Source: Candidatus Saccharimonadota bacterium (GTDB taxonomy: Bacteria > Patescibacteriota > Saccharimonadia > Saccharimonadales > JACOTW01). From it: DNA of 64,000 nucleotides. The notes under the pieces are model-generated. The model saw nothing but the letters and a program-made list of their open reading frames with translations. It searched no databases and had not been told where the DNA came from. How positions within the stretch are numbered: position 1 is the first letter of the stretch; each line of letters begins with the position of its first letter. Positions 1 through 64,000 of this stretch are shown piece after piece. The position numbers were made by a program, and so were the translations under genes. The stretch is taken from assembly GCA_016178135.1 (NCBI GenBank), contig JACOTW010000012.1:1064-65063 (forward strand), written 5' to 3'.

Positions 1-2976
1 ATCAATGCCACGTTGAGTTTTTTTAACACTGCCCGACACGCCGCGGTCTATAAAATCCAAGGTTACGAATTTGGGCAGTTCACCATGTGATATTTGCCAA
101 GCTAGGGCGTATATCGCCAATTGTTGACTGCTACTTGCTCGTAGTTTGGCTTTTTGAATCGTGTCTACACTACTCATAGTTTTATAGTCCACGATCTCGA
201 TTCCACCACTTTCAGACGGTAAAATCGCATCGAATCGGCCAGTAATTGATAGGTTTATGTCTTTAACGGTAAAACTAAACGGTTTTTCTACGGCAATCGG
301 AATACGTTGTTCTTTAGTAGCTTGGGCATATAGTCTCTTTAGAGTAGAGTGAGCCTGCGTAAGCGATCTTTCGCGATGGCGTAATGAAGCGTAGCCAGCT
401 TTTGGCCACTGTGTTTCAAGCTGATTGATTAACTCGGTAAGCGATGGCAGTTTACCGGCAATTAAGCCAAGATTTATTTCCTCGACCAATCCGTGCATTA
501 TAGATCCGTAGCGTAGTGCTGGACTAGGCTCTTTAGGGATATTCAAAATGTAACAATAATAGAAGTCTAAGGGACAATCCAAATATTTTTGAGCCTGACT
601 AACACTTAAATGTACATGACCGTTATTGAGTATATTGTTGGGAACACGCAAGGATTGTAGGGGCTTATTACCGTGTAAATCTATTGCGTGAAAGGCGGCC
701 TTGTTGGCAGTGGCAGGGCTTGAAAAATCTTGCAAGTCTAATGCCTCGGTCAAAAATCTGGACGGTTTACGTATAGTTGAAGAAGAATGGTGTTCCGAAT
801 ACGTCAAGATTAACTCGTTTCTGGCACGAGTCATGGCAACATACATAAGTCGGCGTTCTTCAGCCATATGAGTATTGGCTTCACTTTCTTGACTTGTGTC
901 CTTACTGGATTTACTGGACTTACGCAAAGCTCCCCCATCCCCAGACCAATTCATCTCGGCTGGTAGCGGTCTGTATTCTCTCGATGTAGCTATGGCTACC
1001 TCTCCTTCAGTCAAACTACTATCTGCTCGAGCTGATTTGCCCTGGGAACGGGCGATTTTGCGTAAGTCCAGTTTAGCTTGGTGATGAGGAGCTTCGCGCG
1101 AATCCAATAGCTTTTCTGGTAGGATAATGCCCCGAAGATTCTCTCGTAGAGGAAATGATTCTTCAGAGCAGTCGGCAACATAGACTATCGGCCATTCTAG
1201 TCCCTTAGCTTTGTGTATGGTGAGGATGTTAACGAATTGATTTGCTAGATCCATAGTGTTATCTTCACCCCCTTCCCCTGCGGCCTGGAGTGCCGGTAAT
1301 GTTTCTATGAACTGAATAGCACTGGGTACTAGAGCAATCTGCTCAAACTCTTTCATGACCGCAAAAAACTGTCCCAATCTGCTGGCAACTATAGCTGAAG
1401 AAGCATCTTCTTCACTGATTTTGTAGAGGCGATCTTTATAGCCACTGTCATCTAATATTGCATAAGCCAATTGTCCAACGGTTGTGATGCCAATTTTTTC
1501 GTGCCAGATTTTTATCAATTCTATAGCACTTCTGGCTTCAGCCAATTCAGGTTCTTCGGAGTTGGTAATATTATCAAGTAAAGATTCGTGCTGGTTTTTT
1601 GTTACTGCGTTTAGGCCACTTAATGTTGAGGCGGGTATTGAGAATAGCGGCCCCAAGAGGGTGTGATATAGACTGGTGTTGTTGTGCGGATCAACAACTG
1701 TCTTAATTGACTCTAGTAACATGCGTACAGACGGATCTTTATATAGTTCATAGCGTTGACCAGTAACGGCGTGTTCAATATCAAGATAATCCAAATGTTC
1801 ATGTAAAAGCTGAATGGTAGTATTGCGACGGGCCATTATGGCAATTGATCCAGGTGAAGCTCCGGCATTTAGCCGTCGCTTGACGTCGTTGGCTATCCAA
1901 GTAAGTTCTTCGTCCAGGGTAGTGAATTTGTATGCGCGTGGTGGTTCACCTGACCTATCACTCACCAGTTGTTTATCTATGTTGAGGCGCACCTCAAGTC
2001 GATGTGGATTATTGTGCTGGATAAGCCGATAGGCGCTTGCCAGTATTTCTTTGGTTGAGCGATAGTTTTGTGTTAGGGCTATTTCTTTAGCTGCAGGATA
2101 ACGGTCTTTAAATTCCAAGATGTTGGCGAGTGTAGCTCCCCTCCAACCGTAGATACTTTGGTCATCATCACCAACCACGAACAAATTTTTTCGCGGAGCG
2201 GCAATTAGATCAACCAGCACTGATTGCATAGTGTTTGTGTCTTGAAACTCATCTACCATGACGTAGTCATAACTGTCTTGAACTTCTTTTAATACATTTG
2301 ATCGTTTTCTTAATAGCTCAATGAGTAAATAGATTTGGTCATCATAATCAATTACATTGGCTTCACGACAAAGTCGAATGTATGCTTCGTAAGCTTTAGC
2401 CAATTCTTGGTACTTGATCTTATTAAGTTTTTCCTCTGGTTGGCTAGTTGGCATATTTTCGACGTATTGATTATGGGTTTCGGGAGTTATTATCTGCTGC
2501 TTGAGTTGTGAAAAATAAGCAGCAAGATCACTGATTAAGCTATCTGGTCTGGCAAGTGGCGCAAAATATTCTAAACCTAATGCATCTACTCTTTCTCCTA
2601 AAAATACAATCTGCGCGCTCTGTCCTAAAACTATGAAATTACGCCCCAAACCAATATCTGCTGCATAACGCCTAAGCAAACTCTCGCCGTAGGCGTTAAA
2701 AGTCATTATTGGTAGCTCAAGTTCATATAATCCGCGTGAAGCGTTAACGCGGTCTAGCATTTCAGTGGCGGCTTTTTCAGTAAAAGTTAATGCCAATAAT
2801 CGTTTTGTCGGTACGCCTTTTTCGATGAGTCGATTAATTCGTTCTACTATAACACTGGTTTTTCCGGTACCGGCACCAGCTACTACCAATATTGGACCTT
2901 TTTCGGCAGTAATTGCTGCTCTTTGAGCATCATTAAATCTCTCGTATGCTGCAATAGAGTTATCCACAGGCTTCAT
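1..2976 (-). CDS. UvrD/PcrA-family ATP-dependent DNA helicase with C-terminal PD-(D/E)XK-like nuclease motif. The 3' end runs off the window start. Carries an in-frame family-A element.
   Basis: Own translation from ATG at 2976: MKPVDNSIAAYERFNDAQRAAITAEKGPILVVAGAGTGKT (Walker A), VDEFQDTN, QNYRS, TIHKAKGLEWP, EERRLMYVAMTRA, IEIVDYKT. Absent from the ORF track, presumably because the ORF has no stop inside the window. Confidence 0.85.
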   Translation of the reverse strand, partial: MKPVDNSIAAYERFNDAQRAAITAEKGPILVVAGAGTGKTSVIVERINRLIEKGVPTKRLLALTFTEKAATEMLDRVNASRGLYELELPIMTFNAYGESLLRRYAADIGLGRNFIVLGQSAQIVFLGERVDALGLEYFAPLARPDSLISDLAAYFSQLKQQIITPETHNQYVENMPTSQPEEKLNKIKYQELAKAYEAYIRLCREANVIDYDDQIYLLIELLRKRSNVLKEVQDSYDYVMVDEFQDTNTMQSVLVDLIAAPRKNLFVVGDDDQSIYGWRGATLANILEFKDRYPAAKEIALTQNYRSTKEILASAYRLIQHNNPHRLEVRLNIDKQLVSDRSGEPPRAYKFTTLDEELTWIANDVKRRLNAGASPGSIAIMARRNTTIQLLHEHLDYLDIEHAVTGQRYELYKDPSVRMLLESIKTVVDPHNNTSLYHTLLGPLFSIPASTLSGLNAVTKNQHESLLDNITNSEEPELAEARSAIELIKIWHEKIGITTVGQLAYAILDDSGYKDRLYKISEEDASSAIVASRLGQFFAVMKEFEQIALVPSAIQFIETLPALQAAGEGGEDNTMDLANQFVNILTIHKAKGLEWPIVYVADCSEESFPLRENLRGIILPEKLLDSREAPHHQAKLDLRKIARSQGKSARADSSLTEGEVAIATSREYRPLPAEMNWSGDGGALRKSSKSSKDTSQESEANTHMAEERRLMYVAMTRARNELILTYSEHHSSSTIRKPSRFLTEALDLQDFSSPATANKAAFHAIDLHGNKPLQSLRVPNNILNNGHVHLSVSQAQKYLDCPLDFYYCYILNIPKEPSPALRYGSIMHGLVEEINLGLIAGKLPSLTELINQLETQWPKAGYASLRHRERSLTQAHSTLKRLYAQATKEQRIPIAVEKPFSFTVKDINLSITGRFDAILPSESGGIEIVDYKTMSSVDTIQKAKLRASSSQQLAIYALAWQISHGELPKFVTLDFIDRGVSGSVKKTQRGID
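914..1071 (+). mobile_element. Family-A hairpin MITE-like element, copy A1 (158 bp), intragenic in helicase
   Basis: Termini CTGGACTTACGCAAAG ... ATTTTGCGTAAGTCCAG. Direct TTTA at 910-913 and 1072-1075. Confidence 0.9.
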
Positions 2977-2983
2977 TATACCA

Positions 2984-3553
2984 TCAGGCTCTATGGTTTT
3001 TTTTCGGACGAACTAATATAATTAACAGGGTTGCTAAAACAAAAAATAGTACGGAGTAAAATCCTACTTCTCCGTATAATTCAATTTTGTAACCTTCGTT
3101 GAAGTTTAAGACAAAGTAACTGATGGCTGTTGTGGTATAGGCGGCGACCGACAAAAGGGTTGTAGCTAAAATTGCTGCGCGGCTATATAAAGCGGCCGAA
3201 ACCAATATTGGTACAGCGTATAACATAACCGCTCGGCTGGCCATCCCTCGCTGGGTATAGACATTGAATGAGGCGGCTCCTATATCGACAAAAATAAGTG
3301 CAAAGACTAAAGCCTTATAAGCACCAGTGCTATTGATTTTATTTTTGGCGAGATACCAAACGACCGTGGATGTCAGGAATAAAATCGCTGTTACAATCCA
3401 GCGATTTAGCACGGCGTTAGGAGCTATTAATTTCCAGGCATCATAAATAATTGTCTGGGCAGCAAAAAGAAAAACATATAAAAAGTGAACACGCGCGAGC
3501 CTGACTGTGCTTGAGCGTAACCAGCTTTGTTTTTCTTTTTTTGCTAGTGCCAT
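2984..3553 (-). CDS. Hypothetical polytopic membrane protein
   Basis: ORF 2984..3616. The internal ATG at 3553 (MALAKKEKQ...) is preferred because the upstream part overlaps a repeat fragment. Several hydrophobic segments. Confidence 0.5.
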   Translation of the reverse strand: MALAKKEKQSWLRSSTVRLARVHFLYVFLFAAQTIIYDAWKLIAPNAVLNRWIVTAILFLTSTVVWYLAKNKINSTGAYKALVFALIFVDIGAASFNVYTQRGMASRAVMLYAVPILVSAALYSRAAILATTLLSVAAYTTTAISYFVLNFNEGYKIELYGEVGFYSVLFFVLATLLIILVRPKKNHRA

Positions 3554-3565
3554 GCATATCACTTT

Positions 3566-3595
3566 AACACGAATTTCGCACTTTTCCATCGCCTC
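3566..3595. repeat. Orphan fragment of the divergent family-A terminus
   Basis: AACACGAATTTCGCACTTTTCCATCGCCTC matches 6252..6280 (ACACACATTTCGCACTTTTCCATTGCCCC) at most positions. Confidence 0.5.
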
Positions 3596-3739
3596 AATAA
3601 TGGTAATGAGAAGCAAAAAGCCGCGTTCTATAAAGGCTCTAGGCTCAAACTCCAGCTCTACGAATCAGGGTAATGATGTCTAATTTAGGGGCACTGGATA
3701 GACCCCATATGACAACAAACTACACTTCTCAAGGCTAGA

Positions 3740-3897
3740 CTGGACTTACGCAAAGCTCCCCCATCCCCAGATCAATTCATCTTGGCTGGTAGCGATCTGT
3801 CTTCTCTCGATGTAGCTATGGCTACCTCTCCTTTAGCCAAACCACTCCCAACTCGAGCTGATTTAGCCTGGGAACGGGCGATTTTGCGTAAGTCCAG
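3740..3897 (+). mobile_element. Family-A element, copy A2 (158 bp), intergenic
   Basis: Perfect 16-nt inverted termini. Direct TAGA at 3736-3739 and 3898-3901. Confidence 0.9.
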
Positions 3898-3926
3898 TAG
3901 ACCTTGTACTCCTTCGCCGGGGTTGT

Positions 3927-4580
3927 TTAACCCAAGATATTGATAGACCGAGCTAGTACGAGGGCAAGAGTAAAAACTGATACCAAAGCCTGTATTCCCA
4001 TGAGTAGTTTGGCTTGGTGGGTAATGGGTTTAGTGTCCGCGGGCGCAAAGTTAATGCCGTTGGTTGTGGAAAGATATAAATAATCAATAAATCCGGGCTG
4101 CCAATTGGCAAAGTCATCACTCATATCTTGCTGAGTAAATTGAAAGTCTTTGTCGTGTTTAGACCACTTACTGCCAGTTAGGCCAGGGCTGTCGATTTCC
4201 CAATACCAAAGTGCGAAAACGATGATGTTTGTTAGGAATATGGCTACTGCCGCGACCAACAGTTCGCGGCCGGACAAACCCTGGCCGTTTGTAATTAGCA
4301 AACGTGCAACCAGAAAAAACGAAGTAATATTGGCCACCGAAATAAGTGCAAGTAATCCGGTCGAGAGCACGCGGTAAAGGGATTTTGCCTGAACATGGCG
4401 TTTCCTGGCGGTAAAACCGATAATAATAGCCAAAGTAATTTCAGTAACAACGATTAGATTGTGTGGTCCGTAGGTCAGCTCTTTGTTGATAGCCCAGACA
4501 ACGACCTGTAGGACTATAGCAACTGCTAGGGCCGATTGTGCGGCCCAAAGCTCATGGCTTGTTATAGGGTGAACCTTCAT
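3927..4580 (-). CDS. Hypothetical integral membrane protein
   Basis: 217-aa ORF with multiple hydrophobic helices. No motif recognised. Confidence 0.5.
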   Translation of the reverse strand: MKVHPITSHELWAAQSALAVAIVLQVVVWAINKELTYGPHNLIVVTEITLAIIIGFTARKRHVQAKSLYRVLSTGLLALISVANITSFFLVARLLITNGQGLSGRELLVAAVAIFLTNIIVFALWYWEIDSPGLTGSKWSKHDKDFQFTQQDMSDDFANWQPGFIDYLYLSTTNGINFAPADTKPITHQAKLLMGIQALVSVFTLALVLARSINILG

Positions 4581-4627
4581 TACATCTAATTATACGACGA
4601 TAATACGTGTCAGGCTAGAAAAAAGTA

Positions 4628-4702
4628 TGGCTGGGACGGTAGGATTCGAACCTACGAATGCCAGTACCAAAAACTGGTGCCTTACCACTTGGCCACGTCC
4701 CA
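4628..4702 (-). tRNA. tRNA-Gln (anticodon UUG), CCA encoded
   Basis: Reverse complement TGGGACGTGGCCAAGTGGTAAGGCACCAGTTTTTGGTACTGGCATTCGTAGGTTCGAATCCTACCGTCCCAGCCA. Cloverleaf with 7-bp acceptor stem and anticodon loop TTTTGGT. Confidence 0.9.
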
Positions 4703-4740
4703 TGAATTGCTAACTACTATATTTTAACGTCTACTGACGA

Positions 4741-4912
4741 TTTTTGGTACTGATAGCCAGTACCATATTAATGACTTTGTTGTCGAAAGCAACAACTGGC
4801 GGTGCCTTGTCACAATCCTACTGCCAGTAAACTGGCAATCGGTTGCGACCCCGCCTCAACATGGTGACATTCGTCAGCCAGGTTTCCGGCCTTGCAAAGT
4901 GCCACTGGCACT
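4741..4912. other. Hairpin-rich intergenic segment (unassigned, possibly a structured RNA or terminators)
   Basis: Four hairpins: TTTTTGGTACTG/CAGTACCA (4741-4765), TTGTTG/CAACAA (about 4776-4796), TGCCAG/CTGGCA (about 4822-4838) and AAAGTGCC/GGCACTTT (about 4888-4910). Confidence 0.25.
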
Positions 4913-4956
4913 TTTCACACTTGGCTACTCCCTATTAATACTAGAACTAGTACATT

Positions 4957-5424
4957 TTACATTCTGTTGCTGTTTAGAGCAATCTGACCCGTAGCCATTA
5001 ATATACATTTAGGGCGTCCATCTATGATTGGGTTTGATTCTCCTCTGTTGGTTGTGCCTGGAATATAGCGGTGCCATTCGCCTAGTAAATTAGTTTCATT
5101 ATCTTCACATACTTTTATAAGGCTTAATGCTACTGCCTCATAGACATGTCCGGCACTTTGTTCTATCTCTATCTCAGGATAAAGCAAACTAATCACCTCA
5201 CCCCAATCACGGGAATACGCTGTTAAGGCTATTTTTGACATATGACCGTATGTTTTTCCGTTGAGCCTATGACGCACAAAATTAAATAATACTTCTGTAT
5301 CTAATGGGGACGGGTTTGTAGGTACAATAATTGGAGGTAGTAAAAAGTCTGATCTCTCGTTGATCGGTATACCTTGATAGCCCAAAGTTTCGGGGTCGGG
5401 CGACGCCACTTCACGTGTGTTCAT
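4957..5424 (-). CDS. Hypothetical protein
   Basis: 155-aa ORF. No recognisable motif. Confidence 0.45.
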   Translation of the reverse strand: MNTREVASPDPETLGYQGIPINERSDFLLPPIIVPTNPSPLDTEVLFNFVRHRLNGKTYGHMSKIALTAYSRDWGEVISLLYPEIEIEQSAGHVYEAVALSLIKVCEDNETNLLGEWHRYIPGTTNRGESNPIIDGRPKCILMATGQIALNSNRM

Positions 5425-5673
5425 GTTTGCATTTCCATAGCTTTTTATAAGATGCCTATTATTCCACTATGCTCCGTTTCTAAAATGTGTCAAGTATTTA
5501 TATGGTTCATGACGTAAATTGCTTTAGAATGTCATGTTTGTCTCATTTAACTGATAACGAACATAAGGCGCAATGGTTCTAGGCCGGTATGTCCAGCCAG
5601 GATTATTACAATACGTCTCGTGCTATTTTAAAAATATAAACTCACCTGATTTAATATTGGCTTATCGACAGGG

Positions 5674-6168
5674 CTAAACCGCAAATATGTTACCAACTAT
5701 TATGCCGATCATGGTTGCCAAGCCACCTATTATGAAGATTTCTAAAGCACTTTTGATTGGTGGGACATCAACAACCTTGCCCTTCACATAACCTAGTGCT
5801 AACAAGCATATCAAGGCTGCAATTATAGCAACGTTTCTTGAATAGCTAATCGGGAAGAAGATAATGGCCAGTAATGGTACTAAGCCAGCAAGAAAATACG
5901 CCCAAAACATAATAATGCCACTTACTACGGGAACTCTAAAAGACTCACTTTTATCAAGTTGATGAGCAGATTTAGAACTAAGATACTGACCTGAACCCAT
6001 AGAAAGAGCTTCAACTAAAATAGTTACTACGCCAGCCAAGATAACCACCTGTTTATTGCGCGTGCCGGTGCTGATACCTACAATGACACCAGTTGTTGAG
6101 ACCAAGGCATCATTAAACCCAAACATAGCACTCTGTAGATATTCTTTTTGTATACTGGATTTTCTCAA
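5674..6168 (-). CDS. VIT1/CCC1-family membrane protein (iron/manganese transporter-like)
   Basis: FGFNDALVSTTGVIVG and EALSMGSGQYLSSKS resemble the conserved VIT-family segments. C-terminal TM helices. Confidence 0.65.
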   Translation of the reverse strand: MRKSSIQKEYLQSAMFGFNDALVSTTGVIVGISTGTRNKQVVILAGVVTILVEALSMGSGQYLSSKSAHQLDKSESFRVPVVSGIIMFWAYFLAGLVPLLAIIFFPISYSRNVAIIAALICLLALGYVKGKVVDVPPIKSALEIFIIGGLATMIGIIVGNIFAV

Positions 6169-6246
6169 GATTTAACCCCTAAATAACATTGTACTCCAGC
6201 AGACCTCTTTCACAACCCTCCAGGGGCACAACAAACCACAATGTTA

Positions 6247-6580
6247 TTCCGACACACATTTCGCACTTTTCCATTGCCCCAGTTCACTCCTAACTGGCTA
6301 CAAACTATTGATCTGCCCTCCATGTAGCTACAGCTACCTCTCCATCAGTTCAACAGTTTTCGCTCAGCTATAGCCATTCCAAAACAAAATGACCAAATTT
6401 TGAGTGATGGATGATGAGTCTAAAAACTAGCTTTCTTTGACTAAAGCATATCCGTAGATATGCTGCAGACAAAAAAGTAGTTTTTAGATCATCAGGCGCA
6501 GACAAAAATGGTCATTTTGTTTTGGGATGGCTATAGGCGCAAACTGGCATCAACGGCTAAGTGCGAAATGCGTGTCCGAG
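6247..6580 (+). mobile_element. Composite: divergent family-A element (termini GACACRCATTTCGCAC) interrupted by a family-B-like element
   Basis: 6251-6268 GACACACATTTCGCACTT is the inverted complement of 6559-6576. The interior aligns to A4 (GGCTACAAAC...GTAGCTACAGCTACCTCTCC...CAGTTTTCGCTCAG) up to the nested insertion. Confidence 0.7.
6368..6536. mobile_element. Family-B-like variant element (169 bp) nested inside the composite
   Basis: Termini CTATAGCCATTCCAAAACAAAATGACCA ... TGGTCATTTTGTTTTGGGATGGCTATAG. Confidence 0.75.
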
Positions 6581-6589
6581 TTAAGGTAT

Positions 6590-8482
6590 CTAAAGCTTGC
6601 AAATGGCTAGGGTACATTTGATTTTAACGGATTTTGAAGGACCAGCCGCACGATTACCGTCCCTGTCAACTGCAAAAACCCGATAGTTAAAGTTACTAGT
6701 TTTGTTTATATTGTCTGTGTAATATTGATCATCTGGCGAGTTGACGTATAGCTTAACGGCTGGCTTATTATCTGTACTGCGCCATACCTCGTATCCCTTG
6801 ATCTGGTTATCATCCGTAGCGAATGGCCAAGATACATAGATCTTACACTTAGACTTAGCCGAACAATTATTTTTCCACCAGTTTGTATCAAAACCACTTT
6901 TCATGCTCGCGTTACTTGGCCAAACCGGAGCATTACCACTAACGGTTTGCGTAGTCGTAACCGTAACTACGACACCACTGGATGTTGTATCTAGTCCTTT
7001 ATCATCAGTAGCTTTGGCTTTAAATGTATAGGTGCCTGCCGGATAGTTACTGATACTAAATGAATAGGGGGACGATGTATCGGTGCCGATTTTAGTATTG
7101 GCTGAATAGAATTCAACCTTGCTAATTGTACCATCTTGATCATTCGCACCGGCAGTTAGCGTGAAGTAAGCCGGAGCTACAATTGTTGCCGCTGGATTTT
7201 TTAGGGTTACTGTGGGGGCTATATTATTTGGTGGTGGCGGTGCCGACTTGGCTAATACCGTAATCGATAATGACGTACTGGCTTTATTGTTATTAGAAGA
7301 TGAAGAGTTATCAGTGGCAACTGCACGTAGGCTATGAGTGCCCGGAGCTAAGCCACTAACCGTCGTACTGTAAGGAGCTGTGTTGTTGACCGATATACTG
7401 GTGTCGCCGTTAAAAAACTCTACTTGCTTGATGGCTCCATCGGTGTCATTGGCATTCGCTGATAATGTAATGGAGCTTCCGGCAGCAAACTCTTGACCGT
7501 TGACGGGGCTTGATATGCTGATAGTTGGTGGTAAATTAGTGGTCGAGCCTTTATTATCGCCACTGGTTCGGCACGGTGTACGTGGTCCGTTGAGGTCCAA
7601 ATTCATTAAATAAGCGTCATAGTTTTTGATGGATGCATCTTTACAGCTGGCACTCGTAGGCCAACTACTGGCACCACCTTTATATTCAATTACAAAGACT
7701 GCCTTATTAGCGTTGACAAAAGGCTTGTAAGTATCACATTCATTATATTCATAACATTGCTCTACAATCGCAAAGTCATGGGCGCTTATTACAGATTTGC
7801 CGTTAGGCAGGTTTTTATTGACTAAATCGCCACTATTTTTTAAGGCTACTGATAGATTAAAGCTATGTCCGGTATTGGTAAGAAACTGTAGATAATCTAA
7901 AGTGGTTGTTTCGTTGAGTGGTATATTGCTGGCATTTGTATAGGCATCAACGTTATCTGGTTCTATGCCATCGCAACCCAAGCTACTCATGGTTTGGATG
8001 CGGTTATACATTATGGATCGTACATTGGCTGAACGTGTGTCAACAATAAGTTCGCCCTCCCATCCGGGAAGTTGTCCGAATGTATCACCGGGAAGAAATT
8101 GGCTATGATCTGGTCGCCAATCTTCATCCGTTCCGGCCGAAAAGTAACAAATAACAGTTATGCCCTTGGCCTTAATACTAGCAATTTGGGTAGCATTTGA
8201 GTTGAGGTAATCAAAATCATAAACTTTTGGTCCGGATTCGGCGTCCATGACTTTTTCGTTTGGTGCGCCTTGCAATAACCACGCGAAACGACTATTTGGT
8301 TCCACTGGCTTTAAGGTCGATGCGGCAGAAATGCTAAGTGTTAGATAGGTGCCTATTACCCCAAAAACTATTAAGGCAAGCCACCTTTTACTGATTTTGC
8401 TTATGAATTTATTGGATGACGACCGTAGTTGTTTGGTGGTATTAGATTTTTTTTGCTTAGCAATTTTTGTAGTTTTTTTCAT
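6590..8482 (-). CDS. Secreted GH114-like (endo-alpha-1,4-polygalactosaminidase-type TIM barrel) protein with Ig-like repeats and an FN3-like C-terminus
   Basis: N-terminal signal/TM. VICYFSAGTDEDWRPD ... GWEGELIVDTR ... GCDGIEPDNVDAY resembles the Glyco_hydro_114 pattern. Two repeated about-90-aa beta-rich modules. Confidence 0.6.
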   Translation of the reverse strand: MKKTTKIAKQKKSNTTKQLRSSSNKFISKISKRWLALIVFGVIGTYLTLSISAASTLKPVEPNSRFAWLLQGAPNEKVMDAESGPKVYDFDYLNSNATQIASIKAKGITVICYFSAGTDEDWRPDHSQFLPGDTFGQLPGWEGELIVDTRSANVRSIMYNRIQTMSSLGCDGIEPDNVDAYTNASNIPLNETTTLDYLQFLTNTGHSFNLSVALKNSGDLVNKNLPNGKSVISAHDFAIVEQCYEYNECDTYKPFVNANKAVFVIEYKGGASSWPTSASCKDASIKNYDAYLMNLDLNGPRTPCRTSGDNKGSTTNLPPTISISSPVNGQEFAAGSSITLSANANDTDGAIKQVEFFNGDTSISVNNTAPYSTTVSGLAPGTHSLRAVATDNSSSSNNNKASTSLSITVLAKSAPPPPNNIAPTVTLKNPAATIVAPAYFTLTAGANDQDGTISKVEFYSANTKIGTDTSSPYSFSISNYPAGTYTFKAKATDDKGLDTTSSGVVVTVTTTQTVSGNAPVWPSNASMKSGFDTNWWKNNCSAKSKCKIYVSWPFATDDNQIKGYEVWRSTDNKPAVKLYVNSPDDQYYTDNINKTSNFNYRVFAVDRDGNRAAGPSKSVKIKCTLAICKL

Positions 8483-8539
8483 AACCGTCCTATTCGTATT
8501 ATAAATAACATGAGTTCAAAATCCAGTATACTATAAATT

Positions 8540-9781
8540 ATGCGCATTATAGAGCCGCTTATGCTTGAGTCTATCAAAAAAAAGCATCGGCCAAGGCGAT
8601 TTGTAAGAATTTTTCTGCTTATTCTAGTGGCATTACTTATAGGTTACGGAGCTATTGCTTATACCAATCCCCTGCCACCTATATCGCCAGTAATGACCGC
8701 TAAGCTTGATTTAGTCAATGAACCAGTGCCTATACCTTGGTCCGCCCAAGGACAGGCCGCTATCGGCGCACAAGGTTATGGGGTACTTTCCGAGACCCCA
8801 CACCAAAAAGCCCTGCCCATGGCTAGCGTGGCCAAGGTCTTTACTGCTTATATGATATTGAAAAAGCGACCATTGGAGCGTGGCGCAATCGGACCTGGGA
8901 TCACTATTACTAATGCTGATATTGACATATATAACCATTACATAACACTTGGCGGATCCGTTTTACCGGTTTTTGTTGGCCAACAGTTTTCCCAATACCA
9001 GGCCTTACAAGCACTTTTATTACCTTCGGCAAACAATATCGCTGATCTATTGGGGAACTGGGCTTATGGGTCTGTTTATGATTATAGTGTGGCCGCAAAT
9101 GCGGAGTTAAAAGTTCTAGGTCTTCGTGATACGCATATCGCTGATGCTAGTGGTTTCTCTTCGGAGACAGTTAGTACGCCGCACGATTTAGTTTTGCTTG
9201 GCGCCATTGTTTTGGCTAATCCCGTTATCGCTCAAATTGTCGATTTGCCACGTATTCAATTACCCGCGGTAGGTACAGTAGCTAATACCAACAAGCTCGT
9301 TGAGAATCCGGAAATTATAGGAATAAAAACAGGTCATACTAACGAATCTGGCGGTTGTTTTTTGTTTGCCGCCCGCCACAAAGTTGTGCCTGGAGAATTT
9401 GTTACGGTTATTGGCGCTATTATGGCTGCGCCGGATATTATCACTGCTCTTGACGGTGCTATGCCCTTACTCGAGGCGACTTATAGGGGGTTTGCAGAGG
9501 TTACGCTCATAAAAAGCGGTCAAAAGATTGGTGAATACAGAATTCCCTGGGGTGGCAGGGTTAATGTGGTGGCTCAAGCAGACGTTCGTGAGGTCCTATG
9601 GAAAGGTACTAAGCCAACGATAACCAGTGGCCTTGAGTCAATAGACGGACCACGCAAAATCAATGATGAAGTTGGTCGTCTGTCCATTGATGGTGGGCCG
9701 CTCAAGGTGAGCATTCCGGTAGTCCTTGACCAAGCAGTTATTTCGCCGTCTATAAAGTGGCGAGCCACAAGGATTTTTTAA
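8540..9781 (+). CDS. D-alanyl-D-alanine carboxypeptidase (serine-type, PBP5/6-like)
   Basis: SxxK (SVAK), SxN (SANN) and KTG (KTGHT) motifs in the correct order. N-terminal TM. Confidence 0.8.
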   Translation: MRIIEPLMLESIKKKHRPRRFVRIFLLILVALLIGYGAIAYTNPLPPISPVMTAKLDLVNEPVPIPWSAQGQAAIGAQGYGVLSETPHQKALPMASVAKVFTAYMILKKRPLERGAIGPGITITNADIDIYNHYITLGGSVLPVFVGQQFSQYQALQALLLPSANNIADLLGNWAYGSVYDYSVAANAELKVLGLRDTHIADASGFSSETVSTPHDLVLLGAIVLANPVIAQIVDLPRIQLPAVGTVANTNKLVENPEIIGIKTGHTNESGGCFLFAARHKVVPGEFVTVIGAIMAAPDIITALDGAMPLLEATYRGFAEVTLIKSGQKIGEYRIPWGGRVNVVAQADVREVLWKGTKPTITSGLESIDGPRKINDEVGRLSIDGGPLKVSIPVVLDQAVISPSIKWRATRIF

Positions 9782-9833
9782 TGTGCTAATGCTTGCCCTT
9801 TCAGGTGTGCTTGCCCTAGAATCTATCCTGTAG

Positions 9834-10754
9834 ATGATAAAGACGAAAAAAATACAACTTGATGATTTCATTGTGCCGATTAATATCAATGGGCTGCATG
9901 GTAGAATGCTTCGTTTACCGTCGCCTAAAGCTAGAAAACGTGAAATCCTGCTAATTTACGGCCAGCATTCCAATTTGGAACGTTACTTTGGCTTAGCTGA
10001 ACTTTTTAATGATTTTGGCGGTGTTACGATGCCAGATTTACCTGGTTTTGGTGGCATGGGTAGTTTTTATAAGATTGGCGAAAAACCAACACTGGATAAT
10101 TTGGCAGATTACATGGCGACTTTTATAAAATTACGCTATCGTGGTCGACGCTTGAGTATTGCTGCTATATCATTTGGTTTTGCGGTGGTTACGCGTATGT
10201 TGCAAAAATATCCCGACATAGCCAAAAAAATCGATTTAGTTATCAGTATTTCTGGTTATGTTAGACATGATGAATTTAATCTTGGTAGATCAAGGTATTT
10301 TTTGTTGAGATTTGGGTCGTGGCTACTTTCGTCACGTTTATTATCTGTATTTTTTCGCAATATAGCCCTACATCCCTATGTTATTAGGGGTTATTATAAA
10401 AGATTTGCCGAGCTACCTCCTAAATTGTCGGCATCTGACCAGCAAAAAATAATTGACTTTGAGGTTTATCTTTGGCGTTGCAACGATCTAAGAACACATA
10501 TGTACACAACAAATGCTAGGTTGCGATTGGATAATTGTACAGGTTCAGTAAAAATACCGGTATGGTATGTGCATGCCGATATGGATGTTTCTCTGGACAG
10601 CGCTGTCGTGGAACAACACATGCAAGTAGTTTTCTCGGATTTTCACGCTGTGAGTGTTAAGCGCGAGGCCGGGAAATTTTATATTTTTGGAGATAAAAAA
10701 ACCGCACGGAAACTTATTTCTCCCCAACTTCGCCATGTTTTGCGCCAAATCTAA
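9834..10754 (+). CDS. Alpha/beta-fold hydrolase
   Basis: LLIYGQHS...MPDLPGFGGMG and a nucleophile-elbow-like AISFGF. Confidence 0.5.
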   Translation: MIKTKKIQLDDFIVPININGLHGRMLRLPSPKARKREILLIYGQHSNLERYFGLAELFNDFGGVTMPDLPGFGGMGSFYKIGEKPTLDNLADYMATFIKLRYRGRRLSIAAISFGFAVVTRMLQKYPDIAKKIDLVISISGYVRHDEFNLGRSRYFLLRFGSWLLSSRLLSVFFRNIALHPYVIRGYYKRFAELPPKLSASDQQKIIDFEVYLWRCNDLRTHMYTTNARLRLDNCTGSVKIPVWYVHADMDVSLDSAVVEQHMQVVFSDFHAVSVKREAGKFYIFGDKKTARKLISPQLRHVLRQI

Positions 10755-10871
10755 GACCTCTTTTGTTCCAGGCCGATTAACTGGACCTGTCGCGAAACTC
10801 GTGTCCGCGTAAAGCCAGCTAGTACTCGGGTACTCATTGCAAAAATGTTATAAAAACGTAATAATGATTGC

Positions 10872-11996
10872 ATGTCTTTCTGGCTTCGTTCAAAAAACAA
10901 AGAACCTGGAGTAGTTGAGGTTACCCTATCGAACCGAACAATTATAAGGGTATTTTTGTTGGCCATTATGTTTATCATTTTTTGGTCGGCTTTTCAGGAG
11001 GCCAGTCATGCCCTGTTGCTTATTTTTACTGCTTTTTTCTTGGCACTGGCGTTAAATGCTCCCGTCCACTGGCTAGCCGAGCGTCTGCCTGGTAAGCGTC
11101 GAGGTAATCGAACTACAGCAACCGCTCTGTCGTTTTTTGTAGTATTGGCATTGCTTATTGGATTCATAGCTAGTATTTTGCCTCCGCTGGTACGTCAGAC
11201 TAGCAGTTTTATAGATGTTGCACCAACTCTAGTTGATGACGTTAGAGACGAAAATACTAGTCTCGGGCGGTTTGTTCGCCACTACAAGCTTGAAGATCAG
11301 GTTGAAAAATTCTCCAGTCAATTATCAGATAGGCTTGATAATTTATCTGGTACGGCAGTTTCTACATTTAACCGTGTTACCAGTAGTATTTTTTCAACTT
11401 TAACTATTTTAGTTTTGACTTTTATGATGTTGATCGAGGGGCCAGCTTGGATGGCTCTATTGAAACGTTTAGTACCAGATGAAAACATGGTTCGAGTGGA
11501 CAATCTCGGCAACGAGATGTATCGAGTCGTTAAGGGATATGTTAACGGACAAGTTTTGCTGGCCGCTATTGCTTCAGTAATGATCTTGGTACCATTACTA
11601 ATTCTAAATGTTAGCTATCCGGTAGCTCTGATGGTTATTGTTTTTGTTTGCGGTCTTATTCCTTTGGTTGGCCATACGATTGGCGCGTTGATTGTCAGTA
11701 GCGTAGCGCTGTTTCATTCAGTTCCGGCGGCAATCATTATATTAGCCTACTATATTCTCTATCAACAGATAGAAAACTATATAATTCAGCCCAAGGTTCA
11801 GTCTAATTCAACTAATATGTCGCCACTGCTGGTATTTTCTTCGGTTATAGTTGGCGTTAGTTTTGGTGGTTTGTTTGGTGGCCTGGTGGCTATACCGATA
11901 GCTGGATGTGTTCGTATTATCGTCTTGGATTATCTCAACTCGCACAAGCTACTTAGCAAAGCCGAAGTCAACGAATCTATTAAGACAGTTGATTAA
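10872..11996 (+). CDS. AI-2E family (PerM/UPF0118) transporter
   Basis: 374 aa, about 8 TM. C-terminal GLIPLVGHTIGALIV and FGGLFGGLVAIP are typical of the family. Confidence 0.7.
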   Translation: MSFWLRSKNKEPGVVEVTLSNRTIIRVFLLAIMFIIFWSAFQEASHALLLIFTAFFLALALNAPVHWLAERLPGKRRGNRTTATALSFFVVLALLIGFIASILPPLVRQTSSFIDVAPTLVDDVRDENTSLGRFVRHYKLEDQVEKFSSQLSDRLDNLSGTAVSTFNRVTSSIFSTLTILVLTFMMLIEGPAWMALLKRLVPDENMVRVDNLGNEMYRVVKGYVNGQVLLAAIASVMILVPLLILNVSYPVALMVIVFVCGLIPLVGHTIGALIVSSVALFHSVPAAIIILAYYILYQQIENYIIQPKVQSNSTNMSPLLVFSSVIVGVSFGGLFGGLVAIPIAGCVRIIVLDYLNSHKLLSKAEVNESIKTVD

Positions 11997-13408
11997 ATTC
12001 TGAACCAAACTTGCCCTTGTTTTGTGTCGCGCACGCCGATACCTTCTCCTGCAAGCCTATCACGAAGTTGGTCTGATTTTACCCAGTTTTTGTTGTCCCT
12101 TGCCTTTTGTCTTTCACTGAGGGTTAGCTTTTGGGCATCTGATATATTGCTACGATTAGTTAAGTCTAGACCCAGAATCTGGTCAATATAGTCCAATAAG
12201 TTCTTAAAATAACTTAGCTGATCTTCTTCAATTGTGAAGTGCAACATATCAGCCGTTAAGTCGCTGACTTGTTTTAGTACCTCCGGCAGATTTATGTCAT
12301 CTTCGATAGCTTTCTTGATGCTCTCAAGGTGTTTGAGAAAATCTCCTTCAACCAGACCCGACTCGCCTTTGGTTCGCGTCTGGAATACTAAGTCTGCCAT
12401 TGCTCGGATATCTTTTATACGGTTTTGGGCGGCCTCGAGGTTTGTCCAGGTGAAATTGCTTTGGCTACGATAGTGGGATTGTAGAACCATCAGGCGGAAG
12501 GCTAGCGGGTCAAGATCATTGTCCTGTATATCTTGGAGGGTGAAAAAATTATTTAGTGATTTACTCATTTTTCTGCCATCAACCAGTAGATGCTCGTTAT
12601 GGATAAATATATTCGCGAGCGTTGGGTTGGCTTTACCTGCGGTGCTTTGAGCAATCTCGTTTTCGTGATGTGGAAAAATCAAATCTACGCCTCCGGTGTG
12701 AATATCAAAAGGTTGTCCAAGCGTGTTAGCACTCATAGCCGAACACTCGATGTGCCAGCCCGGTCGGCCATCAAGTTTCTTGCCGTCCAGTGTAAAATCC
12801 CAGATTGGTTCGTCCGCTTTTCCGATTTTCCATAGCGCGAAATCATGTGGCGAATCTTTATCGTATTCATCATTTTGAATACGTGCCGAGGAAGTATTAC
12901 TGTCCGTGATATCCAGTAGCTGGCCATACTTTTTGCCACTGTCTCGATATTCTTTAATCGAAAAATACACGCCATCGTCGGCTATGTACGCGAAGCCATC
13001 GTCATGAAGTTTTGTGATCAGGGCTTTCATATCTTCAATGCGATCGGTAGCATTTATAAACTTAATGGACTCTACATCACAGCCGACGCTCCGCATATCA
13101 TCCAGAAATAGTTTAGAATATTCGGTGGTTAGTTTCTTTAGCGCTTGTTTGGGGTCGAGATTGGGGTATTTTTCTTTACTTCGCTTGATAGTTTTATCGT
13201 CTACATCAGTAAAGTTCATGACATGATCGATCTCGTAGCCACTGGCTCGCAAGGTTCGACTCAGTGTATCGGCATAGATAAAGCTAGCCAAATTACCAAT
13301 GTGTATATGATCATAAACTGTCGGGCCACAAGAATAAATCGACACCTTTTTATTATTCAGTGGCGTAAAATCTTCAATCTCTCGTATAAGTGTGTTATAT
13401 AATCTCAT
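11993..13408 (-). CDS. cysS: Cysteinyl-tRNA synthetase
   Basis: CGPTVYDHIHIGNL (HIGH) and KMSKSLNN motifs. Confidence 0.95.
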   Translation of the reverse strand: MRLYNTLIREIEDFTPLNNKKVSIYSCGPTVYDHIHIGNLASFIYADTLSRTLRASGYEIDHVMNFTDVDDKTIKRSKEKYPNLDPKQALKKLTTEYSKLFLDDMRSVGCDVESIKFINATDRIEDMKALITKLHDDGFAYIADDGVYFSIKEYRDSGKKYGQLLDITDSNTSSARIQNDEYDKDSPHDFALWKIGKADEPIWDFTLDGKKLDGRPGWHIECSAMSANTLGQPFDIHTGGVDLIFPHHENEIAQSTAGKANPTLANIFIHNEHLLVDGRKMSKSLNNFFTLQDIQDNDLDPLAFRLMVLQSHYRSQSNFTWTNLEAAQNRIKDIRAMADLVFQTRTKGESGLVEGDFLKHLESIKKAIEDDINLPEVLKQVSDLTADMLHFTIEEDQLSYFKNLLDYIDQILGLDLTNRSNISDAQKLTLSERQKARDNKNWVKSDQLRDRLAGEGIGVRDTKQGQVWFRI

Positions 13409-14580
13409 GACTTGTCTGTAATTTTATCAAGTAATTCTGTGGCGATGGTTAGGCATTCGGTTTTGACTGCTTGCGCTGTGCGACTGTCCGTGACCTTGAA
13501 GCCACTGGCGTAAACGTGCCCACCACCGCCAAAATGAGATGCCAAATCGGCCGCGATGCTGGCACCGGCATTACATCGGATTGAACCGGTAATTTTGCCG
13601 TCATTATAAACTTTCAAGACTATCGCTACTTTTACGCCTTCGGTTTGTAGCATGTCTGTTTGAATAAGTGGGGCTGGATTGTATAGCGGACTGTATTTCA
13701 TTAGTTCATCATGCCCAATACTGACTAATGCGATTCTGTCATCGCTCAATAATTCAGTTCTGTCTATCAGGGTAGCTTTGTATTTAAAAATCGTTTTGGG
13801 CATCTTGGCCTGTGCGCGACGAGCTTCCTCGAGTTTTATTCTGTTAACTCCGCCCTCTATGAGGTCGGCCATAATTCTATAGGTATTTGGCGTTGTGCCT
13901 TCGCTGGAAAGCCCCAGGGAATCTGATAGGATTGAACTAGTGATATGGGTTTTTGCCTGGAGGTTGAGCGGCCAGTTTAGCTCATCGGCCAGTTTATAAA
14001 TCACTTCGCCGGTTGCTACGGCATCATGATCATTTATGACAAGTGTAGCGTAGGTTATGTCGCACTCCACATCAGTGTGATGATCGAGTACGATTACTGG
14101 CTTGGAAGCTACGATGCTTTTGTAGCTACTGTTGTCGAGTTTCTCCAGAAGGATTGCAGCACTAGTGTCTACTATGATGCTTAAGTCGATTTTGTTCGGA
14201 ATCTCCTTACTGACTCTGTCCCAGCCGTCCAAATGACGCAAGTATTCTGGAATATTTACACCACAATACAGAAATGTTTGCTTGCCTGCGTCCCCCAGTA
14301 TTTCCTCAAGTGCCAGGGCACTTCCCAGACTATCCCCATCCGGGTTATCCGCCTGGATTATTGCAATCCGCTCTGATTCATCAACCAACTTCTTAATACC
14401 CTGGTATAGCCCCCGCAAAACAAATTCGGGGGTTTTGGAGCCGATGATCTTCGAGTCAAAAACTGGCTTTTCTGAGGGAAGCATATCATTAGATAAGGTG
14501 AGTGAGGAAAGACAGCTTTTGACCGGAGAGGGCGGTTCAAAAAGCAGTGAATTTGTTTTGCGGGGGCTATAATTATTCAT
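13405..14580 (-). CDS. DHH/DHHA1 phosphoesterase (NrnA-like) carrying an in-frame family-B element after codon 3
   Basis: DNPDGDSLGS, DHH and GGGH motifs. ATG overlaps the recR stop (ATGA). Confidence 0.8.
   Translation of the reverse strand: MNNYSPRKTNSLLFEPPSPVKSCLSSLTLSNDMLPSEKPVFDSKIIGSKTPEFVLRGLYQGIKKLVDESERIAIIQADNPDGDSLGSALALEEILGDAGKQTFLYCGVNIPEYLRHLDGWDRVSKEIPNKIDLSIIVDTSAAILLEKLDNSSYKSIVASKPVIVLDHHTDVECDITYATLVINDHDAVATGEVIYKLADELNWPLNLQAKTHITSSILSDSLGLSSEGTTPNTYRIMADLIEGGVNRIKLEEARRAQAKMPKTIFKYKATLIDRTELLSDDRIALVSIGHDELMKYSPLYNPAPLIQTDMLQTEGVKVAIVLKVYNDGKITGSIRCNAGASIAADLASHFGGGGHVYASGFKVTDSRTAQAVKTECLTIATELLDKITDKS
14405..14571 (+). mobile_element. Family-B element, copy B1 (167 bp including both TA), intragenic
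   Basis: Termini TATAGCCCCCGCAAAACAAATTC ... GAATTTGTTTTGCGGGGGCTATA. Confidence 0.9.
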
Positions 14581-15182
14581 AACAACGTTCTTCCTTCCAG
14601 TGCTCGTCCAAGGGTAATCTGATCAGCATATTCCAGGTCTACGCCAACAGACAGACCGCGTGCCAAGCGAGTGATCTTTACTTTTTGATGGCCCATTTGT
14701 TGTTGAATATATAATGCGGTTGATTCGCCCTCAACACTTGCGTTAGTGGCCAAAATAATTTCCTTGACCTTATCTTCCCTAACGCGTTTAACTAGTTCAG
14801 TTATATGTAATTGCTCTGGACCAATACCGTCAATTGGCGACACTAGACCACCCAAAACATGGTAGGTTCCTCTAAAATGGCCGGTTTTTTCAATAGCGGC
14901 AACATCAAAAGATTCAGCAACTACTGCAACGATTTTTTTGTCTCTGCTTGGATCGGTGTAAAGTGGCGACAACGTTTGACCCTTTTCTACTAAAGCAAAA
15001 GTTTTTTGGCAACGCTCAATGCCGCTATGTAAGCTACTTAATTTTTGTGCTATACGTTCGGCGACACTAGGTTCGGCCTTCAGTAAATAGTAGGCATAAC
15101 GTTCAGCAGTGCGTGGACCTACGCCAGGTAGATCGCCCAATGCTTCGATCACTTCAACTAGTGCCTTGGGTAAAACTTGCAT
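14577..15182 (-). CDS. recR: Recombination protein RecR
   Basis: LPGVGPRTAERYAYYLL helix-hairpin-helix and Toprim-like ILATNASVEGE. Confidence 0.9.
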   Translation of the reverse strand: MQVLPKALVEVIEALGDLPGVGPRTAERYAYYLLKAEPSVAERIAQKLSSLHSGIERCQKTFALVEKGQTLSPLYTDPSRDKKIVAVVAESFDVAAIEKTGHFRGTYHVLGGLVSPIDGIGPEQLHITELVKRVREDKVKEIILATNASVEGESTALYIQQQMGHQKVKITRLARGLSVGVDLEYADQITLGRALEGRTLL

Positions 15183-15187
15183 AAAAT

Positions 15188-15481
15188 CTATAGGCCAAGA
15201 TCACCGAGCATGCCCATAAAAGGTTGCATTTTCTCGGCAGCAATTTTCTGGCTTTGCTGAAGCGCTTCCTTAACGGCATCTTCGACCCACCGTTCTAGTT
15301 GATGGATATCATTAAGATCAACAGCGGCAGGATCAATAGATATTTTTTTGACTTTCTGTTCGCCGGTAATCTCAATTTTGACGGCTCCGTCACCTTCTTC
15401 TACTTCAATGGTCATTTTTTGTAATTCTTTTTGTAGTTTTTTGACTTTTAATAACATTTTAGCTTGATCAAATCGATTCAT
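15188..15481 (-). CDS. ybaB: YbaB/EbfC nucleoid-associated protein
   Basis: 97 aa. Typical size and position upstream of recR. KLQKELQKM...GDGAVKIEITGEQKV. Confidence 0.85.
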   Translation of the reverse strand: MNRFDQAKMLLKVKKLQKELQKMTIEVEEGDGAVKIEITGEQKVKKISIDPAAVDLNDIHQLERWVEDAVKEALQQSQKIAAEKMQPFMGMLGDLGL

Positions 15482-15595
15482 AAATTATCTCCAATTAAAG
15501 TCCTATATATTGTAGCAGAATTAATAGGACTTCAGCACCTTTCTGCGTCTACTCACTATATTGTGGATAATCGGGATCTTGGAATAGCTGTGAAA

Positions 15596-15762
15596 TATAG
15601 CCCCCGCAAAACAAATTCGGGGGTTTTGGAGCCGATGATCTTCGAGTCAAAAACTGGCTTTTCCGAGGGAAGCATATCATTAGATAAGGTGAGTGAGGAA
15701 AGACAGCTTTTGGCCGGAGAGGGCGGTTCAAAAAGTCGTGAATTTGTTTTGCGGGGGCTATA
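15596..15762 (+). mobile_element. Family-B element, copy B2 (167 bp), intergenic
   Basis: Differs from B1 at 4 positions by manual alignment. Same orientation. Confidence 0.9.
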
Positions 15763-15765
15763 AGC

Positions 15766-16944
15766 CTATTGACGAATGAAGGCTGCTTTAGTTTCAGGCG
15801 CGTTTGGCCAAGCTATAAAATACTGGCTTATATGATAAAAACTAGTCAGAGCTACCGTGATAACAATAAGACCAGTGCCAATCGTATGGGCTAGTGGGTT
15901 ACGAGGAAAGACTGTAAGCCATTGTTGCAATAATAGGGCTAGGCCAGCCGCACCTATAATGTAAATGAATGGCATTAAAATCAATAGTTTTACTGGGCCG
16001 CCAATTGATACCAGTATAAAACCAATAATTGATACCGCAGCGAGTAGCCTGGTACGGTCCAGCTTGACACTAAACCAATAAGCGTAGAGACCAACCGCAA
16101 ACATCGTGATATTGAACACATCAAGTAATGGTATGGTTCCAAGCCAATGAGCTGGATCTTTGGGGCCACGCCAAAGCAGTTGCCTAGGTATGGCTAACGC
16201 GTTATCGAATACTTGTTTGATAGTTGGCCAATGGTCTGGCAATCCTAGTAGTGGTCTTAAGATTTCGGGCTTTAACCACACGGCTCGTAAAAGTGGAACA
16301 ACGAGTAGTAATACAGCTATAGTCCAGAGTACGCTAAGCCATAAGGGCATTTGGTTGAGCGTGGTAAATATTCGTTTTCGTTGCCAAAATAGCCCAGGCA
16401 ACACAAACCAGATTAAACCCGGTATGTACAGTAATAGTGTACCTATAATAGCTAGCCCAAAAAGTGTTATACTTGGCCACTTACCCTTCTTTAACCATAT
16501 ACCAAATAGCACCAAACTTAGTAAGGCAGTGTAAAGAATGTCTGGAGTTCCTAATCTTGCCGCGTGTAGAAGCCAGCTGGATGAGGCGAACAAAGCAGTT
16601 GCCATGAAGGCGATTCTTGTGGTATGCCATGATCGAATAATCAAGTAAAACAACCAAACAGCTAGCAATCCAAAAAGTGCACTCACGCTTCTTAGGACAA
16701 AGATACTATGACTACCAAATATCTGAATAACGGCGGTTAGTGCCGCATGTGGCAAGTTTAGGGGTTTGTTCGCTACTAGATTAAGGTTTGCGTTGTTGGC
16801 GGCATAGGATAGTTCGGATTGATGTGGTCCAATCGTCAATGAGCCAAGCTTAAACCAGAATAGGCCAACTATAAATAGTGTAGAAATGCCTATGATAAGA
16901 GCTGGTTGCCAATTATCGGCTATTATTTGACGAAGCTTATTCAT
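15766..16944 (-). CDS. Polytopic membrane protein, GT-C/ArnT-PMT-like glycosyltransferase candidate
   Basis: ORF 15766..17124. ATG at 16944 (MNKLRQ...) is chosen because residues 1-60 are translated family-A repeat. More than 10 TM helices. Confidence 0.5.
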   Translation of the reverse strand: MNKLRQIIADNWQPALIIGISTLFIVGLFWFKLGSLTIGPHQSELSYAANNANLNLVANKPLNLPHAALTAVIQIFGSHSIFVLRSVSALFGLLAVWLFYLIIRSWHTTRIAFMATALFASSSWLLHAARLGTPDILYTALLSLVLFGIWLKKGKWPSITLFGLAIIGTLLLYIPGLIWFVLPGLFWQRKRIFTTLNQMPLWLSVLWTIAVLLLVVPLLRAVWLKPEILRPLLGLPDHWPTIKQVFDNALAIPRQLLWRGPKDPAHWLGTIPLLDVFNITMFAVGLYAYWFSVKLDRTRLLAAVSIIGFILVSIGGPVKLLILMPFIYIIGAAGLALLLQQWLTVFPRNPLAHTIGTGLIVITVALTSFYHISQYFIAWPNAPETKAAFIRQ

Positions 16945-17032
16945 GAATTTCTTAAGTAGTATACATCGAAAAAGGAAAAACTGTTTGCAACCGGCTTGGG
17001 ACAAGCTGGTATCAACGGCTAACTGGACCTGT

Positions 17033-17182
17033 CGCAAAACTCCTCCATCCCCAGATCGAATTCTATCGGCTACAAACAGTTTTTCTTCTCTCGATGTAGC
17101 TACGGCTACCTCTCCTTCAGACAAAACAGTTTTCGCTCAAGATAATTCACTCTGGGAACGGACGATTTTGCGACAGATCCAG
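17033..17182 (+). mobile_element. Family-A element, copy A4 (150 bp, CTGTCGC subtype), intergenic
   Basis: CTGGACCTGTCGCAAAAC ... ATTTTGCGACAGATCCAG. Flanks are CTAA and TTAA. Confidence 0.85.
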
Positions 17183-17200
17183 TTAAGTTCAGTAAAAAGA

Positions 17201-18559
17201 CTACGTTTCGAACGGTTCAGTGTGTTTGCTGTCTAAGCTACGGAATCGTTGTTTTTCTCTGTCAAAATATAATTCTATACCGCCGGTAGGACCATTACGA
17301 TGTTTTTTAATAAAGATATCAGCGATGTTTTTACGATCTGTTTCAGGATTATAATATTCTTCGCGGTAAATAAAAGCTACGACGTCAGCATCTTGTTCTA
17401 TGGAGCCCGATTCTCGTAGATCGGCTAGTTGTGGGATCTGTGGGCTGCGACTTTCTACCGAACGACTTAACTGACTTAGGGCAAGTACAGGCACGTTTAA
17501 TTCGCGGGCTACACCTTTAAGCCCACGCGAAATTTCTGAAATTTCCTGTACGCGATTGCTGTCGCCACCGTATCTCGCTCCACCACTCATAAGTTGCAAG
17601 TAGTCTACTACGATTAGTCCGAGCGGTCTGGTATGAGCTTCTCGTCTAGCTTTGGTGCGCAAATCACTAATGGTTATGCCGGGCGTATCATCAATAAATA
17701 TCTGGGCCTCTGAAAGTGTGCCCATGGCTTGGCCGATTTTTTCAAAGTCCGAATCGGTAAGATTTCCGGTACGTAGTGCCCAGGCATCAACGCCTGATTC
17801 CATGGCTAGTAAACGGTCGACGAGCTGTTCCTTGCTCATTTCCAAAGAAAAAATCAACACCGGTAATTCGGCTTTCGTGGCGATATTATGCGCCAAATTG
17901 AGGGATAATGCTGTTTTACCCATAGAAGGTCGAGCGGCAAGTATAATTAAGTCTGATGCTTGGAAACCGGCTAATTTTTCATCTAGATCTTTATAGCCAG
18001 TAGGAACGCCGCGAATTTTTCCCTTATCTTTATGTAGTTCATCCAATCTATCAAAACTTTCGGTAAGAATTGTTTCAAGACTGACGATGTCTTGTTTGAT
18101 ATGTTTTTGGCTAACATCAAAAAGTCGGCTCTCGGCTTCTTCTACTAACTCTTGGAGGCTTCTGGCTTCATCGTAACCTAATCCACTGATATCTTGCGAG
18201 GCCTTGATGAGTCGGCGGCGAAGGGCTTTTTGAGAGACGATTTGTGCGTACTGTTCAACGTGTGTTGCGGTTGGTACAAAATTAGTAAGCTCACTAAGGT
18301 ATGAAGCTCCGCCGACAAGATCCAAAAAACCAGCACTTTTTAGCTGATCCGCAAGAGTTAAGACATCTATGGGGCTGTGTTTTTCGTATAGACTAACGAC
18401 TGCTTCGTAGATTCGTCCATGACGTTCTTCGTAGAAATCGTCGGCAGTTAGACTATCGGCAACTTTAACGATAGCGTCGCTATCAATCAATATAGCGCCA
18501 AGCAGACTGGCTTCCGCCTCTATATTTTGTGGGGGGATTCGAACTCCTTCGGATTCCAT
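17201..18559 (-). CDS. dnaB: Replicative DNA helicase DnaB
   Basis: PPQNIEAEASLLGAIL N-terminus, Walker A ARPSMGKT, and the SGSIEQDADVV motif. Confidence 0.95.
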   Translation of the reverse strand: MESEGVRIPPQNIEAEASLLGAILIDSDAIVKVADSLTADDFYEERHGRIYEAVVSLYEKHSPIDVLTLADQLKSAGFLDLVGGASYLSELTNFVPTATHVEQYAQIVSQKALRRRLIKASQDISGLGYDEARSLQELVEEAESRLFDVSQKHIKQDIVSLETILTESFDRLDELHKDKGKIRGVPTGYKDLDEKLAGFQASDLIILAARPSMGKTALSLNLAHNIATKAELPVLIFSLEMSKEQLVDRLLAMESGVDAWALRTGNLTDSDFEKIGQAMGTLSEAQIFIDDTPGITISDLRTKARREAHTRPLGLIVVDYLQLMSGGARYGGDSNRVQEISEISRGLKGVARELNVPVLALSQLSRSVESRSPQIPQLADLRESGSIEQDADVVAFIYREEYYNPETDRKNIADIFIKKHRNGPTGGIELYFDREKQRFRSLDSKHTEPFET

Positions 18560-18563
18560 GTAT

Positions 18564-20279
18564 CTACTCTAGCACTTCAGCGCCACCGAAGATATTGCTT
18601 ATGGTTCCCAGTGCTGTTGACGGCGCTTTGATCACTGGTTTATCAATGGCGGACTGTACATCCATGTTCTTAACAACAATACAATTTATGGAAATTTTTT
18701 TACCAGTTTGTTCATACAAAATGGATTCGATTGTCGCTTTATTTTTGGATTCGTTAAGTTGTTTTTGATGAAATGGAAAGCCGAAGCTAAGGGTCAATAC
18801 GTCATCATTTAATTCTGCGGAAGCCATACGCGCAAGGCTATATAGTGTGTTGTGTTTGTTTTTTATAGCTACTAACGCGGCCGGCCATATATTAGATTCA
18901 TGCAAAGTCTTCTCGTTCCCAGACTGGCCAACCTCGGCTGATTCGATATTTTTGTCAGATAAGATTTTTTGCGGTTCTTGTTTTTGGATGGTAGTAGTCT
19001 GCTGGGAGGTGGTTTTTTTGGTGTGGTTCTTTGGAGTTTTCTTGTGCGATACGGGTAACGTGGCTGGTGGTGCTAAGCTCGATTTATGCGAAATCTCCGC
19101 ATCCCCAGACCAACTAATCTCAAGCGGTAGCGGTCTGCCTTCTTTCGATGTAACTAAGGCGGCTACCTCTCCTTCAGTCAAACCACTATCTGCTCGAGCT
19201 GATTTAGCCTGGGAACGGGCGATTTTGCGTAAGTCCAGTGAATGATCTTCTGATTCACTTTTGGCTAGCCCAGTAGAATGCGAGGTTTTGCGTAGGTCTA
19301 GGGACTGCTTTGTTTTGGTATTCTCCAGGGCTGCTCCGATAAGCGTGATTTCCAGCGCCGAGGCTGGATCGTGAGCAGTTGGTACGGTCAGTAACTTTTC
19401 CAAGATTGAGGTAAATGCAGATGGCTCAAAAGACCATTCGCCATCCAGTAGATCATGGCGTAATTGTGCACTTAGTTGTTTGGCTATTTGACCAGGGTGA
19501 AAGCCTTGCTCGGATAGTTCGTCAAGCAGTTTAACTACTTCTTTTGCTGCACCTTCACTAACGACCTTTTTAAGTTGTGTTATAACTGCATTGGGAGCAA
19601 TTCCCAAAACTTCAATAACGTTATTCTCGCTAATATTTTTACCACTACTTGCTATTTGGTCGAGTAGGCTTATGCTATCACGGAATGATCCATCCCCGTG
19701 TTTAGCTATAAGCTCAAGAGCACCGTCGTCTATGTCAATATTTTCTGATTTGGCAATTGTGCGCAGATGTTGCGCGACTTTATGGGTTTCTATCGGTTTA
19801 AAAGTAAAACGCTGAGTTCTGCTGATTATGGTTTCCGGCAATTTGTGGGCTTCTGTGGTTGCCAAAATAAAAATAGCGTGCGCTGGTGGCTCCTCAAGCG
19901 TTTTTAAGAGAGCGTTGAAAGCTTCTCGGGTCAGCATATGTACTTCATCAATAATGTAAACTTTGTATTTCGTGCTGGTCGGGGTATTGTGTACTCGTTC
20001 ACGAATTTCTCTAATTTCATCAATTCTTCGGTTGCTCGCGGCATCAATCTCAATAATATCGAGATGCGATCTATCATCATCGTAAGGCAAATTATTAACT
20101 TCATGCGCTAAAATTCTGGCAATACTGGTTTTACCAGTGCCACGTGGTCCAGTAAATAAATAGGCGTGACTTATAGAGTTATTTTTTATGGCATTCTTGA
20201 GGGTCGTGGTGATGTGTTCCTGTCCCACTATTTCAGATAATTTCTTAGGTCGGTATTTCCGATACAATGCTTTCCCCAT
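18564..20279 (-). CDS. dnaX: DNA polymerase III gamma/tau subunit with in-frame family-A element
   Basis: YRPKKLSEIVGQEH, GPRGTGKTS, IIDEVHMLT, LLKTLEEPP. Confidence 0.9.
   Translation of the reverse strand: MGKALYRKYRPKKLSEIVGQEHITTTLKNAIKNNSISHAYLFTGPRGTGKTSIARILAHEVNNLPYDDDRSHLDIIEIDAASNRRIDEIREIRERVHNTPTSTKYKVYIIDEVHMLTREAFNALLKTLEEPPAHAIFILATTEAHKLPETIISRTQRFTFKPIETHKVAQHLRTIAKSENIDIDDGALELIAKHGDGSFRDSISLLDQIASSGKNISENNVIEVLGIAPNAVITQLKKVVSEGAAKEVVKLLDELSEQGFHPGQIAKQLSAQLRHDLLDGEWSFEPSAFTSILEKLLTVPTAHDPASALEITLIGAALENTKTKQSLDLRKTSHSTGLAKSESEDHSLDLRKIARSQAKSARADSGLTEGEVAALVTSKEGRPLPLEISWSGDAEISHKSSLAPPATLPVSHKKTPKNHTKKTTSQQTTTIQKQEPQKILSDKNIESAEVGQSGNEKTLHESNIWPAALVAIKNKHNTLYSLARMASAELNDDVLTLSFGFPFHQKQLNESKNKATIESILYEQTGKKISINCIVVKNMDVQSAIDKPVIKAPSTALGTISNIFGGAEVLE
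19078..19238 (+). mobile_element. Family-A element, copy A5, intragenic in dnaX (left terminus degenerate)
   Basis: CTCGATTTATGCGAAATCTCCGCATCCCCAGACC ... GATTTTGCGTAAGTCCAG. Confidence 0.8.
19286..19301 (+). repeat. Orphan family-A right terminus inside dnaX
   Basis: TTTTGCGTAGGTCTAG, 47 nt from A5. Translated as a second LDLRK. Confidence 0.6.
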
Positions 20280-20432
20280 TACATAGCATTATACGCTTTT
20301 AGTGCTAGGCGAGGTGTTGTTTTATTGCTTACGCCGAGTTGGCTGTTTGCCAATAGGCTCGTGTAGCCTTTAGGCCCTGGAATATGCCAGAAATAGCAAT
20401 TACACTACCGGCGATTTTTATGGTTTTACCGG

Positions 20433-20927
20433 CTATCGGATACTTTTTTCAATATTGAGGCCGATGACATTTAGACCCAATCCAAGTTGTTGTTTCAAGA
20501 TGCCTCTCTTGCCATTGATGTCAGGATGTACTTTGGGCGTTTTGTTGCTAACTCTGTCGTAGGCAGTGATTATCGCATTAGCCGTATTTTGCATCCCTAT
20601 ACCTACCATTATTGGTTTGGGGGCAAGTCCGCCGCCCCAAATCTTTAGTAAATAGTACCCAAGCTTAATTTTATCGCCAACAGCATCAATCACCTCACCT
20701 TTATCACTAGTAGTTCCGGTTTTTCTAGCTATTGTTCCGTCCACGCCATCAATACCAAATGCAACTGCCGCTTGAGCAATACCTATGGGATCGTCTAATT
20801 TCTCCGCCGCGCCCAAAGCTAAAACAAAGGCACCTAGGTCGAGTATATTGGCCGGTGTTAGCCAGTGGTTAGTTGCTTCCGCGACTCGTTGAAAAACATT
20901 TTGTTGATCAGTATCTGATGCTGACAT
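20433..20927 (-). CDS. CDP-alcohol phosphatidyltransferase family protein
   Basis: DGTIARKTGTTSDKGEVIDAVGD fits DG(x2)AR(x8)G(x3)D(x3)D exactly. Confidence 0.65.
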   Translation of the reverse strand: MSASDTDQQNVFQRVAEATNHWLTPANILDLGAFVLALGAAEKLDDPIGIAQAAVAFGIDGVDGTIARKTGTTSDKGEVIDAVGDKIKLGYYLLKIWGGGLAPKPIMVGIGMQNTANAIITAYDRVSNKTPKVHPDINGKRGILKQQLGLGLNVIGLNIEKSIR

Positions 20928-20976
20928 TGCTAAAGAATATAATCCATCGAATTTTCATGTTTCGGGGGCTTAATAT

Positions 20977-21486
20977 TTAGAGGGCGGCTTCTAGGGCGGC
21001 CCACTCGGCTTGAGAATCGTCTTCTGGAACATTGACGCTAACTTGATCGCCAGGCTTGGCTTTGAAATAAGTTACACTTGCCAAAAGAATTCGGAATAAT
21101 TTACCACCAACATCAACGTAGTAGTGGCCATTGTCGAGCTTTAAAAGCCCTACGACTTGCTTGCGGGCTATGGGACCGATTTGTTTATACAGAAACGAGC
21201 CATCCTCGGCTACGGTTAATTTTAGGATGTCGCCTTGGACAAGTTTGGATTTGCTGGCGTAATTGGCTGGTACGGGGTAGGTTTTGCCATCAGAACCAAC
21301 CATAGTTTGACCATCAAAAACACCTTCAATAACCTTACCGAGCGGTTCATCTTTTATAGATGCCGTTACTGTCTCATCATCACCAATCAAGCTCAATAGT
21401 AGTTCTTTTGCGGCGGCAAGACTTGTCTCGGCTTCTTGAATAAGTGCCCGCAATCTTTTAGTTTGTTTGTCTGATACGTCTAACAT
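20977..21486 (-). CDS. Hypothetical protein
   Basis: 169-aa ORF. No motif recognised. Confidence 0.5.
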   Translation of the reverse strand: MLDVSDKQTKRLRALIQEAETSLAAAKELLLSLIGDDETVTASIKDEPLGKVIEGVFDGQTMVGSDGKTYPVPANYASKSKLVQGDILKLTVAEDGSFLYKQIGPIARKQVVGLLKLDNGHYYVDVGGKLFRILLASVTYFKAKPGDQVSVNVPEDDSQAEWAALEAAL

Positions 21487-21650
21487 TATTTCTGTCTCTC
21501 TATAAGTATTTGTATAGCTACACCTATGACCTACCGTAACACGAAGATAGTGTCAAGTCAAAGATGCCACAAAAAACTGTGGATAAATGACGAGTATGTA
21601 GCCAAGACAACCACCTCAACAGAGCTATGTTTCACTTATCCATATGGATG

Positions 21651-21679
21651 TTGACAATTCAAACCGAAAGTAGTATCAT
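21651..21679 (+). promoter_or_regulatory. Sigma70-type promoter candidate for 21727..22689
   Basis: TTGACA (21651-56), 17-nt spacer, TATCAT (21674-79). GTAAGGAG Shine-Dalgarno sequence upstream of the ATG. Confidence 0.5.
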
Positions 21680-21726
21680 ATATTCAAAATCTCATAAGAT
21701 TAGGAAAGTAAGGAGTTATATCAGCT

Positions 21727-22689
21727 ATGGACGCTAAAAATGCATTTGAGGCTATAGAAGCAATTCGCGCTACTGTTCCTGTAGAAGATCAAGCTGGCCT
21801 AGACGCAGAGTACGCTACTCGTTTTAAAGTAATTGGTGAGGCTGTCGGTACGGTAGCTGTAGCTGAGACTGCTCCGGCTCCAGAAACCCAGCTAGAAAAG
21901 AAACTTCCAGACTTCTTAAATCCGGATATTAAACTTGGCGCTAAGGATCAACTAACCTTGATGCGGGAATTCTGGAACGACCTTGGTTATGTTGTGCCCG
22001 ACCTAAGCTCTGAACAAGAAACTCGACTTGAGGCAACTGTTGATTCAAGTTTGGGTAGCCGTGTAGTTCCTACCCCGTTGCTTGACTTGACTGGCCGAAT
22101 GCATGTAGCAGCGTCTGCTTCTGAATTATTCAAAAAGAATAGTTTCCATCCTGATTGCGAAGCACTACGGGCACCTGGTACAAGCTATACCTACGGCAAA
22201 CTAATGGCTAATCCCGAAAGCACCGTTAAAGTAGGTCGCAAGGAGTACGGCTTACGTTACAAGACGCCAGATGGTGAAATCGTTTCTCGCGCTAGTTACA
22301 TAGAATCTCTAGTGTCTGCCGGCCAAGCTGTCGTGGCGGAAGATGGAACAGTGTGGACATTCCCGGTCATGGATGTTCGTATGCGTGCTCCTAGAACTCG
22401 AAATTATGCCGCTAAACTACTCGAACGCATCAGTGCGGTTAGTACTCCCGAATCTCTCATTACTATGCAGTTACTGCACCAAGCGAACGGTACACCTAAT
22501 TCAGAATGGGAAGTAGATTTTGCCAACGAAGCCGTGTATGAATTAGACAAGAACGGTAAACTAGTTGCTCTGGTGAGCGTCACGAGCGTGGACTGGGATC
22601 CGGACAGTCGGCAGTTGTACTTGGACGACTGGGACGCGGGCAGTCGGAATGACAACTTTGGCGTTCGCGCCGAGGAGAGTGGGCTCTAA
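21727..22689 (+). CDS. Hypothetical protein
   Basis: 320-aa ORF with a good SD. No motif recognised. Confidence 0.55.
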   Translation: MDAKNAFEAIEAIRATVPVEDQAGLDAEYATRFKVIGEAVGTVAVAETAPAPETQLEKKLPDFLNPDIKLGAKDQLTLMREFWNDLGYVVPDLSSEQETRLEATVDSSLGSRVVPTPLLDLTGRMHVAASASELFKKNSFHPDCEALRAPGTSYTYGKLMANPESTVKVGRKEYGLRYKTPDGEIVSRASYIESLVSAGQAVVAEDGTVWTFPVMDVRMRAPRTRNYAAKLLERISAVSTPESLITMQLLHQANGTPNSEWEVDFANEAVYELDKNGKLVALVSVTSVDWDPDSRQLYLDDWDAGSRNDNFGVRAEESGL

Positions 22690-22949
22690 GGCTTTGGCCT
22701 TTTTGTCTTCCTTCTTCTTTTCTTTTGAACTTTGGTACAATCTAATTATCGGTGAATAGTAACCCGCTGTGTGCGGACTACCGTGTCATTGTTTTTAGTC
22801 AAAAAGCCAAGCGCAGCGAGTGTTTTTATAACCCACTGGACGGCTGACCAGGAGCAGGTTTACATTTTCTTTTAATTCAAGAAGTTGATTTTCTGTAGCC
22901 ATAGTCACTCCATATTAATCTAGTTTAATAGTAACGCCATGAGCAAATT

Positions 22950-22978
22950 AAAACCGCTCGGTGGTGCCGAGCGGTTTT
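22950..22978. terminator. Bidirectional rho-independent terminator downstream of rplL
   Basis: AAAACCGCTCGG-TGGTG-CCGAGCGGTTTT, a perfect 12-bp stem with A/T runs on both sides. Confidence 0.75.
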
Positions 22979-22995
22979 AATGATTCTGCCTTGAT

Positions 22996-23376
22996 TTAGG
23001 CGAGTTCTACTGTTGCACCCGCTTCTTCTAGGGTTTTCTTGGCGGCTTCGGCATCTTCTTTTTTGGCTTTATCAAGCACGTTCTTTGGGGCACCATCAAC
23101 TATTGCTTTGGATTCGCCTAGTCCTAGTCCGGTGATGTCCTTGACGGCCTTGATGACGGCGACTTTTTGGGCGCCTGCATCCTTGAGCACTACATCGTAC
23201 TCGGCTTTAACATCCTCTGCTGGAGTAGCATCTGCTACGGCTGGTCCAGCTACGGCTGCCACAGCGGCGGCTGGCTCGATACCAAACTCATCTTTTAGAA
23301 TTGTTTTGAGCTCATTGACTTGTAGGACTGTTAGCCCTACTAATTGTTCTGCGAATTTTTTTAGATCTGTTGCCAT
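22996..23376 (-). CDS. rplL: 50S ribosomal protein L7/L12
   Basis: Ala-rich hinge and [21 protein letters not shown]. Confidence 0.95.
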
Positions 23377-23416
23377 TTTATTATCCTTTCGGGGTTATAT
23401 ATAAATTATTGAATGA

Positions 23417-23941
23417 TTAGATACTAGCTTTTTGCGCTAATGCGTCTAATATGCCGTGCAAATTGCCCTGGAGTCCGTTGATGATTTCATTGGTTGGCGA
23501 TGCCAGCGTAGCTAGAACTTGAGCGATAAGCTCGTTTTTGCCAGGTAGGGTTGCCAGAGCCGTAACCTCATCGGAGGATAAAAACTTACCTTCACTAGAG
23601 ATCGCACCTACAAACTTTAAGGTTGGTTGCGTTTTGGCAAATGATGCCAAGGTTTGAGCTGGTGCTACCTCATCCTGGTCATTAAAGGCGTATATAAGCA
23701 TTCCGTTCAAGGCGTCAGTCGCAACATTTTTTAGATGTTCGGTGCTTTTGATTGCCTGAATAACCAAGCGATTTTTGACGACCTTGAGTGTTGTGCTGTT
23801 ATCGCGACCTGAACGACGTAGTTCTTGCATTGCCTTAACTGGCGTACCTTGGTAGGTAGCAATTACTGTCATCTTAGAATTAACCAGTAAACCAGCAATA
23901 TCTTCAACAACTTGATTTTTTTTATCTTTTGTTAGAGCCAT
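23417..23941 (-). CDS. rplJ: 50S ribosomal protein L10
   Basis: Position upstream of rplL. 174 aa. LRRSGRDNSTTLKVVKNRL. Confidence 0.9.
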   Translation of the reverse strand: MALTKDKKNQVVEDIAGLLVNSKMTVIATYQGTPVKAMQELRRSGRDNSTTLKVVKNRLVIQAIKSTEHLKNVATDALNGMLIYAFNDQDEVAPAQTLASFAKTQPTLKFVGAISSEGKFLSSDEVTALATLPGKNELIAQVLATLASPTNEIINGLQGNLHGILDALAQKASI

Positions 23942-24128
23942 TAGATCTCCTTTGGAGTAATTTCTAATTGATAGTTATTGTTGACATGATTCGCTTCGAC
24001 CATCACGAACCTTCAGTACCAAAAAGCCTCTGCATTACCAGAGGCTAAAACATGCTCACAAACAAAAATGTCGGCTTGCACCTCGGCGACAAATCAAGCC
24101 ACTAATGGCAGTCGCTGTCTTTGGTAAC
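23942..24128 (-). promoter_or_regulatory. Long 5' UTR of rplJ, candidate L10-leader autoregulatory RNA
   Basis: About 186 nt between the predicted promoter and the rplJ ATG. Contains hairpin GCCTCTGGTAATGCAGAGGC. The assignment rests on analogy only. Confidence 0.3.
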
Positions 24129-24134
24129 ACGGTA

Positions 24135-24163
24135 ATTCTATCTGTTAAAAAGCTTTTTGTCAA
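24135..24163 (-). promoter_or_regulatory. Sigma70-type promoter candidate for rplJ-rplL
   Basis: On the minus strand: TTGACA (24163-58), 17-nt spacer, TAGAAT (24140-35). Confidence 0.55.
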
Positions 24164-24255
24164 TCAAAAAAACCATCGTGGCGGGAAAGTGGGCTAAAAA
24201 AATTGCAAATTGTGCATTTATATATTATATTTGTCAATTGGAATTGAGGTAGAAT

Positions 24256-24564
24256 ATGCATTTTTCAGAAGCAAATTTTTCACGAGTAAATATGGACGGG
24301 GAGACTCTAGGTGGATTGGTGGAGAGTGTTTTGAGCGCCGCCACTAGTACCGATAGTCCTAATATTGAAATAAATCCAGAAGACGTGCGTGTTTTGACTG
24401 GTATGCTGATCGGGAGTCCTCCTATTGACGGAAATGAAGAAATCAGGCGTTTTGATGTCGTGCAGGCTGGTTATCGTCAGAACAATAATATACCCGTCGA
24501 TGGGCATGTGAAAAGGCTTTACGACATCTGGCGTTCTCTAAAAAGAAATATCAATGAAACTTAA
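24256..24564 (+). CDS. Hypothetical protein
   Basis: 102-aa ORF. No SD or motif recognised. Confidence 0.35.
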   Translation: MHFSEANFSRVNMDGETLGGLVESVLSAATSTDSPNIEINPEDVRVLTGMLIGSPPIDGNEEIRRFDVVQAGYRQNNNIPVDGHVKRLYDIWRSLKRNINET

Positions 24565-26900
24565 CTGACTTTGGATAGTTTGAATTGAGTGTAGCGCTCG
24601 GCGGCTAGACGAGCCAACTCTGGATCTTCAGAGGTGTTTACAAATTTCATGGCTTCGGCGAGTAATGGGTGAACCTCGGCGAGTTTTTCGTGCATTTCAA
24701 GTATCAATTTTCTATAACCGGAATGTCCCTGGGGACTGGTACGGAGCTCGTGCAAGTGAAATGCTTCTCTGGCGTTGTATGTAACCTTCCAGCGCATTTT
24801 GTGGCCGAGTAGCGTGGCATATTGAGCTTCCAGCGCAAAACCGGTGGCTTGAAGTTGACTGTAAAGTTTTAGGCTAAGCTCAAAACATGCCTCGAACTGT
24901 TCTGCTAATCCGGCATCTTCTATGATGCGAGGAGTTTCATACCCATAACGTGGTGTGAGAAATTGCCACTGTAGGTCATCTACCATACGATGTCGTTGCA
25001 AATCACGAAAAATACCATAATCACAGATTAAATCCCAGCTATAATGTGCTTTTTCCAGGGCTCTACCTGGCCTATGACGTCGGTTAAGCCGTTCGCCCAC
25101 ATAAGCTTCAAAAGCTTCTTCTTTGCGTTTTATGGACCATTTTTCCACTTCATTTTTAATGTCTTTTAAAGATAGATTACTGTGCTCGTAGAGCATGTCT
25201 GGAATAAGGTTAAGCTCATTTTTGGGCCAGAAGCTGGTTAGTTGAACGGCTTCGTTTTCGCCGGCATGATTATCCGGTAGATATTTTTTAGTAACTTCTC
25301 TGACTTTGGCGTAGGTATTGGCTCGATAGGCTATCAAGGCGCCACCCCTATCAGGCTTATCGGCACGCTCCAAAAAAGTCGGTATAACCTTACGACCATG
25401 ATCGAGGAGTTTCTGGCCCGTTACTTGAGCTTCAGGAAGCTCATCACTTAAAAGGTGCATTATAAGACTTTCCAAGGCTTGACCGGAAGCATAGATGCCT
25501 ACCGTGGACTTTGTGGCTACGGGTAAAACAGGGCGAACGGCATCACAGGCTTGAGCTCTAATTGCGCTTTTCCAGGCCCCATCGCGTTCTTGTTCTGGTA
25601 CTGAAGAGTGTTCCTGAAGATGGGCAGTCAATTTGCCTGCCATTTCGGAATAAAGGTCAAATATTTGATCCATAGTGGCGTTGTACGAGGCAGTTGTTTT
25701 TTGATCCAGGTTTTGAGGCGTGTAGTATTTGTATTGCCCATGTTCGTCTTTTTGATCAAAATATATGTATCGTGTTGATTGTTCTAGGTAAGATGCCAGC
25801 CTACCCCACTCTAATTTTTTGGTCAGTAAATTAGATGCACCTTCAATCACAACGTGCTGACCGACCAGTTGCTGGACAGAATCATCGCCAAAGGCGGTTA
25901 TGACGCGCTGGAGCAATTTTTCGTCTTTACCCAGAGCACCTGCGAATTCATCCAAAATAGTAATTCGCATATCATCGCCACGTCGACTTAGTCGAGCCAT
26001 CGCCGCGGCTATCGTAATGGGGCTTAATGTGTCGTTGAAAGCGTATACATTATCAGAAGTGCTAGTAACCGCGTCAGCCAAGAATGCTTCGCCGGCGGTG
26101 GTAATTTTGTAGCCGGTATTTGTCTTTTCAACGTACGGATTATCGATTTTTAGGGATAGATTAGTGGTTTTTAGTGCTGCGTCTGCGGTTTGCTTTTTTG
26201 GTTTTGGAGGCAACAAGGGTTCTATAGTTTTCCAAAGCATGTCCTGTACGGTGGCAATGCTCATTAGCTTTTCGCTGCGTACACAGTCAATACGCAGAAA
26301 ATCTTTAGGGAATAATTGGCATAAATCATCATAAACTTCGACGGCTAATTCTAGATGATTGAGGTCTGCTTCGTGAATATCTCGTTTGTTGGTCGTATAG
26401 CTACGTTCTGCTTTTTTGTCGACTAACTGCTGGGCGATTTTTGCTGGCACGCGCAGGACTATCGATTTATCAGGTCTGGGTATGCCAAGCATTTCAAACT
26501 CAAGATTATCCAGCCAGATAAAATATCCGCGTCGCTCTTCAGCATGCCGAAATTTCGTTCCCTGATGTGCCATATTGGAACCAGTAAATCGGTTAACTAG
26601 AACAACCTTACCTTCAGTCAGTGCCTGCTTGATAGCTGGAGCCGCCTGATAGCGATCCATCGCGTAAAAAAGCGATCCGGTATAAGGTCCCACTTCTTCG
26701 GCGCTACCATACTTGCCGTTCAGGTATTCCTTTACAAAAAAACTCGACGGTTGTTCGTATTGGGGAAAATCAAAAGTAGCAACGTCGTAGCCCTCTTTTT
26801 GCAAATGATCGGCCAATAGCTGAAACTGGGTACCCTTACCGGATCCGTCAGTTCCTTCAATAACCAGCATTAGGCCGTTACGAGAAGACTCGGTTTTCAT
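24561..26900 (-). CDS. Fusion protein: dTMP kinase (N-terminal about 210 aa) plus a large ThyX-like (flavin-dependent thymidylate synthase-like) region
   Basis: LVIEGTDGSGKGTQ P-loop at the N-terminus. C-terminal FRDLQRHRMVDD and NAREAFHLHELRTSPQGHSGYR resemble the ThyX RHR and C-terminal helices. Confidence 0.65.
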   Translation of the reverse strand: MKTESSRNGLMLVIEGTDGSGKGTQFQLLADHLQKEGYDVATFDFPQYEQPSSFFVKEYLNGKYGSAEEVGPYTGSLFYAMDRYQAAPAIKQALTEGKVVLVNRFTGSNMAHQGTKFRHAEERRGYFIWLDNLEFEMLGIPRPDKSIVLRVPAKIAQQLVDKKAERSYTTNKRDIHEADLNHLELAVEVYDDLCQLFPKDFLRIDCVRSEKLMSIATVQDMLWKTIEPLLPPKPKKQTADAALKTTNLSLKIDNPYVEKTNTGYKITTAGEAFLADAVTSTSDNVYAFNDTLSPITIAAAMARLSRRGDDMRITILDEFAGALGKDEKLLQRVITAFGDDSVQQLVGQHVVIEGASNLLTKKLEWGRLASYLEQSTRYIYFDQKDEHGQYKYYTPQNLDQKTTASYNATMDQIFDLYSEMAGKLTAHLQEHSSVPEQERDGAWKSAIRAQACDAVRPVLPVATKSTVGIYASGQALESLIMHLLSDELPEAQVTGQKLLDHGRKVIPTFLERADKPDRGGALIAYRANTYAKVREVTKKYLPDNHAGENEAVQLTSFWPKNELNLIPDMLYEHSNLSLKDIKNEVEKWSIKRKEEAFEAYVGERLNRRHRPGRALEKAHYSWDLICDYGIFRDLQRHRMVDDLQWQFLTPRYGYETPRIIEDAGLAEQFEACFELSLKLYSQLQATGFALEAQYATLLGHKMRWKVTYNAREAFHLHELRTSPQGHSGYRKLILEMHEKLAEVHPLLAEAMKFVNTSEDPELARLAAERYTQFKLSKVS

Positions 26901-27610
26901 AGTGCTTTTAAACCTTTTATCGTCCCCGGTAGAGCACGCTTGTCTTTATAGGCTCGCGGCAATAGCATTTCTGGCTGCCAGTTTTTTATAATTTCTTTGA
27001 GATTGGTTCCTGTTTGATACTTGCCACTAAAGCCATTGTGGCGGCCTTCTCCGTAACTGCCATCAACAGGTCCGGTTTCCAGAAAAACAGCTTGTGCTAT
27101 ACGTTCACCGACCGGTAAAAGCACGGTTTCGTGTTCGTTCAAATTATAAATTTCCAACGTTAAGCGATTAATGTAGCCTGGTTCAACCCAGCCGGCATCA
27201 AAACAAACAGCTATACCATTTCTGCCCCAGCTGGATCGGGATTTGACCTCGTAAGCTCCGGGTGGTTTAATCCCAAAAAATTCATGGGTGTGGGCCAAAA
27301 TTCGTTCGCCTGGACGCAGTGGAATTATAGGATGATTCGGAGGTATATTCTCTAATAATTCTACGCCATTATCGGTACACCAATCCTGATGCGGTATAGC
27401 TTGGTGAACTTCACCGAAATACCGATCCACATCATTTTCATCAAATGGATTGTAGACGTAACCCCTCTTGGCTTGCCCTGTGCGGTAATAGTAGTAGCCT
27501 AGCGTGACATCAAGGCTTGCGTGGGAAATATGCTTAGGATTGAATGGCGTGCAAACAATATGACCTTCCTCTATGGCCTGACGAATTTGAATATTGCTGT
27601 AAACTCCCAT
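26897..27610 (-). CDS. dcd: dCTP deaminase / dUTPase-superfamily protein
   Basis: SLDVTLG, SSWGRNGI, DAGWVEPGYINRLTLEIYN. Confidence 0.7.
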   Translation of the reverse strand: MGVYSNIQIRQAIEEGHIVCTPFNPKHISHASLDVTLGYYYYRTGQAKRGYVYNPFDENDVDRYFGEVHQAIPHQDWCTDNGVELLENIPPNHPIIPLRPGERILAHTHEFFGIKPPGAYEVKSRSSWGRNGIAVCFDAGWVEPGYINRLTLEIYNLNEHETVLLPVGERIAQAVFLETGPVDGSYGEGRHNGFSGKYQTGTNLKEIIKNWQPEMLLPRAYKDKRALPGTIKGLKAL

Positions 27611-27676
27611 GTCGTATATTGTACGGAATGTTTTGATATTTGCACAACCTTATGTGGAAATATTACAACTATTCTA

Positions 27677-27836
27677 CTGGACCTGTCGCAAAACTCCCCC
27701 ATCCCCAGACCAATTCATCTCGGCTGGTAGCGGTCTGTCTTCTCTCGATGTAGCTATGGCTACCTCTCCTTCAGTCAAACCACTCCCACCTCGAACTGAT
27801 TTGCCCTGGGAACGGGCGATTTTGCGACAGGTCCAG
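27677..27836 (+). mobile_element. Family-A element, copy A6 (160 bp, CTGTCGC subtype), intergenic
   Basis: CTGGACCTGTCGCAAAAC ... ATTTTGCGACAGGTCCAG. Direct TCTA at 27673-76 and 27837-40. Confidence 0.9.
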
Positions 27837-27873
27837 TCTAGAAGTCAATTTTCCTGAACCCAGAGTTTGATGA

Positions 27874-28875
27874 CTATATACCGGCTGTAGATACTGGAAT
27901 ACTTGGACCCATAGAGGTAGTAACGTACAGGCTTTTTAGGTAGATGCCTTTTAGGCCAGTAGGTTTGGCGGACTTAATGCTAGCCATCACTGTTTCGGCA
28001 TTTTGAGCTAATTTTTCTTTGCCAAAACTTACTTTTCCAATACCAAGATGAATTATGCCAGTGCCATCAACGCGATATTCAACGCGTCCAGCCTTGGCCT
28101 CTTTCACTGCCTTTGCTACGTCGGTGGTTACAGTACCACTTTTAGGGTTTGGCATCAGACCTTTAGGCCCAAGAATACGCGCGTATTTACCCAACTTGGC
28201 CATTACTTTAGGTGTGGCGATTAATACGTCAAAATCCATAGTTCCTTTATCTAGCTGTTGAAGGAATTCTTCACTACCAGCAATGTCGGCACCAGCCTTC
28301 TTGGCGGCTGTTACATCGTTTGCCTCACCAAATACGGCGATGCGGATATTTTTACCCGTACCAGCAGGCAAAGTAACGGTTCCGCGAATATTTTGATCTG
28401 CTTGCTTAGGATCAACACCTAGTCGTATGTGTAATTCGACAGTGGCATCGAATTTAGCAGGATTGGTTATGGTAGCTAATTCAAGAGCTTCCGGCAGTTC
28501 ATATAATTTATCTTCGATAATTTGATCATGTAGCTTTCTATAATTTTTGCTACGGCGTTCTAGGCGTGTGCGGGGTTTCTTTTGTGCTGGTTTTATTGTT
28601 GCTTTTGCCTCAACTGTTTTACGCTCTTCTTTCTCTTGCTTGGCTACCGTTTCTTGGATGGCTTTAATACTTCTTTTGCCTGATTTCGCGAGTGGCTTAT
28701 CGGTCGTAGCGGAGGGCTTACTGGACTGACTCAAAGCTCCTTCATCTCTACTGGACTTAATAACCTCGGGTGCCACTTCTTTGATTGTGGTTGATGTCTT
28801 TTTCTTGACGGCGGTTGTTGGTAGCTTACTTTTTACTTTTTTTTCGGTCATGTGCTTTATCCTTTCGTGGTTCAA
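27874..28875 (-). CDS. rplA: 50S ribosomal protein L1 with an about 105-aa Lys/Thr/Ala-rich N-terminal extension
   Basis: FDATVELHIRLGVDPKQADQNIRGTV and the C-terminal L1 core. Confidence 0.9.
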   Translation of the reverse strand: MNHERIKHMTEKKVKSKLPTTAVKKKTSTTIKEVAPEVIKSSRDEGALSQSSKPSATTDKPLAKSGKRSIKAIQETVAKQEKEERKTVEAKATIKPAQKKPRTRLERRSKNYRKLHDQIIEDKLYELPEALELATITNPAKFDATVELHIRLGVDPKQADQNIRGTVTLPAGTGKNIRIAVFGEANDVTAAKKAGADIAGSEEFLQQLDKGTMDFDVLIATPKVMAKLGKYARILGPKGLMPNPKSGTVTTDVAKAVKEAKAGRVEYRVDGTGIIHLGIGKVSFGKEKLAQNAETVMASIKSAKPTGLKGIYLKSLYVTTSMGPSIPVSTAGI

Positions 28876-28916
28876 GCCTTGATCGTTTATAGATCAAGTC
28901 CCACAAAATTAAATTA

Positions 28917-29342
28917 TTATTCTATTTCTACGCCCATACTTCGGGCAGTACCGGCAACTTGCTTGATGATTGATTCGATATTATCGGTATTCATGTCGCG
29001 GGCTTTTGTTTCGGCAATTGCACGCAGATCGTTTTGGTTAAGTTTTTTGCTAATTTTTTCGCTGTTGGGTTTTCCTGAACCTTTTTGAATACCTAAAGCC
29101 TTGCGGATCAGGTCGTCAGTTGGTGTGCCAACAAAGCGCCAATTCATAGTACGGTCTTCGTAAATGATTATATGAACCGTCAGGTCTTGACCCATCTGTT
29201 CCTTGGTAGCTTCATTAAATGGATTGATAAAATCCATCATATTTACGCCGTATTGTCCCAGCGTACTACCAACTGGCGGAGCCGCACTGGCTTGCCCGCC
29301 CTTAATTTTTATTTTCAAATTTGCTTTGATTGCTTTAGCCAC
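28917..29342 (-). CDS. rplK: 50S ribosomal protein L11
   Basis: IKGGQASAAPPVGSTLGQYGVNMMDF. Confidence 0.95.
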   Translation of the reverse strand: MAKAIKANLKIKIKGGQASAAPPVGSTLGQYGVNMMDFINPFNEATKEQMGQDLTVHIIIYEDRTMNWRFVGTPTDDLIRKALGIQKGSGKPNSEKISKKLNQNDLRAIAETKARDMNTDNIESIIKQVAGTARSMGVEIE

Positions 29343-29479
29343 TTTTTAACTCCGTTTATAGTATTAAATAGAACGCGTAACGCTAAAGATTAATAGGCTG
29401 AAGCAACACCATGGACTGCTTTAAGCGTGCTACGTACTACCGCGACCATAGGCCACTTATGTGTAACGCATAGATTGTA

Positions 29480-30526
29480 CTATATATCACCTCTGTTGTA
29501 CAGTCCTTCTTTGTGAAGTTTTGATCGTAAGTTACTTAGTCCCTTATTAAGAGTCTTACGGACTTCAGCGATATTGATCCCTAGTTTATCTGCTATTTCT
29601 TGTTGTTTCATTTTTTCTGTGCCGTCAAGTCCATAGAATAATTTGAATATTGTCATGGAGTTTTCTCCTAAGTCTGCTATTAGTTTGAGTACTATAGCGG
29701 TACTTTCGTCTTGAAGTACTCGTTCTTCAGGTCCGATGTTATTATCTGGCAAAGTGTCGCCAAACTCTACAGTGGCACCAGACTCACCAATAGAGTAATT
29801 CAGACTCATTGGCATACTGATTAGTTTTAGTCTGCGCATATCTGGTGTTAAATTGTTAGGACCATCGCTATATCGGATGGCTTGTCGTAACTCTTCCGAT
29901 ACTCCATCCGGTAGCCTGATTATGGATGCGGTGCTATATATATCTCTAACGATTGATTGACGAATCCAAGCGATGGCATAAGTGGAAAATTTGAAACCCT
30001 TTTCCCATCTGAATTTATCGACAGCGTGTTCTAGACCAAGGTTGCCGGCCTGGATTAAGTCCAGTAATTCCTTGCCTGGTGGCGTATGGTTATTGTAGGT
30101 TCTTGCTATTTTTATAACCAGTCGTAGATTTGACAATATGAACACCTCTTTGGCCCGAGCTCCGGTATCTATAATATCCTTGGTGCTGACTGAATGTTCC
30201 GTTGATGTTGTTTGTAGTCGTGCCTGGGTAATTCGGCCATATTCTATGAGCTGAGCTAGTGCTATCTCCTCGTCTTTTTCCAATAAAGGGTATTGACCTA
30301 CTTCATTTAGGTATAATTGAGTGGTGTCACTGATGTCACCTGTCGGGCTCCTTTTGACTGGTTGGCGACGGTCATAAATGTCTAAAAGCACGGCCTGATT
30401 GTCGATATAGTTAAGTTCCTCGGCGTTGGCTACCATTAAATTGGCTAGGGCAGCCACGACAAAATGGGCTTCTGCCGTATCGAGCATTTCCGGGCGTGTT
30501 TCTGGTCGAGACTCCGCGACTACCAT
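29480..30526 (-). CDS. Sigma-70 family RNA polymerase sigma factor (regions 1.2-4)
   Basis: YLNEVGQYPLL, NLRLVIKIARTY, DLIQAGNLGLEHAVDKFRWEKGFKFSTYAIAWIRQSI, and a C-terminal HTH QQEIADKLGINIAEVRK. Confidence 0.85.
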   Translation of the reverse strand: MVVAESRPETRPEMLDTAEAHFVVAALANLMVANAEELNYIDNQAVLLDIYDRRQPVKRSPTGDISDTTQLYLNEVGQYPLLEKDEEIALAQLIEYGRITQARLQTTSTEHSVSTKDIIDTGARAKEVFILSNLRLVIKIARTYNNHTPPGKELLDLIQAGNLGLEHAVDKFRWEKGFKFSTYAIAWIRQSIVRDIYSTASIIRLPDGVSEELRQAIRYSDGPNNLTPDMRRLKLISMPMSLNYSIGESGATVEFGDTLPDNNIGPEERVLQDESTAIVLKLIADLGENSMTIFKLFYGLDGTEKMKQQEIADKLGINIAEVRKTLNKGLSNLRSKLHKEGLYNRGDI

Positions 30527-30594
30527 AGAGATACTATACCAGGATTTTGACGCTTACAAAAATATCATAAACTAAACAAGACTTATGCGAGAGT

Positions 30595-31137
30595 TTATAC
30601 CCGTTTAACCTGCAAGCTGTCCAGTTCTACTGGAGTTTCGCGGCCGAACATGTTGACCAAGACCTTTAGCTTACCTTTTGTTGCATCAACTTCACTTATA
30701 GTACCGTCAAAACTTTTAAACGGTCCATCTGTAATACTCACAACCTCGCCAATATTAAAATCGATCTTGTGTTTGGGTTCTTCGCGACCCATACGCTTCA
30801 TAATCTTATCCATTTCATCAGTGCTAATTGGCGTTGGTTCTGATCCAGAGCCAACAAAACCAGTTACTGATGGCGTATTGCGCACAATGTACCAAGCGTC
30901 TTCACTCATTTTCATTTGAACCATTACATATCCTTGGAAAATGCGCTTTTCTACAACTTTGCGTTTACCATTTTTAACTTCTATCATTTTTTCTTTTGGC
31001 ACTAGAATTTGAAAAATTTTGTCTTTCATGTCCAGCGAATCAGTGCGCTGGCGAATAGATTCGGCGACCTTTTCTTCGTAGCCACTATATGTGTGAATGG
31101 CATACCATTGTTTTGCTATGTCGTAGCGATTTGTCAT
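30595..31137 (-). CDS. nusG: Transcription antitermination factor NusG
   Basis: WYAIHTYSGYEEKV and the KOW motif. ATG at 31137 is preceded by AAGGAG. The track start at 31167 is TTG. Confidence 0.9.
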   Translation of the reverse strand: MTNRYDIAKQWYAIHTYSGYEEKVAESIRQRTDSLDMKDKIFQILVPKEKMIEVKNGKRKVVEKRIFQGYVMVQMKMSEDAWYIVRNTPSVTGFVGSGSEPTPISTDEMDKIMKRMGREEPKHKIDFNIGEVVSITDGPFKSFDGTISEVDATKGKLKVLVNMFGRETPVELDSLQVKRV

Positions 31138-31154
31138 TAAAAAACTCCTTTTAT

Positions 31155-31297
31155 CGGATTTATGCAAAAATCTATCATTACCAGATTGAATAACTTCGAC
31201 CGCAAACAGTTTTTTTGCTTTAGATACATTTCCTTCAGATAAAACTGTTTTCGCTCGAGCTGATTAGATATGGAAAAGAGGTTGTAGCTCATTTTAA
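31155..31297 (+). repeat. Degenerate family-A copy (A7) between secE and nusG
   Basis: TCGGATTTATGCAAAAATC...CGCAAACAGTTTTTTT...CCTTCAGATAAAACTGTTTTCGCTCGAGCTGATT aligns to A4/A11. Termini are eroded. Confidence 0.5.
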
Positions 31298-31711
31298 TAG
31301 AATACCCCTAAATACTTTATCTAATCCGTAATCTGTAACGGCAACCGCTAAACCAAACACGATTGCAAAAATGAATACGGCAAAAGTTAGTCTGATAGTT
31401 TCCCTGCGTGTTGGCCAGGTAACCTGTATTAACTCTTTCCAGCTATTACGGAGATAGCCTAGTAGTAAAATACTTGACAATATCCGACCAATTGCTCGCG
31501 CTGGACGTGTCTTAAAAGGACGCAATAAAAATCTTAAGGGGCGTAGAATAGTAATCAAACCGATCCAGATAGTCCCAAAAGGCCTAATTGCTATCTTGGC
31601 AATTTTTGGCGCACGTCGGGATTTAAGAGGCTTATTGGCATCTTTTTTGGTTCGCTCACGAACAGTTTCAGGCTTGCGAACGCGACGTTTCTTTGTTGCC
31701 CCATTAGTCAC
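31289..31711 (-). CDS. secE: Preprotein translocase subunit SecE (extended N-terminus)
   Basis: C-terminal ELIQVTWPTRRETIRLTFAVFIFAIVFG. Position upstream of nusG. Confidence 0.75.
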   Translation of the reverse strand: MTNGATKKRRVRKPETVRERTKKDANKPLKSRRAPKIAKIAIRPFGTIWIGLITILRPLRFLLRPFKTRPARAIGRILSSILLLGYLRNSWKELIQVTWPTRRETIRLTFAVFIFAIVFGLAVAVTDYGLDKVFRGILLK

Positions 31712-31807
31712 TTTTTATACTCCCAAATTAAAACGCCTATCATATAGACAGGCGCGAACATGTCAATAGTAGCACAACTTATAATATCTGCCAACAACAA
31801 CGGCTTA

Positions 31808-32911
31808 TTATTGAAGATTAGGAACTACGATTGTGAATGTTGACCCTTTGTTTAGCTCGCTTTCCATGGATATTTCAGCATGTAACAACATGGCAAGCTT
31901 AGCGGTTATATAAAGTCCAAGTCCCGTGCCATTATTCTGTCTTGTGCGATAGTCTTCGCTCCGAAAAAATTTATCAAAAATTCTCTCCTGATCTGATTTA
32001 CCAATACCAATGCCAGTGTCTATTACGAAAAATTCGACGCCATCCATGTTAGGTTTTGCGCCAATCGTGATACTGCCCTTTTCAGTATATTTAATAGCGT
32101 TTGTTATGAAATTCTGTAAAATTTCATGTAAATATAACGGGCTGGATTGTAGGGCTTCCAGTGTTGGATCGATGTCGGTTTGAATACTAAGCCCCTTGCT
32201 GGCTGTTTCTGCTGCGTAATTTTGTGCCAAATCTAATAAAAAGTTATGCACATTGATCATTTCAATATCAACCGTTAATTTGCCACGTTCCGCGCGTGAT
32301 AGTGTTGCGAGATCATTGATCATGCTACTTAAGAAATTTATCTGGTCATGGGCTTGAGCCAGTGCTTTATTGATTCTTTCGGGTGCATCGGTCTTAGATG
32401 CAACGAGCCTGGCATTGCTAATATTACCTTCGGCAATAGCTATCGGCGTGCGCAACTCATGACTTATTACACTTATAAACTCATCACGTTCTTCTTCTAA
32501 TGATTTTTCATGGGTGATGTCGCGTAGCAATAGTACGTAGCCCTTAGTACCAAGTTTACCGAAACCAAGCTTGACAGGGGCGATACTAGTGTAAAGATTA
32601 ACTGTACTTTCATCAGGATACTTGAGTCGCCATTCTCTTGATGCTTCGCTTGTCTTTATTCTTAAGATACGCGACTGTAGATCAACGGGTTGATTATTCT
32701 TGTCAATGACACTTAGGACATTTCTAAGGTATTTACCGGTCATTGAGCTGTTTACGTCCAGAATATTTAAAGCGGCTCCGTTATAAAGAACAATCTTAGC
32801 GTTTTCATCAATAGCAATGACGCCATCGGCCATACTGTTTATCAATGAAATGAGACGTTCTCTTTCTAGATTGGCATTGTTAGCTTGGATCTTATGGGTT
32901 TCTGCTGGCAT
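31808..32911 (-). CDS. Sensor histidine kinase (PAS + HisKA + HATPase_c), no TM segment seen
   Basis: H-box SHELRTPI. N/G boxes NAIKYT, DTGIGI, GTGLGL. Start at ATG 32911. Confidence 0.8.
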   Translation of the reverse strand: MPAETHKIQANNANLERERLISLINSMADGVIAIDENAKIVLYNGAALNILDVNSSMTGKYLRNVLSVIDKNNQPVDLQSRILRIKTSEASREWRLKYPDESTVNLYTSIAPVKLGFGKLGTKGYVLLLRDITHEKSLEEERDEFISVISHELRTPIAIAEGNISNARLVASKTDAPERINKALAQAHDQINFLSSMINDLATLSRAERGKLTVDIEMINVHNFLLDLAQNYAAETASKGLSIQTDIDPTLEALQSSPLYLHEILQNFITNAIKYTEKGSITIGAKPNMDGVEFFVIDTGIGIGKSDQERIFDKFFRSEDYRTRQNNGTGLGLYITAKLAMLLHAEISMESELNKGSTFTIVVPNLQ

Positions 32912-32915
32912 ATAT

Positions 32916-33638
32916 TTAATTGTACACGAGTTTCGTATGAGCAAAATGAGGTTGTTTAGATCGTATAACGCGTCGTGCGTCAGCTACGTTTGGCAAGTAT
33001 AGAGCAAGTTCTGACCAAAATGGTTCACCGTGGCGCATGACTTTGGTATGAACAAGTTCATGGAGCAAAACGTAATCAATTAATTCCCAGGGAAGCTGCA
33101 TTAAAAAACAATTAAGAGTGATCTCTTTTTGCTGATTACAGCTTCCCCAGCGGCTAGCCAGCCGTTTTATTTGAACGTTGCGATACGAAAATCCATGCCT
33201 AGAAGCGTGTTCCGCGAGGCGACTGGGGAGTAACTTTTGGGCCTCGACTGTTAGAGCTTTGATCGCAACGCGTTCGGCGGCTTTTTGAACTTTTTGGCTT
33301 TCTATAGCAATTGACCTAGGGTAAATAACTCTTGCCTCATTGCCGACCAGCCTGGTTGTTATCCGTTGGCCAGCAACGGATGGTATAAAAATAAGGCTGT
33401 GAGCTTTACCGATTCGCATATTAGAGCTTAAAAGAGTACTACTGTTTGTCTGGTGTTTTAGTATCCAGTCTTGTTTGGATCGAGCAAATTCAATACCGGC
33501 CTTATACGGCAACCATTTAGGCATTGTTACCCTGATGCCACCGACAGCACTCAAGCTAATACGCAGATTACTACTCCCTCGTCGTTTGTACAGTTTAATA
33601 ATGCCGATCTCTGGCAAATCAAATTCTTTTACTGACAT
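32916..33638 (-). CDS. YgjP/DUF45-like zinc metallohydrolase
   Basis: HELVHTKVMRHGEPFW (HExxH). ATG at 33638 is chosen because upstream residues are translated repeat. Confidence 0.7.
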   Translation of the reverse strand: MSVKEFDLPEIGIIKLYKRRGSSNLRISLSAVGGIRVTMPKWLPYKAGIEFARSKQDWILKHQTNSSTLLSSNMRIGKAHSLIFIPSVAGQRITTRLVGNEARVIYPRSIAIESQKVQKAAERVAIKALTVEAQKLLPSRLAEHASRHGFSYRNVQIKRLASRWGSCNQQKEITLNCFLMQLPWELIDYVLLHELVHTKVMRHGEPFWSELALYLPNVADARRVIRSKQPHFAHTKLVYN

Positions 33639-33650
33639 GTTTTTATTATA

Positions 33651-33890
33651 CTGGGCCTGTCGCAAAATCCCTCGTTCCCAGGACGAATCAGCTCGAGCGA
33701 AAACAGTTTTGTCTGAAGGAGAGGTACCCAGGAGGTATAGTCCCCGCAAAACAAATTCGTGGGTTTTTGAAGCAATGATCTTTGAGCCAAAAACTGACTT
33801 TTCCGAGAGAGACATATCCTTAGATACGTTGAACGAGGAAAGGCGGTTTTGGGCCAAAGAGGGTGATTCGAAATTTTGCGACAGGCCCAG
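33651..33890 (-). mobile_element. Composite: family-A element (CTGTCGC subtype) carrying a nested truncated family-B element
   Basis: CTGGGCCTGTCGCAAAATCCC...GGTACCCAGGAG | TATAGTCCCCGCAAAAC...GATTCGAAA | TTTTGCGACAGGCCCAG. Direct TATA at 33647-50 and 33891-94. Confidence 0.85.
33736..33873 (+). mobile_element. Family-B subtype B' (right terminus missing), copy B3, nested in A
   Basis: 138 nt. Differs from B4 at 2 positions by manual alignment. Confidence 0.85.
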
Positions 33891-33978
33891 TATAGGACCT
33901 TCGTACTTTGTCGCCAATTCCAGAGTAATCCTGCAGCCCTCTAGGATTGGTCTGGGGTGATGAAAAAGTAGGAAAAAC

Positions 33979-34641
33979 CTATCTTATTACTATGTTGCGG
34001 CGTGAGTTGTTGACTCGACCAGCCATTGGGTTGGGGATAAGATTGACCAGACCAGGCTTGGCACGTCCGATGTTTGCGGTTGCAGTATCAATTAGACCTA
34101 GATCGTATAATTTTTTCATTATGGCTGATCGTTGCGTTGTGAAATTATGTTTGCCACTGACAACAATACATTCCTCTGTAGCATTAGGGTTCTGCATGGC
34201 GTTGGCTATTTGCTCAAAACTGGTGCGATCGAGGGGCATAGCGTAGCGGTCATCTATTTTTCGGCGATCTCGTTTTGCTACGCGCGTAAAGGCACTTTCT
34301 AGGTCAATTTGCAACCAAACCAACAGGGGGTGAGCTTTTGTCTTGCGGGCCATGTCTCGTAGTAATCGTCTTTGACTGAAACGCAGAGCGTTGACATCAA
34401 ACACGACGCTAATTCCAGCATTTAAAAATTCTTCTGTCATGTATTCCATTAGATGGGTTACTATATTGTTTTCTTGGCGATCAAGACGAGGCTTTTCGAA
34501 TAATTCATTACGAATCCTGTCGCCGTTTACGTGTGCGGCGTTAATCTCATCACAAAGTTGACGCGCAAAGTAGGATTTACCCGACCCCGGATAACCGTAA
34601 AGCAATATCAGGGCTGGACGTGTGAGACTTAATTTACTCAT
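33979..34641 (-). CDS. P-loop kinase/ATPase (AAA_33 / zeta-toxin-like fold)
   Basis: LLYGYPGSGKSYFARQL Walker A. ATG at 34641 is chosen because upstream residues are translated repeat. Confidence 0.6.
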   Translation of the reverse strand: MSKLSLTRPALILLYGYPGSGKSYFARQLCDEINAAHVNGDRIRNELFEKPRLDRQENNIVTHLMEYMTEEFLNAGISVVFDVNALRFSQRRLLRDMARKTKAHPLLVWLQIDLESAFTRVAKRDRRKIDDRYAMPLDRTSFEQIANAMQNPNATEECIVVSGKHNFTTQRSAIMKKLYDLGLIDTATANIGRAKPGLVNLIPNPMAGRVNNSRRNIVIR

Positions 34642-34701
34642 TCCTATTAAATTATAACAATTAGACAAAATTTGCAAAGTTTTGTTTCGGGTGATTATAG
34701 A

Positions 34702-34861
34702 CTGGACCTGTCGCAAAATCCCTCGTTCCCAGGGCGAATCAGCTCGAGCGAAAACAGTTTTATCCGAAGGAGAGGTACCAGGGAGGTACATCGAGAGAGG
34801 AAAAACTGTTTGCAGCCGAGATTAGTCGGTCTGGGGATGAGGGATTTTGCGACAGGTCCAG
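34702..34861 (-). mobile_element. Family-A element, copy A9 (160 bp, CTGTCGC subtype), intergenic
   Basis: Perfect termini. Direct TAGA at 34698-701 and 34862-65. Confidence 0.9.
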
Positions 34862-34882
34862 TAGAATACAACCGAACCGCGT

Positions 34883-35422
34883 CTATTTACGAAATCTACT
34901 TATATAATCTAAGGCGACGAAGCGTGTCATAGCTACTACCCCTTTTGCAAAATCAGTAATTGATTCCCTCATGCTTGTTACTGCAAACGGTATATCTTCG
35001 TCAGGCGATGGTTCTTCTTTGTAATCATAGTAATCATAAAAGTCATTCGAATCACGAATATTTTCTCCAGCATCAGCGATATAACTTTCTTGTATAGCCC
35101 AAGCTTTTTGGTCAAGGTGGTCCGCCGTTATGTCTAATAACACATCCACCGGACTTAGTACCGAGCCAATAAACGTTGCGCAGGCAAAACGTAGATTGGT
35201 ATTTAGATCACTTCGGTGGTCGCTCCTATCTAGGCGTGTGATAGAACACGTAATTGTCGGGACTATTTGAGGTAAAAAATTTGCTAACTTAAGATACCGA
35301 CCATGTTTGTAAAAATCTCCTAAGGTACTGGCTAATTCCAAATCAACAAACGTAGTGAAACCGTCATTCTTACCGGAGTATTCTGCTGAAGAACCATGGG
35401 TCATAAGCCTATTATAACACAT
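34883..35422 (-). CDS. Hypothetical protein
   Basis: 179-aa ORF. No motif recognised. Confidence 0.4.
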   Translation of the reverse strand: MCYNRLMTHGSSAEYSGKNDGFTTFVDLELASTLGDFYKHGRYLKLANFLPQIVPTITCSITRLDRSDHRSDLNTNLRFACATFIGSVLSPVDVLLDITADHLDQKAWAIQESYIADAGENIRDSNDFYDYYDYKEEPSPDEDIPFAVTSMRESITDFAKGVVAMTRFVALDYISRFRK

Positions 35423-35462
35423 TATGCAGTGAATCGGTTTTGTTCAGATTAAACCACGACCT

Positions 35463-36152
35463 GTGAGCAGTTATAGCCCCCGCAAAACAAATTCGTGGGT
35501 TTTTGAAGCAATGATCTTTGAGTCAAAAACTGACTTTTCCGAGAGAGACATATCCTTAGATACGTTGAACGAGGAAAGGCGGTTTTGGGCCAAAGAGGGT
35601 GATTCGAAAAGAGCTTATTATCTAACACAGTTTGACGCGCTGGAAGCTCTAGACAACGGTGTTGGTAATTGTTTTTCGAAAGCTATGGTTGCATGTGGAA
35701 TAATAGTATTAAAATATGCGGTTGAGCCGTCAATAGTTTATAAAAAGTCGATACATGGCTCTAAAGATACTGCGATTGATAAGCCTACGGACTCAAAAAC
35801 AGGCAAAAAAATCGCGCATGTGGTTGTAGCCGTACCCGGTTCAAATCCAACTACAGATAAATCTATTCCGGGCTTGAATTTTGGAGTAGCAGTTTCCCAA
35901 GGAGTTAAATTTACCCAAACAGATGCAGGTGAAATACTACAGGATTATAATGAACCCGGAGAATTTGTACGTGTTAATGAAACGGGCACAGTGATTGCTA
36001 CTGAAATTGCTACTGAACGGGGTATGTTTGGTGATAGGTGGCGGGATATTGCTCCAGATTATTTACAAGCTTTGGACAGACCTGACCTGGACATAGATCT
36101 CTTAATTGGTAAGCTCAAAGAATCATACCCAGATGATCAAGTTGCGGCATAG
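35463..36152 (+). CDS. Hypothetical protein. The first about 49 codons derive from family-B element B4. Possible Cys-His peptidase-like core.
   Basis: GTG start at 35463. No alternative ATG before residue 75. GNCFSKAMVAC ... AHVVVAV noted, but this is a weak motif. Confidence 0.4.
   Translation: MSSYSPRKTNSWVFEAMIFESKTDFSERDISLDTLNEERRFWAKEGDSKRAYYLTQFDALEALDNGVGNCFSKAMVACGIIVLKYAVEPSIVYKKSIHGSKDTAIDKPTDSKTGKKIAHVVVAVPGSNPTTDKSIPGLNFGVAVSQGVKFTQTDAGEILQDYNEPGEFVRVNETGTVIATEIATERGMFGDRWRDIAPDYLQALDRPDLDIDLLIGKLKESYPDDQVAA
35472..35610 (+). mobile_element. Family-B subtype B' copy B4 (right terminus missing)
   Basis: TATAGCCCCCGCAAAACAAATTCGTGGG...GGGTGATTCGAAA. Confidence 0.85.
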
Positions 36153-36229
36153 AAATATTTGAAACGGGTCATTATTAGCCAGAAATAAGCAAGTAATTTA
36201 GCCACATTTGTGGTAATTTAATCCAATTT

Positions 36230-36306
36230 TGGCAGGGGTGGAGGGATTCGAACCCGCGGCCTTTGGTTTTGGAGACCAACGCTCTAACCAACTGAGCTAC
36301 ACCCCT
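36230..36306 (-). tRNA. tRNA-Trp (anticodon CCA), CCA encoded
   Basis: Reverse complement AGGGGTGTAGCTCAGTTGGTTAGAGCGTTGGTCTCCAAAACCAAAGGCCGCGGGTTCGAATCCCTCCACCCCTGCCA. Confidence 0.9.
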
Positions 36307-36377
36307 GTATGAATCCTTACGAACAGAGTAATCATACCGAAATTACGCTATTTTGTCATCAGCTATTTTGTGTGTAT

Positions 36378-36584
36378 CTAGTGTTTACGCGGTTTTACTT
36401 CGTTGCGACCTAATGATTTTTTGGTTTCGACGTATAAGACATGTTTGCGCAGTACGGGATCATATTTGCGAAGAGATAATTTATCTGGCGTATTCATGGT
36501 ATTTTTGGTCGTGTAATAATGTCGGCCTCCACTAGCTTCGGATACCATACCTATGATTTTTCGTTTGTCGCCTTTTTTTGCCAT
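36378..36584 (-). CDS. rpmG: 50S ribosomal protein L33 (Cys-less form, C-terminal extension)
   Basis: [55 protein letters not shown]. Confidence 0.85.
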
Positions 36585-36628
36585 AACTCAAAAAGTTTAA
36601 CAGATTAGAATAGAATATGCAATATCTA

Positions 36629-36785
36629 TTGGTCTTACGTAAAATCTCTTGTCTCCAGGGTGAATCGGCTCGAGCGAAAACGGTTTTATCCGAAGGAGAC
36701 GTACCCGAGCACATCGATAGTCGATAGAACTGTTTGTAGTCGAGATTAGTCGGTATAGGAATAAGGGAGTTCTAGCTAAGTTCAG
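36629..36785 (-). mobile_element. Family-A element, copy A10 (degenerate termini), between tRNA-Thr and rpmG
   Basis: TTGGTCTTACGTAAAATC...GGGAGTTCTAGCTAAGTTCAG. Ends 3 nt from the tRNA-Thr 3' end. Confidence 0.75.
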
Positions 36786-36788
36786 GTT

Positions 36789-36863
36789 TGGAGCCGTTGA
36801 CGAGAGTTGAACTCGTGACCCCCTCCTTACCATGGAGGTGCTCTACCACTGAGCTACAACGGC
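36789..36863 (-). tRNA. tRNA-Thr (anticodon GGU), CCA encoded
   Basis: Reverse complement GCCGTTGTAGCTCAGTGGTAGAGCACCTCCATGGTAAGGAGGGGGTCACGAGTTCAACTCTCGTCAACGGCTCCA. Confidence 0.9.
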
Positions 36864-36928
36864 AAATTTAACCTGATAATAGTAGCAAATTTACTTCGTT
36901 TTTGCTACACTTTAGAACTGTTACGAGT

Positions 36929-37004
36929 GCCACCTTAGCTCAGTGGCTAGAGCAACACTTTTGTAAAGTGAAGGTCGTCGGTTCGAATCCGACAGGTGGC
37001 TCCA
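36929..37004 (+). tRNA. tRNA-Thr (anticodon UGU), CCA encoded
   Basis: GCCACCTTAGCTCAGTGGCTAGAGCAACACTTTTGTAAAGTGAAGGTCGTCGGTTCGAATCCGACAGGTGGCTCCA. Confidence 0.9.
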
Positions 37005-37013
37005 GTTTTAAAC

Positions 37014-37099
37014 GCAGGGTTAGTGAAGCGGTCAAACACGGCAGACTGTAAATCTGCTGGCTTATGCCTTCGTAGGTTCGAATCCTACACCCTGCACCA
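37014..37099 (+). tRNA. tRNA-Tyr (anticodon GUA), long variable arm, CCA encoded
   Basis: GCAGGGTTAGTGAAGCGGTCAAACACGGCAGACTGTAAATCTGCTGGCTTATGCCTTCGTAGGTTCGAATCCTACACCCTGCACCA. Confidence 0.9.
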
Positions 37100-37163
37100 A
37101 AGCCCTTATGCTGGCCTTGTCTATAAACTTGAGTTATACTAAAATTACATAAAGGAGTAAAAC

Positions 37164-37538
37164 ATGGCTCGCATCAATGAAGTACTACCAATAGTTGTCG
37201 ACCCAAATCATGAACGATTTGGACATATAGGTGAAATGGTTTTCTCAGGTGCTTCTGGTGACGGGACCTGCATCATTAAGTTTGAAGATGGAGAAGAAGC
37301 TCATCTTAATGATGGTTGGCTAACAGGTGTACCGCAGTTTGTAGCACCATTACGAACTGAAGAAGCTGGAGTTCGTCGACTTAAAGACGCATTACCAGAG
37401 ATGCAAAAAGCTCTTAGAGAGCTAGCCGACAAAGTAACTGAGCCGAGAAAGCAACCCCCAGCCGAGGAGACACTTACTACACGTGCAGGTTTCGTTGCCC
37501 TAATTAATAAAGTGCTTTTTGAGACAACAACCAAATAA
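37164..37538 (+). CDS. Hypothetical protein (island cassette 1)
   Basis: 124-aa ORF with AAAGGAG SD 7 nt upstream. Confidence 0.5.
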   Translation: MARINEVLPIVVDPNHERFGHIGEMVFSGASGDGTCIIKFEDGEEAHLNDGWLTGVPQFVAPLRTEEAGVRRLKDALPEMQKALRELADKVTEPRKQPPAEETLTTRAGFVALINKVLFETTTK

Positions 37539-37567
37539 TCCAGGGAGTTTTTTGTTATACTCAGTGT

Positions 37568-38103
37568 ATGGAGAAACCTAAACTACTGCTCATAAAAACT
37601 GGCGGAACGATCGATGGTTGCGTACCTGAATATATATAGAGATTGAGCAAATTGCTAATCTTTTCAATGATTCAGTTAACTTCAGCAAACACATTACTCA
37701 AAGCTTTAAAGCTGCCGTTCAGTTTTCAGAATTCGAAGTCTGCAAGAAGGATAGTCGTAGTATAACTGATAGCGACCGAAGAATTATAAGTGAGGTCATT
37801 GGGCGTGAATTTCAGCAAGGCACTAAGAAGTTTCTGATTACACACGGTACATTTACAATGTCTGAGACAGGTGAATTTCTCATAAACAATCTGCCTAAGG
37901 ATGTTCTGGCTAGTTCCACCATCATATTAACTGGCGCAATGTATCCATGGAACGTTTATGGGTCTGACGCCCCAATGAACTTGGGAGCGTCTATATCCCA
38001 ATTAATTTCCGAGCATGTCAGTGGTGTTTGGATCTGTATGCACGGAAAGTTATTTGACCCACGAAAAGTTAATAAAGATGCTGAAAAGCGTATATTTGAG
38101 TAG
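37568..38103 (+). pseudogene. L-asparaginase-like gene interrupted by a +2 frameshift in a (TA)4 tract
   Basis: Frame 2: MEKPKLLLIKTGGTIDG...EYI then a stop at 37637-39. The next frame continues ...FLITHGTFTMSETG...ILTGAMYP... Deleting one TA restores a 177-aa ORF. Confidence 0.7.
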
Positions 38104-38125
38104 ATCGAGCAAGCGCAAAAAGTAA

Positions 38126-38166
38126 AGTTCTGACCTCAGACATGACCCTGCACCAAAGCATAAGCA
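38126..38166 (+). repeat. tRNA-Tyr 3'-end-like direct repeat R1
   Basis: AGTTCTGACCTCAGACATGACCCTGCACCAAAGCATAAGCA. A 15-nt exact match (ACCCTGCACCAAAGC) to 37089-37103. Confidence 0.8.
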
Positions 38167-38189
38167 CTATAGACTGTGCTTATTTTTTT
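38160..38189 (+). terminator. Rho-independent terminator
   Basis: ATAAGCAC-TATAGACT-GTGCTTAT followed by TTTTTT. Confidence 0.7.
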
Positions 38190-38205
38190 GGCTACAATGT
38201 TGCAC

Positions 38206-39072
38206 ATGAATAAAAAACAACATGGTTTCAGTATCGTTGAATTGTTAATTATATTAGTCGTACTGGGAGCCATAGGGCTTGTAGGGTGGAAGGTTTTCTA
38301 TAGTTCCAGTAGCAATAACATTAACTCTAACACTGGCTCGCAGTCACAGGCTGCAAAAACAGGATCGGGAGAGGAGTCACAAGGCTCGATCTGGCAACAA
38401 ACTGCCACAGGTTGGGAAGCGATCAAAAAAGCACCAGATTGTCCAACTCAGCCAATGCTTAAAGCTCCAGCAGACATTAGTAAAGTCACGGCGATCTTGT
38501 ATCCAGGACAAACAAGAGGTGGTAACTACAAGCCACACGGTGGTTTTCGTTTCGATACTGCCAATGACAATATGGTTACAGTAACGGCTCCACTGGAAGG
38601 CTACATCGTGAAGGGCACACGTTATATTGCTGATGGAGAGAATGAAGTCCAGTATGGTTTTGATATTATGAACAATTGTGGAATTATGTATCGCGTTGGT
38701 CACCTGCGTGAATTACCTGGTAATTTACAGAAAATAGCTGATACATTTCCTGCCCCGAGTTCAAGTTCTATGAACACGAACGTAAACCCCGCAGTATTCA
38801 TAAAACAGGGCGAAGTGTTAGCTACCAAAGTAGGAATAATTTCGGCTCATAATACATTTTTTGACTGGGGTGTCTACGACTACCGCAAAGCAAATGAGGC
38901 CAGTAAGTCGGCAGCTTATCAATCGGCACACGCTGAGGACAAAGAGCTGGCATGGCATGCAGTATGTTGGTTACAAGATGGCTGGTTACCGAACACAGAC
39001 CAGACCAAACTGGTCGCCTTACCTGCAGGCGACCCAACAAGTGGCAAAAAAAGTGACTACTGTAAGCAGTAA
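38206..39072 (+). CDS. Type IV pilin-like protein (prepilin-type N-terminal motif) with an unassigned globular domain
   Basis: MNKKQHG|FSIVELLIILVVLGAIGLVG matches the class III signal / N-methylation motif G-F-(S/T)-x-x-E. Confidence 0.7.
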   Translation: MNKKQHGFSIVELLIILVVLGAIGLVGWKVFYSSSSNNINSNTGSQSQAAKTGSGEESQGSIWQQTATGWEAIKKAPDCPTQPMLKAPADISKVTAILYPGQTRGGNYKPHGGFRFDTANDNMVTVTAPLEGYIVKGTRYIADGENEVQYGFDIMNNCGIMYRVGHLRELPGNLQKIADTFPAPSSSSMNTNVNPAVFIKQGEVLATKVGIISAHNTFFDWGVYDYRKANEASKSAAYQSAHAEDKELAWHAVCWLQDGWLPNTDQTKLVALPAGDPTSGKKSDYCKQ

Positions 39073-39074
39073 AA

Positions 39075-39115
39075 AGTTCGGACCTCAGCAATGATGCTGC
39101 ACCAAGGCATAAGCA
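39075..39115 (+). repeat. tRNA-Tyr 3'-end-like direct repeat R2
   Basis: AGTTCGGACCTCAGCAATGATGCTGCACCAAGGCATAAGCA. Confidence 0.7.
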
Positions 39116-39134
39116 ATGTAATATAAAGGACATC

Positions 39135-39236
39135 ATGGACACAATTATCGTAATTCTGCTTGGTATCATTGTTCTTCAGCTTGGCTTGATTAGAATACGA
39201 ATCGACAAAGTTAACGATCATTCACGCAAAAAGTAA
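39135..39236 (+). CDS. Candidate 33-aa single-TM peptide
   Basis: MDTIIVILLGIIVLQLGLIRIRIDKVNDHSRKK. AAAGGA upstream. Below the ORF-track cutoff. Confidence 0.3.
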   Translation: MDTIIVILLGIIVLQLGLIRIRIDKVNDHSRKK

Positions 39237-39277
39237 AGTTCTGGTTTTTACCATAATACTCCGTCTAGTCATAAGTA
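39237..39277 (+). repeat. tRNA-Tyr 3'-end-like direct repeat R2b (degenerate)
   Basis: The preceding 19 nt CGCAAAAAGTAAAGTTCTG are identical to those at R1. Then ...ACCATAATACTCCGTCTAGTCATAAGTA. Confidence 0.5.
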
Positions 39278-39301
39278 TTTCACAATGTTACGATTGGTGT
39301 C

Positions 39302-39520
39302 ATGAAGTTAATAAAATATGTGTGGCTTGGCAGCATATTAGCTGGAATACTGTTATTTATCGATGATATAGCTGGGACCGATGTAGAAAATGGCGAAGGG
39401 TTGGTCGTAGCCAACAAAGGACTCCTAACAGGTATATACAGCTGGAGATTATTGGCATTAACAGGGATGGTTTTTTTAATAACTTCTTTATTGTTAGTTC
39501 TTAGGATGAGACGCAAATAG
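39302..39520 (+). CDS. Small membrane protein (2 TM)
   Basis: 72-aa ORF with hydrophobic N- and C-terminal helices. Confidence 0.4.
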   Translation: MKLIKYVWLGSILAGILLFIDDIAGTDVENGEGLVVANKGLLTGIYSWRLLALTGMVFLITSLLLVLRMRRK

Positions 39521-39559
39521 TTCTATCGGCGTCGATCACGCTGTACCAAAACATAAGTA
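39519..39559 (+). repeat. tRNA-Tyr 3'-end-like direct repeat R3
   Basis: AGTTCTATCGGCGTCGATCACGCTGTACCAAAACATAAGTA. Confidence 0.6.
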
Positions 39560-39587
39560 CTATCAATCTTTATGTTATTGTTAAGAT

Positions 39588-39827
39588 ATGAAAAAATTTA
39601 TTAGTTTTGCCGTCATTATAATCATATTTATTGCAGTTGGAGTTTACATATGGCAAAGAGATAAAAAAGACCCGCGAACTCAAGACGAAGCCACCAAACA
39701 GGCACAAGAATACAAGCCAGAAGGAACATGCACTCAAGCGTTGGTTTCAGCAGTCCATAAGGCAACAGGTGCAAAATATACATTTAATAGTGGCTGTCTT
39801 GCGCCCGGCTGGGAGCCAGAACGATAA
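39588..39827 (+). CDS. Small membrane-anchored/secreted protein
   Basis: 79-aa ORF. N-terminal MKKFISFAVIIIIFIAVGVYIW anchor. Confidence 0.45.
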   Translation: MKKFISFAVIIIIFIAVGVYIWQRDKKDPRTQDEATKQAQEYKPEGTCTQALVSAVHKATGAKYTFNSGCLAPGWEPER

Positions 39828-39901
39828 GGAATAAATTTCTGGGTTCTAGAGGACTGTCCTCTAACAGATAGTAAGGAGTTGGTTTCAGAAGGCCGTCCTC
39901 T

Positions 39902-39945
39902 AGATTCTGACCTCACCCAAGATGCGGCACCATTTGACAGTATGT
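39902..39945 (+). repeat. tRNA-Tyr 3'-end-like direct repeat R4
   Basis: AGATTCTGACCTCACCCAAGATGCGGCACCATTTGACAGTATG. Confidence 0.55.
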
Positions 39946-39968
39946 AATTCTAGCTGCAATATGAATGG

Positions 39969-40250
39969 ATGATTAGACATCTACGCTGTGAACCTGTTCT
40001 GGACTCGGAACTTGAAGATTGTTTTAATAATGTAGAAAGCTTAGTCGCAGCAAAAATAGCTGCAGAGCAAATATCAGGCACAAACCAGCGTGTGGATTTG
40101 GCTGCAGTCCGGATTATTGAAATTTTCAATAGAGCTGCCGATGAAGGTACGTGCTCCGCTCGTTTAATACTCAACTCCGAAGGTATTTTCGGGCCAGCCT
40201 GCCCACTTAGTATAGATGCATGCCCGTATCAAGCAGCTACTGAGAGTTAG
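39969..40250 (+). CDS. Hypothetical protein
   Basis: 93-aa ORF. Confidence 0.35.
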   Translation: MIRHLRCEPVLDSELEDCFNNVESLVAAKIAAEQISGTNQRVDLAAVRIIEIFNRAADEGTCSARLILNSEGIFGPACPLSIDACPYQAATES

Positions 40251-40331
40251 AAAAATCAATGTCATGCAGTAGGGTTTCCAATTACGAATAACCAAATAAT
40301 TGTACTGAACGGTGCAGCCAATTGGCAAAAA

Positions 40332-40526
40332 GTGCCGTATGCACCATACGAACAAGTGCCTGAGCGTGTCTGGAGGTTTGATGGAACTACAGATGTGCAT
40401 GCAGTTACAGGTAAGGGATACACATCACGTAACCGTTTATTGGTATACGCGGATGGTGAAGATACTAAGTTCACCCAAATTTTTGAAGACGAGTACGACC
40501 CGGCTCCAGAGACATCGCAGATATAG
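40332..40526 (+). CDS. Hypothetical protein (start uncertain; frame open from 40251)
   Basis: 64-aa ORF from GTG. Acidic C-terminus. Confidence 0.35.
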   Translation: MPYAPYEQVPERVWRFDGTTDVHAVTGKGYTSRNRLLVYADGEDTKFTQIFEDEYDPAPETSQI

Positions 40527-40544
40527 CCCCCGCAAAACAAATTC
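40522..40544 (+). repeat. Orphan family-B left terminus
   Basis: TATAGCCCCCGCAAAACAAATTC, 23/23 identical to the B1/B2 terminus. No matching right end nearby. Confidence 0.8.
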
Positions 40545-40568
40545 CCTCACACGGCTTTTATATAGAGT

Positions 40569-40607
40569 AGTTATCGACCTCGACCAAGACCCTGCACAAT
40601 GCAACTC
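40569..40607 (+). repeat. tRNA-Tyr 3'-end-like direct repeat R5
   Basis: AGTTATCGACCTCGACCAAGACCCTGCACAATGCAACTC. Confidence 0.6.
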
Positions 40608-40636
40608 AAAGCTAACCTAGATGCTATAATCGCACT

Positions 40637-40882
40637 ATGGAATTACTAGGATATATTGGCACAGTACTTACTATTACCGCCTTTTTGCCTCAAACTCTAC
40701 AAACGATTAAAACTCGTCAAACGAGAGATATATCCCTACTGACATATATTATTCTTGTGATTAGTGCTTTGGTATGGACGATATATGGTATCGGGACACA
40801 TGCCGCCCCCATTGCTATTACAAATAGCGTGGTCTTCTTGTCGAGCTCAGTGATTCTATTTCTCAAAATAATCGAAAAATAG
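40637..40882 (+). CDS. SemiSWEET / PQ-loop family small sugar transporter
   Basis: 81 aa, 3 TM. AFLPQTLQTIKT PQ motif. Confidence 0.7.
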   Translation: MELLGYIGTVLTITAFLPQTLQTIKTRQTRDISLLTYIILVISALVWTIYGIGTHAAPIAITNSVVFLSSSVILFLKIIEK

Positions 40883-40886
40883 CCCA

Positions 40887-40920
40887 AGTTTCAGTAATAA
40901 ACATGCACCATAACCGTATG
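40887..40920 (+). repeat. tRNA-Tyr 3'-end-like direct repeat R6 (degenerate)
   Basis: AGTTTCAGTAATAAACATGCACCATAACCGTATG. Confidence 0.45.
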
Positions 40921-40970
40921 TGTAATGGATAAATGACGTCAATCTGTTCTTTTTTTGCTAAGATGAATTT

Positions 40971-41527
40971 ATGATTGCAATACCACAGGAACTAATTAAG
41001 GAAATTTCTGATCGTAATAATTCTGGCGTTCTCCTAGTGGCCGTCGATGAGGTGCGGAGGTGCGGGGAAAAGTACGGCTGCAACAGAACTAGCTTCTAAG
41101 CTAGAGGGTAGTCAGATAGTACATATTGACGACTTCTATAAACCAAAGGAACAGAGGATGGAAATAACCGACCAAACTCCAGTTCACATTAATTTTGAGT
41201 TTGAACGGTTAAAACAAGAAGTGCTTGAACCTTTGGGGCGTTTGACCGTAGCTAAACCATACTTCTGCCGGGGAACAGCTCAAAGCTCAACCGAATGGTA
41301 TTGTTGTTGTTGAGGGCCTCGGGACATTGGGAACGGAGCTTAGAGACTATTTCGACTACAAGATTTGGGTCGACTCTCCCGAAGCCATAAGGCGACAACG
41401 AGGCATTGGGCGTGATACTGTGGAATGGACAAGAGTTTGGGACGAAGAATACCTGCCCCAAGATGCTCGTTATGTCAATGAACAGGCACCCCAGAATGTA
41501 GCTGACTGGATACTGAGAAATGAGTAA
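40971..41527 (+). pseudogene. Uridine-kinase-like P-loop kinase broken by two +1 frameshifts
   Basis: Frame 0: MIAIPQELIKEISDRNNSGVLLVAVD. Frame +1: CGGAGKSTAATELA...HIDDFYKP. Frame +2: NGIVVVVEGLGTLGTELRDYFDYKIWVD... Confidence 0.7.
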
Positions 41528-41582
41528 TATTGATACTGCAGCATCCTGGGGATAGGCAGCTTTGGCCAAGTCCAGCTAAAGT

Positions 41583-42236
41583 CTAGATAATAACTCGCTT
41601 GGGGCGTAGAACTCGGCGTGGCTTGGCTGAGCTAGAGACATGTTTCTTGATGCGTTCTTTTATTTGATCAGCTTCGGCCTGCATACCGGCAACTTCATAA
41701 GCGTGAGCTAATAATCCGTAGCTTTCCTGATTCGGCTCAAGTTTAACGGCTCGCTCTAGTTCGTCAAGCATGAGTTTGAAGTTACCCAGTTTTTCTTGAA
41801 CTTTTGCATAGGCAATATGTCTTGCGGCCAGCTCTTCTTCGAGCTTTAGTGCCTCCTCAAAAGCGGTGGCTGCTTTTTGGTAGTTTTCTGTTTCATAATA
41901 TATTAGTCCTAGATTGTGCAGACTTGAGGCCGTGGGCTCAATACTCGAAGCGATTTCAAAACAATCAATAGCGTCTTTGTATTCTCGTTGCTTAGCATAC
42001 AGAATACCTAAACGGTTGTAGGCGGCAGCGTTTTTTTCATCAATCTTAAGAATTGTCAGCAAAGCTTTTTCGGCCCTCAAAAATCTGTTTTCACGCATAC
42101 CCTGGTGAGCAATGTCCCAAAGCTTGCCTAGTTTATCGCTTATTTTACGCGATAGAACTGAAAGTTCTTCATCGCGAATGCGCGTATTGCGATAAACTAA
42201 AATTCCAAATCCTACCACCAAAGCAAGTTCATACAT
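41583..42236 (-). CDS. TPR-repeat protein with N-terminal TM anchor
   Basis: AAYNRLGILYAKQREYKDAIDCFEIASSIEP and further 34-aa repeats. Confidence 0.75.
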   Translation of the reverse strand: MYELALVVGFGILVYRNTRIRDEELSVLSRKISDKLGKLWDIAHQGMRENRFLRAEKALLTILKIDEKNAAAYNRLGILYAKQREYKDAIDCFEIASSIEPTASSLHNLGLIYYETENYQKAATAFEEALKLEEELAARHIAYAKVQEKLGNFKLMLDELERAVKLEPNQESYGLLAHAYEVAGMQAEADQIKERIKKHVSSSAKPRRVLRPKRVII

Positions 42237-42251
42237 GATTCCGTAATTATA

Positions 42252-43121
42252 CTACAGACTGACCATAAGTGAACTTAATAATAGCTTAATATTGGGTTTG
42301 TGTTTAAGCGATGTTTCGGCTTTAAAAAGTTCTTGCATTCGCAAATGCCAGCGTTTGCTCAAAGTCAAGTCGCCTTTTTCGATAGATTGAATCAGCGCCG
42401 CTCGGCTAACTTGTTTTAGTGCGTAGAAAAGCGAGGTAAGTTCTTCTTTTTTACCAACAAGACTATCGACTTCTATCAGTCGCTGATACGTGGTTGATCC
42501 CAGGAGCTTTTTAGCCAGATTCACATGTTGGTTCAATATGTTTTCTGTGTTTTGAGTCAAGAGGCTGTGCATTAGTCCAATCTGCCCACTACTTACGTGG
42601 TATGCTCGAACGATTTCTTGATTGGTAATTCCCTGCTTGCTAAAAAAATCAATAAGCTCTGTTTTTGATGGAGCGAGTAAACGGGCGTGCTGTACCCTTG
42701 AATATATCGTACTACGCAAACCACGTTCGCCATTTTCGGTTAGGATGATTCTTGTATCAAGTGGCGGCTCTTCTAGTATTTTTAAAAGAGCATTTTGAGC
42801 TTCTATGGTCATACTTTCTGAATTTTCTATTACAATAACCCGACGAATCGTTGCTTTGCCCGATGTTTTAAGTTGAAGAAAATGCCGCAAATCTCGTACA
42901 GCATCGATGCCAAGTGAATTTTCACCCCCCCGTAAACGCATGAATCCTGGATTGATAATAAGCTTGTCGAGCTTGACATCAAGTAATCTACCGGCAAGAT
43001 TTAATGCTACGAATTTTTTGCCCGCGCCATTTGGACCACTGATGAGCAGGGCGTGTGCTTGGCTTTTAATGAATTGCTCAAGTTGTGCGGAAACTGTTTT
43101 ATTTATTAATAAGTCCATCAC
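42252..43121 (-). CDS. holB: DNA polymerase III delta' subunit
   Basis: LLISGPNGAGKKF, AQNALLKILEEPP. Confidence 0.75.
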   Translation of the reverse strand: MMDLLINKTVSAQLEQFIKSQAHALLISGPNGAGKKFVALNLAGRLLDVKLDKLIINPGFMRLRGGENSLGIDAVRDLRHFLQLKTSGKATIRRVIVIENSESMTIEAQNALLKILEEPPLDTRIILTENGERGLRSTIYSRVQHARLLAPSKTELIDFFSKQGITNQEIVRAYHVSSGQIGLMHSLLTQNTENILNQHVNLAKKLLGSTTYQRLIEVDSLVGKKEELTSLFYALKQVSRAALIQSIEKGDLTLSKRWHLRMQELFKAETSLKHKPNIKLLLSSLMVSL

Positions 43122-44188
43122 GAATCCAGTAAATTAAAAAATTCTTCGGGTACTGGCACCTGAAATGTCATGTGCTTACCATTTTTCAGTGTAAGCTCTA
43201 GTTTTTCGGCGTGAAGGTATAGCCGATCAGCGGACTGGCCGTCGTATATCGTATCCCCTACAATAGGATAGCCTAGCTTTTTTAAGTGCACGCGTAGTTG
43301 ATGGGTGTGCTCAGTGCGCGGTTTTAGTTCAACTAAATCATAATTTTTTCCTGATTTAACAACATTGTATTCCGTTTGTGCCGTTTTGCCATTTATGCCA
43401 GTTCTAAATGTCTGTGGATGCTTAGGATTCCGCTCTATAGGCATATCAATAATCGCATGCGCAGGTATAATATGGCCAAAAACCACTGCTTTATAAGTTT
43501 TATATACCTTACGTGTAGAGAATTGCTTTTGAAGCCAGCTAAGCGAAGTATTGTTTTTGGCGCAAATAATAACCCCAGAGGTCGCCCTATCCAGACGATG
43601 AACAATCCCCTCTCGAGTTTGCATGGAAGATTTCTGCGAGTCCGATAAACTGGACTTACCCAAAGCTCCCTCATCCCCAGACCGACTAACCTCGGCTACA
43701 AACAGTTTTTCCTCTCTCGATGTACCTTCAGGTACCTCTCCTTCAGACAAAACTGTTTTCGCTCGAGCTGATTCGCCCTGGGAACGAGGGATTTTGCGTA
43801 AGTCCAGTAAACTAGTATTTTGTTGTCTAGCATGTTTATTCAAGTGATCGAATAGCCAAGTTGCGATGGTTGCTTCGGGATTGAACGCTCCTTTGCTGTG
43901 CGTCAACAACCCAGCTGGTTTATTTATAACAACACAGTCGTCATCTTCGTACAAAACCGGCAATTCTATTCTGGGTATATCTTCAGTTGTATTTGGATCA
44001 AAATCAATGTTAATTTGATCTTCTAACCTTAGTTTATATCCGGTTTTTTTGATCTCGTCTCCTACAGTTATAAACCCTCGGTTGCATAATTTTTGAACAT
44101 GCGCCCTACTGATTTGAGGTAATTTGTTATGTACAAAAACATCAAGCCTCTCTCCTGCAGAGGTTTTAGGCACCGTTACTTGTATCAT
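43118..44188 (-). CDS. rluD: RluD-type 23S rRNA pseudouridine synthase (S4 domain + RluA core) with in-frame family-A element
   Basis: N-terminal S4 domain (ERLDVFV...). Catalytic HRLDRATSGVIICAKN. Confidence 0.85.
   Translation of the reverse strand: MIQVTVPKTSAGERLDVFVHNKLPQISRAHVQKLCNRGFITVGDEIKKTGYKLRLEDQINIDFDPNTTEDIPRIELPVLYEDDDCVVINKPAGLLTHSKGAFNPEATIATWLFDHLNKHARQQNTSLLDLRKIPRSQGESARAKTVLSEGEVPEGTSREEKLFVAEVSRSGDEGALGKSSLSDSQKSSMQTREGIVHRLDRATSGVIICAKNNTSLSWLQKQFSTRKVYKTYKAVVFGHIIPAHAIIDMPIERNPKHPQTFRTGINGKTAQTEYNVVKSGKNYDLVELKPRTEHTHQLRVHLKKLGYPIVGDTIYDGQSADRLYLHAEKLELTLKNGKHMTFQVPVPEEFFNLLDS
43650..43807 (+). mobile_element. Family-A element, copy A11 (158 bp), intragenic in rluD
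   Basis: CTGGACTTACCCAAAG...ATTTTGCGTAAGTCCAG. Direct TAAA at 43646-49 and 43808-11. Confidence 0.9.
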
Positions 44189-44189
44189 G

Positions 44190-45275
44190 CTACGTACGCA
44201 ATCCTACGGCTTTTTGAACTTTAGCGAGTATTGTTTCAGCAATTTTACACATAGCGGTCTCGCTCATTGCCAACTTTTGCTCCAATGCTTTAGTATCAAC
44301 CATTTCTAATTTTGTCTGAAAATCCTCTAAAAATTGCCCCGTTAATATCGCGACGGCTTCTTTGAGTGGACCGTATTGCTTGGAACCGATAAATTCATGC
44401 TTTCTTCCGCCGAATAGCTCTAAAATATCCAATAAATTACTTATACCTGGCTGGGTAGTATAGTCATATTTGATCTCGCCTAGACTATCAGTAGTTGCGG
44501 ATTGAATTTTTTTGTGAGCTTGTTCCGGCGTATCATTTAAGAATATAACTCCCTTGCCCGATGCATCTGATTTACTCATTTTTTTAGCGGGATCAAGTAA
44601 ATCGCGTATACGTAGACCTTGGTCTTTGCCGAAAAATTCATGCTGCTCTTTAGCTGATTTCGGTACGATAAATAATTCACCAAACTTACTATTCATTCTT
44701 TCGGCAATATCACGTGTAAATTCCAGGTGTTGTTTTTGGTCATCTCCAACCGGTACGTATATAGCCCCATACAAAAGTATATCCGCAGCCATAAGTACAG
44801 GATAATCGAATAGCCCCATACTTACATGATTTTGTTGAAACGCATTCTTTGGATTAGCAGAAAAGGAATCTTGTCGAGCTGATTCACCCTGAGAACGAGG
44901 GATTTTGCGTAAGTCCAGTTTATCCTTAAACTGGGTCATGCGAGACATCTCTCCAAATCCAGTAAAACTATTCAGAATTATAGTAAGCTCACTATGTGCC
45001 GGCACATAACTTTGACGATAAATGTGTATATTTGGGTTGTCCAGCGGCAAACCAGCGGCTGCAAATACCCGCAGGTTATTCATAATGCCAGCCTGAAGTT
45101 GGCTGTGATCAATCGGTGTAGTAAAACTATGTAAGTCCGGAACGAACAAATTGATTTGATAATCATCGGCATGCCGTCGAGCCATATCAATTATAGGCAA
45201 AAGCGCCCCCAGATAGTTGCCTATATGTAGGTCATTATTAGCCCTAAGTCCGGTCAAAATCACTGGCTTATTCAT
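44190..45275 (-). CDS. trpS: Tryptophanyl-tRNA synthetase with a 15-codon family-A remnant
   Basis: HIGNYLGA (HIGH), KMSKS, YPVLMAADILLY. ATG at 45275 is chosen because upstream residues are translated repeat A13. Confidence 0.9.
   Translation of the reverse strand: MNKPVILTGLRANNDLHIGNYLGALLPIIDMARRHADDYQINLFVPDLHSFTTPIDHSQLQAGIMNNLRVFAAAGLPLDNPNIHIYRQSYVPAHSELTIILNSFTGFGEMSRMTQFKDKLDLRKIPRSQGESARQDSFSANPKNAFQQNHVSMGLFDYPVLMAADILLYGAIYVPVGDDQKQHLEFTRDIAERMNSKFGELFIVPKSAKEQHEFFGKDQGLRIRDLLDPAKKMSKSDASGKGVIFLNDTPEQAHKKIQSATTDSLGEIKYDYTTQPGISNLLDILELFGGRKHEFIGSKQYGPLKEAVAILTGQFLEDFQTKLEMVDTKALEQKLAMSETAMCKIAETILAKVQKAVGLRT
44874..44918 (+). repeat. Family-A right-arm remnant (45 nt) inside trpS
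   Basis: TCGAGCTGATTCACCCTGAGAACGAGGGATTTTGCGTAAGTCCAG followed by TTTA. Confidence 0.85.
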
Positions 45276-45327
45276 TGGTAATAGTATACACGAGTTACGG
45301 CGACAGCTAAAAACGATTGATTGTATA

Positions 45328-45484
45328 TAGGACTTACGCACTTTGTTACCAATGCCAGAGTGTAGCTGGGTGAGCGAAAACGGTTCAGGTTCTGGAGGGG
45401 TAGCCATAGCTACACCGAGAGAACATGGGCCGTTTGTAGCCACATAGGTTAAGTCTGGTGTGGTAAGAAAGTGCGTAAGTCCTA
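45328..45484 (-). mobile_element. Family-A element, copy A13 (157 bp), between rpsI and trpS
   Basis: TAGGACTTACGCACTTT ... AAAGTGCGTAAGTCCTA. Flanked by TATA on both sides. Confidence 0.8.
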
Positions 45485-45491
45485 TATAATT

Positions 45492-45899
45492 TTAACGCTT
45501 AGTGAACTGGCGTTGCTTGCGGGCACCTTTGAGGCCAAACTTCTTGCGTTCTTTTTCGCGTGGATTACGACTTAGTTGATCAGCACGACGCAGGGTACTA
45601 CGAAGGTCTTCGTTCATAAGAGCCAGGGCCTTAGCAATACCTAGACGGATGGCGTCAACTTGTCCGCTTGAACCGCCACCGGAAACCTTGGCGCTTACAT
45701 TGAATTTATTCTCTATTTCAAGAACAGTGAATGGACGTTGAAGTGCGTTGAGTAAATACTTACTATTTTCCAGGTAGTTTTCCGCTGGTTTACCATTAAT
45801 GACGATATCGCCCTTACCGGAAGTTAAACGCACACGTGCAGTGGCGCTTTTGCGACGCCCGAGTGCGTAGAAATAATTTTGCTTAGATGTAGTAGCCAT
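45492..45899 (-). CDS. rpsI: 30S ribosomal protein S9
   Basis: GGGSSGQVDAIRLGIAKAL...RKKFGLKGARKQRQFTKR. Confidence 0.95.
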   Translation of the reverse strand: MATTSKQNYFYALGRRKSATARVRLTSGKGDIVINGKPAENYLENSKYLLNALQRPFTVLEIENKFNVSAKVSGGGSSGQVDAIRLGIAKALALMNEDLRSTLRRADQLSRNPREKERKKFGLKGARKQRQFTKR

Positions 45900-46342
45900 T
45901 ACTTACCTTTCTTAACTGAATATTTTTCAGGCTTTTGGGCTTGATGATTATGTTCGCTACCGGCGTAAATTTTTAGTCGTGCCAAACGTTCGTCGCGCAA
46001 TTTATTGACTGGAAGCATTCCACGAATAGCCCTATATACTGGAAATGTCGGATCTTTGGCGAGTTTTTCGGTCAAAGTCGCGGTTTTTAGTCCGCCAGGA
46101 TAGTGGCTGTGGTGGTAATATTTTTTGTCCTCAAGTTTGTTGCCAGTCACTACTATTTTTTCGGCATTAATAATCACTACGAAGTCGCCACAGTCAATAT
46201 GCTTGGTGAACATCGGCTTATTTTTACCAGTTAGCAAGGTTGCTACTACTGAAGCCATACGACCAAGAGGCATTTCGGAGGCATCAATAACATACCACTT
46301 TCTTGCAACCTCAGACGGTTTGGCGCTATAAGTTTTCATCAT
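45899..46342 (-). CDS. rplM: 50S ribosomal protein L13
   Basis: KWYVIDASEMPLGRMAS... Confidence 0.95.
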   Translation of the reverse strand: MMKTYSAKPSEVARKWYVIDASEMPLGRMASVVATLLTGKNKPMFTKHIDCGDFVVIINAEKIVVTGNKLEDKKYYHHSHYPGGLKTATLTEKLAKDPTFPVYRAIRGMLPVNKLRDERLARLKIYAGSEHNHQAQKPEKYSVKKGK

Positions 46343-46810
46343 TTATTCCTTCTCCTCGGTCTTTGTTGGCTGTTTTTTGGTAGCAGCAGGTTTACTGGTA
46401 TTGGCTTTTTTAACAGTGGTAGCTTTTGCTACAGGCGCTTCTTTTAGATCATCAACAAAACTAATTCTGGCCATTTGACTGTTATCGCCACGACGTAAAA
46501 CAGTTCGCTCTATTCGCAGATGGCCACTTGTTCGACCTTTTAGCTTTGGAGCAATGTCGTCAACCAGCTTATGGGCCATTTCAACTGTCTGTAGATCGGC
46601 AATTATCTGTCGCCGATTATGAAGATCACCTTTTTTTGCTTTAGTGATCAGGTGTTCAACATAAGGGGCTACCTCCTTAGCTTTTGGCAAAGTAGTTTCA
46701 ATCGATTCATATTTAATGAGTGACTCTGCCAGACTCTTGATGAGTGCTGTTCGTTGATCGCGTTCTCTGTGAAACTTCCGACCTTTATATCCATGCCTAT
46801 GCATAGTCAA
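46343..46810 (-). CDS. rplQ: 50S ribosomal protein L17
   Basis: MHRHGYKGRKFHRERDQRTALIKSLAESLI. Confidence 0.9.
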   Translation of the reverse strand: MTMHRHGYKGRKFHRERDQRTALIKSLAESLIKYESIETTLPKAKEVAPYVEHLITKAKKGDLHNRRQIIADLQTVEMAHKLVDDIAPKLKGRTSGHLRIERTVLRRGDNSQMARISFVDDLKEAPVAKATTVKKANTSKPAATKKQPTKTEEKE

Positions 46811-46936
46811 CCTCCGGCTGTAATAATTCGGAATTCGTATAACGTATACTGGACTTGTACAGAGTCGCTTGCTCCCATACCAAAGGAGAGATATCTGAGT
46901 TTACTGTTTTACGTTCTACGCTACACGCACTGTTCA

Positions 46937-47881
46937 TTATAGTTCCAGTTCTGCCATTTTCTCTTTAGCTTCATCTAGGGCTTTGCTACCGAAACCTTTA
47001 AGTTCGCGCAACTCGCTATCACTAAGTGAAAAAAGATCCTTTAGTGTATGAATATCGTTATTAATAAGCGCATTTGTAGTACGCGCTGACAAATTTAGAT
47101 CTTCTATGGGTGTCATTAATTCCGCAGTATCATCGTTGTCAAATTCTATATGTTGGTCTTCTTTTTCTTTGGCATGTGGGGACGAGACTTCAATGCGAGT
47201 TTGACCGGCCAAGGCAGTGTATTGATTGACTAATATAGCCGATGCTTCTTCGAAAGCGTCGCTTGGGCTTATAGAACCGTCAGTGTCGATTGTTATAAGC
47301 AATTTGTCTAGGTCGGTCATCTGCCCTACGCGAGTATTCTCTATTTTGTAACGAACACGCAGAACGGGACTAAAGATAGCATCAAGTGCTATCATATCCG
47401 TATTTTTACGGCTAGAACCTTCTTCTATTGTCCGGTAACCTCTGCCAGTTTCTACTACTAAGTCCATGGTCAGATTTGATTTATCATCATCTATTGTGGC
47501 AATTAGATGTTCTGGATTTACGACTTCAACATCAGCATTTTTCTGGATATCTTTAGCTGTAACCTTACCCTTGCCATTCTTAACAATTCGCAAGGTTTGA
47601 GGTTCATCGCTAAAGATACGAAAACGAACACTCTTAAGATTAAGCATGATATCTACGATGTCTTCTTTTACACCTGGTAAGGTAGTAAATTCGTGCGAAG
47701 CACCTTCAACCTTGAAGGCAGTAATTGCTGCTCCGGCTATCGAAGATAGTAATACGCGCCGTAAACTATTACCAAGAGTCATTCCGTAGCCCGTGTGTAG
47801 GGGTTCGATGACAAACGTTGCGCTAGAAGGACCATGCTCATCAACGCTGACTAGTCCTGGGGTATGAATTATTTTTGACAT
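46937..47881 (-). CDS. rpoA: DNA-directed RNA polymerase alpha subunit
   Basis: N-terminal domain GYGMTLGNSLRRVLLSSI. C-terminal domain LNLSARTTNALINNDIHTLKDL. Confidence 0.95.
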   Translation of the reverse strand: MSKIIHTPGLVSVDEHGPSSATFVIEPLHTGYGMTLGNSLRRVLLSSIAGAAITAFKVEGASHEFTTLPGVKEDIVDIMLNLKSVRFRIFSDEPQTLRIVKNGKGKVTAKDIQKNADVEVVNPEHLIATIDDDKSNLTMDLVVETGRGYRTIEEGSSRKNTDMIALDAIFSPVLRVRYKIENTRVGQMTDLDKLLITIDTDGSISPSDAFEEASAILVNQYTALAGQTRIEVSSPHAKEKEDQHIEFDNDDTAELMTPIEDLNLSARTTNALINNDIHTLKDLFSLSDSELRELKGFGSKALDEAKEKMAELEL

Positions 47882-47900
47882 TGTTCTTTTCTCGCCTCCC

Positions 47901-48521
47901 TTAGCGTGAGTAATATTCCACGATTAGTTGTTCATTAATATCCGGCTCGGCCTCTTCGCGGGTTGGCACGCCGGTTACATTGATCTCAAACTTCTTACGA
48001 TTGACCTTTAGCCAGTTCGGCAACTCTGACGGAGCCGGACTAACATCATCAATTTTCTTGAAGTACTCGGTTGTTTTACTACGACCGCGAAGTACTAAAA
48101 CATCACCGGTCTGTAATCTAATAGAAGGTATGTCAACACGACGACCATTTAACATGAAGTGTCCGTGCGTAACCAGTTGTCTGGCAGCACGACGGCTAGG
48201 AGCAAGGCCAGCACGATACACGGCATTATCGGCGCGTTGTTCCAGGTATTGTAACAGTAATTGGCCTGATTGACCTTTTGTGCGGGACGCTTCTTTCATA
48301 AGTCTACTGAATTGCCGCTCAAGTAAACCATAGAGTCTTTTGACTTTTTGCTTTTCTCGAAGCTGTAATGAATACTGGCTAGCCTTGTTACGCATATTAT
48401 AGCCACCAGCCTGTTGTCCGGGTAAGGCTGTTCGTTTTGCTAGTGCTTTATGTGCCTTGGGATGCAGTGCATAGCCTTCTCGCCGACTCATTTTTACAAT
48501 GCTTTGAGTATCTCTAGCCAT
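47901..48521 (-). CDS. rpsD: 30S ribosomal protein S4
   Basis: YSLQLREKQKVKRLYG and S4 domain RQLVTHGHFMLNGRRVDIPS. Confidence 0.95.
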   Translation of the reverse strand: MARDTQSIVKMSRREGYALHPKAHKALAKRTALPGQQAGGYNMRNKASQYSLQLREKQKVKRLYGLLERQFSRLMKEASRTKGQSGQLLLQYLEQRADNAVYRAGLAPSRRAARQLVTHGHFMLNGRRVDIPSIRLQTGDVLVLRGRSKTTEYFKKIDDVSPAPSELPNWLKVNRKKFEINVTGVPTREEAEPDINEQLIVEYYSR

Positions 48522-48587
48522 TACAAATCTCCAGTTTCAACAATCTTGTACTAATCAAATTTTCTGTCTTATAGGTTCTATACATAC

Positions 48588-48983
48588 TTAGATCCTCCGC
48601 GCTTTCTTAGGACGAACGCCACCATGCGGTATGCCAGTTACGTCCTTGATGGCTTCAACCTGAATATCTAAGCCTTGAAGTGCCCGTACAGCCGATTCGC
48701 GTCCCAGCCCAATCCCTTTAATGTATACGTCAACCTTGCTCATTCCGTGTATTTGTTTAACGGCTTGTCCGGCCTTTTCAGCTGCGATTTGGGCAGCATA
48801 GGCGGTACCCTTCTTTGATCCGCGAAAGCCACAGCCGCCAGCACTTGCCGTAGTCAAAACACCACCTTTAGTATCAGTAAAACTCACTATGGTGTTATTG
48901 AAAGTAGCAAGTATATGCACCTGACCAATTGGAACTGGCCGCTTGGCCTTCTTTTTTTTGGATACTGTAGTTGATTCTGCCAT
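48588..48983 (-). CDS. rpsK: 30S ribosomal protein S11
   Basis: GQVHILATFNNTIVSFTDTKG...GIPHGGVRPKKARR. Confidence 0.95.
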   Translation of the reverse strand: MAESTTVSKKKKAKRPVPIGQVHILATFNNTIVSFTDTKGGVLTTASAGGCGFRGSKKGTAYAAQIAAEKAGQAVKQIHGMSKVDVYIKGIGLGRESAVRALQGLDIQVEAIKDVTGIPHGGVRPKKARRI

Positions 48984-48995
48984 ATTATTGATACC

Positions 48996-49382
48996 TTACG
49001 TCTTTGATGCTGATTTAGGTTGTGAACCACCAATAGCGGTTTTTTTACCGCGCTTAGTGCGAGCATTTGTACGAGTACGTTGTCCACGCACCGGTAAACT
49101 AGCTTTATGTCTGATTCCTCGGTAGCTATTAATGTCTTTGAGGCGCTTAATATTCGTGCTGACAATGCGTTGTAACTCACCCTCGACGGTATACTTTTCA
49201 TTAATTAAATCTTGGATGCGGGAAATTTCATTGTCAGTAAGATTTTTAACACGTACTGTTGGCTCAATTTTAGCTGAAGTTAGGATATCCGCACTGGATT
49301 TTGGCCCAATACCATACACATAAGTCAAGGCTACATGGACTTGCTTGCCGTCTGGAATAACTACGCCTGAAATTCTAGCCAC
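48996..49382 (-). CDS. rpsM: 30S ribosomal protein S13 (GTG start)
   Basis: ARISGVVIPDGKQVHVALTYVYGIG... Confidence 0.95.
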   Translation of the reverse strand: MARISGVVIPDGKQVHVALTYVYGIGPKSSADILTSAKIEPTVRVKNLTDNEISRIQDLINEKYTVEGELQRIVSTNIKRLKDINSYRGIRHKASLPVRGQRTRTNARTKRGKKTAIGGSQPKSASKT

Positions 49383-49408
49383 GAGATACCTCTTTTCGAG
49401 AGCTTAAA

Positions 49409-49551
49409 CTGGATTTACGCAAAACCGCTCGTTTCCAAAGTGATTCAGACCGACCCAAAACAGTTTTACCTGAAGGTACATCAAAAGAATAAAAACCGTT
49501 TGTAGCCGAACTGAATCGGCCTGGGGATGAGGGAGTTTTGGGTAAGTTCAG
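49409..49551 (-). mobile_element. Family-A element, copy A14 (143 bp, eroded), between rpmJ and rpsM
   Basis: CTGGATTTACGCAAAACCGCTCG...GGGAGTTTTGGGTAAGTTCAG. Confidence 0.8.
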
Positions 49552-49608
49552 CATACGACTAAATCCGACCGCTGTATTAGCTGCATTATATGTTCCATGC
49601 ATAAAATA

Positions 49609-49725
49609 TTAGCCCTGCCTTTGCTTATGCTTAGGTTTGAGCTTGTTAATAACATACAAACGTCCCTTACGACGAACAATTTTGTCGTCGGGACTGATTT
49701 TTTTAATACTTGCACGCACCTTCAT
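49609..49725 (-). CDS. rpmJ: 50S ribosomal protein L36 (Cys-less form)
   Basis: Own translation: [38 protein letters not shown]. Below the ORF-track cutoff. Confidence 0.9.
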
Positions 49726-49764
49726 GCGGATCATGCTCCTTCCAGCGATGACACACTGCTTACT

Positions 49765-49986
49765 TTATGATTTGCGATAGGTTATCCGACCCTTCGTAAG
49801 ATCGTAAGGTGTCAACTCAACCGTTACGCTATCGCCGGGTACGAGGCGAATATAATGTTTTCGCATCTTTCCCGCGACATGGGCTATGATTTGATGGCCA
49901 TTCTCGAGCTCCACACGGAACTGTGTTCCGGGCAGAGCTTCGATAATAATTCCGGTTAGTTCGATAACTTCCTTGTTTTTGACCAT
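49765..49986 (-). CDS. infA: Translation initiation factor IF-1
   Basis: [45 protein letters not shown]. Confidence 0.95.
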
Positions 49987-50056
49987 ACAAATATAACGTC
50001 ATTCGAGTGTATCAGATTACACTACAGATTGCAAAGGTTTTTTTGGTGAATCATAT

Positions 50057-51562
50057 TTATTTCTTTTTTGGTGAGCGTTTTTTGAACCCTAAACGTGCTA
50101 GTACGCGCCGTCCTTTAGGTGTCTTTAGGTCTTCAGTCTCATAGAAGTAGTCAGGCTGTTCGTACTGGTCATATGTGACCATGAGAGCTCGTGATTCCAG
50201 AGATCGTAACGTCTCGAGAGCTACGGCCACCAAAATCAGTATACTGGTACCGCTAAGCGCAATATTTGAACTCAAAAATACTTGTCCTATGATCGGCAAT
50301 AAGGCCAATATACCTAAGCTAAAAGCACCGAATAAAGTTAGTCGGTTTACTACTTTGCTTAGATATTTTTCAGTTTGCGTGCCAGAACGAATATCGGCGA
50401 TGAAGCCACCTTGTTTTTGAAGATTTTCGGCGATTTCCTTAGAATTAAAAGCAATACTTGTATAGAAAAATGTAAATGCAAAGATCAGCAGGAAATATAC
50501 AACCGGATAAACATAGGGCTCGAAACCGCCCTTGGCAAATGTCTGCGCCGATGGGTTCTGGAACCATAATATCAGCTTTTCGCCGACATTTTGGAGATGG
50601 GCGCTGTTATTGCCTCGTAGTAATTGACCGACAAAACTGGGAACGCTCAAAAACGCCACAGCAAATATAATAGGTATCACGCCAGCCGTAATAAGTTTAA
50701 CGGGTAGGACAGTCGTAACGCCGCCATAAGTACGATTACCTTGTACGCGTTTGGCATAATTGATAGTTATTCTTCGGGAGGCTTCATTAAGCATAACCAC
50801 CATAACGGTTACGGCAACCGTAACTACCGCAATAATAATTGTATAGACAAGTGCAGTTTTATTAATCGGTAGTTCCCTACCTAGGACATTGAGTTTGGAC
50901 CCTTGATTTATTACTGAATTTGCTAATTCAGTAATAGTTTTTGGCAAACTACTTACAATACCAACGGTAATAACCAGCGATATTCCATTGCCAATACCCT
51001 GTTCGGTTATTAGCTCGCCAAGCCACATGAGCAACATTGAGCCTCCAGTCAACGCGGTAATCATCAGCGCCCACTGCGCCAATGAAGTATTGGCCGTAAT
51101 ATCTCCGATACCACCTATTTGAGCTGCCGATTGACGAACAAGATAAATAGCGCCAACTGATTGAACAATAGCTAGAGGAAAGGCCATCAAGCGAGTGTAT
51201 TGATTAATCTTTTTACGACCGAATTCGCCTTCTTTGTTGAGCGCTTCAAGCTGGGGTATCGCCTTGGTAAGCAACTGCATAATAATAGAGGCATTAATGT
51301 AAGGTCCTAAACCGATAAGCATAATCGAGAAATTAGCCAAAGCTCCACCCGATAGAACATCAATAAAACTTAGTAGTTGGGGTGTTTTCGTCGATGTAAA
51401 AAGATTTTCTAGAACTTGTTTGAGGGTTTCAGGGCTACTAAGTGGAATAGGTATATGGGCCAAGATTCGAAAAACTAAAAGCATTCCAACGACAGCTAAA
51501 ATACGCTTGCGCATATCACTGTTGCCGAGTGCTTTCCAGATAATCTTCCAGCTCATTTTCAA
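50057..51562 (-). CDS. secY: Preprotein translocase subunit SecY (basic C-terminal extension)
   Basis: 10-TM pattern. LGPYINASIIMQLL, ITEQGIGNGISL. Confidence 0.95.
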   Translation of the reverse strand: MKMSWKIIWKALGNSDMRKRILAVVGMLLVFRILAHIPIPLSSPETLKQVLENLFTSTKTPQLLSFIDVLSGGALANFSIMLIGLGPYINASIIMQLLTKAIPQLEALNKEGEFGRKKINQYTRLMAFPLAIVQSVGAIYLVRQSAAQIGGIGDITANTSLAQWALMITALTGGSMLLMWLGELITEQGIGNGISLVITVGIVSSLPKTITELANSVINQGSKLNVLGRELPINKTALVYTIIIAVVTVAVTVMVVMLNEASRRITINYAKRVQGNRTYGGVTTVLPVKLITAGVIPIIFAVAFLSVPSFVGQLLRGNNSAHLQNVGEKLILWFQNPSAQTFAKGGFEPYVYPVVYFLLIFAFTFFYTSIAFNSKEIAENLQKQGGFIADIRSGTQTEKYLSKVVNRLTLFGAFSLGILALLPIIGQVFLSSNIALSGTSILILVAVALETLRSLESRALMVTYDQYEQPDYFYETEDLKTPKGRRVLARLGFKKRSPKKK

Positions 51563-51608
51563 CTACCCCCTGATATTTATACCTAACAATAGGCCTGTTT
51601 ATACAAAC

Positions 51609-52070
51609 TTAAGCCTTTTCAGTGGCTTTTTCTCGTCCGATACGAGGTACAGCCTGAAAATTACCACCAGCTTTCTGAATTGCAATTACAGCATTTTTGC
51701 TTGCCGCTTGCAATTTAACATCAGTTTTTTTTGTCACGTTACCCTTAACGACTAGCTTAACCTTAACATACGGACTAGATACTAAGCCTGCTTTTGTAAG
51801 GGTAAAATTATCTACTTGGGATCCGATGTTATTGATCTGTCCGGTATATACAACTTCAGCTTTTGGGCGAATACTACGAAATCCTCGAAGTTTTGGCAGA
51901 CGTTGCATAAGAGGATTTTGTCCACCCTCAAATCCAGGTCTAGTACCGCTACCGCGAGCATTTTGACCTTTCGTACCACGTCCAGCTGTTTTACCCTGTC
52001 CGGCAGCAATACCGCGACCAACTCTTTTGGCTGAACGATTAGAAGTGGTTTTTAATTCGTGATACTTCAT
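51609..52070 (-). CDS. rplO: 50S ribosomal protein L15
   Basis: KRVGRGIAAGQGKTAGRGTKGQNARSG-type N-terminus. Confidence 0.95.
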   Translation of the reverse strand: MKYHELKTTSNRSAKRVGRGIAAGQGKTAGRGTKGQNARGSGTRPGFEGGQNPLMQRLPKLRGFRSIRPKAEVVYTGQINNIGSQVDNFTLTKAGLVSSPYVKVKLVVKGNVTKKTDVKLQAASKNAVIAIQKAGGNFQAVPRIGREKATEKA

Positions 52071-52636
52071 TTTAAGACCTCTGATTTAGCTGACGATTTT
52101 TTTGTAGATTTAGCGCTGACAGCCGCTGCTGGCCTGCTGACTTTTTGCCTAGTAACCCAATTTTTTGCCGGCTCAATACTCTTTAATGCTTCAACTGTTG
52201 CGTAAGCAGTGTTGATTTTGTTAGTTGAACCGAACGATTTACTAAGGGCATTACCGATACCAGCAACCTCCAAAACGGTGCGCACTACACCGCCAGCGAT
52301 TAAACCCGTACCGGGACTCGCTGGTTTAACTAAGATGTGGGCGCCACTAACCTTGGCTTCAGCCTCATGCGGAACAGTACCCTTATATACGTTGATGGTG
52401 GTTATATTTTTCTTGGCAATTTCTACTGCCTTTGTTACGGCCGAAGTAACATCGGCACCTTTGGCGGTACCTATACCAACTCGATTTTTGTGGTCACCAA
52501 TAACTACTAGTGCACGGAAACGGAAACGACGGCCACCCTTGACGACGCGTGCCACGCGATCAATATGAACTACGCGTTCATCAAGTTGTTTTTCTTCTGG
52601 CTCTATTCTTGGCCGGCTTCGCTGATGATCTGCCAT
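52067..52636 (-). CDS. rpsE: 30S ribosomal protein S5
   Basis: VVHIDRVARVVKGGRRFRFRALVVIGD. ATG at 52636. Confidence 0.95.
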   Translation of the reverse strand: MADHQRSRPRIEPEEKQLDERVVHIDRVARVVKGGRRFRFRALVVIGDHKNRVGIGTAKGADVTSAVTKAVEIAKKNITTINVYKGTVPHEAEAKVSGAHILVKPASPGTGLIAGGVVRTVLEVAGIGNALSKSFGSTNKINTAYATVEALKSIEPAKNWVTRQKVSRPAAAVSAKSTKKSSAKSEVLK

Positions 52637-52637
52637 A

Positions 52638-52991
52638 TTAAAACTCCAATCCTGCTTCACGCGCTGCGTTAGCCAGAGCCTTTACGCGTCCATGATATAG
52701 TTTGCTACCCCTATCAAAGACAACTTTATTAATCTTAGCAGTTGCTGCCTTTTTGGCAATAGCGCTACCGATTGCCGTAGCTTTTTCTGTCATACTTCCG
52801 TTAATTTTACTACCAATAGTCGTACTATAAGCCAACGTTACATGCTTTGTGTCATCAATAATTTGGGCCGTAATGTGTCGATTACTGACAAAAACACTCA
52901 ATCGTGGTCGTTCAGTAGTACCAGAAACTACGGCACGGACACGATGTTTACGACGCGTAATGTTATTTAATTTTTGGGTAATTCTATTCAT
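52638..52991 (-). CDS. rplR: 50S ribosomal protein L18
   Basis: RKHRVRAVVSGTTERPRLSVFVSNRHITAQIIDD. Confidence 0.95.
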   Translation of the reverse strand: MNRITQKLNNITRRKHRVRAVVSGTTERPRLSVFVSNRHITAQIIDDTKHVTLAYSTTIGSKINGSMTEKATAIGSAIAKKAATAKINKVVFDRGSKLYHGRVKALANAAREAGLEF

Positions 52992-52993
52992 AA

Positions 52994-53533
52994 TTATTTA
53001 TCCTTACCTGACTTACCACTCTTACGAATTATTCGTTCGCCAACATATTTTATGCCTTTACCTTTATAAGGTTCAGGTTTTTTTAATGCTCGGATTTCGG
53101 CAGCAACTTGTCCTACCTGTTGCTTATTTATACCAGTTATAGTAATGATGTTCTGCTCTACCAAAGCCCCAACATCATCAGGAATCTTGTATATAACATC
53201 GTGAGAAAAACCAAGATTAAGCTTAAGGTTAGTGCCTGCCGGAGCTACACGATAACCAACTCCGTTTAGTTCAAGCTGCTTAGAAAAACCAGATGAAACA
53301 CCGACCACCATATTATCAACAAGCGAACGCATCAACCCATGTTTGGATCGTGTAACCGGTTCGTCATTGGCGCGTGTTACAAGGAGTTGATCACCATCCT
53401 GTTTGACTGTAATGTCAGGCATAGTAAATTGTACCAAACTACCCTTGGGGCCTGTAACTGTAATATTTTCTGGATCAACAGTAACTGTCACGCCGGTCGG
53501 TAGGGTGATCGGCTGTTTTCCTATACGACTCAT
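52994..53533 (-). CDS. rplF: 50S ribosomal protein L6
   Basis: MSRIGKQPITLPTGVTVTV... Confidence 0.95.
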   Translation of the reverse strand: MSRIGKQPITLPTGVTVTVDPENITVTGPKGSLVQFTMPDITVKQDGDQLLVTRANDEPVTRSKHGLMRSLVDNMVVGVSSGFSKQLELNGVGYRVAPAGTNLKLNLGFSHDVIYKIPDDVGALVEQNIITITGINKQQVGQVAAEIRALKKPEPYKGKGIKYVGERIIRKSGKSGKDK

Positions 53534-53575
53534 AACAAGAAACCTCCGATTGCGGTAGTAATTTGTAGATATAAA

Positions 53576-53733
53576 CTGGACTTACGCAAAATCGCCCGTT
53601 CCCAGGCTAAATCAGCTCGAGTTGGGAGTGGTTTGACTGAAGGAGAGGTAGCCATAGCTACATCGAGAGAAGACAAACCGCTATCAGCCGAGATGAATTG
53701 GTCTGGGGATGGGGGAGCTTTGCGTAAGTCGAG
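53576..53733 (-). mobile_element. Family-A element, copy A15 (158 bp), between rpsH and rplF
   Basis: CTGGACTTACGCAAAATCGCCCG...GAGCTTTGCGTAAGTCGAG. Direct TAAA at 53572-75 and 53734-37. Confidence 0.9.
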
Positions 53734-53811
53734 TAAAGTATTATCACAAGCCTCCATAAGACCTGTCCTAACCATTCTATATTCTACGTTATATGTTGCT
53801 TTACTCATCTT

Positions 53812-54201
53812 TTAGTATACCTTGCATATTAATTCACCACCAATACTCTGTTTTTTAGCTTGATCGCCAGTCATGAGTCCTTTGGATGTTGAAACAATTA
53901 CCATGCCACGTCCGCGTTTAACGACCGGAATTTCAGTAGCACCAACGTAATGCCTGCGACCAGGGCTACTTAATCGAGCAATCTCAGTAATTTTAGAATT
54001 GGTGTCAGCTGAATTGATTACAATACGTAGCGTTTTGCCAACAACGGCATCTTCAACGAACACGCCATTAATAAAACCATTATCTTTCAATAAGCGAGCT
54101 ACCGCTTCCTTTAACTTGGAGTGGGGTAATTGTATTTCGTTTTTGCGAACGGCAATCGCGTTACGGATACGTGACAACATATCAGCTATAGGATCAGTCA
54201 T
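53812..54201 (-). CDS. rpsH: 30S ribosomal protein S8
   Basis: MTDPIADMLSRIRNA. ATG at 54201. Confidence 0.95.
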   Translation of the reverse strand: MTDPIADMLSRIRNAIAVRKNEIQLPHSKLKEAVARLLKDNGFINGVFVEDAVVGKTLRIVINSADTNSKITEIARLSSPGRRHYVGATEIPVVKRGRGMVIVSTSKGLMTGDQAKKQSIGGELICKVY

Positions 54202-54322
54202 GGGCAACCTCCATTTGCGGCACCATAGGATCACTGCTATTACACATTATACCAATAATCCGTAAACAGTCATCGACGGTTGTTATCTTTAAAATTTCAA
54301 GATTTATATACATATCTTCTCC

Positions 54323-54592
54323 TTACCAGCTCGCCTTTGTTACACCAGGTATTTCGCCCTTACTGGCGTGCTCGCGAAATGCCAAACGACTCAAGCCAAA
54401 TTGACGCATATATCCACGAGGACGTCCGCTTTCTATGCAACGATTCTTCTGTCTAGTAGGTGACGAATTGCGTGGCAAGTAGTACAAGCCTTCGCGATCA
54501 CCCATAGATTTAAATTCAGCACGTTTGACCGCGTATTTATCAATCATTTTGGCGCGTTTTAGGTCGCGCGCGATACTGGATTTCTTAGCCAC
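54323..54592 (-). CDS. rpsN: 30S ribosomal protein S14 (long, Cys-less form; GTG start)
   Basis: [19 protein letters not shown]...[24 protein letters not shown]. Confidence 0.9.
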
Positions 54593-54736
54593 GAGAAGCC
54601 TCTTTTCGGAAGCCTAAAAACTCTTCGGAACCTTGGGCGGTCAGTTGTAGCAATACGAGGTTCGTACAATGCATAACGACTGACTTCAATAAGGTCGTAT
54701 CATTCGTTGCGTGTTCTATGCTATATGTTCTACGCA

Positions 54737-55339
54737 TTATTTCTTCTCCTTTTCAAATAATTTACTCTGGTTTTTTTCAAAAGGCATACCAAGTTTCTCT
54801 AGCAACGCTCTACTATGAGACGGTTCAACGGCGTTAATGACGATTATGATCTGTAGGCCGTGAGATGTTGTGGTTTCCTCAAAAGTTAATTCTGGAAAAA
54901 CTGATTGATCAACAATGCCGATACTATAATTACCTTGCGCGTCAAAAGCCTTGGCGCTTACACCGTGAAAATCGCGCAGTCGCGGTAATACTAGACTAAT
55001 GAAACGATCAAGAAACTCGTACATACGATCTCCGCGCAATGTTACTTTGAGACCGATTTTATTGCCTTCACGCAACTTAAAACCGGCGATAGAGTTCTTG
55101 GCGATTGTTCCAATGGGCTGAAGGCCAGTTATCTTACGTAAAGTATTTTCGGCGGTCTCCATCATCTTCTTGTCGTCCTTGGTGCGTCCCAAACCAACAT
55201 TCAGGACAACCTTCTCAATACTAGGTACTTGATGACGGTTCTTTAGTTTTAGTTCTTTATGTAGCTCTGCGACAAGTTGCTGATTGTACAGCGACTTTAA
55301 GCGTACAGTTGTAATGCTGGGATTTTTAGTTGCAACCAT
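54737..55339 (-). CDS. rplE: 50S ribosomal protein L5
   Basis: RLKSLYNQQLV...VVLNVGLG. ATG at 55339 is preceded by AGGAG. Confidence 0.9.
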   Translation of the reverse strand: MVATKNPSITTVRLKSLYNQQLVAELHKELKLKNRHQVPSIEKVVLNVGLGRTKDDKKMMETAENTLRKITGLQPIGTIAKNSIAGFKLREGNKIGLKVTLRGDRMYEFLDRFISLVLPRLRDFHGVSAKAFDAQGNYSIGIVDQSVFPELTFEETTTSHGLQIIIVINAVEPSHSRALLEKLGMPFEKNQSKLFEKEKK

Positions 55340-55391
55340 TACTTTATACTCCTGGATTGTTGGCATGTGTTAGTGAGTTTCATGTGGTAGT

Positions 55392-55757
55392 TCATTTTTC
55401 TGACCTCTTTTCAGAAACTTTTGGTAAATGAATTTCCTTACCGCTCTTCTTGAAGATTCGTGTTTTATTGCCGTCTTTGTCGATCTTGTAGCCAATACGA
55501 TCAGGTTGATTATTTGCTGGATCGGCAATTCCTACCTTACTTACCCAAATAGGTTTGGTAATTTCGACAATCGCGCCCTGCGGATTTGAACGATTGGGCT
55601 TAACGTGCTTCTTGACAATATTAATGCCCTCCACAGTTACCTTATTAAGGCTAGGATGAGTAGCTGTGATTTTACCGCTCTTACCTTTATATTTACCGGA
55701 GCGAACAATAACTAAGTCATCTTTTTTGAGGCGAATTTTATATACGGATTTATTCAT
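55392..55757 (-). CDS. rplX: 50S ribosomal protein L24
   Basis: KKDDLVIVRSGKYKGKSGKI KOW motif. Confidence 0.95.
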   Translation of the reverse strand: MNKSVYKIRLKKDDLVIVRSGKYKGKSGKITATHPSLNKVTVEGINIVKKHVKPNRSNPQGAIVEITKPIWVSKVGIADPANNQPDRIGYKIDKDGNKTRIFKKSGKEIHLPKVSEKRSEK

Positions 55758-56125
55758 TACAGAACCTCCGGTGCTAAGCTAATAATTTTACTATAGCCTA
55801 GGTCGCGAAGCTCGCGGGGAACAGGGCCAAAGATACGAGTTGCTTTTGGAAGCTTATCATCGCCAATAATCACCGCTGCATTATCATCGAAACGAATAGT
55901 TGAGCCATCTTTACGACGTATGGTGTCGCGAGTACGCACAACAACTGCCCTTACAACAGACTTTTTCTTCACGTTACCGCTAGGATTTGCTTGCTTAACC
56001 GTGGCAGTGATTATGTCGCCAACGCGAGCATAGCGTCGTCGTGTCCCACCGAGCACACGAATACACAAAATCTCCTTAGCACCGCTATTATCACAAATAG
56101 TTAGCCTGGATTCTTGTTGTATCAT
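55757..56125 (-). CDS. rplN: 50S ribosomal protein L14
   Basis: [27 protein letters not shown]. Confidence 0.95.
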
Positions 56126-56168
56126 AGCAATATTCCTTTCATAGTAAGTCGTGAGTCTGGTAATTGGT

Positions 56169-56477
56169 TCATTTCTTGGCCTTTTTTGCCGGTTCCGGCA
56201 TTAGGGTATTATTGGATTCTGGCTCTTCGTGACGAATCAAAGCTGGTTCAATTATTTCGGTCAATACGAAGCGTTTTCGAGCACTTAGCGGACGAGTTTC
56301 TTCTATGGAAACCTTGTCACCTATTTTGGCTTCATTAACTTCGTCATGAACCATAAACTTACGATTAACCGTATATCGTTTGCGGTAAAGCGGATGCGTC
56401 TTGCTTCTTTGCACAGTAACTACGATGGTTTTATTGGGCTTGTCAGACGAAACAATACCTACGAATGTTTTAGCCAT
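56169..56477 (-). CDS. rpsQ: 30S ribosomal protein S17
   Basis: [29 protein letters not shown]. Confidence 0.95.
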
Positions 56478-56677
56478 TACACGTTCTCCTTTGTGAACTG
56501 CTCACCGAGCACAGTCAGTATACGAGCAAGGTCTTTGCGTTTTTCACGCAACACCTTAACGTTCTGTACTTCGCCCATATGCAGTCGTCTTTTAAGTTCA
56601 GCTATCTCTTCGCGGAGCTTAGTACTCTCTATAGTAAGCTCTGTGGTTGGAAATTTACGTATTTCTGCGATTTTCAT
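56477..56677 (-). CDS. rpmC: 50S ribosomal protein L29
   Basis: MKIAEIRKFPTTELTIESTKLREEIAELKRRL. ATG at 56677. Confidence 0.9.
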   Translation of the reverse strand: MKIAEIRKFPTTELTIESTKLREEIAELKRRLHMGEVQNVKVLREKRKDLARILTVLGEQFTKENV

Positions 56678-56770
56678 AAATTCACTCCATTCACGATAAC
56701 GTGTCCACGTATCATATAATCGACAGTCGCAAAATATTTCCTGACCGTCATACATTCAGCGGTACGCATC

Positions 56771-57184
56771 TTAGGCATCTTCCTTTACTAAAAATTTGGT
56801 TTTAACCGGTAGTTTGTGGGCCGCTAATCGCATGGCTTCCCGTGCGACATCTTCACTTACTCCTTGCATCTCAAATAAGACCGTACCGGGTTTCACTTTC
56901 GCTACAAAAAACTCTGGATTACCTTTACCGCTACCCATCTTAACATCTTGGGGTTTGCGGGAAACTGGAGTATGCGGGAAGATTCGAATCCAGATTTTAC
57001 CGCCACGTTTTACGTAGCGAGTCATAGCCTGACGGGCAGATTCTATTTGTCTAGAAGTAATTCTTTCACCACCCTGTGATTGGAGCGCATACGAACCAAA
57101 AGCAATTTCATTGCCAGTAGTCGCAACACCACGTATTTTACCTTTGCGTACCTTGCGGTATTTGGTTCGTTTGGGCATCAACAT
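56771..57184 (-). CDS. rplP: 50S ribosomal protein L16
   Basis: [22 protein letters not shown] at 57184. Confidence 0.95.
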
Positions 57185-57185
57185 C

Positions 57186-57818
57186 TTAAGCAACCTCGCC
57201 TTTATAAATCCAGACCTTAACGCCAATCAATCCAGCGCCAGGATATTTTGCTGTTGCACTATAAAAATCAATATCAGCCCGAACTGTATGTAACGGAACA
57301 CTTCCCTGAACTTCTTTTTCGCGGCGCGACATCTCCGCGCCATTTAATCGACCAGCGATTTCGATACGTACACCCTTTGCGCCGGCGCGCATAGTAGCAG
57401 CTGCTCCGGCTTTCATGGCTCGACGAAAAGAAATACGGCGTTCAATTTGATGGGCAATGTTTTCGGCAACTAATTTGGCATAAAGCTCTGGCTTTTTAAG
57501 TTCCTCAATGTTCACGCGAACTGGTACAGCGTAAATCTTTTCAAAGGCTACTTTTAGTTCCTGTGCGCCACTTCCGCCTCGACCAATAACCACGCCAGCC
57601 TTCGCTGTGCTGATAGTTATAGATACCAAGTTAGGGGATCGTTCAATATCAACCTTATTAATAGCTGCACGGCTGCCAAGCTTATTCTGTATTAGGCGTC
57701 GTACGGCAAGGTCTTGCGTCAAAAATTGAGCATAATTACGCTTATTGGCAAACCACTTACTACGCCAGTCTTTGTTAAGCTGTAGTCGCATTGAGATTGG
57801 ATTTACTTTTTGTCCCAT
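57186..57818 (-). CDS. rpsC: 30S ribosomal protein S3
   Basis: [25 protein letters not shown] domain. Confidence 0.95.
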
Positions 57819-57848
57819 TATACGATTCCCCTAGAATTATTGAATAGA

Positions 57849-57991
57849 CTTGACTTACGCAAAATCGCTCGTTCCCAAGGCGAATTAGCTCGAGCGAAAA
57901 TAGTTTTGTCTGAAGATACATCGAGATATGAAAAACTGTTTGCAAGCGAGGTTATTCGGTCTTCGGATAGGACAACTTTGTATGAGTCCAG
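57849..57991 (-). mobile_element. Family-A element, copy A16 (143 bp), between rplV and rpsC
   Basis: CTTGACTTACGCAAAATCGCTCG...CTTTGTATGAGTCCAG. Direct TAGA at 57845-48 and 57992-95. Confidence 0.85.
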
Positions 57992-58077
57992 TAGAGGCCT
58001 ATGGGATAGCCCCCAGCGAATTACCAGATACGAAGACCTGTTATCTATTACCTGTAATCTGTAATCTGATAATTTCA

Positions 58078-58452
58078 TTATTTTGTCTCCTTGGCGACAA
58101 TAGGTTTTTTGGGTGTGCGCATTTCGCCGTCAACAATTACGCGAATATGAGCGCTACGACGCTGAAACGGCAGGGCGCGGCCTTGGGCTGCTGGACGAAA
58201 ACGCTTCAAACTTGGACCAGGTGTAACTTCTATAGAAACAATTTGTAATGTTTCGATCTTAAAATTATGATTATGATCAGCGTTTGCCCGAACACTTTCA
58301 ATAACCTTTTTTACTGGCAAAGCGGCACGGCGCGGAGTATGTTCAAGAATCGTTATCGCATCAGCTACACTACGGCCACGAACAAGTGAAGCTACAATTC
58401 CAAGCTTACGCGGACTCATACGAACACCTTTAGCAACAGCCTTAACTGGCAT
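58078..58452 (-). CDS. rplV: 50S ribosomal protein L22
   Basis: VRMSPRKLGIVASLVRGRSVADAITILEHTP. Confidence 0.95.
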   Translation of the reverse strand: MPVKAVAKGVRMSPRKLGIVASLVRGRSVADAITILEHTPRRAALPVKKVIESVRANADHNHNFKIETLQIVSIEVTPGPSLKRFRPAAQGRALPFQRRSAHIRVIVDGEMRTPKKPIVAKETK

Positions 58453-58453
58453 A

Positions 58454-58729
58454 TTACTTACCGCCCTTTGCTAATTTACCACCATGTTTGCGGAATTTAC
58501 GGGTAGGGCTAAACTCGCCTAACTTATGACCAACCATATTTTCAGTTACAAATACGGGTACATGAACTTTGCCATTATGTACAGCTATAGTTCGTCCGAC
58601 AAATTCTGGTGAAATAGTTGAAGCACGCGCCCAAGTCTTGATTATGGTGCGGTCTTCACTGCCCAGTGCACTTACCTTTTTGGCAAGTTTTGGATCTATA
58701 AATGGTCCTTTTTTTAGCGATCGCGACAT
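58454..58729 (-). CDS. rpsS: 30S ribosomal protein S19
   Basis: [15 protein letters not shown]...[23 protein letters not shown]. Confidence 0.95.
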
Positions 58730-58735
58730 AATTTA

Positions 58736-59572
58736 TTACTTCCTTCTAGCCGCATGACGACTGCGGACAATAAAGTTATTATTTTTCTTCTTAGAACGAG
58801 TCTTGTAACCCAGGGTCTTTTGCCCCCAGGGAGTTCGTGGGTCCTTACCGGTACCATGACGACCGCCATCACCACCACCATGCGGGTGATCAGCGGCGTT
58901 CATAACCACTCCTCGGACTGTTGGTCGAATGCCCTTATTGCGCGACCGGCCAGCTTTACCTATCTTGATGTTCTGGTGCTGTTCATTGCCAATACTCCCA
59001 ATACTTGCGGTACATTCAACATTAATCATTCGAACTTCACCGCTTGGCAGTTTAATTTGAGCGTAGGCACCTTCTCTAGCAACTAATTGAGCTCTATTTC
59101 CAGCACTTCTAGCAAGCTGGGCTCCTTTTCCTGGAGTAAGCTCAATGGCGTGTATCACACTTCCGACTGGAATACTTTTCAATGGTAAACGATTGCCATT
59201 TTCAATAGCTGCATCTTCACCCGTATTAACTATTTGACCGATTTTCATACCGCTGGCAGCAATAATATAATGATACTGGCCACTCTGCTCTTTAATGCGA
59301 GCAATACGAGCAGAACGGTTCGGATCATATTCAATCTGCTCAATAGTGGCAGTTATATTTGCGGGTAAATTAAAATTAACAAGACGATAAAATTGCCGAA
59401 CACCACCGCCTTTATGTCTAGTAGTAATACGGCCCTGATTATTACGACCGCTGGTTTTTTTCTTTACGACTAGAAGCGATTTGAGTGGTTTTTTGGTTGT
59501 AATGTCACTCATATCTTGCGTAGTCATACCGCGACGACCGGGAGTGGTTGGATTATAGGTTTTGATACTCAT
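58736..59572 (-). CDS. rplB: 50S ribosomal protein L2
   Basis: GRNNQGRITTRHKGGG...MNAADHPHGGGDG. Confidence 0.95.
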   Translation of the reverse strand: MSIKTYNPTTPGRRGMTTQDMSDITTKKPLKSLLVVKKKTSGRNNQGRITTRHKGGGVRQFYRLVNFNLPANITATIEQIEYDPNRSARIARIKEQSGQYHYIIAASGMKIGQIVNTGEDAAIENGNRLPLKSIPVGSVIHAIELTPGKGAQLARSAGNRAQLVAREGAYAQIKLPSGEVRMINVECTASIGSIGNEQHQNIKIGKAGRSRNKGIRPTVRGVVMNAADHPHGGGDGGRHGTGKDPRTPWGQKTLGYKTRSKKKNNNFIVRSRHAARRK

Positions 59573-59934
59573 GCTTTTTCCCTTTTGACGGTAGCTTTTA
59601 CTGTGGCTTTTTCGGCTTTCTTGTCGGCTTCTTCTTCAGCAGCAAAGATAGGAATATGGTCACCATTCTTTATGGTAACGTAGGCTTTTTTAAAATCGGA
59701 TTGCTTACCCCTGGAAACACGACCACCCTTGCGAACACTACGAGTTGCCTTGCCTTTAATATTTATGATATTTACCGAGGTAACGGTTACATTAAATTGA
59801 GTAGCTACAGCACCAGCAATAGTTTGCTTGTTTGCATCTTTTGGAGTGACAAACACGTAGACATTACCTAGCTGACTTTGCTTATAGGCCTTTTCACTTA
59901 CTCGCGGGCGCAGAGGCATAAGTTTATCGTTCAT
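59569..59934 (-). CDS. rplW: 50S ribosomal protein L23 (C-terminal extension)
   Basis: Position between rplD and rplB. YVFVTPKDANKQTIAGAV... Confidence 0.9.
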   Translation of the reverse strand: MNDKLMPLRPRVSEKAYKQSQLGNVYVFVTPKDANKQTIAGAVATQFNVTVTSVNIINIKGKATRSVRKGGRVSRGKQSDFKKAYVTIKNGDHIPIFAAEEEADKKAEKATVKATVKREKA

Positions 59935-60568
59935 GATTCACCCCTAGCCATTCATGCACTATATCAAGTGACTTCTGGCTCATTATAATCGAGTCGGCGT
60001 TCATAACGTCGTACACATTTAAATACTTAGCTTGAATTGCTTTTAAGTCAGGAATATTACTGGTTGCACGCTCTACTAAATTGTCTTTGACGCTTACCAC
60101 CAGCAATATTTTGCCTTTTGCCTCAATCTTATCAATCAATTTGAGGGTTGATTTGACTTTACCATCCTTGCAATCAAATGTTTCAATAATCTTTATGGCA
60201 TCAGAATCAGCTTTAAGACTTAGGGCTTGACGAATAGCTCGACGCTTAGCGTTGACATGCAATTTATGCGTATAGTTTTCGTTGCCAGTTGGACCAAAGG
60301 CCACGCCACCACCACGCCAAATAGGATTACGGCTAGATCCAAAACGTGCTCTTCCGGTACCTTTTTGCTTCCATGGCTTTTTACCACCACCACTAACTTC
60401 GCCACGGCTTTTTGTCTGGGCAGCATTTTCTCTACCATTCGACAAGTAAGCGACGTAAGCTTGTTTTAGCAATTCATGGTTCTCTGGCACAATGCCAAAA
60501 ACTGTCTTATCAAGCTTGGCGGATATTGTTGCCTTGTTGCCAGTTTTAGTATAAGTCGAGATAGCCAT
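59924..60568 (-). CDS. rplD: 50S ribosomal protein L4
   Basis: SRGEVSGGGKKPWKQKGTGRARFGSSRNPIWRGGGVAFGP. Confidence 0.95.
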   Translation of the reverse strand: MAISTYTKTGNKATISAKLDKTVFGIVPENHELLKQAYVAYLSNGRENAAQTKSRGEVSGGGKKPWKQKGTGRARFGSSRNPIWRGGGVAFGPTGNENYTHKLHVNAKRRAIRQALSLKADSDAIKIIETFDCKDGKVKSTLKLIDKIEAKGKILLVVSVKDNLVERATSNIPDLKAIQAKYLNVYDVMNADSIIMSQKSLDIVHEWLGVNHER

Positions 60569-60626
60569 TACAGACCTCTTTCGGTCGTATTTACGTTTAT
60601 ACTCTGTATTCTGTATCCTGATAAAC

Positions 60627-61241
60627 TCATGATTCTTGTCCTCTAATCATGACAATACCTTTGCGAGGACCAGGTACGGCCCCTGATATACCAATTATGC
60701 CCAATACTGGATCAACAATAGCCACTTTGAGATTTTTGACTGTTACTTGTTCATGCCCCATCTGACCGGCCATCTTCTTCCCTTTAAATATATGTTGCGG
60801 ATACATTGAGCCGATAGAACCAGGACGCCTATACGAACGGCCGCCATGAGTCTTGCGACCTCGATGAAAATTATGACGCTTTATGGTGCCGGCCCAGCCC
60901 TTACCCTTACTTGTGCCGGTGGCCTGTACGATATCCCCGATATTAAAAATGTCGGCTGATATGACCTCGCCGACTTTGATTTCTTCTTGAGTTTCTGTAA
61001 TACGAAATTCACGCACTACCTTGGGTTGTACTTTTGCAATCTTAAAATGACCGGCTAGTGCTTTACCAATTTTCTTGACCTCACCGTAGCCCATCTGTAC
61101 GGCACTATAACCATCGATTTCATTTGTTTTGATTTGCGTTATTGTGCAAGGACTAGTGGAAAGCAAAGTAACAGCCTGTACAGTACCATCGTCATCGATA
61201 GTACTAGTCATGCCAACTTTTCTTGTAATTAGTGCTTTCAT
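60627..61241 (-). CDS. rplC: 50S ribosomal protein L3
   Basis: TSKGKGWAGTIKRHNFHRGRKTHG. Confidence 0.95.
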   Translation of the reverse strand: MKALITRKVGMTSTIDDDGTVQAVTLLSTSPCTITQIKTNEIDGYSAVQMGYGEVKKIGKALAGHFKIAKVQPKVVREFRITETQEEIKVGEVISADIFNIGDIVQATGTSKGKGWAGTIKRHNFHRGRKTHGGRSYRRPGSIGSMYPQHIFKGKKMAGQMGHEQVTVKNLKVAIVDPVLGIIGISGAVPGPRKGIVMIRGQES

Positions 61242-61433
61242 AGTAAATCTTTGCTTATTATTTCCTGCTTATGAATCATGATCATGACACAAAAATACCT
61301 GGCACCTAGTGGTTTCTACCTCTGTTGTTTGGTAGACCTGCTAAATCACCAAGACCAGGAAACATTTATATACCAATAAAGAGTAGCAGATTACTACGAC
61401 TCCTGTCAATGTGTTGTGTATTTTACGTGGTTA

Positions 61434-61739
61434 TTAGAAATTAATATATATCCCGAATGGCATCCAGAAGCCTACTAACATCGCAATAAGAAGCACGGCA
61501 AATTCTATTTTGCGATCAATCTGAAAATGTTCATGACCGGCAAAAACAAGACCTGCCAACATGCCCACCGGAAGAGGAACCTGTATATCAGCTCCCCTGG
61601 TAACCTTGAGCCATAACGACCCAAGAATCAGATAAAAGACAAGTTTTAAAAAGAAGACACTGTCCAGCTCTTTATTGGTCGCTTGAGTTGCTTTCTTAAT
61701 CTGTATCTTCCGTTGAGCTTTGGTTTTTGATTTAGGCAT
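61434..61739 (-). CDS. Small membrane protein (3 TM), hypothetical
   Basis: 101-aa ORF with a basic N-terminus and then hydrophobic helices. Confidence 0.45.
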   Translation of the reverse strand: MPKSKTKAQRKIQIKKATQATNKELDSVFFLKLVFYLILGSLWLKVTRGADIQVPLPVGMLAGLVFAGHEHFQIDRKIEFAVLLIAMLVGFWMPFGIYINF

Positions 61740-61758
61740 AAGCGCTATTATATAGAAG

Positions 61759-62235
61759 TTATTTGATTATGCCACGTGTTTTGACAACGTCAAAAATCTT
61801 GTGAAATTGTGAATGCATTGGCGTTGGTATTGTATCGGCATTGAACCAGCCAATTTCAGATATCTTATGTGGCTCTTTATTGATAACAGTAGATGGGTCA
61901 ATACGCACTGAGTGTAGCAAGTATACCCAGTGGGTATTGTTGCCGTTGTGCTCCCTATGTGCATCACCTGCAGTTATAAACTCAATCTCTAAGGGGTCAG
62001 TCCCCAGTTCTTCCAGAACTTCACGTCTTACAGCATCCTCCAGCAATTCTCCCATTTCTACTGCTCCTCCGCCGATATCCCATCGGCCTTGTTCATCACG
62101 CGCTTTTGGACCGCGTTTTTGTAGCAACAGGTTGCCCTGGCCGTCATGCACAACAAAACACACAGTCACACCAATATGATCTATACCTCTGCGGTGGTCT
62201 GTTTCCTCATCTGCAACTTTTACCTTCCTAGTCAT
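61759..62235 (-). CDS. NUDIX hydrolase
   Basis: [24 protein letters not shown] fits the Nudix box GX5EX7REUXEEXGU. Confidence 0.85.
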
Positions 62236-62237
62236 GG

Positions 62238-62579
62238 CTACATCTTGATTTCGGCATCACAGCCAGCTGGAAGAGATAGATTCATGAGCGAATCAATTGT
62301 CTTTGGAGTAGGTTCCAGAACATCAATCAGACGTTTATGTACGCGCATCTCGAATTGTTCACGACCTTTTTTGTAGACATGTGGGCTTTTAACAACCGTA
62401 TAAAGGCTGCGTTGAGTTGGTAGCGGAATCGGTCCGGAAATAACGGCTCCGGTTCGCAGAGCGGTATCGACGATTTGCTTCGCAGCCTGATCAATAACCT
62501 TATGGTCATAGGCCTTTAGACGAATACGAATACGTTGCTTAACTTCCTTGACGGGTGCGTTTTTTTTGGCTTCAGCCAT
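62238..62579 (-). CDS. rpsJ: 30S ribosomal protein S10
   Basis: [26 protein letters not shown] at 62579 lies 7 nt after AGGAG. The track start at 62585 is TTG. Confidence 0.95.
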
Positions 62580-62700
62580 AATCAATCTCCTGGTTGTGAT
62601 GTAATATCTCTACAAACTTATTGAGAAGTATTGTAGCGACTTTTAGTCATCACGATTAGTTTATGGCTTTATTTTACACCATTCTTAGAACTAAGAGAAG

Positions 62701-63882
62701 CTATTTATTGATCTTTGTTACTACACCAGCACCGACTGTGCGACCGCCTTCGCGGATAGCAAAGCGTAGACCTTGCTCCATGGCAATCGGTTGTAGCAAC
62801 TTAACTTTAAAAGTTACAGTGTCGCCCGGCATAACCATTTCTTTGCCTTCTGGTAGCTCAACTTCACCAGTAACGTCGGTTGTGCGGAAGTAAAACTGTG
62901 GTTTGTAGCCTTTGAAGAATGGCGTATGACGACCACCTTCTTCTTTGGTTAAGATATAAACTTCAGCATCAAATTCAGTATGCGGAGTAATTGTACCTGG
63001 CTTAGACAAAACTTGCCCGCGTTCAATATCATCGCGTTCAATACCACGAAGTAAGATACCGGCATTGTCGCCAGCCTGACCTTGGTCAAGGCTCTTTTTG
63101 AACATTTCAATACCCGTTACGACGGATTTTTGAGTAGCACGAACACCTACAATTTCAACCTCATCATTAACCTTAACTACGCCTTGCTCAATACGTCCAG
63201 TCGCAACAGTACCACGACCCTTGATAGAGAATACATCTTCTATGGCCATCATGAACGGCTTGTCGAGATCTCTTTTTGGTTCTTCAACGTAATCATCCAT
63301 AGCTTTTACGAGCTCCATGATTGCGTCCTCATTGGCTGCATCGCCTTCAAGGGCCTTTGTAGCGGAGCCCTTGATGATTGGAGCGTCTTCGTCAAAGTCA
63401 TTCTTGGCAAGAAGTTCACGAATATCCATTTCGACTAGCTCAACTAACTCTGGGTCAGCAAGATCCATTTTATTCATGAAAACAAGTATCTTGGGTACAC
63501 CCACTTGCTTAGCAAGCAATACGTGTTCACGGGTTTGAGGCATAGGGCCGTCAGCTGCTGACACCACCAAAATAGCGCCATCGATCTGAGCGGCACCGGT
63601 AATCATGTTCTTGATATAATCGGCGTGACCAGGCATGTCAACATGCGCGTAGTGACGTTTTTCTGACTCATATTCCTGATGCGAAGTAGCGATAGTAATG
63701 CCACGAGCTTTTTCTTCTGGGGCGTTATCGATTTCATCATATTTGATTGCCTTATTTACGTCGCTTGGAAGTTTTTTTGCAAGCACGGCCGTTATAGCCG
63801 CCGTTAATGTGGTCTTGCCGTGGTCAACATGCCCCATAGTACCAACGTTTACATGCGGCTTGCTGCGATCAAAATTTGCCAT
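62701..63882 (-). CDS. tuf: Elongation factor Tu
   Basis: [27 protein letters not shown]. Confidence 0.98.
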
Positions 63883-64000
63883 AATTATACTCCTATTACT
63901 TCACTGATTAATTAAATTAATTTGGCGCAATTACAAAATAATAGCCAATGTGATTTACAGAAGCCATTGTACCGAATAACCTGTTTCTTGTAAAGTTTAT

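Follow-up and report, generated by a model that had tools for sequence, protein, structure and literature searches.

How does a conserved gene of a host-dependent bacterium with a reduced genome come to carry 55 extra codons directly behind its start, and what becomes of its product? The question is raised by a locus in a 64-kb stretch of Saccharibacteria DNA (hereafter the window, in which all positions are counted). A stand-alone NrnA-like phosphoesterase of the DHH/DHHA1 type is encoded here on the minus strand (13405..14580; 391 amino acids when read from the native ATG at 14578..14580, minus strand), and its codons 4-58 are made up of a short repeated element plus one TA dinucleotide. The gene is the second of an overlapping pair: the upstream partner is recR (14577..15182, minus strand; assigned by its open reading frame and a domain match), the stop codon of which, TGA (14577-14579), overlaps the native start as ATGA. 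An earlier note on this DNA had proposed that a family-B element is inserted here in frame, and that its removal restores a canonical N-terminus.

A short element within the fourth codon

The element, copy B1 of family B, spans 14407..14569 (163 bp) and lies between two copies of the duplicated target dinucleotide TA, at 14405..14406 on the left and 14570..14571 on the right, as read directly from the sequence. Its termini are perfect inverted repeats of 21 bp: the left one, TAGCCCCCGCAAAACAAATTC, occupies 14407..14427 on the plus strand and the right one, its perfect complement, 14549..14569 on the minus strand. With up to three mismatches, the 21-mer TAGCCCCCGCAAAACAAATTC occurs seven times in the window, against an expectation of zero. 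B1 thus has the size and the terminal repeats of a prokaryotic miniature inverted-repeat transposable element (MITE), and, as is typical of MITEs, it has no transposase of its own, its frames coding for 55-residue peptides only. A search of Rfam with B1 matched no family, and a scan for promoters and terminators returned no promoter-like or terminator-like site within it.

Together with one TA, B1 adds a net 165 bp, that is, 55 codons. The coordinates, the repeats, the TA duplication and this length that the earlier note had given are all reproduced, and so is its reading of the occupied gene: the minus-strand frame runs MNN-YSPRK...FVLRGL-YQGIKK (in full MNN-YSPRKTNSLLFEPPSPVKSCLSSLTLSNDMLPSEKPVFDSKIIGSKTPEFVLRGL-YQGIKKLVDESERIAIIQADNPDGDS, 391 aa). 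One point needs adjustment. The note placed the insertion after codon 3; it is indeed in frame, but its point lies inside codon 4, the tyrosine codon TAY, as the note's own reasons imply. In silico excision of B1 with one TA yields ATG AAT AAT TAC CAG GGT and so forth, translated as MNNYQGIKKLVDESERIAIIQADNPDGDSL.

The remainder of the protein is an ordinary member of its family. Pfam places the DHH domain at residues 71-199 and the DHHA1 domain at residues 309-372, both above cut-off, and the closest PDB chains are NrnA, Rv2837c and DHH proteins (E ~1e-13). The catalytic motifs of the family are DxD, DHH and GGGH, and the residues D78, D81, D83, D138, D166-H167-H168 and G351-H355 are invariant in the alignment. 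On the NCBIfam equivalog for NrnA (NF053633) the protein scores 80.7 bits, below the cut-off of 350, and the best name for it is therefore NrnA-like DHH family phosphoesterase. A protein search with the gene returned 6523 homologues, and it is highly conserved across Saccharimonadales, at about 75% identity. The Pfam alignment starts at residue 71, and those of NCBIfam and of the PDB chains of NrnA, Rv2837c and the DHH proteins start at about residues 57-62 (near 61 for the PDB chains), in every case directly behind the insert.

Relatives show what the locus looks like when it is empty. Among the best 120 of the 6523 homologues, lengths are 328-360 aa, save for this gene's own record, and B1 is carried by none of the approximately 45 listed homologues that were read or aligned. 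The closest relative within the best 120, protein P0002 (89% identical, 333 aa), is free of the insert and begins with MNSYRDAGKLINKSQRIVIIQADNPDGDS, with Tyr4 conserved; other homologues start with MQDQIKELVDKAQRIVIIQADNPDGDS and similar sequences, and insert-free homologues thus start like the gene excised in silico. At the locus of P0002, L001, the order membrane protein-ybaB-recR-DHH and the ATGA overlap are as in the window, and the empty site ATGAATAGCTATCGT reads ATG AAT AGC TAT CGT, with a single TA within the conserved tyrosine codon. The comparison with relatives that the earlier note had called for therefore yields a syntenic locus that lacks B1, and its proposal of a restored N-terminus is borne out both by these relatives and by domain alignments that start just past the insert. 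Within the species itself, metagenome contigs scanned for the recR-nrnA junction flank AGAACGTTGTTATGAATAATTA gave no match to an empty allele, and an exact look-up of P0001, the public record of the gene, in the contig index returned no record. The junction of an empty allele in this species would read AATAATTAC-CAGGGT. Taken as a whole, the evidence supports B1 as a real insertion in the NrnA-like gene, and the earlier interpretation is upheld.

IS630-type ends and a stop-free interior

A scan for the terminal repeat in one genome per species gave 9 loci, and a scan of metagenomes 45 more. All nine genome loci are in Patescibacteria (Saccharibacteria, Minisyncoccia, Kuenenbacteria and unclassified members). 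At about 27 loci, in Patescibacteria genomes and in metagenomes, the 21-mer bounds TA-flanked elements of 1090-1140 bp, which encode a 348-aa protein with DDE_3 and HTH domains; this protein scores 202 bits on the NCBIfam model of the IS630 family transposase (NF033545, cut-off 100). The left repeat of B1 is identical to the left end of the full-length elements at loci L004, L005, L007, L013 and others, and the sequence that B1 has in common with full-length elements amounts to only about 32 bp at each end. TA flanks are found on B1, on the second copy B2 and on the full-length elements alike. Duplication of TA is a hallmark of the IS630 family. With these shared ends and the TA duplication, B1 qualifies as a MITE whose termini are of IS630 type, and the parentage of these termini is plain. 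We consider it probable that B1 derives from an element of this kind, or was moved in trans by an IS630-family transposase, and inserted at Tyr4 of the NrnA-like gene with the frame kept. A tblastn search of the window with the IS630-type transposase gave nothing significant; a search for homologues of the transposase returned 777 relatives, none of them named as coming from Saccharibacteria and most of them carrying no name.

The full-length elements also suggest where the open frame comes from. Their transposase ORF enters the right repeat and ends there with CCC GAA TTT GTT TTG CGG TAG (...IPEFVLR*), so that the right repeat of a full-length element carries the TAG stop (GCGGTAGCTA). The MITE has GCGGGGGCTA at both ends, and in it the TAG of the transposase has become GGG. 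Because the left-end version of the repeat stands at both ends of the MITE, the stop is gone and PEFVLRGL continues into the host frame. The event itself may be pictured as follows. Not long ago in the ancestry of this Saccharibacteria species, B1 would have entered the gene at the TA of its fourth codon (Tyr) and duplicated that TA; element and duplication add up to 165 bp and hence cause no frameshift. With the TA at codon positions 1-2, the element would be read in frame 0, which is stop-free in both orientations, and a tyrosine codon is for this reason a permissive landing site whichever way the element points. The end of this frame, PEFVLR, would be the C-terminal frame of the parent transposase as it runs into the right repeat.

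Other copies of the family are dispersed in the window. B2, with its TA flanks, spans 15596..15762 (body 15598-15760), is intergenic and in the same plus orientation as B1, and is 98% identical to it (four differences); it begins 3 nt past the stop of a membrane-protein ORF (15766..17124, minus strand). Repeat matching further identified, all on the plus strand, a right-truncated copy that resembles the L006 subfamily (35474..35611), a B-like segment (33738..33873) that lies within, or has recombined with, a family-A element (33647-33896), and a solo B-type terminal repeat preceded by TA (40524..40544). Elsewhere, a copy is present at locus L006 of another Saccharibacteria genome, and the ORFs P0121-P0125 point to further copies on a 654-kb NCBI contig. 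MITE-sized sequences with the same ends at L025, L051 and L052 were considered as family members and rejected, their interiors being unrelated and having stops in every frame.

Read together with their TA flanks, B1, B2 and the L006 copy (82% identical) have no stops in frames +0, -0 and -1; indeed, three of the six frames are stop-free in every true copy of family B, and frame 2 always meets the TAG of the repeat. When the interior is shuffled, at least three open frames are found in 1.7% of cases, and when 30 random substitutions are introduced (equal to the distance between B1 and the L006 copy) all three frames stay open in 10% of trials. Open frames as a property of the family are thus suggestive but not strong. 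With three of the six combinations of phase and orientation permissive, an intact ORF after insertion is a one-in-two event and taken alone is no proof of selection. Nor is family B common inside real proteins: the three peptides of the element, searched against 5.8 billion proteins, matched just six short hypothetical ORFs but no further real host protein. These matches give no ground for regarding in-frame insertion as a habit of family B.

Start codon, hairpin and the state of the gene

For the RNA of B1, folding predicts one long hairpin (-68.4 kcal/mol, z = -11.25), and its perfect 23-bp stem sets in at position +10 counted from the native AUG. Opening the region -20..+15 is predicted to cost 8.4 kcal/mol in the excised gene but 16.9 kcal/mol in the occupied one. 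The hairpin was rejected as a terminator, since it is followed by CUAUACCAGG, which has no run of U, and the terminator scan was empty. At -18..-10 the native ATG still has GGAAGGAAG, and it still overlaps recR as ATGA. L001 conserves both of these features, and the overlap is present also in L012, the same locus in another assembly of the species. The earlier note had concluded that translational coupling to recR is preserved. The overlap is indeed kept; the evidence for coupling itself is this overlap of sequence, and the stem doubles the predicted cost of opening the start.

An alternative ATG is at hand. Met33 (14482..14484, minus strand) is an in-frame codon inside B1, where the hairpin is weakly paired towards its apex, and it is here that the public annotation begins: record P0001 (two NCBI accessions) has 359 aa and starts MLPSEKPV.... 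Either start leaves a complete DHH/DHHA1 core in the product. In the AlphaFold model (mean pLDDT 82.6) the core stands at about 90 and residues 1-44 at below 50; helix 1 reaches back to residue 52, so that the last element residues, 52-58 (EFVLRGL), are modelled as helical. The tail encoded by the element is accordingly predicted to be disordered. The two starts differ at the level of the peptide: TNSLLFEPPSPVK is a tryptic peptide within residues 4-32 and specific to a start upstream of Met33. A protein started at Met33 would begin MLPSEKPVFDSK, and one started at the native ATG would begin MNNYSPR.

The same allele, with the same junctions, is present in an independent assembly (GCA_040960765.1, locus L012), where the protein is called at 391 aa. 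The records MBI1857382.1 and MBI3337990.1 likewise belong to metagenome-assembled genomes of this species. Over 17.2 kb, L012 and the window are 99.53% identical, and nrnA shows no difference over its 1000 bp beyond the element. B1 differs at four positions (14473, 14516, 14522 and 14546) and B2 at none. All three amino-acid differences between the strains (L12R, V20A and S22N) fall in the element peptide; this confinement to the element-derived part indicates that the sequence of the peptide is not conserved. Against a background of about 19 differences in 16.5 kb, with a recombined cysS tract set aside, a Poisson estimate for at least four differences in 163 bp is ~5e-5, although differences cluster elsewhere too. 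The excess could come from relaxed constraint, from conversion between copies, from mutation related to the hairpin or from assembly noise in repeats. In the host protein the alignment shows all invariant residues of the family to be kept, and private departures from the conserved consensus number 3 here against 11 in the insert-free relative. Judged by its sequence, the catalytic core is not decaying. The same count does not support a pseudogene, though so recent an insertion may not have left time for decay to become visible.

How, then, is the gene expressed? We lean towards the native ATG as the start in use, a preference held with some reserve. Ribosomes that finish recR would be delivered to it, and re-initiation would be the most economical route to expression. 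Translation from Met33, giving a 359-aa enzyme with a 26-residue leader derived from the element and leaving the native ATG and its coupling to recR unused or partly used, is a possibility that we hold to be the less probable of the two. It agrees with the annotation of P0001 and with the predicted opening cost at the Met33 AUG (7.9 kcal/mol), which is near that of the excised native start and far from the 16.9 kcal/mol of the occupied one. Yet the 25 nt that precede Met33 hold no purine-rich, Shine-Dalgarno-like motif, both GGAAGGAAG and the ATGA are still in place at the native ATG, and ribosomes terminating on recR would reach the native ATG whatever the structure. Annotation pipelines favour the start that best fits the length of homologues, and an annotation is not experimental evidence. 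The insertion might also have silenced the gene or strongly reduced its expression, through blocked initiation or through an RNase specific for double strands, leaving a very young pseudogene or a hypomorph. Such an outcome is unlikely. The very stable hairpin with its perfect stem and the doubled predicted cost of opening the start would be in keeping with it, and the strains compared, with no core differences, are too close for decay to be visible; but stems of this kind are unwound by elongating and terminating ribosomes, every sampled genome of the species carries the allele (two or more independent assemblies), the gene shows high conservation throughout Saccharimonadales, its ORF is without stops or frameshifts, and it departs less from the consensus than its insert-free relative does. 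A precedent for cleavage exists in the Correia MITE repeats, which RNase III cuts in mRNA (PMC10969869).

We give little credence to a third reading, in which hairpin or peptide has been co-opted, for instance to uncouple nrnA from recR by processing or attenuation, or to act as a tail for targeting or interaction. That the allele is kept across the sampled strains, and that the last seven element residues are modelled in helix 1, would fit such a function. The element is, however, the fastest-changing stretch of the locus and holds all the protein differences, the peptide is predicted to be disordered, and the intergenic B2 has the same properties, including the same three open frames; these properties are hence traits of the family and not adaptations at the nrnA site. 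Finally, there might have been no insertion at all, the N-terminal extension being ancestral and lost elsewhere, or an artefact of metagenome assembly. The genome is metagenome-assembled, repeats are easily mis-assembled, and many of the repeat matches lie at contig ends. Against this stand the perfect repeats and the TA duplication, a 98% identical intergenic copy 1.2 kb away, the same junctions in an independently assembled genome, and the insert-free length of the homologues among the best 120 of 6523, by all of which this last reading is effectively refuted. Under the preferred reading, re-initiation from recR at the native ATG would give a disordered tail of 55 extra residues that is free to drift, on an enzyme that would still be functional, its catalytic core untouched. 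Consequences for the organism are probably minor, amounting to a flexible tail at the N-terminus of an enzyme that is normal in other respects.

Relation to known elements

MITEs inserted in frame, and IS630-related MITEs that duplicate TA, are already established. Three things are less usual in the present case: the phylum of the host, an open frame whose origin can be traced, and an insertion point where a stop and a start codon overlap. No relevant paper emerged from a literature search on MITEs in Saccharibacteria or the candidate phyla radiation. The RUP element of Streptococcus pneumoniae was reportedly described by Oggioni and Claverys in 1999 as an IS630-related MITE. Like B1, RUP is non-autonomous and multicopy, has IS630-like ends and inserts at TA with duplication; unlike B1, it is 107 bp long and essentially intergenic. 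In the case of B1, the parent-type element has so far been found only in other Patescibacteria lineages, and the left-end repeat stands at both ends, which removes the stop of the transposase. The Correia elements of Neisseria resemble B1 in their TA duplication, their size (about 100-155 bp), their long inverted repeats and their hairpin in mRNA. They differ in lying mostly in untranslated regions and in carrying promoter or IHF sites; B1 has no promoter-like site. The hairpins of Correia elements have known post-transcriptional effects, including cleavage by RNase III (PMC10969869).

Fusions of MITEs with host ORFs in frame are described as 'not unusual' in a 2024 review, in which the Rickettsia palindromic elements (RPEs) are singled out for their frequency (PMC10969869). 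The intragenic ERIC and BOX elements and the other MITE ORF fusions covered there share with B1 their open frames and in-frame joining to the host (PMC10969869); B1 belongs to another family, is found in another host and sits at an extreme N-terminus beside a stop-start overlap. There is a likeness of features to the RPEs as well. As far as the review summarises them, these are palindromic elements of about 150 bp with a frame-compatible length and stop-free frames (Ogata et al. 2000, via PMC10969869), and, again as summarised there, they and B1 alike lie in frame in conserved housekeeping genes of a host-dependent bacterium with a reduced genome, the added peptide being tolerated at a non-critical position (for B1, as predicted from the structural model). 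Family B matches the RPEs in that its insert is a multiple of three and that stop-free frames run across the family, with modest statistical support. Going by that same summary, B1 is set apart from them by its clear 21-bp repeats, TA duplication, identifiable IS630-type parent and Patescibacteria host.

Another difference concerns recurrence. Compared with the RPEs as the review presents them, family B has a single known insertion into a real gene, and repeated independent in-frame insertions in conserved genes are not its pattern. In the window, the multi-gene pattern is that of family A, which has a length of about 165 nt and is commoner than B. Family A, unlike B, is repeatedly inserted in frame, within dnaX (19078-19239) and within an RluD-like pseudouridine synthase gene (43649-43809). 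The insertion in dnaX is shared with L001, where it is diverged and still open; this shows lasting read-through of such elements in an essential gene in this lineage. The likeness to Rickettsia lies in this family-A pattern more than in the single B1 event.

It is tempting to speculate that Saccharibacteria have MITE families shaped for life in genes, much as RPEs are, with tyrosine codons as safe sites and with translated disordered segments in NrnA, DnaX and the RluD-like synthase. We offer this as a tentative idea, and a rather doubtful one at present; if true, selfish DNA in coding genes would have a second, independent example in a host-dependent lineage with a reduced genome, and one with a known parent transposon. 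To our knowledge, the origin of the open frames in the Rickettsia elements is still obscure. For B1, a source of frame compatibility can be proposed, namely the C-terminus of the transposase, encoded in the terminal repeat, with its stop lost in the MITE. The locus documents an in-frame MITE in a conserved gene of the candidate phyla radiation together with its empty site and an identified parent transposon. It also flags an annotation problem, as public records give one and the same gene two starts, at 359 aa (P0001) and at 391 aa (L012).

Family-A repeats in dnaX and other genes

The window's second, more abundant repeat family, family A (about 165 nt), is also found within coding sequences. 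In dnaX (ORF 18564..20279, minus strand), a family-A repeat of about 162 nt (19078-19239) lies in frame and is read through at about amino acids 347-401, past gamma/tau domain III. The dnaX of the closest relative, locus L001 (gene 626-2311), whose NrnA-like protein is 89% identical, carries a family-A repeat at the same site (about 1665-1849), which has diverged while its frame remains open. As this diverged but open version occupies the same site, the repeat is an older in-frame insertion that has been retained in an essential gene.

An in-frame family-A repeat (43649-43809) is also present in an RluD-like gene (ORF 43118..44188, minus strand), separating the S4 domain from the PseudoU_synth_2 domain, and the ORF of a class-I (Tyr/Trp) tRNA synthetase (44190..45443, minus strand) contains a 55-nt family-A fragment (44868-44922). 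A further copy (17022-17184) overlaps a PMT_2-like ORF of 452 aa (15766..17124, minus strand), the N-terminus of which has probably been over-extended into the repeat: in L001 the orthologue has 399 aa, a length that an internal start, MNKLRQ..., would match. The ORF is called at 452 aa in the same-species genome L012 (GCA_040960765.1) too.

Chimeric and partial family-B copies

The element at 33647-33896 is chimeric: its left half is family A, a B-type segment follows, beginning TAGTCCCCGCAAAAC at 33738, and the right end is family A again. Either nested insertion or recombination produced it. A YgjP-like ORF (32916..33917, minus strand) runs across it. A right-truncated family-B copy (35474-35611) supplies the first codons of a plus-strand ORF (35463..36152) that has no Pfam match, and a lone B-type end (40524-40544), with TA in front of it, is situated directly upstream of a small membrane-protein-like ORF.

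Differences between the two strains

Over the 17.2 kb compared, 58 of the 81 differences between the window and L012 fall in a stretch of cysS of about 480 bp (12444-12923), which resembles a segment acquired by recombination from a more distant relative. Between these two 99.5%-identical strains, the intragenic family-B copy in the nrnA-like gene differs at four positions (14473, 14516, 14522 and 14546), and the intergenic copy (15598-15760) at none. The dnaX family-A copy has strain differences as well (19154, 19216 and 19240). The differences in these two intragenic repeats may stem from hairpin-related mutation, from noise in the assembly or from one copy converting another.

IS630-type elements and RNA features

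The IS630-type group sharing its ends with family B (L004, L005, L007, L010, L013, L014, L016, L020 and others) is found in Patescibacteria. Its 21-bp end is almost invariant, yet the transposases are down to 43% identical; the right repeat contains the transposase stop codon. Most copies are on contigs of about 1.1 kb and so break assemblies.

Rfam also places ordinary features in the window, namely an L10 leader (24011-24142, minus strand) and five tRNA genes (4631-4702 and 36233-37096).

Follow-up and report, generated by a model that had tools for sequence, protein, structure and literature searches.

A hairpin repeat family in a Saccharimonadota genome that is very probably an IS630-derived MITE

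Two nearly identical hairpins lie on either side of the ybaB-recR genes in the 64-kb window (the whole stretch of DNA that was analysed, from an uncultured Candidatus Saccharibacteria, or Saccharimonadota, genome of the Patescibacteria/CPR), which raises the question of what kind of element they are and what moves them. An earlier note, made from the sequence alone, had described them as copies of a mobile hairpin family (family B) with terminal inverted repeats (TIRs) and TA flanks, and had proposed that one trans-acting enzyme mobilises this family together with a second one (family A). The description of family B is borne out by the present analysis, and the proposed common enzyme is not.

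Copies of family B in the window

The two intact copies, B1 (14405–14571) and B2 (15596–15762), are both 167 nt long and lie on the forward strand in the same orientation; B2 is made up of 163 nt of element and a bordering TA left and right, and TA stands at both ends of every MITE copy of the family. Alignment confirmed the earlier count of 4 differences in 167 nt (positions 69, 118, 141 and 142; 97.6% identity) and the separation of about 1 kb, with a start-to-start spacing of 1191 nt. The 23-nt terminus TATAGCCCCCGCAAAACAAATTC is present without mismatch at each of the four ends (14405–14427 and 14549–14571 in B1; 15596–15618 and 15740–15762 in B2), and with up to 3 mismatches it has 7 matches in the window, compared with 0.00 expected from shuffled sequence. 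The arms had been judged complementary over their full length, and the predicted fold of B2 is indeed a hairpin over almost its whole length (-86.1 kcal/mol, z = -10.7), with 0 of 200 shuffles equally stable. B2 is intergenic, 3 nt past the stop codon of a PMT_2-like gene and upstream of ybaB-recR, while B1 lies in frame after codon 4 of a DHH/DHHA1 (NrnA-like) gene. Three of the six reading frames are stop-free in both subfamilies of B, compared with about 0.2 open frames expected by chance on a rough estimate; the two frame-0 readings are not independent of each other since the element almost equals its reverse complement. The G+C content of the window is 41–46% throughout.

Two further copies on the forward strand, B3 (33736–33873) and B4 (35472–35611), had been regarded as a truncated subtype. 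The truncation is real, with B3 cut at element position 138 and B4 at position 140 and the right TIR missing from both, and the assignment can be refined. B3 and B4 are only 81% and 83% identical to B2, but share 96.4% and 97.9% identity with a complete copy of 167 nt in another Saccharibacteria metagenome-assembled genome (MAG; locus L005, 5771–5937, the sole B copy noted there), and they therefore form a second B subfamily. The nearly identical endpoints of B3 and B4, and the loss of exactly the right terminus from each copy, are hard to account for by simple chance decay. A family A element (33651–33890) encloses B3: the A left arm is followed by B3 and then by the 17-nt right terminus of A, TTTTGCGACAGGCCCAG, and TATA borders the unit at either end. 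The stop-free frame of B4 continues into a 229-aa ORF at 35463–36152. A solo B terminus without an element body lies at 40522–40546 on the forward strand; its exact 23-nt match (40522–40544) had been recognized before, and alignment to the B3/B4-type end lengthens it to 25 nt. This terminus was also considered as the end of a full-length insertion sequence and was rejected as such, since a small membrane-protein ORF and unrelated sequence follow it, with no transposase ORF. Family B is thus dispersed as four copies and one solo end within the window.

Two stretches that had been linked to family B are set apart from it. The element at 6368–6536 on the forward strand, formerly listed as a B variant, is a real 169-nt hairpin with TA flanks and the termini TATAGCCATTCCAAAACAAAATG / TATAGCCATCCCAAAACAAAATG. 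These termini begin with TATAGCC and read TCCAAAAC or CCCAAAAC at the position of CGCAAA; its arms are 80% self-complementary, all six frames contain stop codons, and its interior gives no blastn match to B2. Judged by its sequence, it is a separate, related family and not a member of family B. With its TATAGCCATTCC termini it directly abuts a family A fragment (6270–6369) in the 6270–6536 region, so that repeats cluster or nest there. The stretch at 58005–58022, which had been called weakly terminus-like, has only ATAGCCCCC in common with the B terminus and has no partner arm.

Insertion at a TA, timing and spread

The flanking TA had been thought indistinguishable from a part of the terminus, and a site without the element settles this point. 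A metagenome contig (L007) with about 90% nucleotide identity to the window in the DHH gene and cysS has the same dnaB-PMT-ybaB-recR-DHH order without B1 and B2. Its empty site reads ATGAATAGCTATCGT, compared with ATGAATAATTA[163 nt]TACCAG in the window; at the recR/DHH junction, ATG AAT AGC TAT CGT… in L007 corresponds to ATG AAT AAT TA[TAGCC…GGCTA]TA C CAG… in the window. B1 thus entered at the TA in Tyr codon 4 and lengthened the gene by 165 nt net, or 55 in-frame codons, which resolves the insertion into a 163-nt element and one duplicated TA. When these 165 nt are removed, the N-terminus of the DHH protein in the window is MNNYQGIKKLVDESERIAIIQAD, equal in length to MNSYRDAGKLINKSQRIVIIQAD in L007. 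A single TA duplication is a hallmark of IS630/Tc1-mariner transposition, and the comparison of the filled and empty B1 sites, at one site and with a relative that is about 10% diverged, is consistent with the TA duplication typical of IS630. A 4-bp TATA duplication was rejected, as the reading frame of the DHH gene would then have been broken prior to the insertion. At B2, and at the family A copy at 17023, the intergenic regions are too diverged from L007 to define exact junctions.

The DHH/DHHA1 phosphoesterase gene that carries B1 (13405–14580, reverse strand) starts with an ATG at 14580 that overlaps the recR stop codon (ATGA). Its ORF encodes 391 aa, compared with 330–345 aa in 119 homologues, and the DHH domain begins at residue 71. 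The 55 inserted codons contain no stop in the frame used; given three stop-free frames out of six, B1 landed in the Tyr4 codon of this NrnA-like gene without breaking it. The predicted protein would either carry 55 added residues or have its start moved to an internal Met; NCBI, which assigns the identical DHH protein to Candidatus Saccharibacteria, annotates it at 359 aa with the start at Met33 inside the MITE. DHH and cysS overlap directly in the window (13405–13408), unlike in L007, in which they are separated by an ABC-transporter gene with family A copies on its flanks (5008–7131). This difference suggests a MITE-associated gene gain or loss.

The recent activity proposed for B1 and B2 agrees with their distribution among strains. 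A sister-strain contig (JBFOMR010000191.1 of GCA_040960765.1; locus L001) matches the window at 99.0% identity over 6.6 kb and encodes its RecR protein. The presence of both copies in two strains that are about 99% identical, and their absence from the roughly 90% identical L007, supports a fairly recent insertion. In addition, contig JACPYE010000006.1 of GCA_016196105.1 shares 11.3 kb with the window at 100% identity. The window and GCA_040960765.1 show 63 differences over the 6.6 kb, and 58 of these cluster in about 480 nt of cysS (12444–12923), which looks like a recombination tract between strains. As for the second subfamily, the alignable genes of L005 are only 72–80% identical to those of the window, although B3 and B4 are 96–98% identical to the L005 copy, which suggests a horizontal spread of B-type elements.

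Parent insertion sequences and alternative explanations

An exact search of one genome per prokaryotic species found the B terminus in four other Patescibacteria genomes, and a search of viral contigs gave 0 matches. Together with an inverted partner, the terminus bounds 1.1-kb elements at L003 (2–1106), L004 (5115–6248) and L006 (55–1194). The L003 and L004 elements contain one ORF each, of 345 and 348 aa, with DDE_3 and HTH_29/32/33 domains, and both ORFs are matched by the NCBIfam model of IS630 family transposases (NF033545; 185 and 202 bits, cutoff 100). The IS630 family is Tc1/mariner-like and of the DDE type. The transposase stop codon sits within the right terminus (…IPEFVLR*). Similarity between the MITE and these insertion sequences is confined to about 32–42 nt at each end, and the central ~100 nt of B has no counterpart in them. 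The pattern TATAG-NNNN-CGCAAAACAAATTC is kept at both ends in eight distinct insertion sequences, a comparison to which four further transposase clusters (51–73% identical to the L004 transposase) were added, so that the transposases range from 51 to 100% identity to that of L004; TA is outermost on every full-length element whose end lies inside its contig. The L004 transposase has 777 homologues, and among the 120 matches listed nearly all are on contigs of 1–2 kb, as contigs break at repeats. The full-length elements derive from a Minisyncoccia MAG, "Patescibacteria group" MAGs and unclassified short metagenome contigs, with Saccharibacteria shown as host for none, and one transposase of the clade carries a Poribacteria label in NCBI. 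In the Minisyncoccia contig, the full-length element is adjoined by a 150-aa ORF (L003, 1201–1653), which we take by eye to resemble a TnpA of the IS200/IS605 type.

The search for a candidate transposase that the earlier note had called for gave no homologue: tblastn with the IS630 transposases over 74 kb of the genome found none in the 64-kb window and none in the 10 kb past its end, which indicates that the B copies are non-autonomous. The IS630-identical termini, the TA flanks, the empty site, the multiple near-identical copies and the absence of any transposase coding sequence from the element together identify family B, with high confidence, as a MITE (a short non-autonomous DNA transposon) whose TIRs are those of an IS630-family insertion sequence circulating among Patescibacteria. 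Mobilisation presumably occurs in trans, and we infer that the transposase is supplied from outside the element, by a gene elsewhere. Such an IS630-family transposase would bind the TAG-NNNN-CGCAAAACAAATTC block in each B terminus through its N-terminal helix-turn-helix domains, cut out the 163-nt element and paste it into a TA dinucleotide, which would be duplicated on insertion.

Family B could instead be primarily a structured RNA or regulatory element (an sRNA, a terminator, an mRNA stabiliser or an RNase III site) and not a transposon. The hairpin is very stable, B2 is placed 3 nt past a stop codon and upstream of an operon, and other bacterial MITEs affect mRNA processing (PMC2229807); however, the termini of B equal insertion-sequence ends, its presence differs between close relatives, and its copies stand in unrelated contexts, including within a coding sequence and within another repeat. 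Promoter- and terminator-like sites around B1 and B2 are no commoner than in shuffled sequence. No Rfam family fits B either, as the scan of the window with Rfam 15 gave no family at any of these elements and matched only tRNAs and an L10 leader. A primary role as RNA is thus very improbable, while a secondary RNA effect of an IS630-derived MITE is possible. The closeness of B1 and B2 raises the separate question of whether two independent transpositions took place, or a local duplication, a gene conversion or the movement of a composite unit carrying ybaB-recR. The two copies flank these genes in direct orientation about 1 kb apart at 97.6% identity, and B1 of the sister strain has only 2 differences from B2 of the window, which could reflect gene conversion. 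Nevertheless, the MITE-free L007 has ybaB-recR in the same dnaB-PMT-ybaB-recR-DHH order, which indicates that the segment itself has not moved; B1 and B2 have their own TA flanks and different outer flanks, and the insertion of B1 is nucleotide-exact within a codon. A local or composite origin of the pair is accordingly extremely unlikely.

The remaining alternative concerns the enzyme: according to the earlier note, a single trans-acting enzyme mobilises families A and B through a common CGCAAA core. Both families occur in the window and in L005, and both termini contain CGCAAA(A) about 8–16 nt from the tip; chance alone would only fairly rarely place a common 7-mer at nearly the same offset (~1% on a rough estimate, before allowing for post-hoc choice). 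The hexamer does occupy positions 10–15 in both families as counted in that note, but when counted from the true element ends, as set by the duplications, it lies at 8–13 in B and at 10–15 or 11–16 in A. It is also conserved, as had been asked, but as part of a 14-nt block that is specific to the IS630 clade: in B, CGCAAA(A) belongs to the longer block CGCAAACAAATTC, which is preceded by A to give CGCAAAACAAATTC, and the rest of this block is absent from A, so that the two termini have only CGCAAA(A) in common. A comparison of the two properties that define a mobilisation group, duplication length and parent transposase family, showed that both differ. The duplication is a 2-bp TA in B and 4 bp in A (TTTA, TAGA, TCTA, TAAA or TATA, in 8 of 10 intact copies), and its length is a fixed property of a transposase; the parents belong to the IS630 family for B and to the IS701 family for A (L055, 74–1156). 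Moreover, the B terminus is found in none of 120 A-bearing metagenome stretches (0.87 Mb, 31–64% GC). The different parent families and duplication lengths leave a single enzyme unsupported and highly unlikely. The common CGCAAA(A) is best read as a coincidence, and a common host factor behind it is formally possible.

Family A itself is an IS701-type MITE. It occupies 17 intervals and 2.2 kb of the window, compared with 0.8 kb of B-related sequence, and its copies include 913–1072, 3739–3898, 17022–17183, 27676–27837, 34701–34862, 43647–43808, 53575–53734 and 57848–57991, among others. It resembles B in its length of about 160 nt, its hairpin, its high copy number in the same genome and the CGCAAA(A) in its terminus; in contrast to B, it has a 4-bp TNNA duplication and a terminus that delimits an IS701-family element, and it occurs in many genomes without B. 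The identical TNNA flanks of the 8 intact copies are TTTA, TAGA (three copies), TCTA, TAAA (two copies) and TATA. In the wider metagenome set, 15 of 45 distinct A-terminus elements have identical 4-bp flanks, and most of the mismatched 158–161-nt elements still have TNNA on both sides. A metagenome scan with the A terminus yielded 120 stretches, most of which are MITE-sized pairs, and this terminus heads many different short hairpin families on contigs of 31–64% G+C. The parent element (L055, 74–1156) spans 1083 bp, carries CTGGACTTACGCAA at either end and contains a 343-aa ORF that is assigned to the IS701 family transposases (NF049921; 383 bits, cutoff 250). The IS701 family makes 4-bp duplications (ISfinder family table), for which a literature search found no support. 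tblastn with the IS701 transposase gave nothing in the window, and the A terminus has 3 matches in viral contigs, with unrelated flanks and no partner arm, which is about the chance number for an 18-mer. Some A copies (53575–53734 and 57848–57991 in the window; 9650–9813 in L143/L144) lie between ribosomal-protein or translation-factor genes, at S8/L6, L22/S3 and fusA/tuf, operons that are normally tightly packed and conserved.

Related elements and effects on genome annotation

Family B is related to the IS630 elements of Patescibacteria (L003, L004, L006 and L132–L141), which share with it (near-)identical terminal 21–33 nt and TA on both sides. The last codons of their transposases (…EFVLR) lie in the right terminus, and the peptide contributed by B1 to the DHH protein terminates in these codons as well. 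Unlike these elements, B has no transposase gene, and its central ~100 nt is unrelated to theirs and forms a foldback. The Stowaway MITEs of eukaryotes follow the same superfamily logic, being derived from Tc1/mariner elements with a TA duplication, borrowed IS630/Tc1/mariner termini and cross-mobilisation, although their hosts are eukaryotic and their sequence is unrelated to B. [quoted passage not shown] RUP and B are alike in being short, non-coding and multi-copy, with IS630-like TIRs, TA insertion and a presumed mobilisation in trans (PMC2229807). RUP, however, is 107 bp long, intergenic and without an open frame, whereas B has 163 bp plus TA, three of six frames open and one copy inside a gene. 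Their sequences and host phyla are unrelated, and the insertion sequence cognate to B came to light in other genomes only.

RPE, ERIC, YPAL and the 107-bp Correia element are stop-free MITEs for which in-frame fusion to genes is described (PMC2229807). Like B, these are palindromes of 100–170 nt with stop-free frames that are fused in frame to conserved genes, and the RPEs of Rickettsia also occur in a reduced genome (PMC2229807). B1 has the corresponding properties, as it lies in frame in a conserved gene, introduces no stop and places its 55 codons after Tyr4 of the predicted protein. Neither a parent transposase nor a clear target duplication has been identified for RPEs, and B has both. 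Family B is thus of an ordinary kind with a textbook mechanism, and it is mildly notable for its setting in an under-studied phylum. A full-text literature search for MITEs together with Patescibacteria returned two papers only, with a single passing mention in each, and nothing relevant was found for MITEs with Saccharibacteria or candidate-phyla-radiation terms; MITEs thus appear to be undescribed in Patescibacteria.

Patescibacteria genomes are gene-dense and about 1 Mb in size, and yet the A and B elements fill about 4.7% of the window, sitting in coding sequence and between ribosomal-protein genes. We tentatively suggest, as a combined proposal that is rather doubtful in its entirety, that MITEs are an unrecognised force in streamlined Saccharibacteria genomes through horizontal passage, cross-mobilisation and stop-free persistence in genes. 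If so, B-type copies would pass horizontally between naturally competent episymbionts (96–98% identity of copies against ~72–80% of genes), and IS630 elements resident chiefly in other Patescibacteria classes may cross-mobilise B. Like RPEs in Rickettsia, the elements would then persist within essential genes and operons thanks to their stop-free frames, and add peptide segments to the conserved products.

The elements can also serve as markers for strain history and horizontal transfer, and they make gene callers add false N-terminal extensions, so that their recognition would improve the annotation and assembly of Saccharibacteria MAGs. The stop-free frames allow ORF callers to extend genes through A and B copies at 15766–17124, 32916–33917, 33979–34791 and 35463–36152. 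The extended genes are the PMT_2-like, YgjP-like and AAA_33 genes and the 229-aa ORF; their Pfam domains start well downstream, and their N-termini are therefore probably annotation artefacts.

What the first reader, a model, noticed from the sequence alone, without database searches (positions are those of the whole stretch)
24561..27610. Fused dTMP kinase / ThyX-like protein translationally coupled to a dCTP deaminase: a compact dTTP module with an atypical ThyX motif
- The 779-aa ORF starts with a complete thymidylate kinase (LVIEGTDGSGKGTQ...).
- It continues into about 540 aa with ThyX-like elements (…LSRRGDDMRI…, FRDLQRHRMVDDLQWQ, NAREAFHLHELRTSPQGHSGYR).
- The canonical ThyX signature RHRx7S is altered here: RHR-MVDDLQW-Q, with Gln in place of Ser.
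- The region is about twice the length of a ThyX monomer, which suggests a tandem or pseudo-dimeric arrangement.
- The dcd-like gene overlaps its start by 4 nt (26897..26900).
- Fusion of consecutive pathway steps (dUMP to dTMP to dTDP) is unusual.
Basis: partly seen in the sequence, partly recalled or inferred. Interest (0 to 1): 0.55.

Follow-up and report, generated by a model that had tools for sequence, protein, structure and literature searches.

The report
Thymidylate kinase fused to double ThyX
This Saccharibacteria gene joins a thymidylate kinase to a tandemly duplicated flavin-dependent thymidylate synthase whose catalytic residues are split between the two copies; the fusion is real and common in this lineage, but I found no paper describing it.

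Summary
A 779-aa ORF (24561..26900, minus strand) overlaps an upstream dCTP-deaminase gene by ATGA.

- **Domains.** Residues 11-232 are a Mycobacterium-type dTMP kinase, followed by a disordered linker and two complete ThyX (Thy1) domains. Each ThyX half passes Pfam's cut-off on its own, and half 2 modelled alone superposes on T. maritima ThyX (TM 0.75).
- **The "RHR..Q" motif is not a Ser-to-Gln oddity of this gene.** It is the consensus of a very large "long ThyX" family, found stand-alone at about 530 aa in Acidimicrobiia and fused to Tmk in Saccharimonadia.
- **The canonical motif is split.** Half 1 keeps R-x7-S-x-R-Y and the R147 equivalent, which hold dUMP. Half 2 keeps RHR, NAR and the catalytic R174 equivalent, which hold FAD. 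This predicts a dimer of pseudo-dimers with two active sites, not four (inferred, not shown).
- **The fusion is not an artefact.** More than 120 protein clusters at 71-78% identity share the architecture. About 45 genomes share the order rplKA-dcd-fusion-rplJL. Unfused tmk plus thyX neighbours and a Dcd-Tmk-ThyX triple fusion also exist.
- **A contrast clade.** Lineages carrying thyA, folA and a dCMP deaminase at this locus have a decayed ThyX domain.

Databases already name the protein, but I found no literature on it. Verdict: a new variant of a known kind, of moderate interest.

The parts
26897..27610 (-). dcd: dCTP deaminase-family gene (237 aa), with RSSWGR at aa 125, GWVEPG at aa 140 and TLE at aa 151
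   Evidence: Pfam DCD 1e-30. TIGR02274 scores 85.6 bits, below its 92.8 cut-off. The nearest solved structures are 4xjc, 2qxx and 1ogh; 1ogh is deposited as a bifunctional deaminase/diphosphatase.
26897..26900 (-). ATGA overlap: the dcd stop codon (TGA) overlaps the start codon (ATG) of the fusion gene
   Evidence: Sequence read directly. The same 4-nt overlap occurs in a 75%-identical relative, L001. The two genes are merged into one ORF in P0436/L084.
24561..26900 (-). tmk~thyX fusion gene, 779 aa plus stop codon
26205..26870 (-). dTMP kinase domain (aa 11-232), Mycobacterium-like type; D18, K22 (P-loop), R83, N103-R104-F105, N109
   Evidence: Pfam PF02223 7.6e-19. phmmer to M. tuberculosis TMPK 1g3u gives 5e-19, with a residue alignment. 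The AF2 model against 1g3u gives TM 0.83 normalised to the target.
26148..26192 (-). disordered linker (aa 237-251)
   Evidence: pLDDT below 50 in the AF2 model
25311..26147 (-). ThyX half 1 (aa 252-530). It keeps the dUMP-holding ('subunit C') residues and has lost the RH of RHR, the NAR Arg and the R174 equivalent
   Evidence: Alone it scores 63.9 bits against Pfam Thy1, covering profile positions 9-191 of 191. The family profile matches M. tuberculosis ThyX 3gwc at 5e-13 over this half.
25767..25802 (-). Half-1 remnant of the ThyX motif: R367-LASYLEQ-S375-T-R377-Y378, preceded by W365-G366 in place of R-H
   Evidence: The alignment to M. tuberculosis ThyX pairs these with R97, S105, R107 and Y108. 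Conservation: R367 in 65/75, S375 in 62/75, R377 in 61/75.
25533..25535 (-). R456, equivalent to M. tuberculosis R172 (T. maritima R147 from my own knowledge)
   Evidence: alignment; conserved in 62/75
24564..25310 (-). ThyX half 2 (aa 531-779). It keeps the FAD-binding and catalytic Arg residues and has lost the S88/R90 segment and the R147 equivalent (Q693)
   Evidence: Alone it scores 63.2 bits against Pfam Thy1. An AF2 model of aa 540-779 has pLDDT 90.1. All top 50 Foldseek PDB hits are ThyX or PolB, the best being T. maritima 1o27 at TM 0.68/0.75.
24963..24995 (-). R636-H637-R638-MVDDLQW-Q646: the RHR motif of half 2, ending in the family-conserved W-Q
24741..24776 (-). N709-A-R711 ... 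R720: equivalents of T. maritima N163-A-R165 and the catalytic R174
   Evidence: Alignment to T. maritima and H. pylori ThyX. Conservation: N in 64/75, R711 in 67/75, R720 in 59/75.
24011..24142 (-). L10 leader RNA upstream of rplJ. It marks the downstream boundary of the inserted dcd-tmk~thyX pair
   Evidence: Rfam RF00557 at 51 bits (gathering score 44), E 3.6e-6. A promoter-like site TTGACA-17-TAGAAT lies at 24163..24135.
27874..29342 (-). rplK-rplA, the upstream flank
   Evidence: Pfam Ribosomal_L11 and Ribosomal_L1
22996..23941 (-). rplJ-rplL, the downstream flank
   Evidence: Pfam Ribosomal_L10 and Ribosomal_L12

Best explanation
The gene encodes a bifunctional enzyme. An N-terminal Mycobacterium-type dTMP kinase is tethered by a flexible linker of about 15 residues to a 'long ThyX'. 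Long ThyX is a flavin-dependent thymidylate synthase in which two ThyX domains, produced by an ancient tandem duplication, sit on one chain.

**How the synthase is built (inferred).** The two halves have lost complementary sets of active-site residues. Half 2 supplies the FAD-binding RHR and NAR motifs and the catalytic Arg (R720, equivalent to T. maritima R174). Half 1 supplies the loop that holds dUMP: E373, S375, R377, Y378 and R456. Two chains would therefore assemble into a pseudo-tetramer with two complete active sites instead of four. That gives one synthase site per kinase domain.

**How the pathway runs (inferred).** The translationally coupled upstream dCTP deaminase makes dUTP or dUMP. 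ThyX methylates dUMP to dTMP. The tethered kinase converts dTMP to dTDP. The pair forms a self-contained thymidylate module inserted between rplKA and the L10 leader of rplJL in Saccharimonadia.

**Shown:** domain identities, two ThyX folds, the residue retention pattern, conservation of the architecture and the synteny.
**Inferred:** oligomeric state, number of active sites, enzymatic activities and any substrate channelling.
For: **Domain identities**
- Tmk: Pfam 7.6e-19, 1g3u 5e-19, TM 0.83.
- Each ThyX half alone passes Pfam Thy1 at 63.9 and 63.2 bits against a cut-off of 24.8.
- The half-2 model gives TM 0.75 to T. maritima ThyX.
- Half 1 of the family profile hits M. tuberculosis ThyX at 5e-13, and half 2 hits H. 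pylori and T. maritima ThyX.
- The two halves align colinearly by hhalign and show the same order of secondary-structure elements.

**Complementary residue retention**
- The canonical roles of subunits A, B and C come from PMC6514825.
- The window protein carries all 26 invariant residues of 55 stand-alone long ThyX sequences.

**Fusion and coupling**
- More than 120 clusters share the architecture.
- 46 of 54 Saccharimonadia loci have dcd next to the fusion, nearly all between rplA and rplJ.
- Unfused adjacent tmk and thyX occur in L051 and L052.
- A Dcd-Tmk-ThyX single ORF exists, P0436.

**Contrast showing what a dead domain looks like**
- 18 related clusters have lost every ThyX motif but keep the Tmk P-loop.
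- In 4 of 4 contexts read, these sit next to thyA, folA and a dCMP deaminase, with no dcd.
Against: - No activity, cofactor or oligomer data exist for any member that I could find.
- The protein falls below NCBIfam equivalog cut-offs for thyX (54.7 vs 87.9) and for dTMP kinase (65.3 vs 83.25; 123 vs 193).
- The Tmk DR(Y/F) motif reads N103-R-F.
- S341, equivalent to the 'subunit B' Ser71 of M. tuberculosis ThyX, and R367 are invariant in half 1. A simple 'half 1 plays only the C role' model does not require this.
- ThyA and FolA co-occur with motif-intact fusions in L044 and L049. So the presence of ThyA does not by itself predict decay of the ThyX domain.
- Whether the source genome has thyA, dut, tdk or a source of folate is unknown beyond this 64-kb window.
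Confidence: 0.75

Rival explanations
1. Only the kinase is active. The double ThyX region is a catalytically dead scaffold (pseudoenzyme) kept for dimerisation or stability.
For: Such dead versions exist in related Saccharimonadales. They keep an intact P-loop but have lost all ThyX motifs, and JGI names them just 'dTMP kinase'. Neither half of the window protein has a complete canonical RHRx7S motif.
Against: The window protein keeps all 26 residues that are invariant in 55 stand-alone long ThyX sequences, and every motif that the decayed clades have lost. It also keeps the adjacent dcd. No thyA is present in the window.
Confidence: 0.05
2. The ThyX-like region is an active flavin-dependent methylase with a different substrate or product. 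Examples would be a UMP/dUMP methylase like PolB, or an enzyme acting on dCMP or another nucleotide.
For: The region is divergent: there is no single-sequence PDB hit, and it scores below the TIGR02170 cut-off. The ThyX-fold enzyme PolB (4p5b) is among the fold matches. The family has extra invariant residues with no canonical counterpart (NRRH-PGR at 606-613, W645-Q646, H726).
Against: It is fused to a dTMP kinase and coupled, or even fused, to a dCTP deaminase. These are the steps immediately after and before dUMP-to-dTMP conversion. The equivalents of the dUMP-binding residues S88, R90, Y91, R147 and R174 are all retained. In four contexts read, the domain has decayed where ThyA, a DHFR and a dCMP deaminase sit beside the gene.
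Confidence: 0.1
3. Both halves are catalytically competent, or the chain works as a monomer, so the site count differs from the two-site pseudo-tetramer proposed here.
For: Half 1 keeps S341 (equivalent to M. tuberculosis S71) and R367 invariant. Position 482, the R174 equivalent in half 1, is basic in many members: R in 29, K in 13 and H in 12 of 75. No quaternary model was possible.
Against: Half 1 lacks equivalents of R78, H79 and R165: positions 365-366 are W-G, and position 474 is Q in 51/75. Position 482 is not conserved. Half 2 lacks the S88-G-R90 segment and the R147 equivalent, with Q693 in 56/75. Canonical sites need residues from three subunits (PMC6514825).
Confidence: 0.08
4. The fusion is an artefact, caused by a missed stop codon, a frameshift or a chimeric assembly.
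For: None found.
Against: The ORF is uninterrupted. The identical protein is seen on two contigs, and more than 120 clusters from independent samples have the same length and domains. The architecture recurs in about 45 species-level genomes.
Confidence: 0.01

Closest known systems
Canonical ThyX / flavin-dependent thymidylate synthase (T. maritima TM0449, PDB 1O26; M. tuberculosis ThyX, PDB 2AF6/3GWC; Pfam PF02511)
   Same: The fold is the same: TM 0.75 for half 2, and 5e-13 at profile level for half 1. The same FAD- and dUMP-contacting residues are present when the two halves are taken together.
   Different: Canonical ThyX is a chain of about 220-250 aa that forms a homotetramer with four identical sites, and it has an intact RHRx7S motif in every chain (PMC6514825). 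Here two diverged copies sit on one chain and the motif is split: WGR-x7-S-x-RY in half 1, and RHR...WQ in half 2. The predicted assembly is a dimer with two sites. The protein scores below the TIGR02170 cut-off.
Stand-alone 'long ThyX' of Acidimicrobiia and other bacteria (for example P0303 Microthrixaceae, P0385 Acidimicrobiia, P0332 Binatia; Aquihabitans daechungensis locus L071)
   Same: The two-half architecture and the same invariant residues; 39-45% identity to the window's C-terminal 537 aa.
   Different: No Tmk domain and no adjacent dcd. These proteins carry only automatic database names, and I found no paper describing them.
Mycobacterium tuberculosis thymidylate kinase (PDB 1G3U; NCBIfam PRK07933)
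   Same: This is the best sequence and fold match for aa 11-232. D9, K13, R74, R95 and N100 of the M. tuberculosis enzyme correspond to D18, K22, R83, R104 and N109.
   Different: The window domain scores below the PRK07933 cut-off (123 vs 193). D94 is replaced by N103 and Y103 by H112. It is fused to ThyX. Other Saccharimonadia carry a different, classical bacterial Tmk type at the same position in the fusion.
Bifunctional DHFR-TS of protozoa and plants (from my own knowledge)
   Same: Consecutive enzymes of thymidylate metabolism are fused on one chain, giving fixed stoichiometry and possibly channelling.
   Different: Unrelated folds (ThyA and DHFR) and different steps. Here the link is a disordered tether, so co-localisation is more likely than a defined channel.
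Bifunctional dCTP deaminase-dUTPase (M. jannaschii, PDB 1OGH; M. tuberculosis, PDB 2QXX)
   Same: These are among the closest solved relatives of the upstream gene product. Such an activity would deliver dUMP directly to ThyX.
   Different: The sequence cannot tell whether the window's Dcd is mono- or bifunctional. It is 237 aa with extra N-terminal-half sequence, and it scores below the TIGR02274 cut-off.
Chlamydial ThyX (C. trachomatis; Griffin et al. 2005, J Biol Chem 280:5456; cited from memory and from reference lists)
   Same: PMC6171736 says these proteins are so divergent that they were left out of the first ThyX phylogeny. My unverified recollection is that they are about twice the usual length.
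   Different: Membership in this long-ThyX family was not tested, because I had no sequence and the paper is not held. No Chlamydia genome was among the 80 best genome hits.

Membership tests
ThyX / FDTS (Pfam PF02511 Thy1) | Match to the Thy1 profile above the gathering score | tested here: met
   The whole protein scores 121.4 bits. Half 1 alone scores 63.9 and half 2 alone 63.2, against a cut-off of 24.8.
ThyX / FDTS (NCBIfam TIGR02170 equivalog) | Score above the equivalog cut-off (87.9 bits) | tested here: not met
   54.7 bits
ThyX / FDTS | ThyX fold | tested here: met
   The half-2 model (pLDDT 90.1) gives TM 0.68/0.75 to 1o27, and all top 50 hits are ThyX or PolB. Half 1 rests on the profile alignment to 3gwc at 5e-13, and both halves show the same order of secondary-structure elements.
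ThyX / FDTS | RHRx7S signature within one domain | tested here: not met
   Half 1 reads W-G-R367-x7-S375. Half 2 reads R636-H-R638-x7-Q646. The motif is complete only when the two halves are combined.
ThyX / FDTS | Full set of FAD- and dUMP-binding residues (T. maritima R78, H79, R80, S88, R90, Y91, R147, R165, R174) | tested here: met
   All are present once, distributed over the two halves: R636, H637, R638, R711 and R720 in half 2, and S375, R377, Y378 and R456 in half 1. The spatial arrangement was not checked.
ThyX / FDTS | Homotetramer with four active sites, each built from three subunits | not testable with these tools
   Only monomer prediction is offered, and no coordinates are returned.
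ThyX / FDTS | FAD-, NADPH- and CH2-THF-dependent conversion of dUMP to dTMP | not testable with these tools
   Requires biochemistry or genetic complementation.
dTMP kinase (Pfam PF02223; TIGR00041; PRK07933) | Profile match | tested here: inconclusive
   Pfam scores 68.6 bits against a cut-off of 27, which is met. TIGR00041 scores 65.3 against 83.25, and PRK07933 scores 123.1 against 193; neither is met.
dTMP kinase | P-loop, the DR(Y/F/H) motif and TMP-binding residues | tested here: inconclusive
   The P-loop GTDGSGKGT, with D18 and K22, is present, as are R83, R104 and N109. The Asp of the DRY motif is N103, a change conserved across type-A fusions.
dTMP kinase | Fold | tested here: met
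   TM 0.82-0.84 normalised to the target, against M. tuberculosis and T. thermophilus Tmk.
dCTP deaminase (Pfam PF22769; TIGR02274) - upstream gene | Profile match and catalytic motifs | tested here: inconclusive
   Pfam DCD scores 107.3 bits against a cut-off of 27, which is met. TIGR02274 scores 85.6 against 92.8, which is not met. The RSSWGR, GWVEPG and TLE motifs are present. Mono- versus bifunctional activity cannot be decided.

The most novel reading that the evidence does not exclude
Long ThyX is an obligate asymmetric pseudo-tetramer with two active sites per dimer, produced by duplication followed by complementary loss of residues. The vestigial second pair of sites in half 1 still has invariant GDDS, E-W-G-R and S356 residues. 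It may have been re-used as a regulatory or second-cofactor (NADPH or folate) site.

The fused Tmk dimer then gives 1:1 coupling of synthase and kinase sites. The ThyX body has become structurally indispensable to Tmk. That would explain why it persists as a dead domain in lineages that carry ThyA, a DHFR and a dCMP deaminase beside the gene.
Probability: 0.25. Interest if true: 0.65.

Novelty: new variant of a known kind. Interest (0 to 1): 0.5.

Why it matters
**For ThyX enzymology.** ThyX is an antibacterial target, and its mechanism depends on active sites shared by three identical subunits. A natural single-chain version in which each half keeps only one 'role' is a ready-made asymmetric construct. 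It could be used to dissect which subunit contributes what, and whether half-of-sites operation suffices.

**For Saccharibacteria.** These episymbionts have about 1-Mb genomes. The compact dcd-tmk~thyX module indicates that they make their own dTTP from dCTP rather than depending fully on thymidine salvage.

**For pseudoenzyme evolution.** Three states occur at this locus or in its neighbourhood in different lineages: an intact fusion, an intact fusion plus thyA and folA, and a decayed ThyX domain next to thyA, folA and a dCMP deaminase. This reads as a natural series of pathway replacement and pseudoenzyme formation.

Tried and rejected
- **BLASTP of half 1 against half 2** gave nothing significant (E 0.31). 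The duplication shows only at profile level and at fold level.
- **phmmer of the C-terminal 537 aa against PDB** found no ThyX. A family profile was needed.
- **Foldseek with the full-length model** returned only Tmk hits in the top 50, so half 2 was modelled separately.
- **The afdb50 library** was not available.
- **The search for related loci with the 75-sequence alignment** failed because the alignment was too diverse. It worked with the half-2 alignment.
- **Literature.** Searches for ThyX with Saccharibacteria, fusion, tandem or pseudo-dimer found nothing relevant. Leduc 2004 and Griffin 2005 are not held. So I could not verify whether chlamydial ThyX belongs to this long family.
- **Model coordinates** are not exposed, so 3-D clustering of the split active-site residues was not tested.
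- **A second thyX, tmk, thyA or dut in the window** was searched for and not found. This says nothing about the rest of the genome.
- **The idea that ThyA presence strictly predicts ThyX decay** was rejected. L044 and L049 have thyA and folA together with a motif-intact fusion.


Full report
**1. Observation**

The window carries an uninterrupted 779-aa ORF at 24561..26900 on the minus strand. A 237-aa ORF at 26897..27610 lies directly upstream on the same strand. The upstream stop codon and the downstream start codon overlap as ATGA.

Pfam finds Thymidylate_kin at aa 14-208 (7.6e-19) and Thy1 with two matched stretches (5e-35) in the long ORF. It finds DCD (1e-30) in the upstream ORF.

**2. 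The fusion is real**

The identical protein is in NCBI as 'FAD-dependent thymidylate synthase [Candidatus Saccharibacteria bacterium]'. More than 120 clusters at 71-78% identity have the same length (768-794 aa) and the same two Pfam domains. JGI calls them 'thymidylate kinase/thymidylate synthase ThyX'.

**3. Kinase domain**

- Residues 11-193 align to M. tuberculosis thymidylate kinase (1g3u, 5e-19). D18, K22, R83, R104 and N109 stand at the positions of D9, K13, R74, R95 and N100.
- The Asp of the DRY motif is Asn (N103-R-F), a feature shared by relatives with this type of domain.
- In the AF2 model (mean pLDDT 86.3) this domain superposes on M. tuberculosis Tmk with TM 0.83.
- It scores below the NCBIfam equivalog cut-offs.
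- Residues 237-251 have pLDDT below 50, so they form a flexible linker.

**4. Two ThyX domains**

- The C-terminal 537 aa has no single-sequence PDB hit, and its halves do not match each other by BLAST.
- Scanned separately, aa 252-530 and aa 531-779 each pass Pfam Thy1, at 63.9 and 63.2 bits against a cut-off of 24.8.
- A profile of 55 stand-alone relatives hits M. tuberculosis and Corynebacterium ThyX with its first half (5e-13). It hits H. pylori, T. maritima and PBCV-1 ThyX with its second half (half-2 profile alone).
- hhalign aligns the two halves colinearly, though weakly (E 1.2e-3).
- The model shows the same order of helices and strands twice.
- Residues 540-779 modelled alone (pLDDT 90.1, pTM 0.83) match T. 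maritima ThyX over the whole chain (TM 0.68/0.75). All 50 top hits are ThyX or the ThyX-fold enzyme PolB.

**5. The motif is split between the halves**

According to PMC6514825, one canonical active site is built from three subunits:

| Subunit | Contribution (M. tuberculosis numbering) |
|---|---|
| A | RHR, which binds FAD and dUMP, and the catalytic Arg R199 |
| B | S71 and the NAR arginine R190 |
| C | R87, S105, R107 and Y108, which hold dUMP |

From my own knowledge, these correspond to T. maritima R78-H79-R80, R174, R165, S88, R90 and Y91.

The alignments map the window protein as follows.

*Half 1*
- It reads W365-G366-R367-x7-S375-T-R377-Y378, with E373 and R456 (equivalent to T. maritima R147).
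- It has Q474 in place of the NAR Arg.
- It has a variable residue at the R174 position: H482 here, and R29/K13/H12 across 75 sequences.

*Half 2*
- It has R636-H637-R638, N709-A-R711 and R720.
- It lacks the S-G-R segment. HMMER treats T. maritima S88-G-R90 as an insertion and aligns W645-Q646 to Y91-S92.
- It has Q693 at the R147 position.

Conservation counts back this pattern. The window protein carries all 26 invariant residues of the stand-alone family.

Half of them have RHR-x6-Q rather than x7. So it is a family feature and not a Ser-to-Gln substitution in this gene.

Half 2 keeps the A- and B-role residues and half 1 keeps the C-role residues. In a 222 tetramer of two chains, only the two sites whose A and B subunits are half 2 would therefore be complete. 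This two-site model is an inference. I could not obtain coordinates or a multimer model. The invariance of S341 and R367 in half 1 is not explained by it.

**6. Family and distribution**

- An exhaustive search with the C-terminal region finds 3430 representatives at the 50%-identity level (E <= 1e-3) and 690 at E <= 1e-30. They include stand-alone forms of 505-560 aa and fused forms of 720-800 aa.
- Named stand-alone members come from Acidimicrobiia, Microthrixaceae and Binatia.
- The genome scan adds an Aquihabitans daechungensis chromosome, a Parcubacteria MAG (fused) and one archaeal MAG.
- In 46 of 54 Saccharimonadia loci dcd lies beside the fusion. The order rplK-rplA-(0-3 genes)-dcd-fusion-...-rplJ-rplL recurs.
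- L051 and L052 have separate adjacent tmk and long thyX genes, which is a plausible pre-fusion state.
- P0436 is a single 1047-aa Dcd-Tmk-ThyX ORF at the same place.
- Two unrelated Tmk types are found fused to ThyX regions that are all 67-76% identical to the window's. Type A, as here, is 59-78% identical to the window's Tmk. Type B is only 25-30% identical.

**7. Local context**

An L10 leader RNA (RF00557, 51 bits) lies at 24011..24142. An 11-of-12 match to the sigma-70 promoter consensus lies just upstream of it. Both sit between the fusion gene and rplJ. The dcd-fusion pair is therefore an insertion between the rplKA and rplJL units of the classic secE-nusG-rplKAJL cluster.

The window holds no thyA, no second thyX or tmk, and no separate dut.

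**8. A natural contrast**

Eighteen clusters related to P0148 keep the Tmk P-loop but have lost every ThyX motif. In all four contexts read, they are not preceded by dcd. They lie next to genes for a DHFR, a HIT-dCMP deaminase fusion and ThyA, and in L086 they are still upstream of rplJ-rplL.

This shows what a dead ThyX domain looks like, and it argues that the window's intact one is under selection for catalysis.

The picture is not all-or-none:
- L044 and L049 combine thyA and folA with motif-intact fusions.
- P0152 has a decayed ThyX domain but keeps dcd.

**9. Mechanism proposed**

- Dcd makes dUTP or dUMP. Which one is undecided; among the nearest solved relatives, 1ogh is deposited as a bifunctional deaminase/diphosphatase.
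- The two-site long ThyX methylates dUMP.
- The tethered Tmk phosphorylates dTMP.
- A dimer would provide two kinase domains for two synthase sites. Tmk enzymes are usually dimers (my own knowledge), so both parts could dimerise together.
- The disordered linker argues for proximity rather than a defined channel.

**10. Comparison with what is known, and novelty**

The parts are known families, and the databases already give this protein automatic names. I found no paper describing a tandem ThyX, a split ThyX motif or a Tmk-ThyX fusion.

Chlamydial ThyX is reported as too divergent for the first phylogeny (PMC6171736). It may belong to this long family. I could not test that.

I rate the finding as a new variant of a known kind, of moderate interest.

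Noticed in passing
L082 6001-8202, L083 6001-8262, L085 7001-9253, L086 7001-9214 (proteins P0148, P0410, P0421, P0163): These are Saccharimonadales Tmk fusions whose double-ThyX region has lost all catalytic motifs while the Tmk P-loop is intact. In all four loci, genes for ThyA, a HIT-dCMP deaminase fusion and a DHFR lie divergently upstream, and dcd is absent. This looks like pathway replacement followed by pseudoenzyme formation.
   Followed up: partly
L044 763-2812 and L049 699-2724: In these two loci a thyA-folA cassette, plus a weak Dcd/Dut-like ORF, lies between rplA and a motif-intact Tmk-ThyX fusion. This is a possible intermediate state in which both thymidylate synthases are present.
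   Followed up: partly
L087 5681-8609 (P0152): A fusion with type-B Tmk and a decayed ThyX domain still has dcd overlapping its start, between rplA and rplJ. ThyX decay has therefore happened at least twice, and not always together with loss of dcd.
   Followed up: no
L084 5001-8144 (P0436, 1047 aa): A single ORF joins Dcd, Tmk and the double ThyX, and it lies between rplA and rplJ. It is seen on two contigs.
   Followed up: partly
L005, L007, L011, L015, L017, L019, L021, L023 and others, compared with L002, L003, L009 and the window: Two different Tmk domain types are fused to nearly identical ThyX regions in related genomes. One is Mycobacterium-like (IEGTDGSGKGTQ...NRFTGSN). The other is classical (LEGPEGVGKTTQ...REPDSQSDLTAR...VDRNY) and is only 25-30% identical to the window's Tmk. 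This means either a domain swap or two independent fusions. L008 also has an extra stand-alone Tmk ORF at 1798-2466.
   Followed up: partly
L051 2905-5627 and L052 3014-5627: In these loci tmk and long thyX are separate adjacent genes. L051 has the order dcd-tmk-thyX. This is the likely unfused precursor arrangement.
   Followed up: no
window 24011-24142 (-) and 24135-24163 (-): An L10 leader RNA (RF00557, 51 bits) lies here. A near-consensus promoter-like site (TTGACA-17-TAGAAT) sits just upstream of it, ahead of rplJ.
   Followed up: no
window 27874-28875 (-): Ribosomal protein L1 is 333 aa. The Pfam L1 domain starts only at aa 139, after a Lys/Ala/Thr-rich N-terminal extension. The relative in L001 has a similar length (335 aa).
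   Followed up: no
window 29480-30526 (-): A sigma-70 family gene (regions 1.2, 2 and 4) is inserted between nusG and rplK in the secE-nusG-rplKAJL cluster.
   Followed up: no
window 24256-24564 (+) and 21727-22689 (+): Two ORFs, of 102 aa and 320 aa, have no Pfam match. The first converges on the 3' end of the fusion gene and overlaps it by 4 nt. Whether either is a real gene is unknown.
   Followed up: no
L014, L060, L073: Some contig labels look inconsistent with their content. L014 is labelled 'Limnocylindria' but carries a Saccharimonadia-type rplKA-dcd-fusion locus. L060 and L073 are labelled Bifidobacterium MAGs but carry a stand-alone long ThyX whose half 2 is 46-47% identical to the window's, like those of the Acidimicrobiia loci. 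These are probably binning errors.
   Followed up: no

Follow-up and report, generated by a model that had tools for sequence, protein, structure and literature searches.

Some copies of a short inverted-repeat element sit in frame inside conserved genes of a Candidatus Saccharibacteria MAG, whereas others, such as the 160-bp copy at 27677-27836 of the window analysed here (the whole stretch of 64,000 nucleotides), occur only between genes. What decides where a copy persists, and were the lengths and open frames of these elements tuned for coding neutrality, as the initial annotation proposed? To address these questions, the copies in the window were compared with those of a census that covered 264 kb of the same genome (~1/3 of the genome), and with protein and metagenome searches. 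The frame-neutral architecture was confirmed and accounts for the set of copies that persist in genes, while tuning of the element itself is at most suggested by the data.

Two families of hairpin elements

The element at 27677-27836 is an intergenic family-A copy with perfect 16-nt terminal inverted repeats (TIRs; CTGGACCTGTCGCAAA...TTTGCGACAGGTCCAG), flanked by a TCTA target duplication (TSD) at 27673-27676 and 27837-27840. The main form of family A, the TTACGC subtype, measures 158 bp and, together with a 4-bp TSD (TTTA, TAGA, TAAA and others), gives a net gain of 162 bp or 54 codons; its phase-0 frame is stop-free on either strand. In most family-A copies 13-14 of the 14 terminal bases are complementary, and the TSD is a TNNA tetranucleotide (TTTA, TATA, TCTA, TGTA, TAAA, TAGA, TACA or TTGA) that is perfect in most copies. 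Family B consists of 163 bp with TA on each side (167 bp in all, for a net gain of 165 bp), and the TIR TAGCCCCCGCAAAACAAATTC at both ends; it has three open frames, which include both strands, and TA was present on both sides in each of the 11 full copies for which flanking sequence was inspected. The initial annotation had arrived at the same net lengths, and both were confirmed. Part of the core is common to the two families and lies in the same reading frame; TIRs and TSDs differ, and the lengths of 158 and 163 bp offset the TSD lengths of 4 and 2 bp. The 160-bp CTGTCGC form is distinguished from the 158-bp form by two single-nucleotide changes in the TIRs, which shift the frame and usually leave it stop-free.

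These characteristics make it very probable that the feature is a MITE, a non-autonomous transposon of the cut-and-paste type, which forms a hairpin over its whole length. The elements are 125-165 bp long, within the size of MITEs (<~300 bp), they encode no transposase, their sole ORFs being read-through frames, and they are dispersed in many copies; TIRs together with perfect TSDs of fixed length and variable sequence were seen in more than 25 copies. The predicted hairpins have minimum free energies of -65 to -98 kcal/mol (z = -8 to -14), one strand was consistently the more stable in 49/49 copies, and hairpin strength showed no weakening in genic copies relative to the others. By its TA duplication and TIRs, family B fits an IS630/Tc1-mariner-derived MITE. 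A known RNA family was rejected by an Rfam check, in which no match to the element was found at E<=1 and the gathering-score matches were only tRNAs and the L10 leader. Also rejected was a cyanobacterial Nezha-type MITE, as HIP1 occurs once in the 64 kb and the named matches are from Saccharibacteria. No plasmid or phage relatives were found.

Census and distribution across databases

In the 264 kb, 98 family-A and 24 family-B matches make up 5.1% of the bases, and 49 of the family-A copies are near full length. Ten of the census loci had been retrieved through element-derived ORFs (bait copies), and the statistics were repeated without those copies. A word-indexed protein search overlooked the long host proteins, its matches being no longer than 184 aa and for the most part short hypothetical ORFs; its place as the protein census was taken by an HMM search with the peptide profile that covered 1.84 billion proteins exhaustively and yielded 105 representatives, the named matches being all from Candidatus Saccharibacteria or soil metagenome. 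Many matches sit at contig ends, which indicates that the repeats break short-read assemblies. A pattern scan of genome contigs gave at least 50 stretches, ~20 of them chance matches in other phyla, and a scan of metagenomes gave 44 pattern matches with one true relative, a 189-bp copy with stops.

Table 1. Copies of the two element families and associated features in the 64-kb window.
Feature	Position	Strand	Remarks
Family-A 158-bp copy	910..1075 (element 914-1071)	+	TSD TTTA; within UvrD_C of a minus-strand UvrD/PD-(D/E)XK helicase, in frame (element frame -0); adds LDLRKIARSQGKSAR...GALRKSS
Family-A 158-bp copy	3736..3901 (element 3740-3897)	+	TSD TAGA; intergenic; one frame -0 stop
Degenerate family-A fragment	6278..6365	+	HMM positions 27-115
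DHH/DHHA1 phosphoesterase gene	13405..14580	-	Family-B copy in frame after codon 3 (start codon inferred); junctions MNN/YSPRK...LRGL/YQGIKK
Family-B MITE	14405..14571 (163 bp at 14407-14569)	+	TA each side; net gain 165 bp
Family-B MITE, 163 bp	15596..15762	+	Flanking TA; intergenic, recR / PMT_2-like gene
Family-A 160-bp CTGTCGC variant	17019..17186 (element 17023-17182)	+	TSD CTAA/TTAA; intergenic between dnaB and PMT_2-like gene
Family-A copy, 161 bp (158 + 3-nt insertion)	19078..19238	+	In frame (-0) in dnaX (18564-20279, minus strand), residues 348-400
In-frame remnant (21 codons) of a second family-A copy in dnaX	19239..19301	+	LDLRKTSHSTGLAKSESEDHS
Family-A 160-bp CTGTCGC variant	27673..27840 (element 27677-27836)	+	TSD TCTA; net gain 164 bp; between ORFs 26897-27610 and 27874-28875
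Degenerate family-A copy, 15-bp central deletion	31156..31280	+	Intergenic
Three-piece composite	33647..33903	.	Half family-A copy 33651-33730 (minus), family-B copy without right TIR 33738-33878, and family-A terminus; gives a YgjP-like ORF a spurious 5' extension
Family-A 160-bp CTGTCGC variant	34698..34865 (element 34702-34861)	-	TSD TCTA; upstream of AAA_33 kinase-like gene; homologous frames broken by internal frameshifts
Family-B copy cut at HMM position 139	35472..35639	+	Fused after codon 3 of ORF 35463-36152
Degenerate family-A copy	36629..36785	-	Adjoins tRNA genes
Family-A 158-bp copy	43646..43811 (element 43650-43807)	+	TSD TAAA; in frame (-0) in rluD (43118-44188, minus strand), residues 128-181
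In-frame 50-bp remnant of family-A right arm in trpS	44869..44918	+	LDLRKIPRSQGESAR
Degenerate family-A copy at 5' end of trpS ORF	45331..45458	-	Probably causes a spurious N-terminal extension of the trpS ORF
Family-A 143-bp deletion variant (158 minus 15)	49409..49551	-	Intergenic
Family-A 158-bp copy	53572..53737 (element 53576-53733)	-	TSD TTTA; intergenic; both frames open
Family-A 143-bp deletion variant	57845..57995 (element 57849-57991)	-	TSD TCTA; intergenic

The inventory of the window (Table 1) modified the initial annotation in several respects. The four family-A copies that it had placed in genes (helicase, dnaX, rluD and trpS) are all in frame, but the trpS copy is only a short remnant, and that in dnaX is 161 bp long with a second-copy remnant beside it. 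Its statement that the 160-bp CTGTCGC subtype is found only between genes holds, with a further copy of that length at 17023-17182 that it had overlooked, as it had a half copy (33651-33730). It had ascribed an open frame on each strand to every element; this is true of the consensus and of 7/11 near-full-length window copies, the exceptions being those at 3740, 17023, 36629 and 49409. The spurious ORFs that it had attributed to the elements are there: sixteen short ORFs of the window (60-132 aa) are generated by them.

Copies inside genes preserve the frame

Of the 49 near-full-length family-A copies in the 264-kb census, 15 lie in frame inside conserved genes. The proposal that genic status depends on length modulo 3 was borne out, with 15/35 copies of multiple-of-three net length being genic versus 0/14 copies of other net lengths (Fisher p=0.0023; p=0.0026 with bait copies left out). 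Thirteen of the genic copies are 158 bp long, one is 161 bp and one 125 bp. Their hosts are a UvrD/PDDEXK helicase, dnaX, rluD, obg, tsaE, a Mur ligase, DHFR, uvrD, a NUDIX protein, ksgA, mnmA, an LPG synthase, a glycosyltransferase (two copies) and a DUF2142 protein. Fourteen of the 15 are read in frames +0 or -0. One old genic copy is read in frame -1. Two 159/160-bp copies (L055 9464 and L062 17720) were genic in appearance only and were discarded, as they lie 12-19 nt upstream of start codons. Family B was internal to genes in 0/15 full copies of the same sample, compared with 15/49 for family A; RNA genes of the sample were free of insertions, and the copies showed no orientation bias along contigs.

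All four genic copies of the window read LDLRKI(A/P)RSQ... in the same orientation and frame, as the initial annotation had pointed out; this does not extend to a general rule, since a 4/4 outcome has P=1/8, the orientation relative to the host is the same in 8 and opposite in 7 copies of the 264 kb, and both frames are used in the census and, according to the exhaustive HMM search, inside long proteins. Among the long matches of that search (>=200 aa), 17/20 have a recognisable terminus, and all 17 carry LDLRK and/or LRKS-type ends. Furthermore, the same insert-bearing rluD and dnaX proteins were found in three independent assemblies. The RluD insert occupies a variable loop directly before the catalytic HRLD motif, and is absent from 119/119 other RluD orthologues listed (~60% identity), in which this site is a length-variable loop; in the AlphaFold model of RluD the core has pLDDT >90 and the insert 38-59. 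The fold-compatible position was checked in RluD, and in the helicase the UvrD_C domain is still matched end to end around the insert.

The restriction of genic copies to frame-preserving ones is what host purifying selection would produce, and that selection alone predicts the pattern. In the mechanism that we propose, family A duplicates a 4-bp TNNA target and family B a TA, and the 158-bp form adds 162 bp in which reading from the first base on either strand meets no stop. As the frames are stop-free and the gain is 162 bp, the host frame would remain unbroken when the NNA of the target is a host codon, so that 54 residues (LDLRK...LRKSS plus the repeated NNA codon) would be added in either orientation. 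Insertion in the other two phases, or of the 159/160-bp variants, would truncate the protein and be purged by purifying selection; because such selection removes disruptive insertions, only frame-preserving copies would remain in genes, most of them in variable loops at the surface of housekeeping proteins that are otherwise complete. A hairpin MITE whose genic copies have been filtered by host selection is, with high confidence, the best overall explanation.

Mobility and alternative identities

A search of ~600 kb for an autonomous transposase whose TIRs match those of the elements was negative: TIR pairs 400-4000 bp apart enclosed ordinary genes, family-B TIR pairs more than ~165 bp apart were absent, and no IS630-like partner was seen in the sampled loci. 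The only transposase-type genes in these loci, which cover ~1/3 of the genome, were Y1_Tnp genes and an rve fragment, neither of them associated with the elements. ORFs beside isolated element arms in other species were examined as candidates and rejected; they are not transposases, one being Y-family polymerase-like by sequence. Comparison of 35 kb between two strains of 99.3-99.7% identity revealed no filled-versus-empty polymorphism, and the sole difference between these near-identical strains was a deletion of 120 bp between a B and an A copy that lie next to each other. The TSDs and the distant orthologues lead us to infer that the elements were mobile, and the family may now be inactive.

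The whole-length hairpins, the constant strand difference in their stability and the two Y1_Tnp genes of the genome would also be in keeping with REPIN-like hairpins mobilised by a Y1 (RAYT/IS200-type) transposase via single-stranded DNA, rather than with TIR/DDE-type MITEs. Y1 transposition (IS200/IS605 family), however, yields no target duplications like the perfect, variable TNNA and TA flanks that most copies carry here, the Y1_Tnp genes are not adjacent to the elements but 1.3 kb or more away from the nearest A or B copy, and orientation along contigs is unbiased; we therefore reject an origin of the REPIN/RAYT kind as very improbable. Even less credible is that the insert is removed before or after translation, by RNA-level hairpin excision or as an intein-like peptide, which would make the frame irrelevant. 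Hairpins of such stability would indeed hinder an mRNA, but precise excision would tolerate any phase, subtype and stop content, whereas 15/15 genic copies are divisible by three and stop-free in the host frame; moreover, the peptide, which starts with LDLRK and ends with LRKSS, has no intein termini, and the hairpin has no Rfam match. Given the strict requirement for phase, length and absence of stops, the inserted segments of the genic MITEs are presumably translated and not removed.

Chance, survivorship and selection on the element

Host selection accounts for which copies persist in genes; how the element acquired its neutral form may be explained in two ways. A subfamily may have become frame-neutral by luck, with host selection filtering its genic insertions and the element itself not adapted, a view for which we find the case evenly poised. 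Alternatively, element lineages with a multiple-of-three gain and two stop-free phase-0 frames may have left more surviving copies in a gene-dense genome, so that selection among lineages tuned length and sequence for coding neutrality, which we consider tenable but rather doubtful. A both-strand open frame appeared in 4-17% (family A) and 12-14% (family B) of dinucleotide shuffles, and in 3-11% of hairpin-preserving shuffles. These moderately low frequencies speak for tuning; at the same time the claim that the stop-free frames exceed what base composition provides is only partly upheld, as 3-17% of shuffles per family still have them, and the joint chance of a divisible-by-three length and a both-strand open frame (~1-5% per family) is not extreme given the many MITE families and the post hoc choice. 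The six-frame total of stop codons is not depleted.

Among 158-bp copies, frame +0 is open in 30/30 and frame -0 in 27/30 despite ~13 substitutions from the consensus on average, diverged intergenic copies included, which coincidence does not readily explain; in the 159/160-bp copies each homologous frame is open in only 7/11. New stops in frames +0/-0 account for 3/28 unique events, where a uniform model predicts 9 (p=0.008), and no new-stop site in these frames is common to more than one copy, compared with fifteen such sites in the other four frames. This depletion falls to p=0.04 with position-weighted rates and to p=0.03-0.11 without bait copies; moreover, the events are not fully independent, as copies have common ancestry. 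The conservative tests of stop avoidance are not significant. That A and B have their core in the same frame, with a length difference that offsets the TSD difference, and that the frame-neutral form is the one with massive expansion in this genome, again argue for adaptation. Against it, multiples of three are not enriched among the indels of intergenic length variants (~3/8), the 159/160-bp variants persist beside the 158-bp form, and family B, for all its 165-bp gain and three open frames, is internal to a gene in none of its full copies in the sample. Relatives in two other Saccharibacteria species (GFS_5930 and ERP113451_co1_98), which are 149-160 bp long and all intergenic, have lengths that are not multiples of three and carry stops, often in all minus-strand frames; these, like the sister variants, lack the frame-neutral properties, which favours coincidence, and the parallel split of Correia elements into 107-bp and 155-bp forms has been reported without a claim of adaptation (PMC2229807). 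A role of selection at the level of the element lineage in shaping these open frames and the lengths of 162/165 bp is possible.

Relation to known repeats and implications

The closest precedent is provided by the Rickettsia RPEs, which Ogata et al. are said, in later summaries, to have described in 2000; the elements reported here are of the same known kind, at very high density and in a new phylum. RPEs are hairpin repeats of ~105-150 bp in a small, gene-dense genome, found in frame in many conserved housekeeping genes (19 ORFs of R. conorii; 85/728 copies of R. felis) at sites that the fold tolerates, and an RPE-containing guanylate kinase is translated and active (PMC2229807, PMC10969869, PMC1166351). 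Both kinds are hairpins with an open frame that lie in frame and stop-free in conserved protein genes. The taxonomy of the peptide-profile matches gives no sign of a sequence relationship to RPE-1 to RPE-10. Clear TIRs and clean TSDs (TNNA/TA) set the present elements apart from RPEs, whose TSD is uncertain in the review table; the host is a CPR/Patescibacteria bacterium, the genic share is ~31% of full-length copies compared with ~12% in R. felis, the elements are read in either orientation by way of two distinct open frames, and the RNA genes of the sample carry no insertions.

Other small repeats offer partial parallels. Correia/NEMIS elements of Neisseria are MITEs with TIRs and a TSD that form a long RNA stem-loop, the 107-bp form having open frames and being fused in genes, and the 155-bp form having stops in all frames and being almost only intergenic (PMC2229807). 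This parallels the split between 158-bp and 159/160-bp copies, although here two single-nucleotide TIR changes shift the frame while the open frames are kept, and TSD, sequence and host differ. RUP of S. pneumoniae, an IS630/Tc1-mariner type MITE with TA duplication, has stops in all six frames (PMC2229807); family B, at ~165 bp and with TIRs and a TA duplication, resembles it, but has three open frames, and no IS630-like partner was found in the sampled loci. ERIC, YPAL, BOX, BRE and archaeal Methanocaldococcus elements are small palindromic repeats whose frames are fused to host ORFs, yielding spurious or extended annotated genes (PMC3184786, PMC2229807). Most of those are terminal fusions or concern few genes, whereas the insertions here are internal and, by extrapolation, affect an estimated 5% of genes.

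Genomes of Candidatus Saccharibacteria are deemed streamlined, yet ~5% of the DNA here is made up of MITEs. By extrapolation, 40-50 housekeeping genes would carry a 54-residue passenger peptide, among them enzymes of replication, translation, cell wall and tRNA/rRNA modification. For annotation this means that many entries of 45-150 aa in public Saccharibacteria MAGs, dozens in all, listed as 'hypothetical proteins', are nothing but translated MITEs, and that several gene starts have been mis-called inside elements. With frame-neutral and frame-shifting variants, genic and intergenic, side by side, the genome constitutes a clean natural experiment on transposon adaptation to gene-dense genomes, an issue raised for Rickettsia RPEs and never settled. 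Tentatively, in a CPR genome that is ultra-small and gene-dense, selection may have made this transposon lineage compatible with translation in both orientations. Its two stop-free phase-0 frames would then encode loosely structured hydrophilic peptides within a net insertion that is a multiple of three, and the move of the core to another transposition system would have changed the length from 158 to 163 bp, offsetting the change of the TSD from 4 to 2 bp. If this were true, coding sequence would be a usable habitat for the element, with an estimated 5% of the proteome decorated by it.

Anatomy of the two MITE families

Searching the window with an HMM made from its own family-A copies returned 11 near-full-length copies and several fragments. 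The common family-A form is 158 bp long, with ends CTGGACTTACGC...GCGTAAGTCCAG, and is flanked by 4-bp duplications whose sequence varies but invariably conforms to TNNA (TTTA, TAGA, TAAA, TCTA); its net gain is 162 bp under either parsing of the boundaries. In the CTGTCGC form each TIR is one base longer, so that the element measures 160 bp and adds 164 bp net, while family B measures 163 bp, has TA at both flanks and adds 165 bp; all three net lengths proposed in the initial annotation are thereby borne out. Hairpins span the whole element in both families (MFE -65 to -98 kcal/mol, z = -8 to -14). The RNA of the element minus strand was the more stable one in each of the 49 family-A copies of full length (window positions 914-1071 and 27677-27836 among them), typically by ~15-30 kcal/mol; the gap to the plus-strand RNA arises because the two arms differ consistently in G:U versus A:C pairing, which may have to do with an ssDNA or RNA function or with mutation bias. 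The cores of the two families are related (~65% identity across 76 nt, z=5), and this stretch is read in the same frame in both (BLASTP of the two peptides, E=1e-4).

All named protein matches of the element-derived peptides belong to Candidatus Saccharibacteria, and the DnaB encoded in the window has an exact match in JBFOMR010000191.1 (149 kb) of assembly GCA_040960765.1. A family-A copy is also present on a 1.5-kb contig binned as Pseudomonadales (CAYGCQ010000065.1), which shares its co-assembly with a Saccharibacteria MAG and is probably mis-binned. No match to the elements was found in Rfam or in plasmid and phage collections, and a cyanobacterial Nezha-type MITE was rejected, the HIP1 octamer occurring once in the 64 kb.

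Elements and host genes. Frames +0 and -0 are read from the first base of the plus and minus strand of the element; frame classes refer to the 264-kb census sample.
Feature	Window position	Strand	Description
Family-A copy, 160 bp	27677-27836 (inside 27673-27840)		Perfect inverted termini CTGGACCTGTCGCAAA...TTTGCGACAGGTCCAG; TCTA at both flanks
CTGTCGC-form copy, additional to the two initially annotated	17023-17182
CTGTCGC-form half copy, likewise additional	33651-33730
UvrD/PD-(D/E)XK helicase	1-3000	minus	Full 158-bp copy within UvrD_C
dnaX	18564-20279	minus	161-bp copy and 21-codon remnant of another copy
rluD	43118-44188	minus	Full 158-bp copy
trpS	44190-45443	minus	50-bp remnant only
Genic copies, frame +0			8 copies: obg, tsaE, Mur ligase, DHFR, uvrD, NUDIX, ksgA, mnmA
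Genic copies, frame -0			6 copies: window helicase, dnaX, rluD, LPG synthase, glycosyltransferase (two copies)
Genic copies, frame -1			1 copy, old: DUF2142 protein

Copies read through by host genes

Four minus-strand host genes in the window read through a copy, all in element frame -0; they are the four initially named, although the copy in trpS is a remnant and not full-length. The insert in RluD is found in none of the 119 other listed orthologues; it occupies a length-variable loop directly before the catalytic HRLD motif, and in the AlphaFold model the core is confident (pLDDT above 90) and the insert low (38-59). Insert-bearing rluD and dnaX proteins recur in three independent assemblies and are therefore not assembly artefacts. 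In a DHH phosphoesterase gene, codon 3 is followed by an in-frame family-B copy (MNN/YSPRK...RGL/YQGIKK).

Other copies border or extend ORFs. The trpS ORF is overlapped at its 5' end by a degenerate family-A copy (45331-45458); since the Pfam match of this ORF begins at residue 60, the first ~55 of its 417 residues probably do not belong to TrpRS. A composite at 33647-33903, consisting of half a family-A copy, a family-B copy without the right-hand TIR and a family-A terminus on its own, looks like a nested insertion or recombination between MITEs and adds a spurious ~95-aa 5' extension to a YgjP-like ORF (32916-33917).

For a wider census, the window was combined with ten 20-kb pieces of a 654-kb contig from the same assembly (GCA_040960765.1), reached via short element-derived ORFs. 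In these 264 kb, 98 family-A and 24 family-B matches make up 5.1% of the bases; the 49 near-full-length family-A copies measure 158 bp (30), 159 bp (6), 160 bp (5), 143 bp (2) or other lengths occurring singly, and several of those of 159 bp are hybrids that combine the ends of both types. Copies were scored as genic if their in silico excision restored a long ORF across the junction that is read through in the real sequence, which identified 15 of the 49 as in-frame insertions. The net length was divisible by three in all 15, and none of the 14 copies of other lengths was genic (Fisher P=0.0023; P=0.0026 without the ten bait copies, whose ORFs had served to fetch loci), so that the reported absence of the 160-bp subtype from genes extends to the census. 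For two 159/160-bp copies excision seemingly restored an ORF, but these are located 12 and 19 nt upstream of a start codon. One glycosyltransferase (locus L059 outside the window, 4952-6403; P0076) contains two independent in-frame family-A copies of different subfamilies, ~50 bp apart.

The single orientation and frame initially ascribed to genic copies did not persist, the census being balanced between frames +0 and -0. When 1.84 billion protein representatives were searched exhaustively by profile, only 105 proteins with element peptides were found; the long ones contain either frame, and a recognisable terminus of the LDLRK/LRKS type is present in 17 of 20 long matches. Since both frames are used in the census and in long database proteins, the uniformity within the window is a sampling effect (P=1/8).

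Frame-neutral insertion and the question of tuning

Because both element termini begin CTG GAC, frame 0 from either end requires the NNA of the TNNA target to coincide with a host codon, which is found repeated after the insert (...NL/LDLRK...RKSS/L...). Insertion is therefore tolerated in one phase in three, in either orientation, while the remaining phases run into two to five stops. That the phase and length rule is so strict argues, at the level of sequence, for translation of the inserts and against their excision. We confidently conclude that the mechanism is that of a MITE with a frame-neutral form surviving inside genes.

The 158-bp element is stop-free from its first base on both strands (plus, LDLRKAPPSPDQ...ILRKS; minus, LDLRKIARSQGK...ALRKS), and in the 160-bp form these two frames are kept but shifted by one base. 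The suggestion that each element is open on each strand holds for 7 of the 11 window copies; the other four lack an open frame on one strand. As had been supposed, window copies generate spurious ORFs (16, of 60-132 aa), and in public MAGs element copies generate dozens of annotated hypothetical proteins. Dinucleotide shuffles gave an open frame on both strands in 4-17% of trials for family A and 12-14% for family B, and shuffles that kept the mirror pairing did so in 3-11%; at these rates the open frames are moderately, not strikingly, unlikely by chance. The six-frame total of stops was not reduced relative to dinucleotide shuffles, and a net length divisible by three has a prior probability of 1/3 per family.

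Whether the length and sequence of the element were themselves selected for coding neutrality is a separate matter, and such adaptation is possible but less likely than not. All 30 of the 158-bp copies have frame +0 open and 27 of them have frame -0 open, despite ~13 substitutions from consensus on average; among the 159/160-bp copies, each homologous frame is open in only 7 of 11. Only 3 of 28 distinct new stops fall in frames +0/-0 against 9 expected (P=0.008), and those common to several copies occur at 15 sites in other frames and at none in these two; however, P rises to 0.04 with position-specific substitution rates and to 0.03-0.11 without bait copies, and the events are not fully independent as copies share descent. 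The A and B element lengths do compensate for their differing TSD lengths, but gene interiors contain none of the 15 full copies of family B, and the length variants between genes show no excess of multiple-of-three indels (~3 of 8). Two further species of Saccharibacteria have relatives of 149, 155, 158, 159 or 160 bp, which often contain stops and are all intergenic (10 of 10), and the single metagenome relative, of 189 bp, also contains stops. The initial observation is largely sound and its interpretation partly supported, while adaptation of the element is unproven.

Mobility and genomic context

An autonomous transposase with matching ends did not turn up in the loci sampled, whose only transposase-type genes are a pair of Y1_Tnp genes and an rve fragment. 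None of the three is tied to the elements; the Y1_Tnp genes (IS200/RAYT-like, 204-223 aa; fetched loci L056, 3750-4421, and L057, 16859-17473) adjoin neither an A nor a B copy. Two strains 99.3-99.7% identical showed no insertion polymorphism across the 35 kb compared, so both families may no longer be active. A 120-bp deletion separating two 99.3%-identical strains (L068 7667-7785 versus L067 7785/7786) starts within a family-B copy and stops close to the end of the adjoining family-A copy, and MITE clusters may therefore be deletion hot spots.

Such B-plus-A pairs are found repeatedly in narrow gaps between genes (ruvX-yceG, for instance), and two annotated 'genes' consist almost entirely of family B followed by family A (P0002, 148 aa, L056 9985-10447; P0008, 140 aa, L058 9931-10423). 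Copies often lie directly beside tRNA genes (window 36233-37096; L055 14181-14462; L059 675-959; L061 12761-12975) and also 12-19 nt upstream of start codons, which may represent a target preference for AT-rich gene boundaries. Among other genes, a 779-aa window ORF (24561-26900) with Thymidylate_kin and Thy1 (ThyX) domains is an apparent thymidylate synthase/thymidylate kinase fusion, and a 727-aa tyrosine recombinase (Phage_integrase; L055 3608-5791) is split by an intein with a LAGLIDADG domain. From ~14857 in L065, a serine-recombinase island (Resolvase/Recombinase, methyltransferase and others) lies beside a tRNA gene; the same place in another strain (L066) holds BrnT/BrnA and a dehydrogenase, so the island is a strain-specific integrated element.

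Relation to known in-frame repeats

In-frame palindromic repeats are already well documented. Rickettsia RPEs occur in 19 ORFs of R. conorii and, in R. felis, 85 of 728 copies lie within ORFs, and a guanylate kinase that contains an RPE is both translated and active (PMC2229807, PMC10969869, PMC1166351). Correia elements have a 107-bp form in genes and a 155-bp intergenic form (PMC2229807), and in-frame fusions are also known for ERIC, YPAL, BOX, BRE and one archaeal family (PMC3184786, PMC2229807). The Saccharibacteria elements function in the same way as RPEs, but appear unrelated to them in sequence, have clean TIRs and TSDs and belong to a different phylum; our literature search returned no paper on MITEs in Saccharibacteria or the candidate phyla radiation. 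The value of the finding lies both in the genic density, at ~31% of full-length copies or, by extrapolation, some 40-50 genes, and in the occurrence of frame-neutral and frame-shifting variants side by side.
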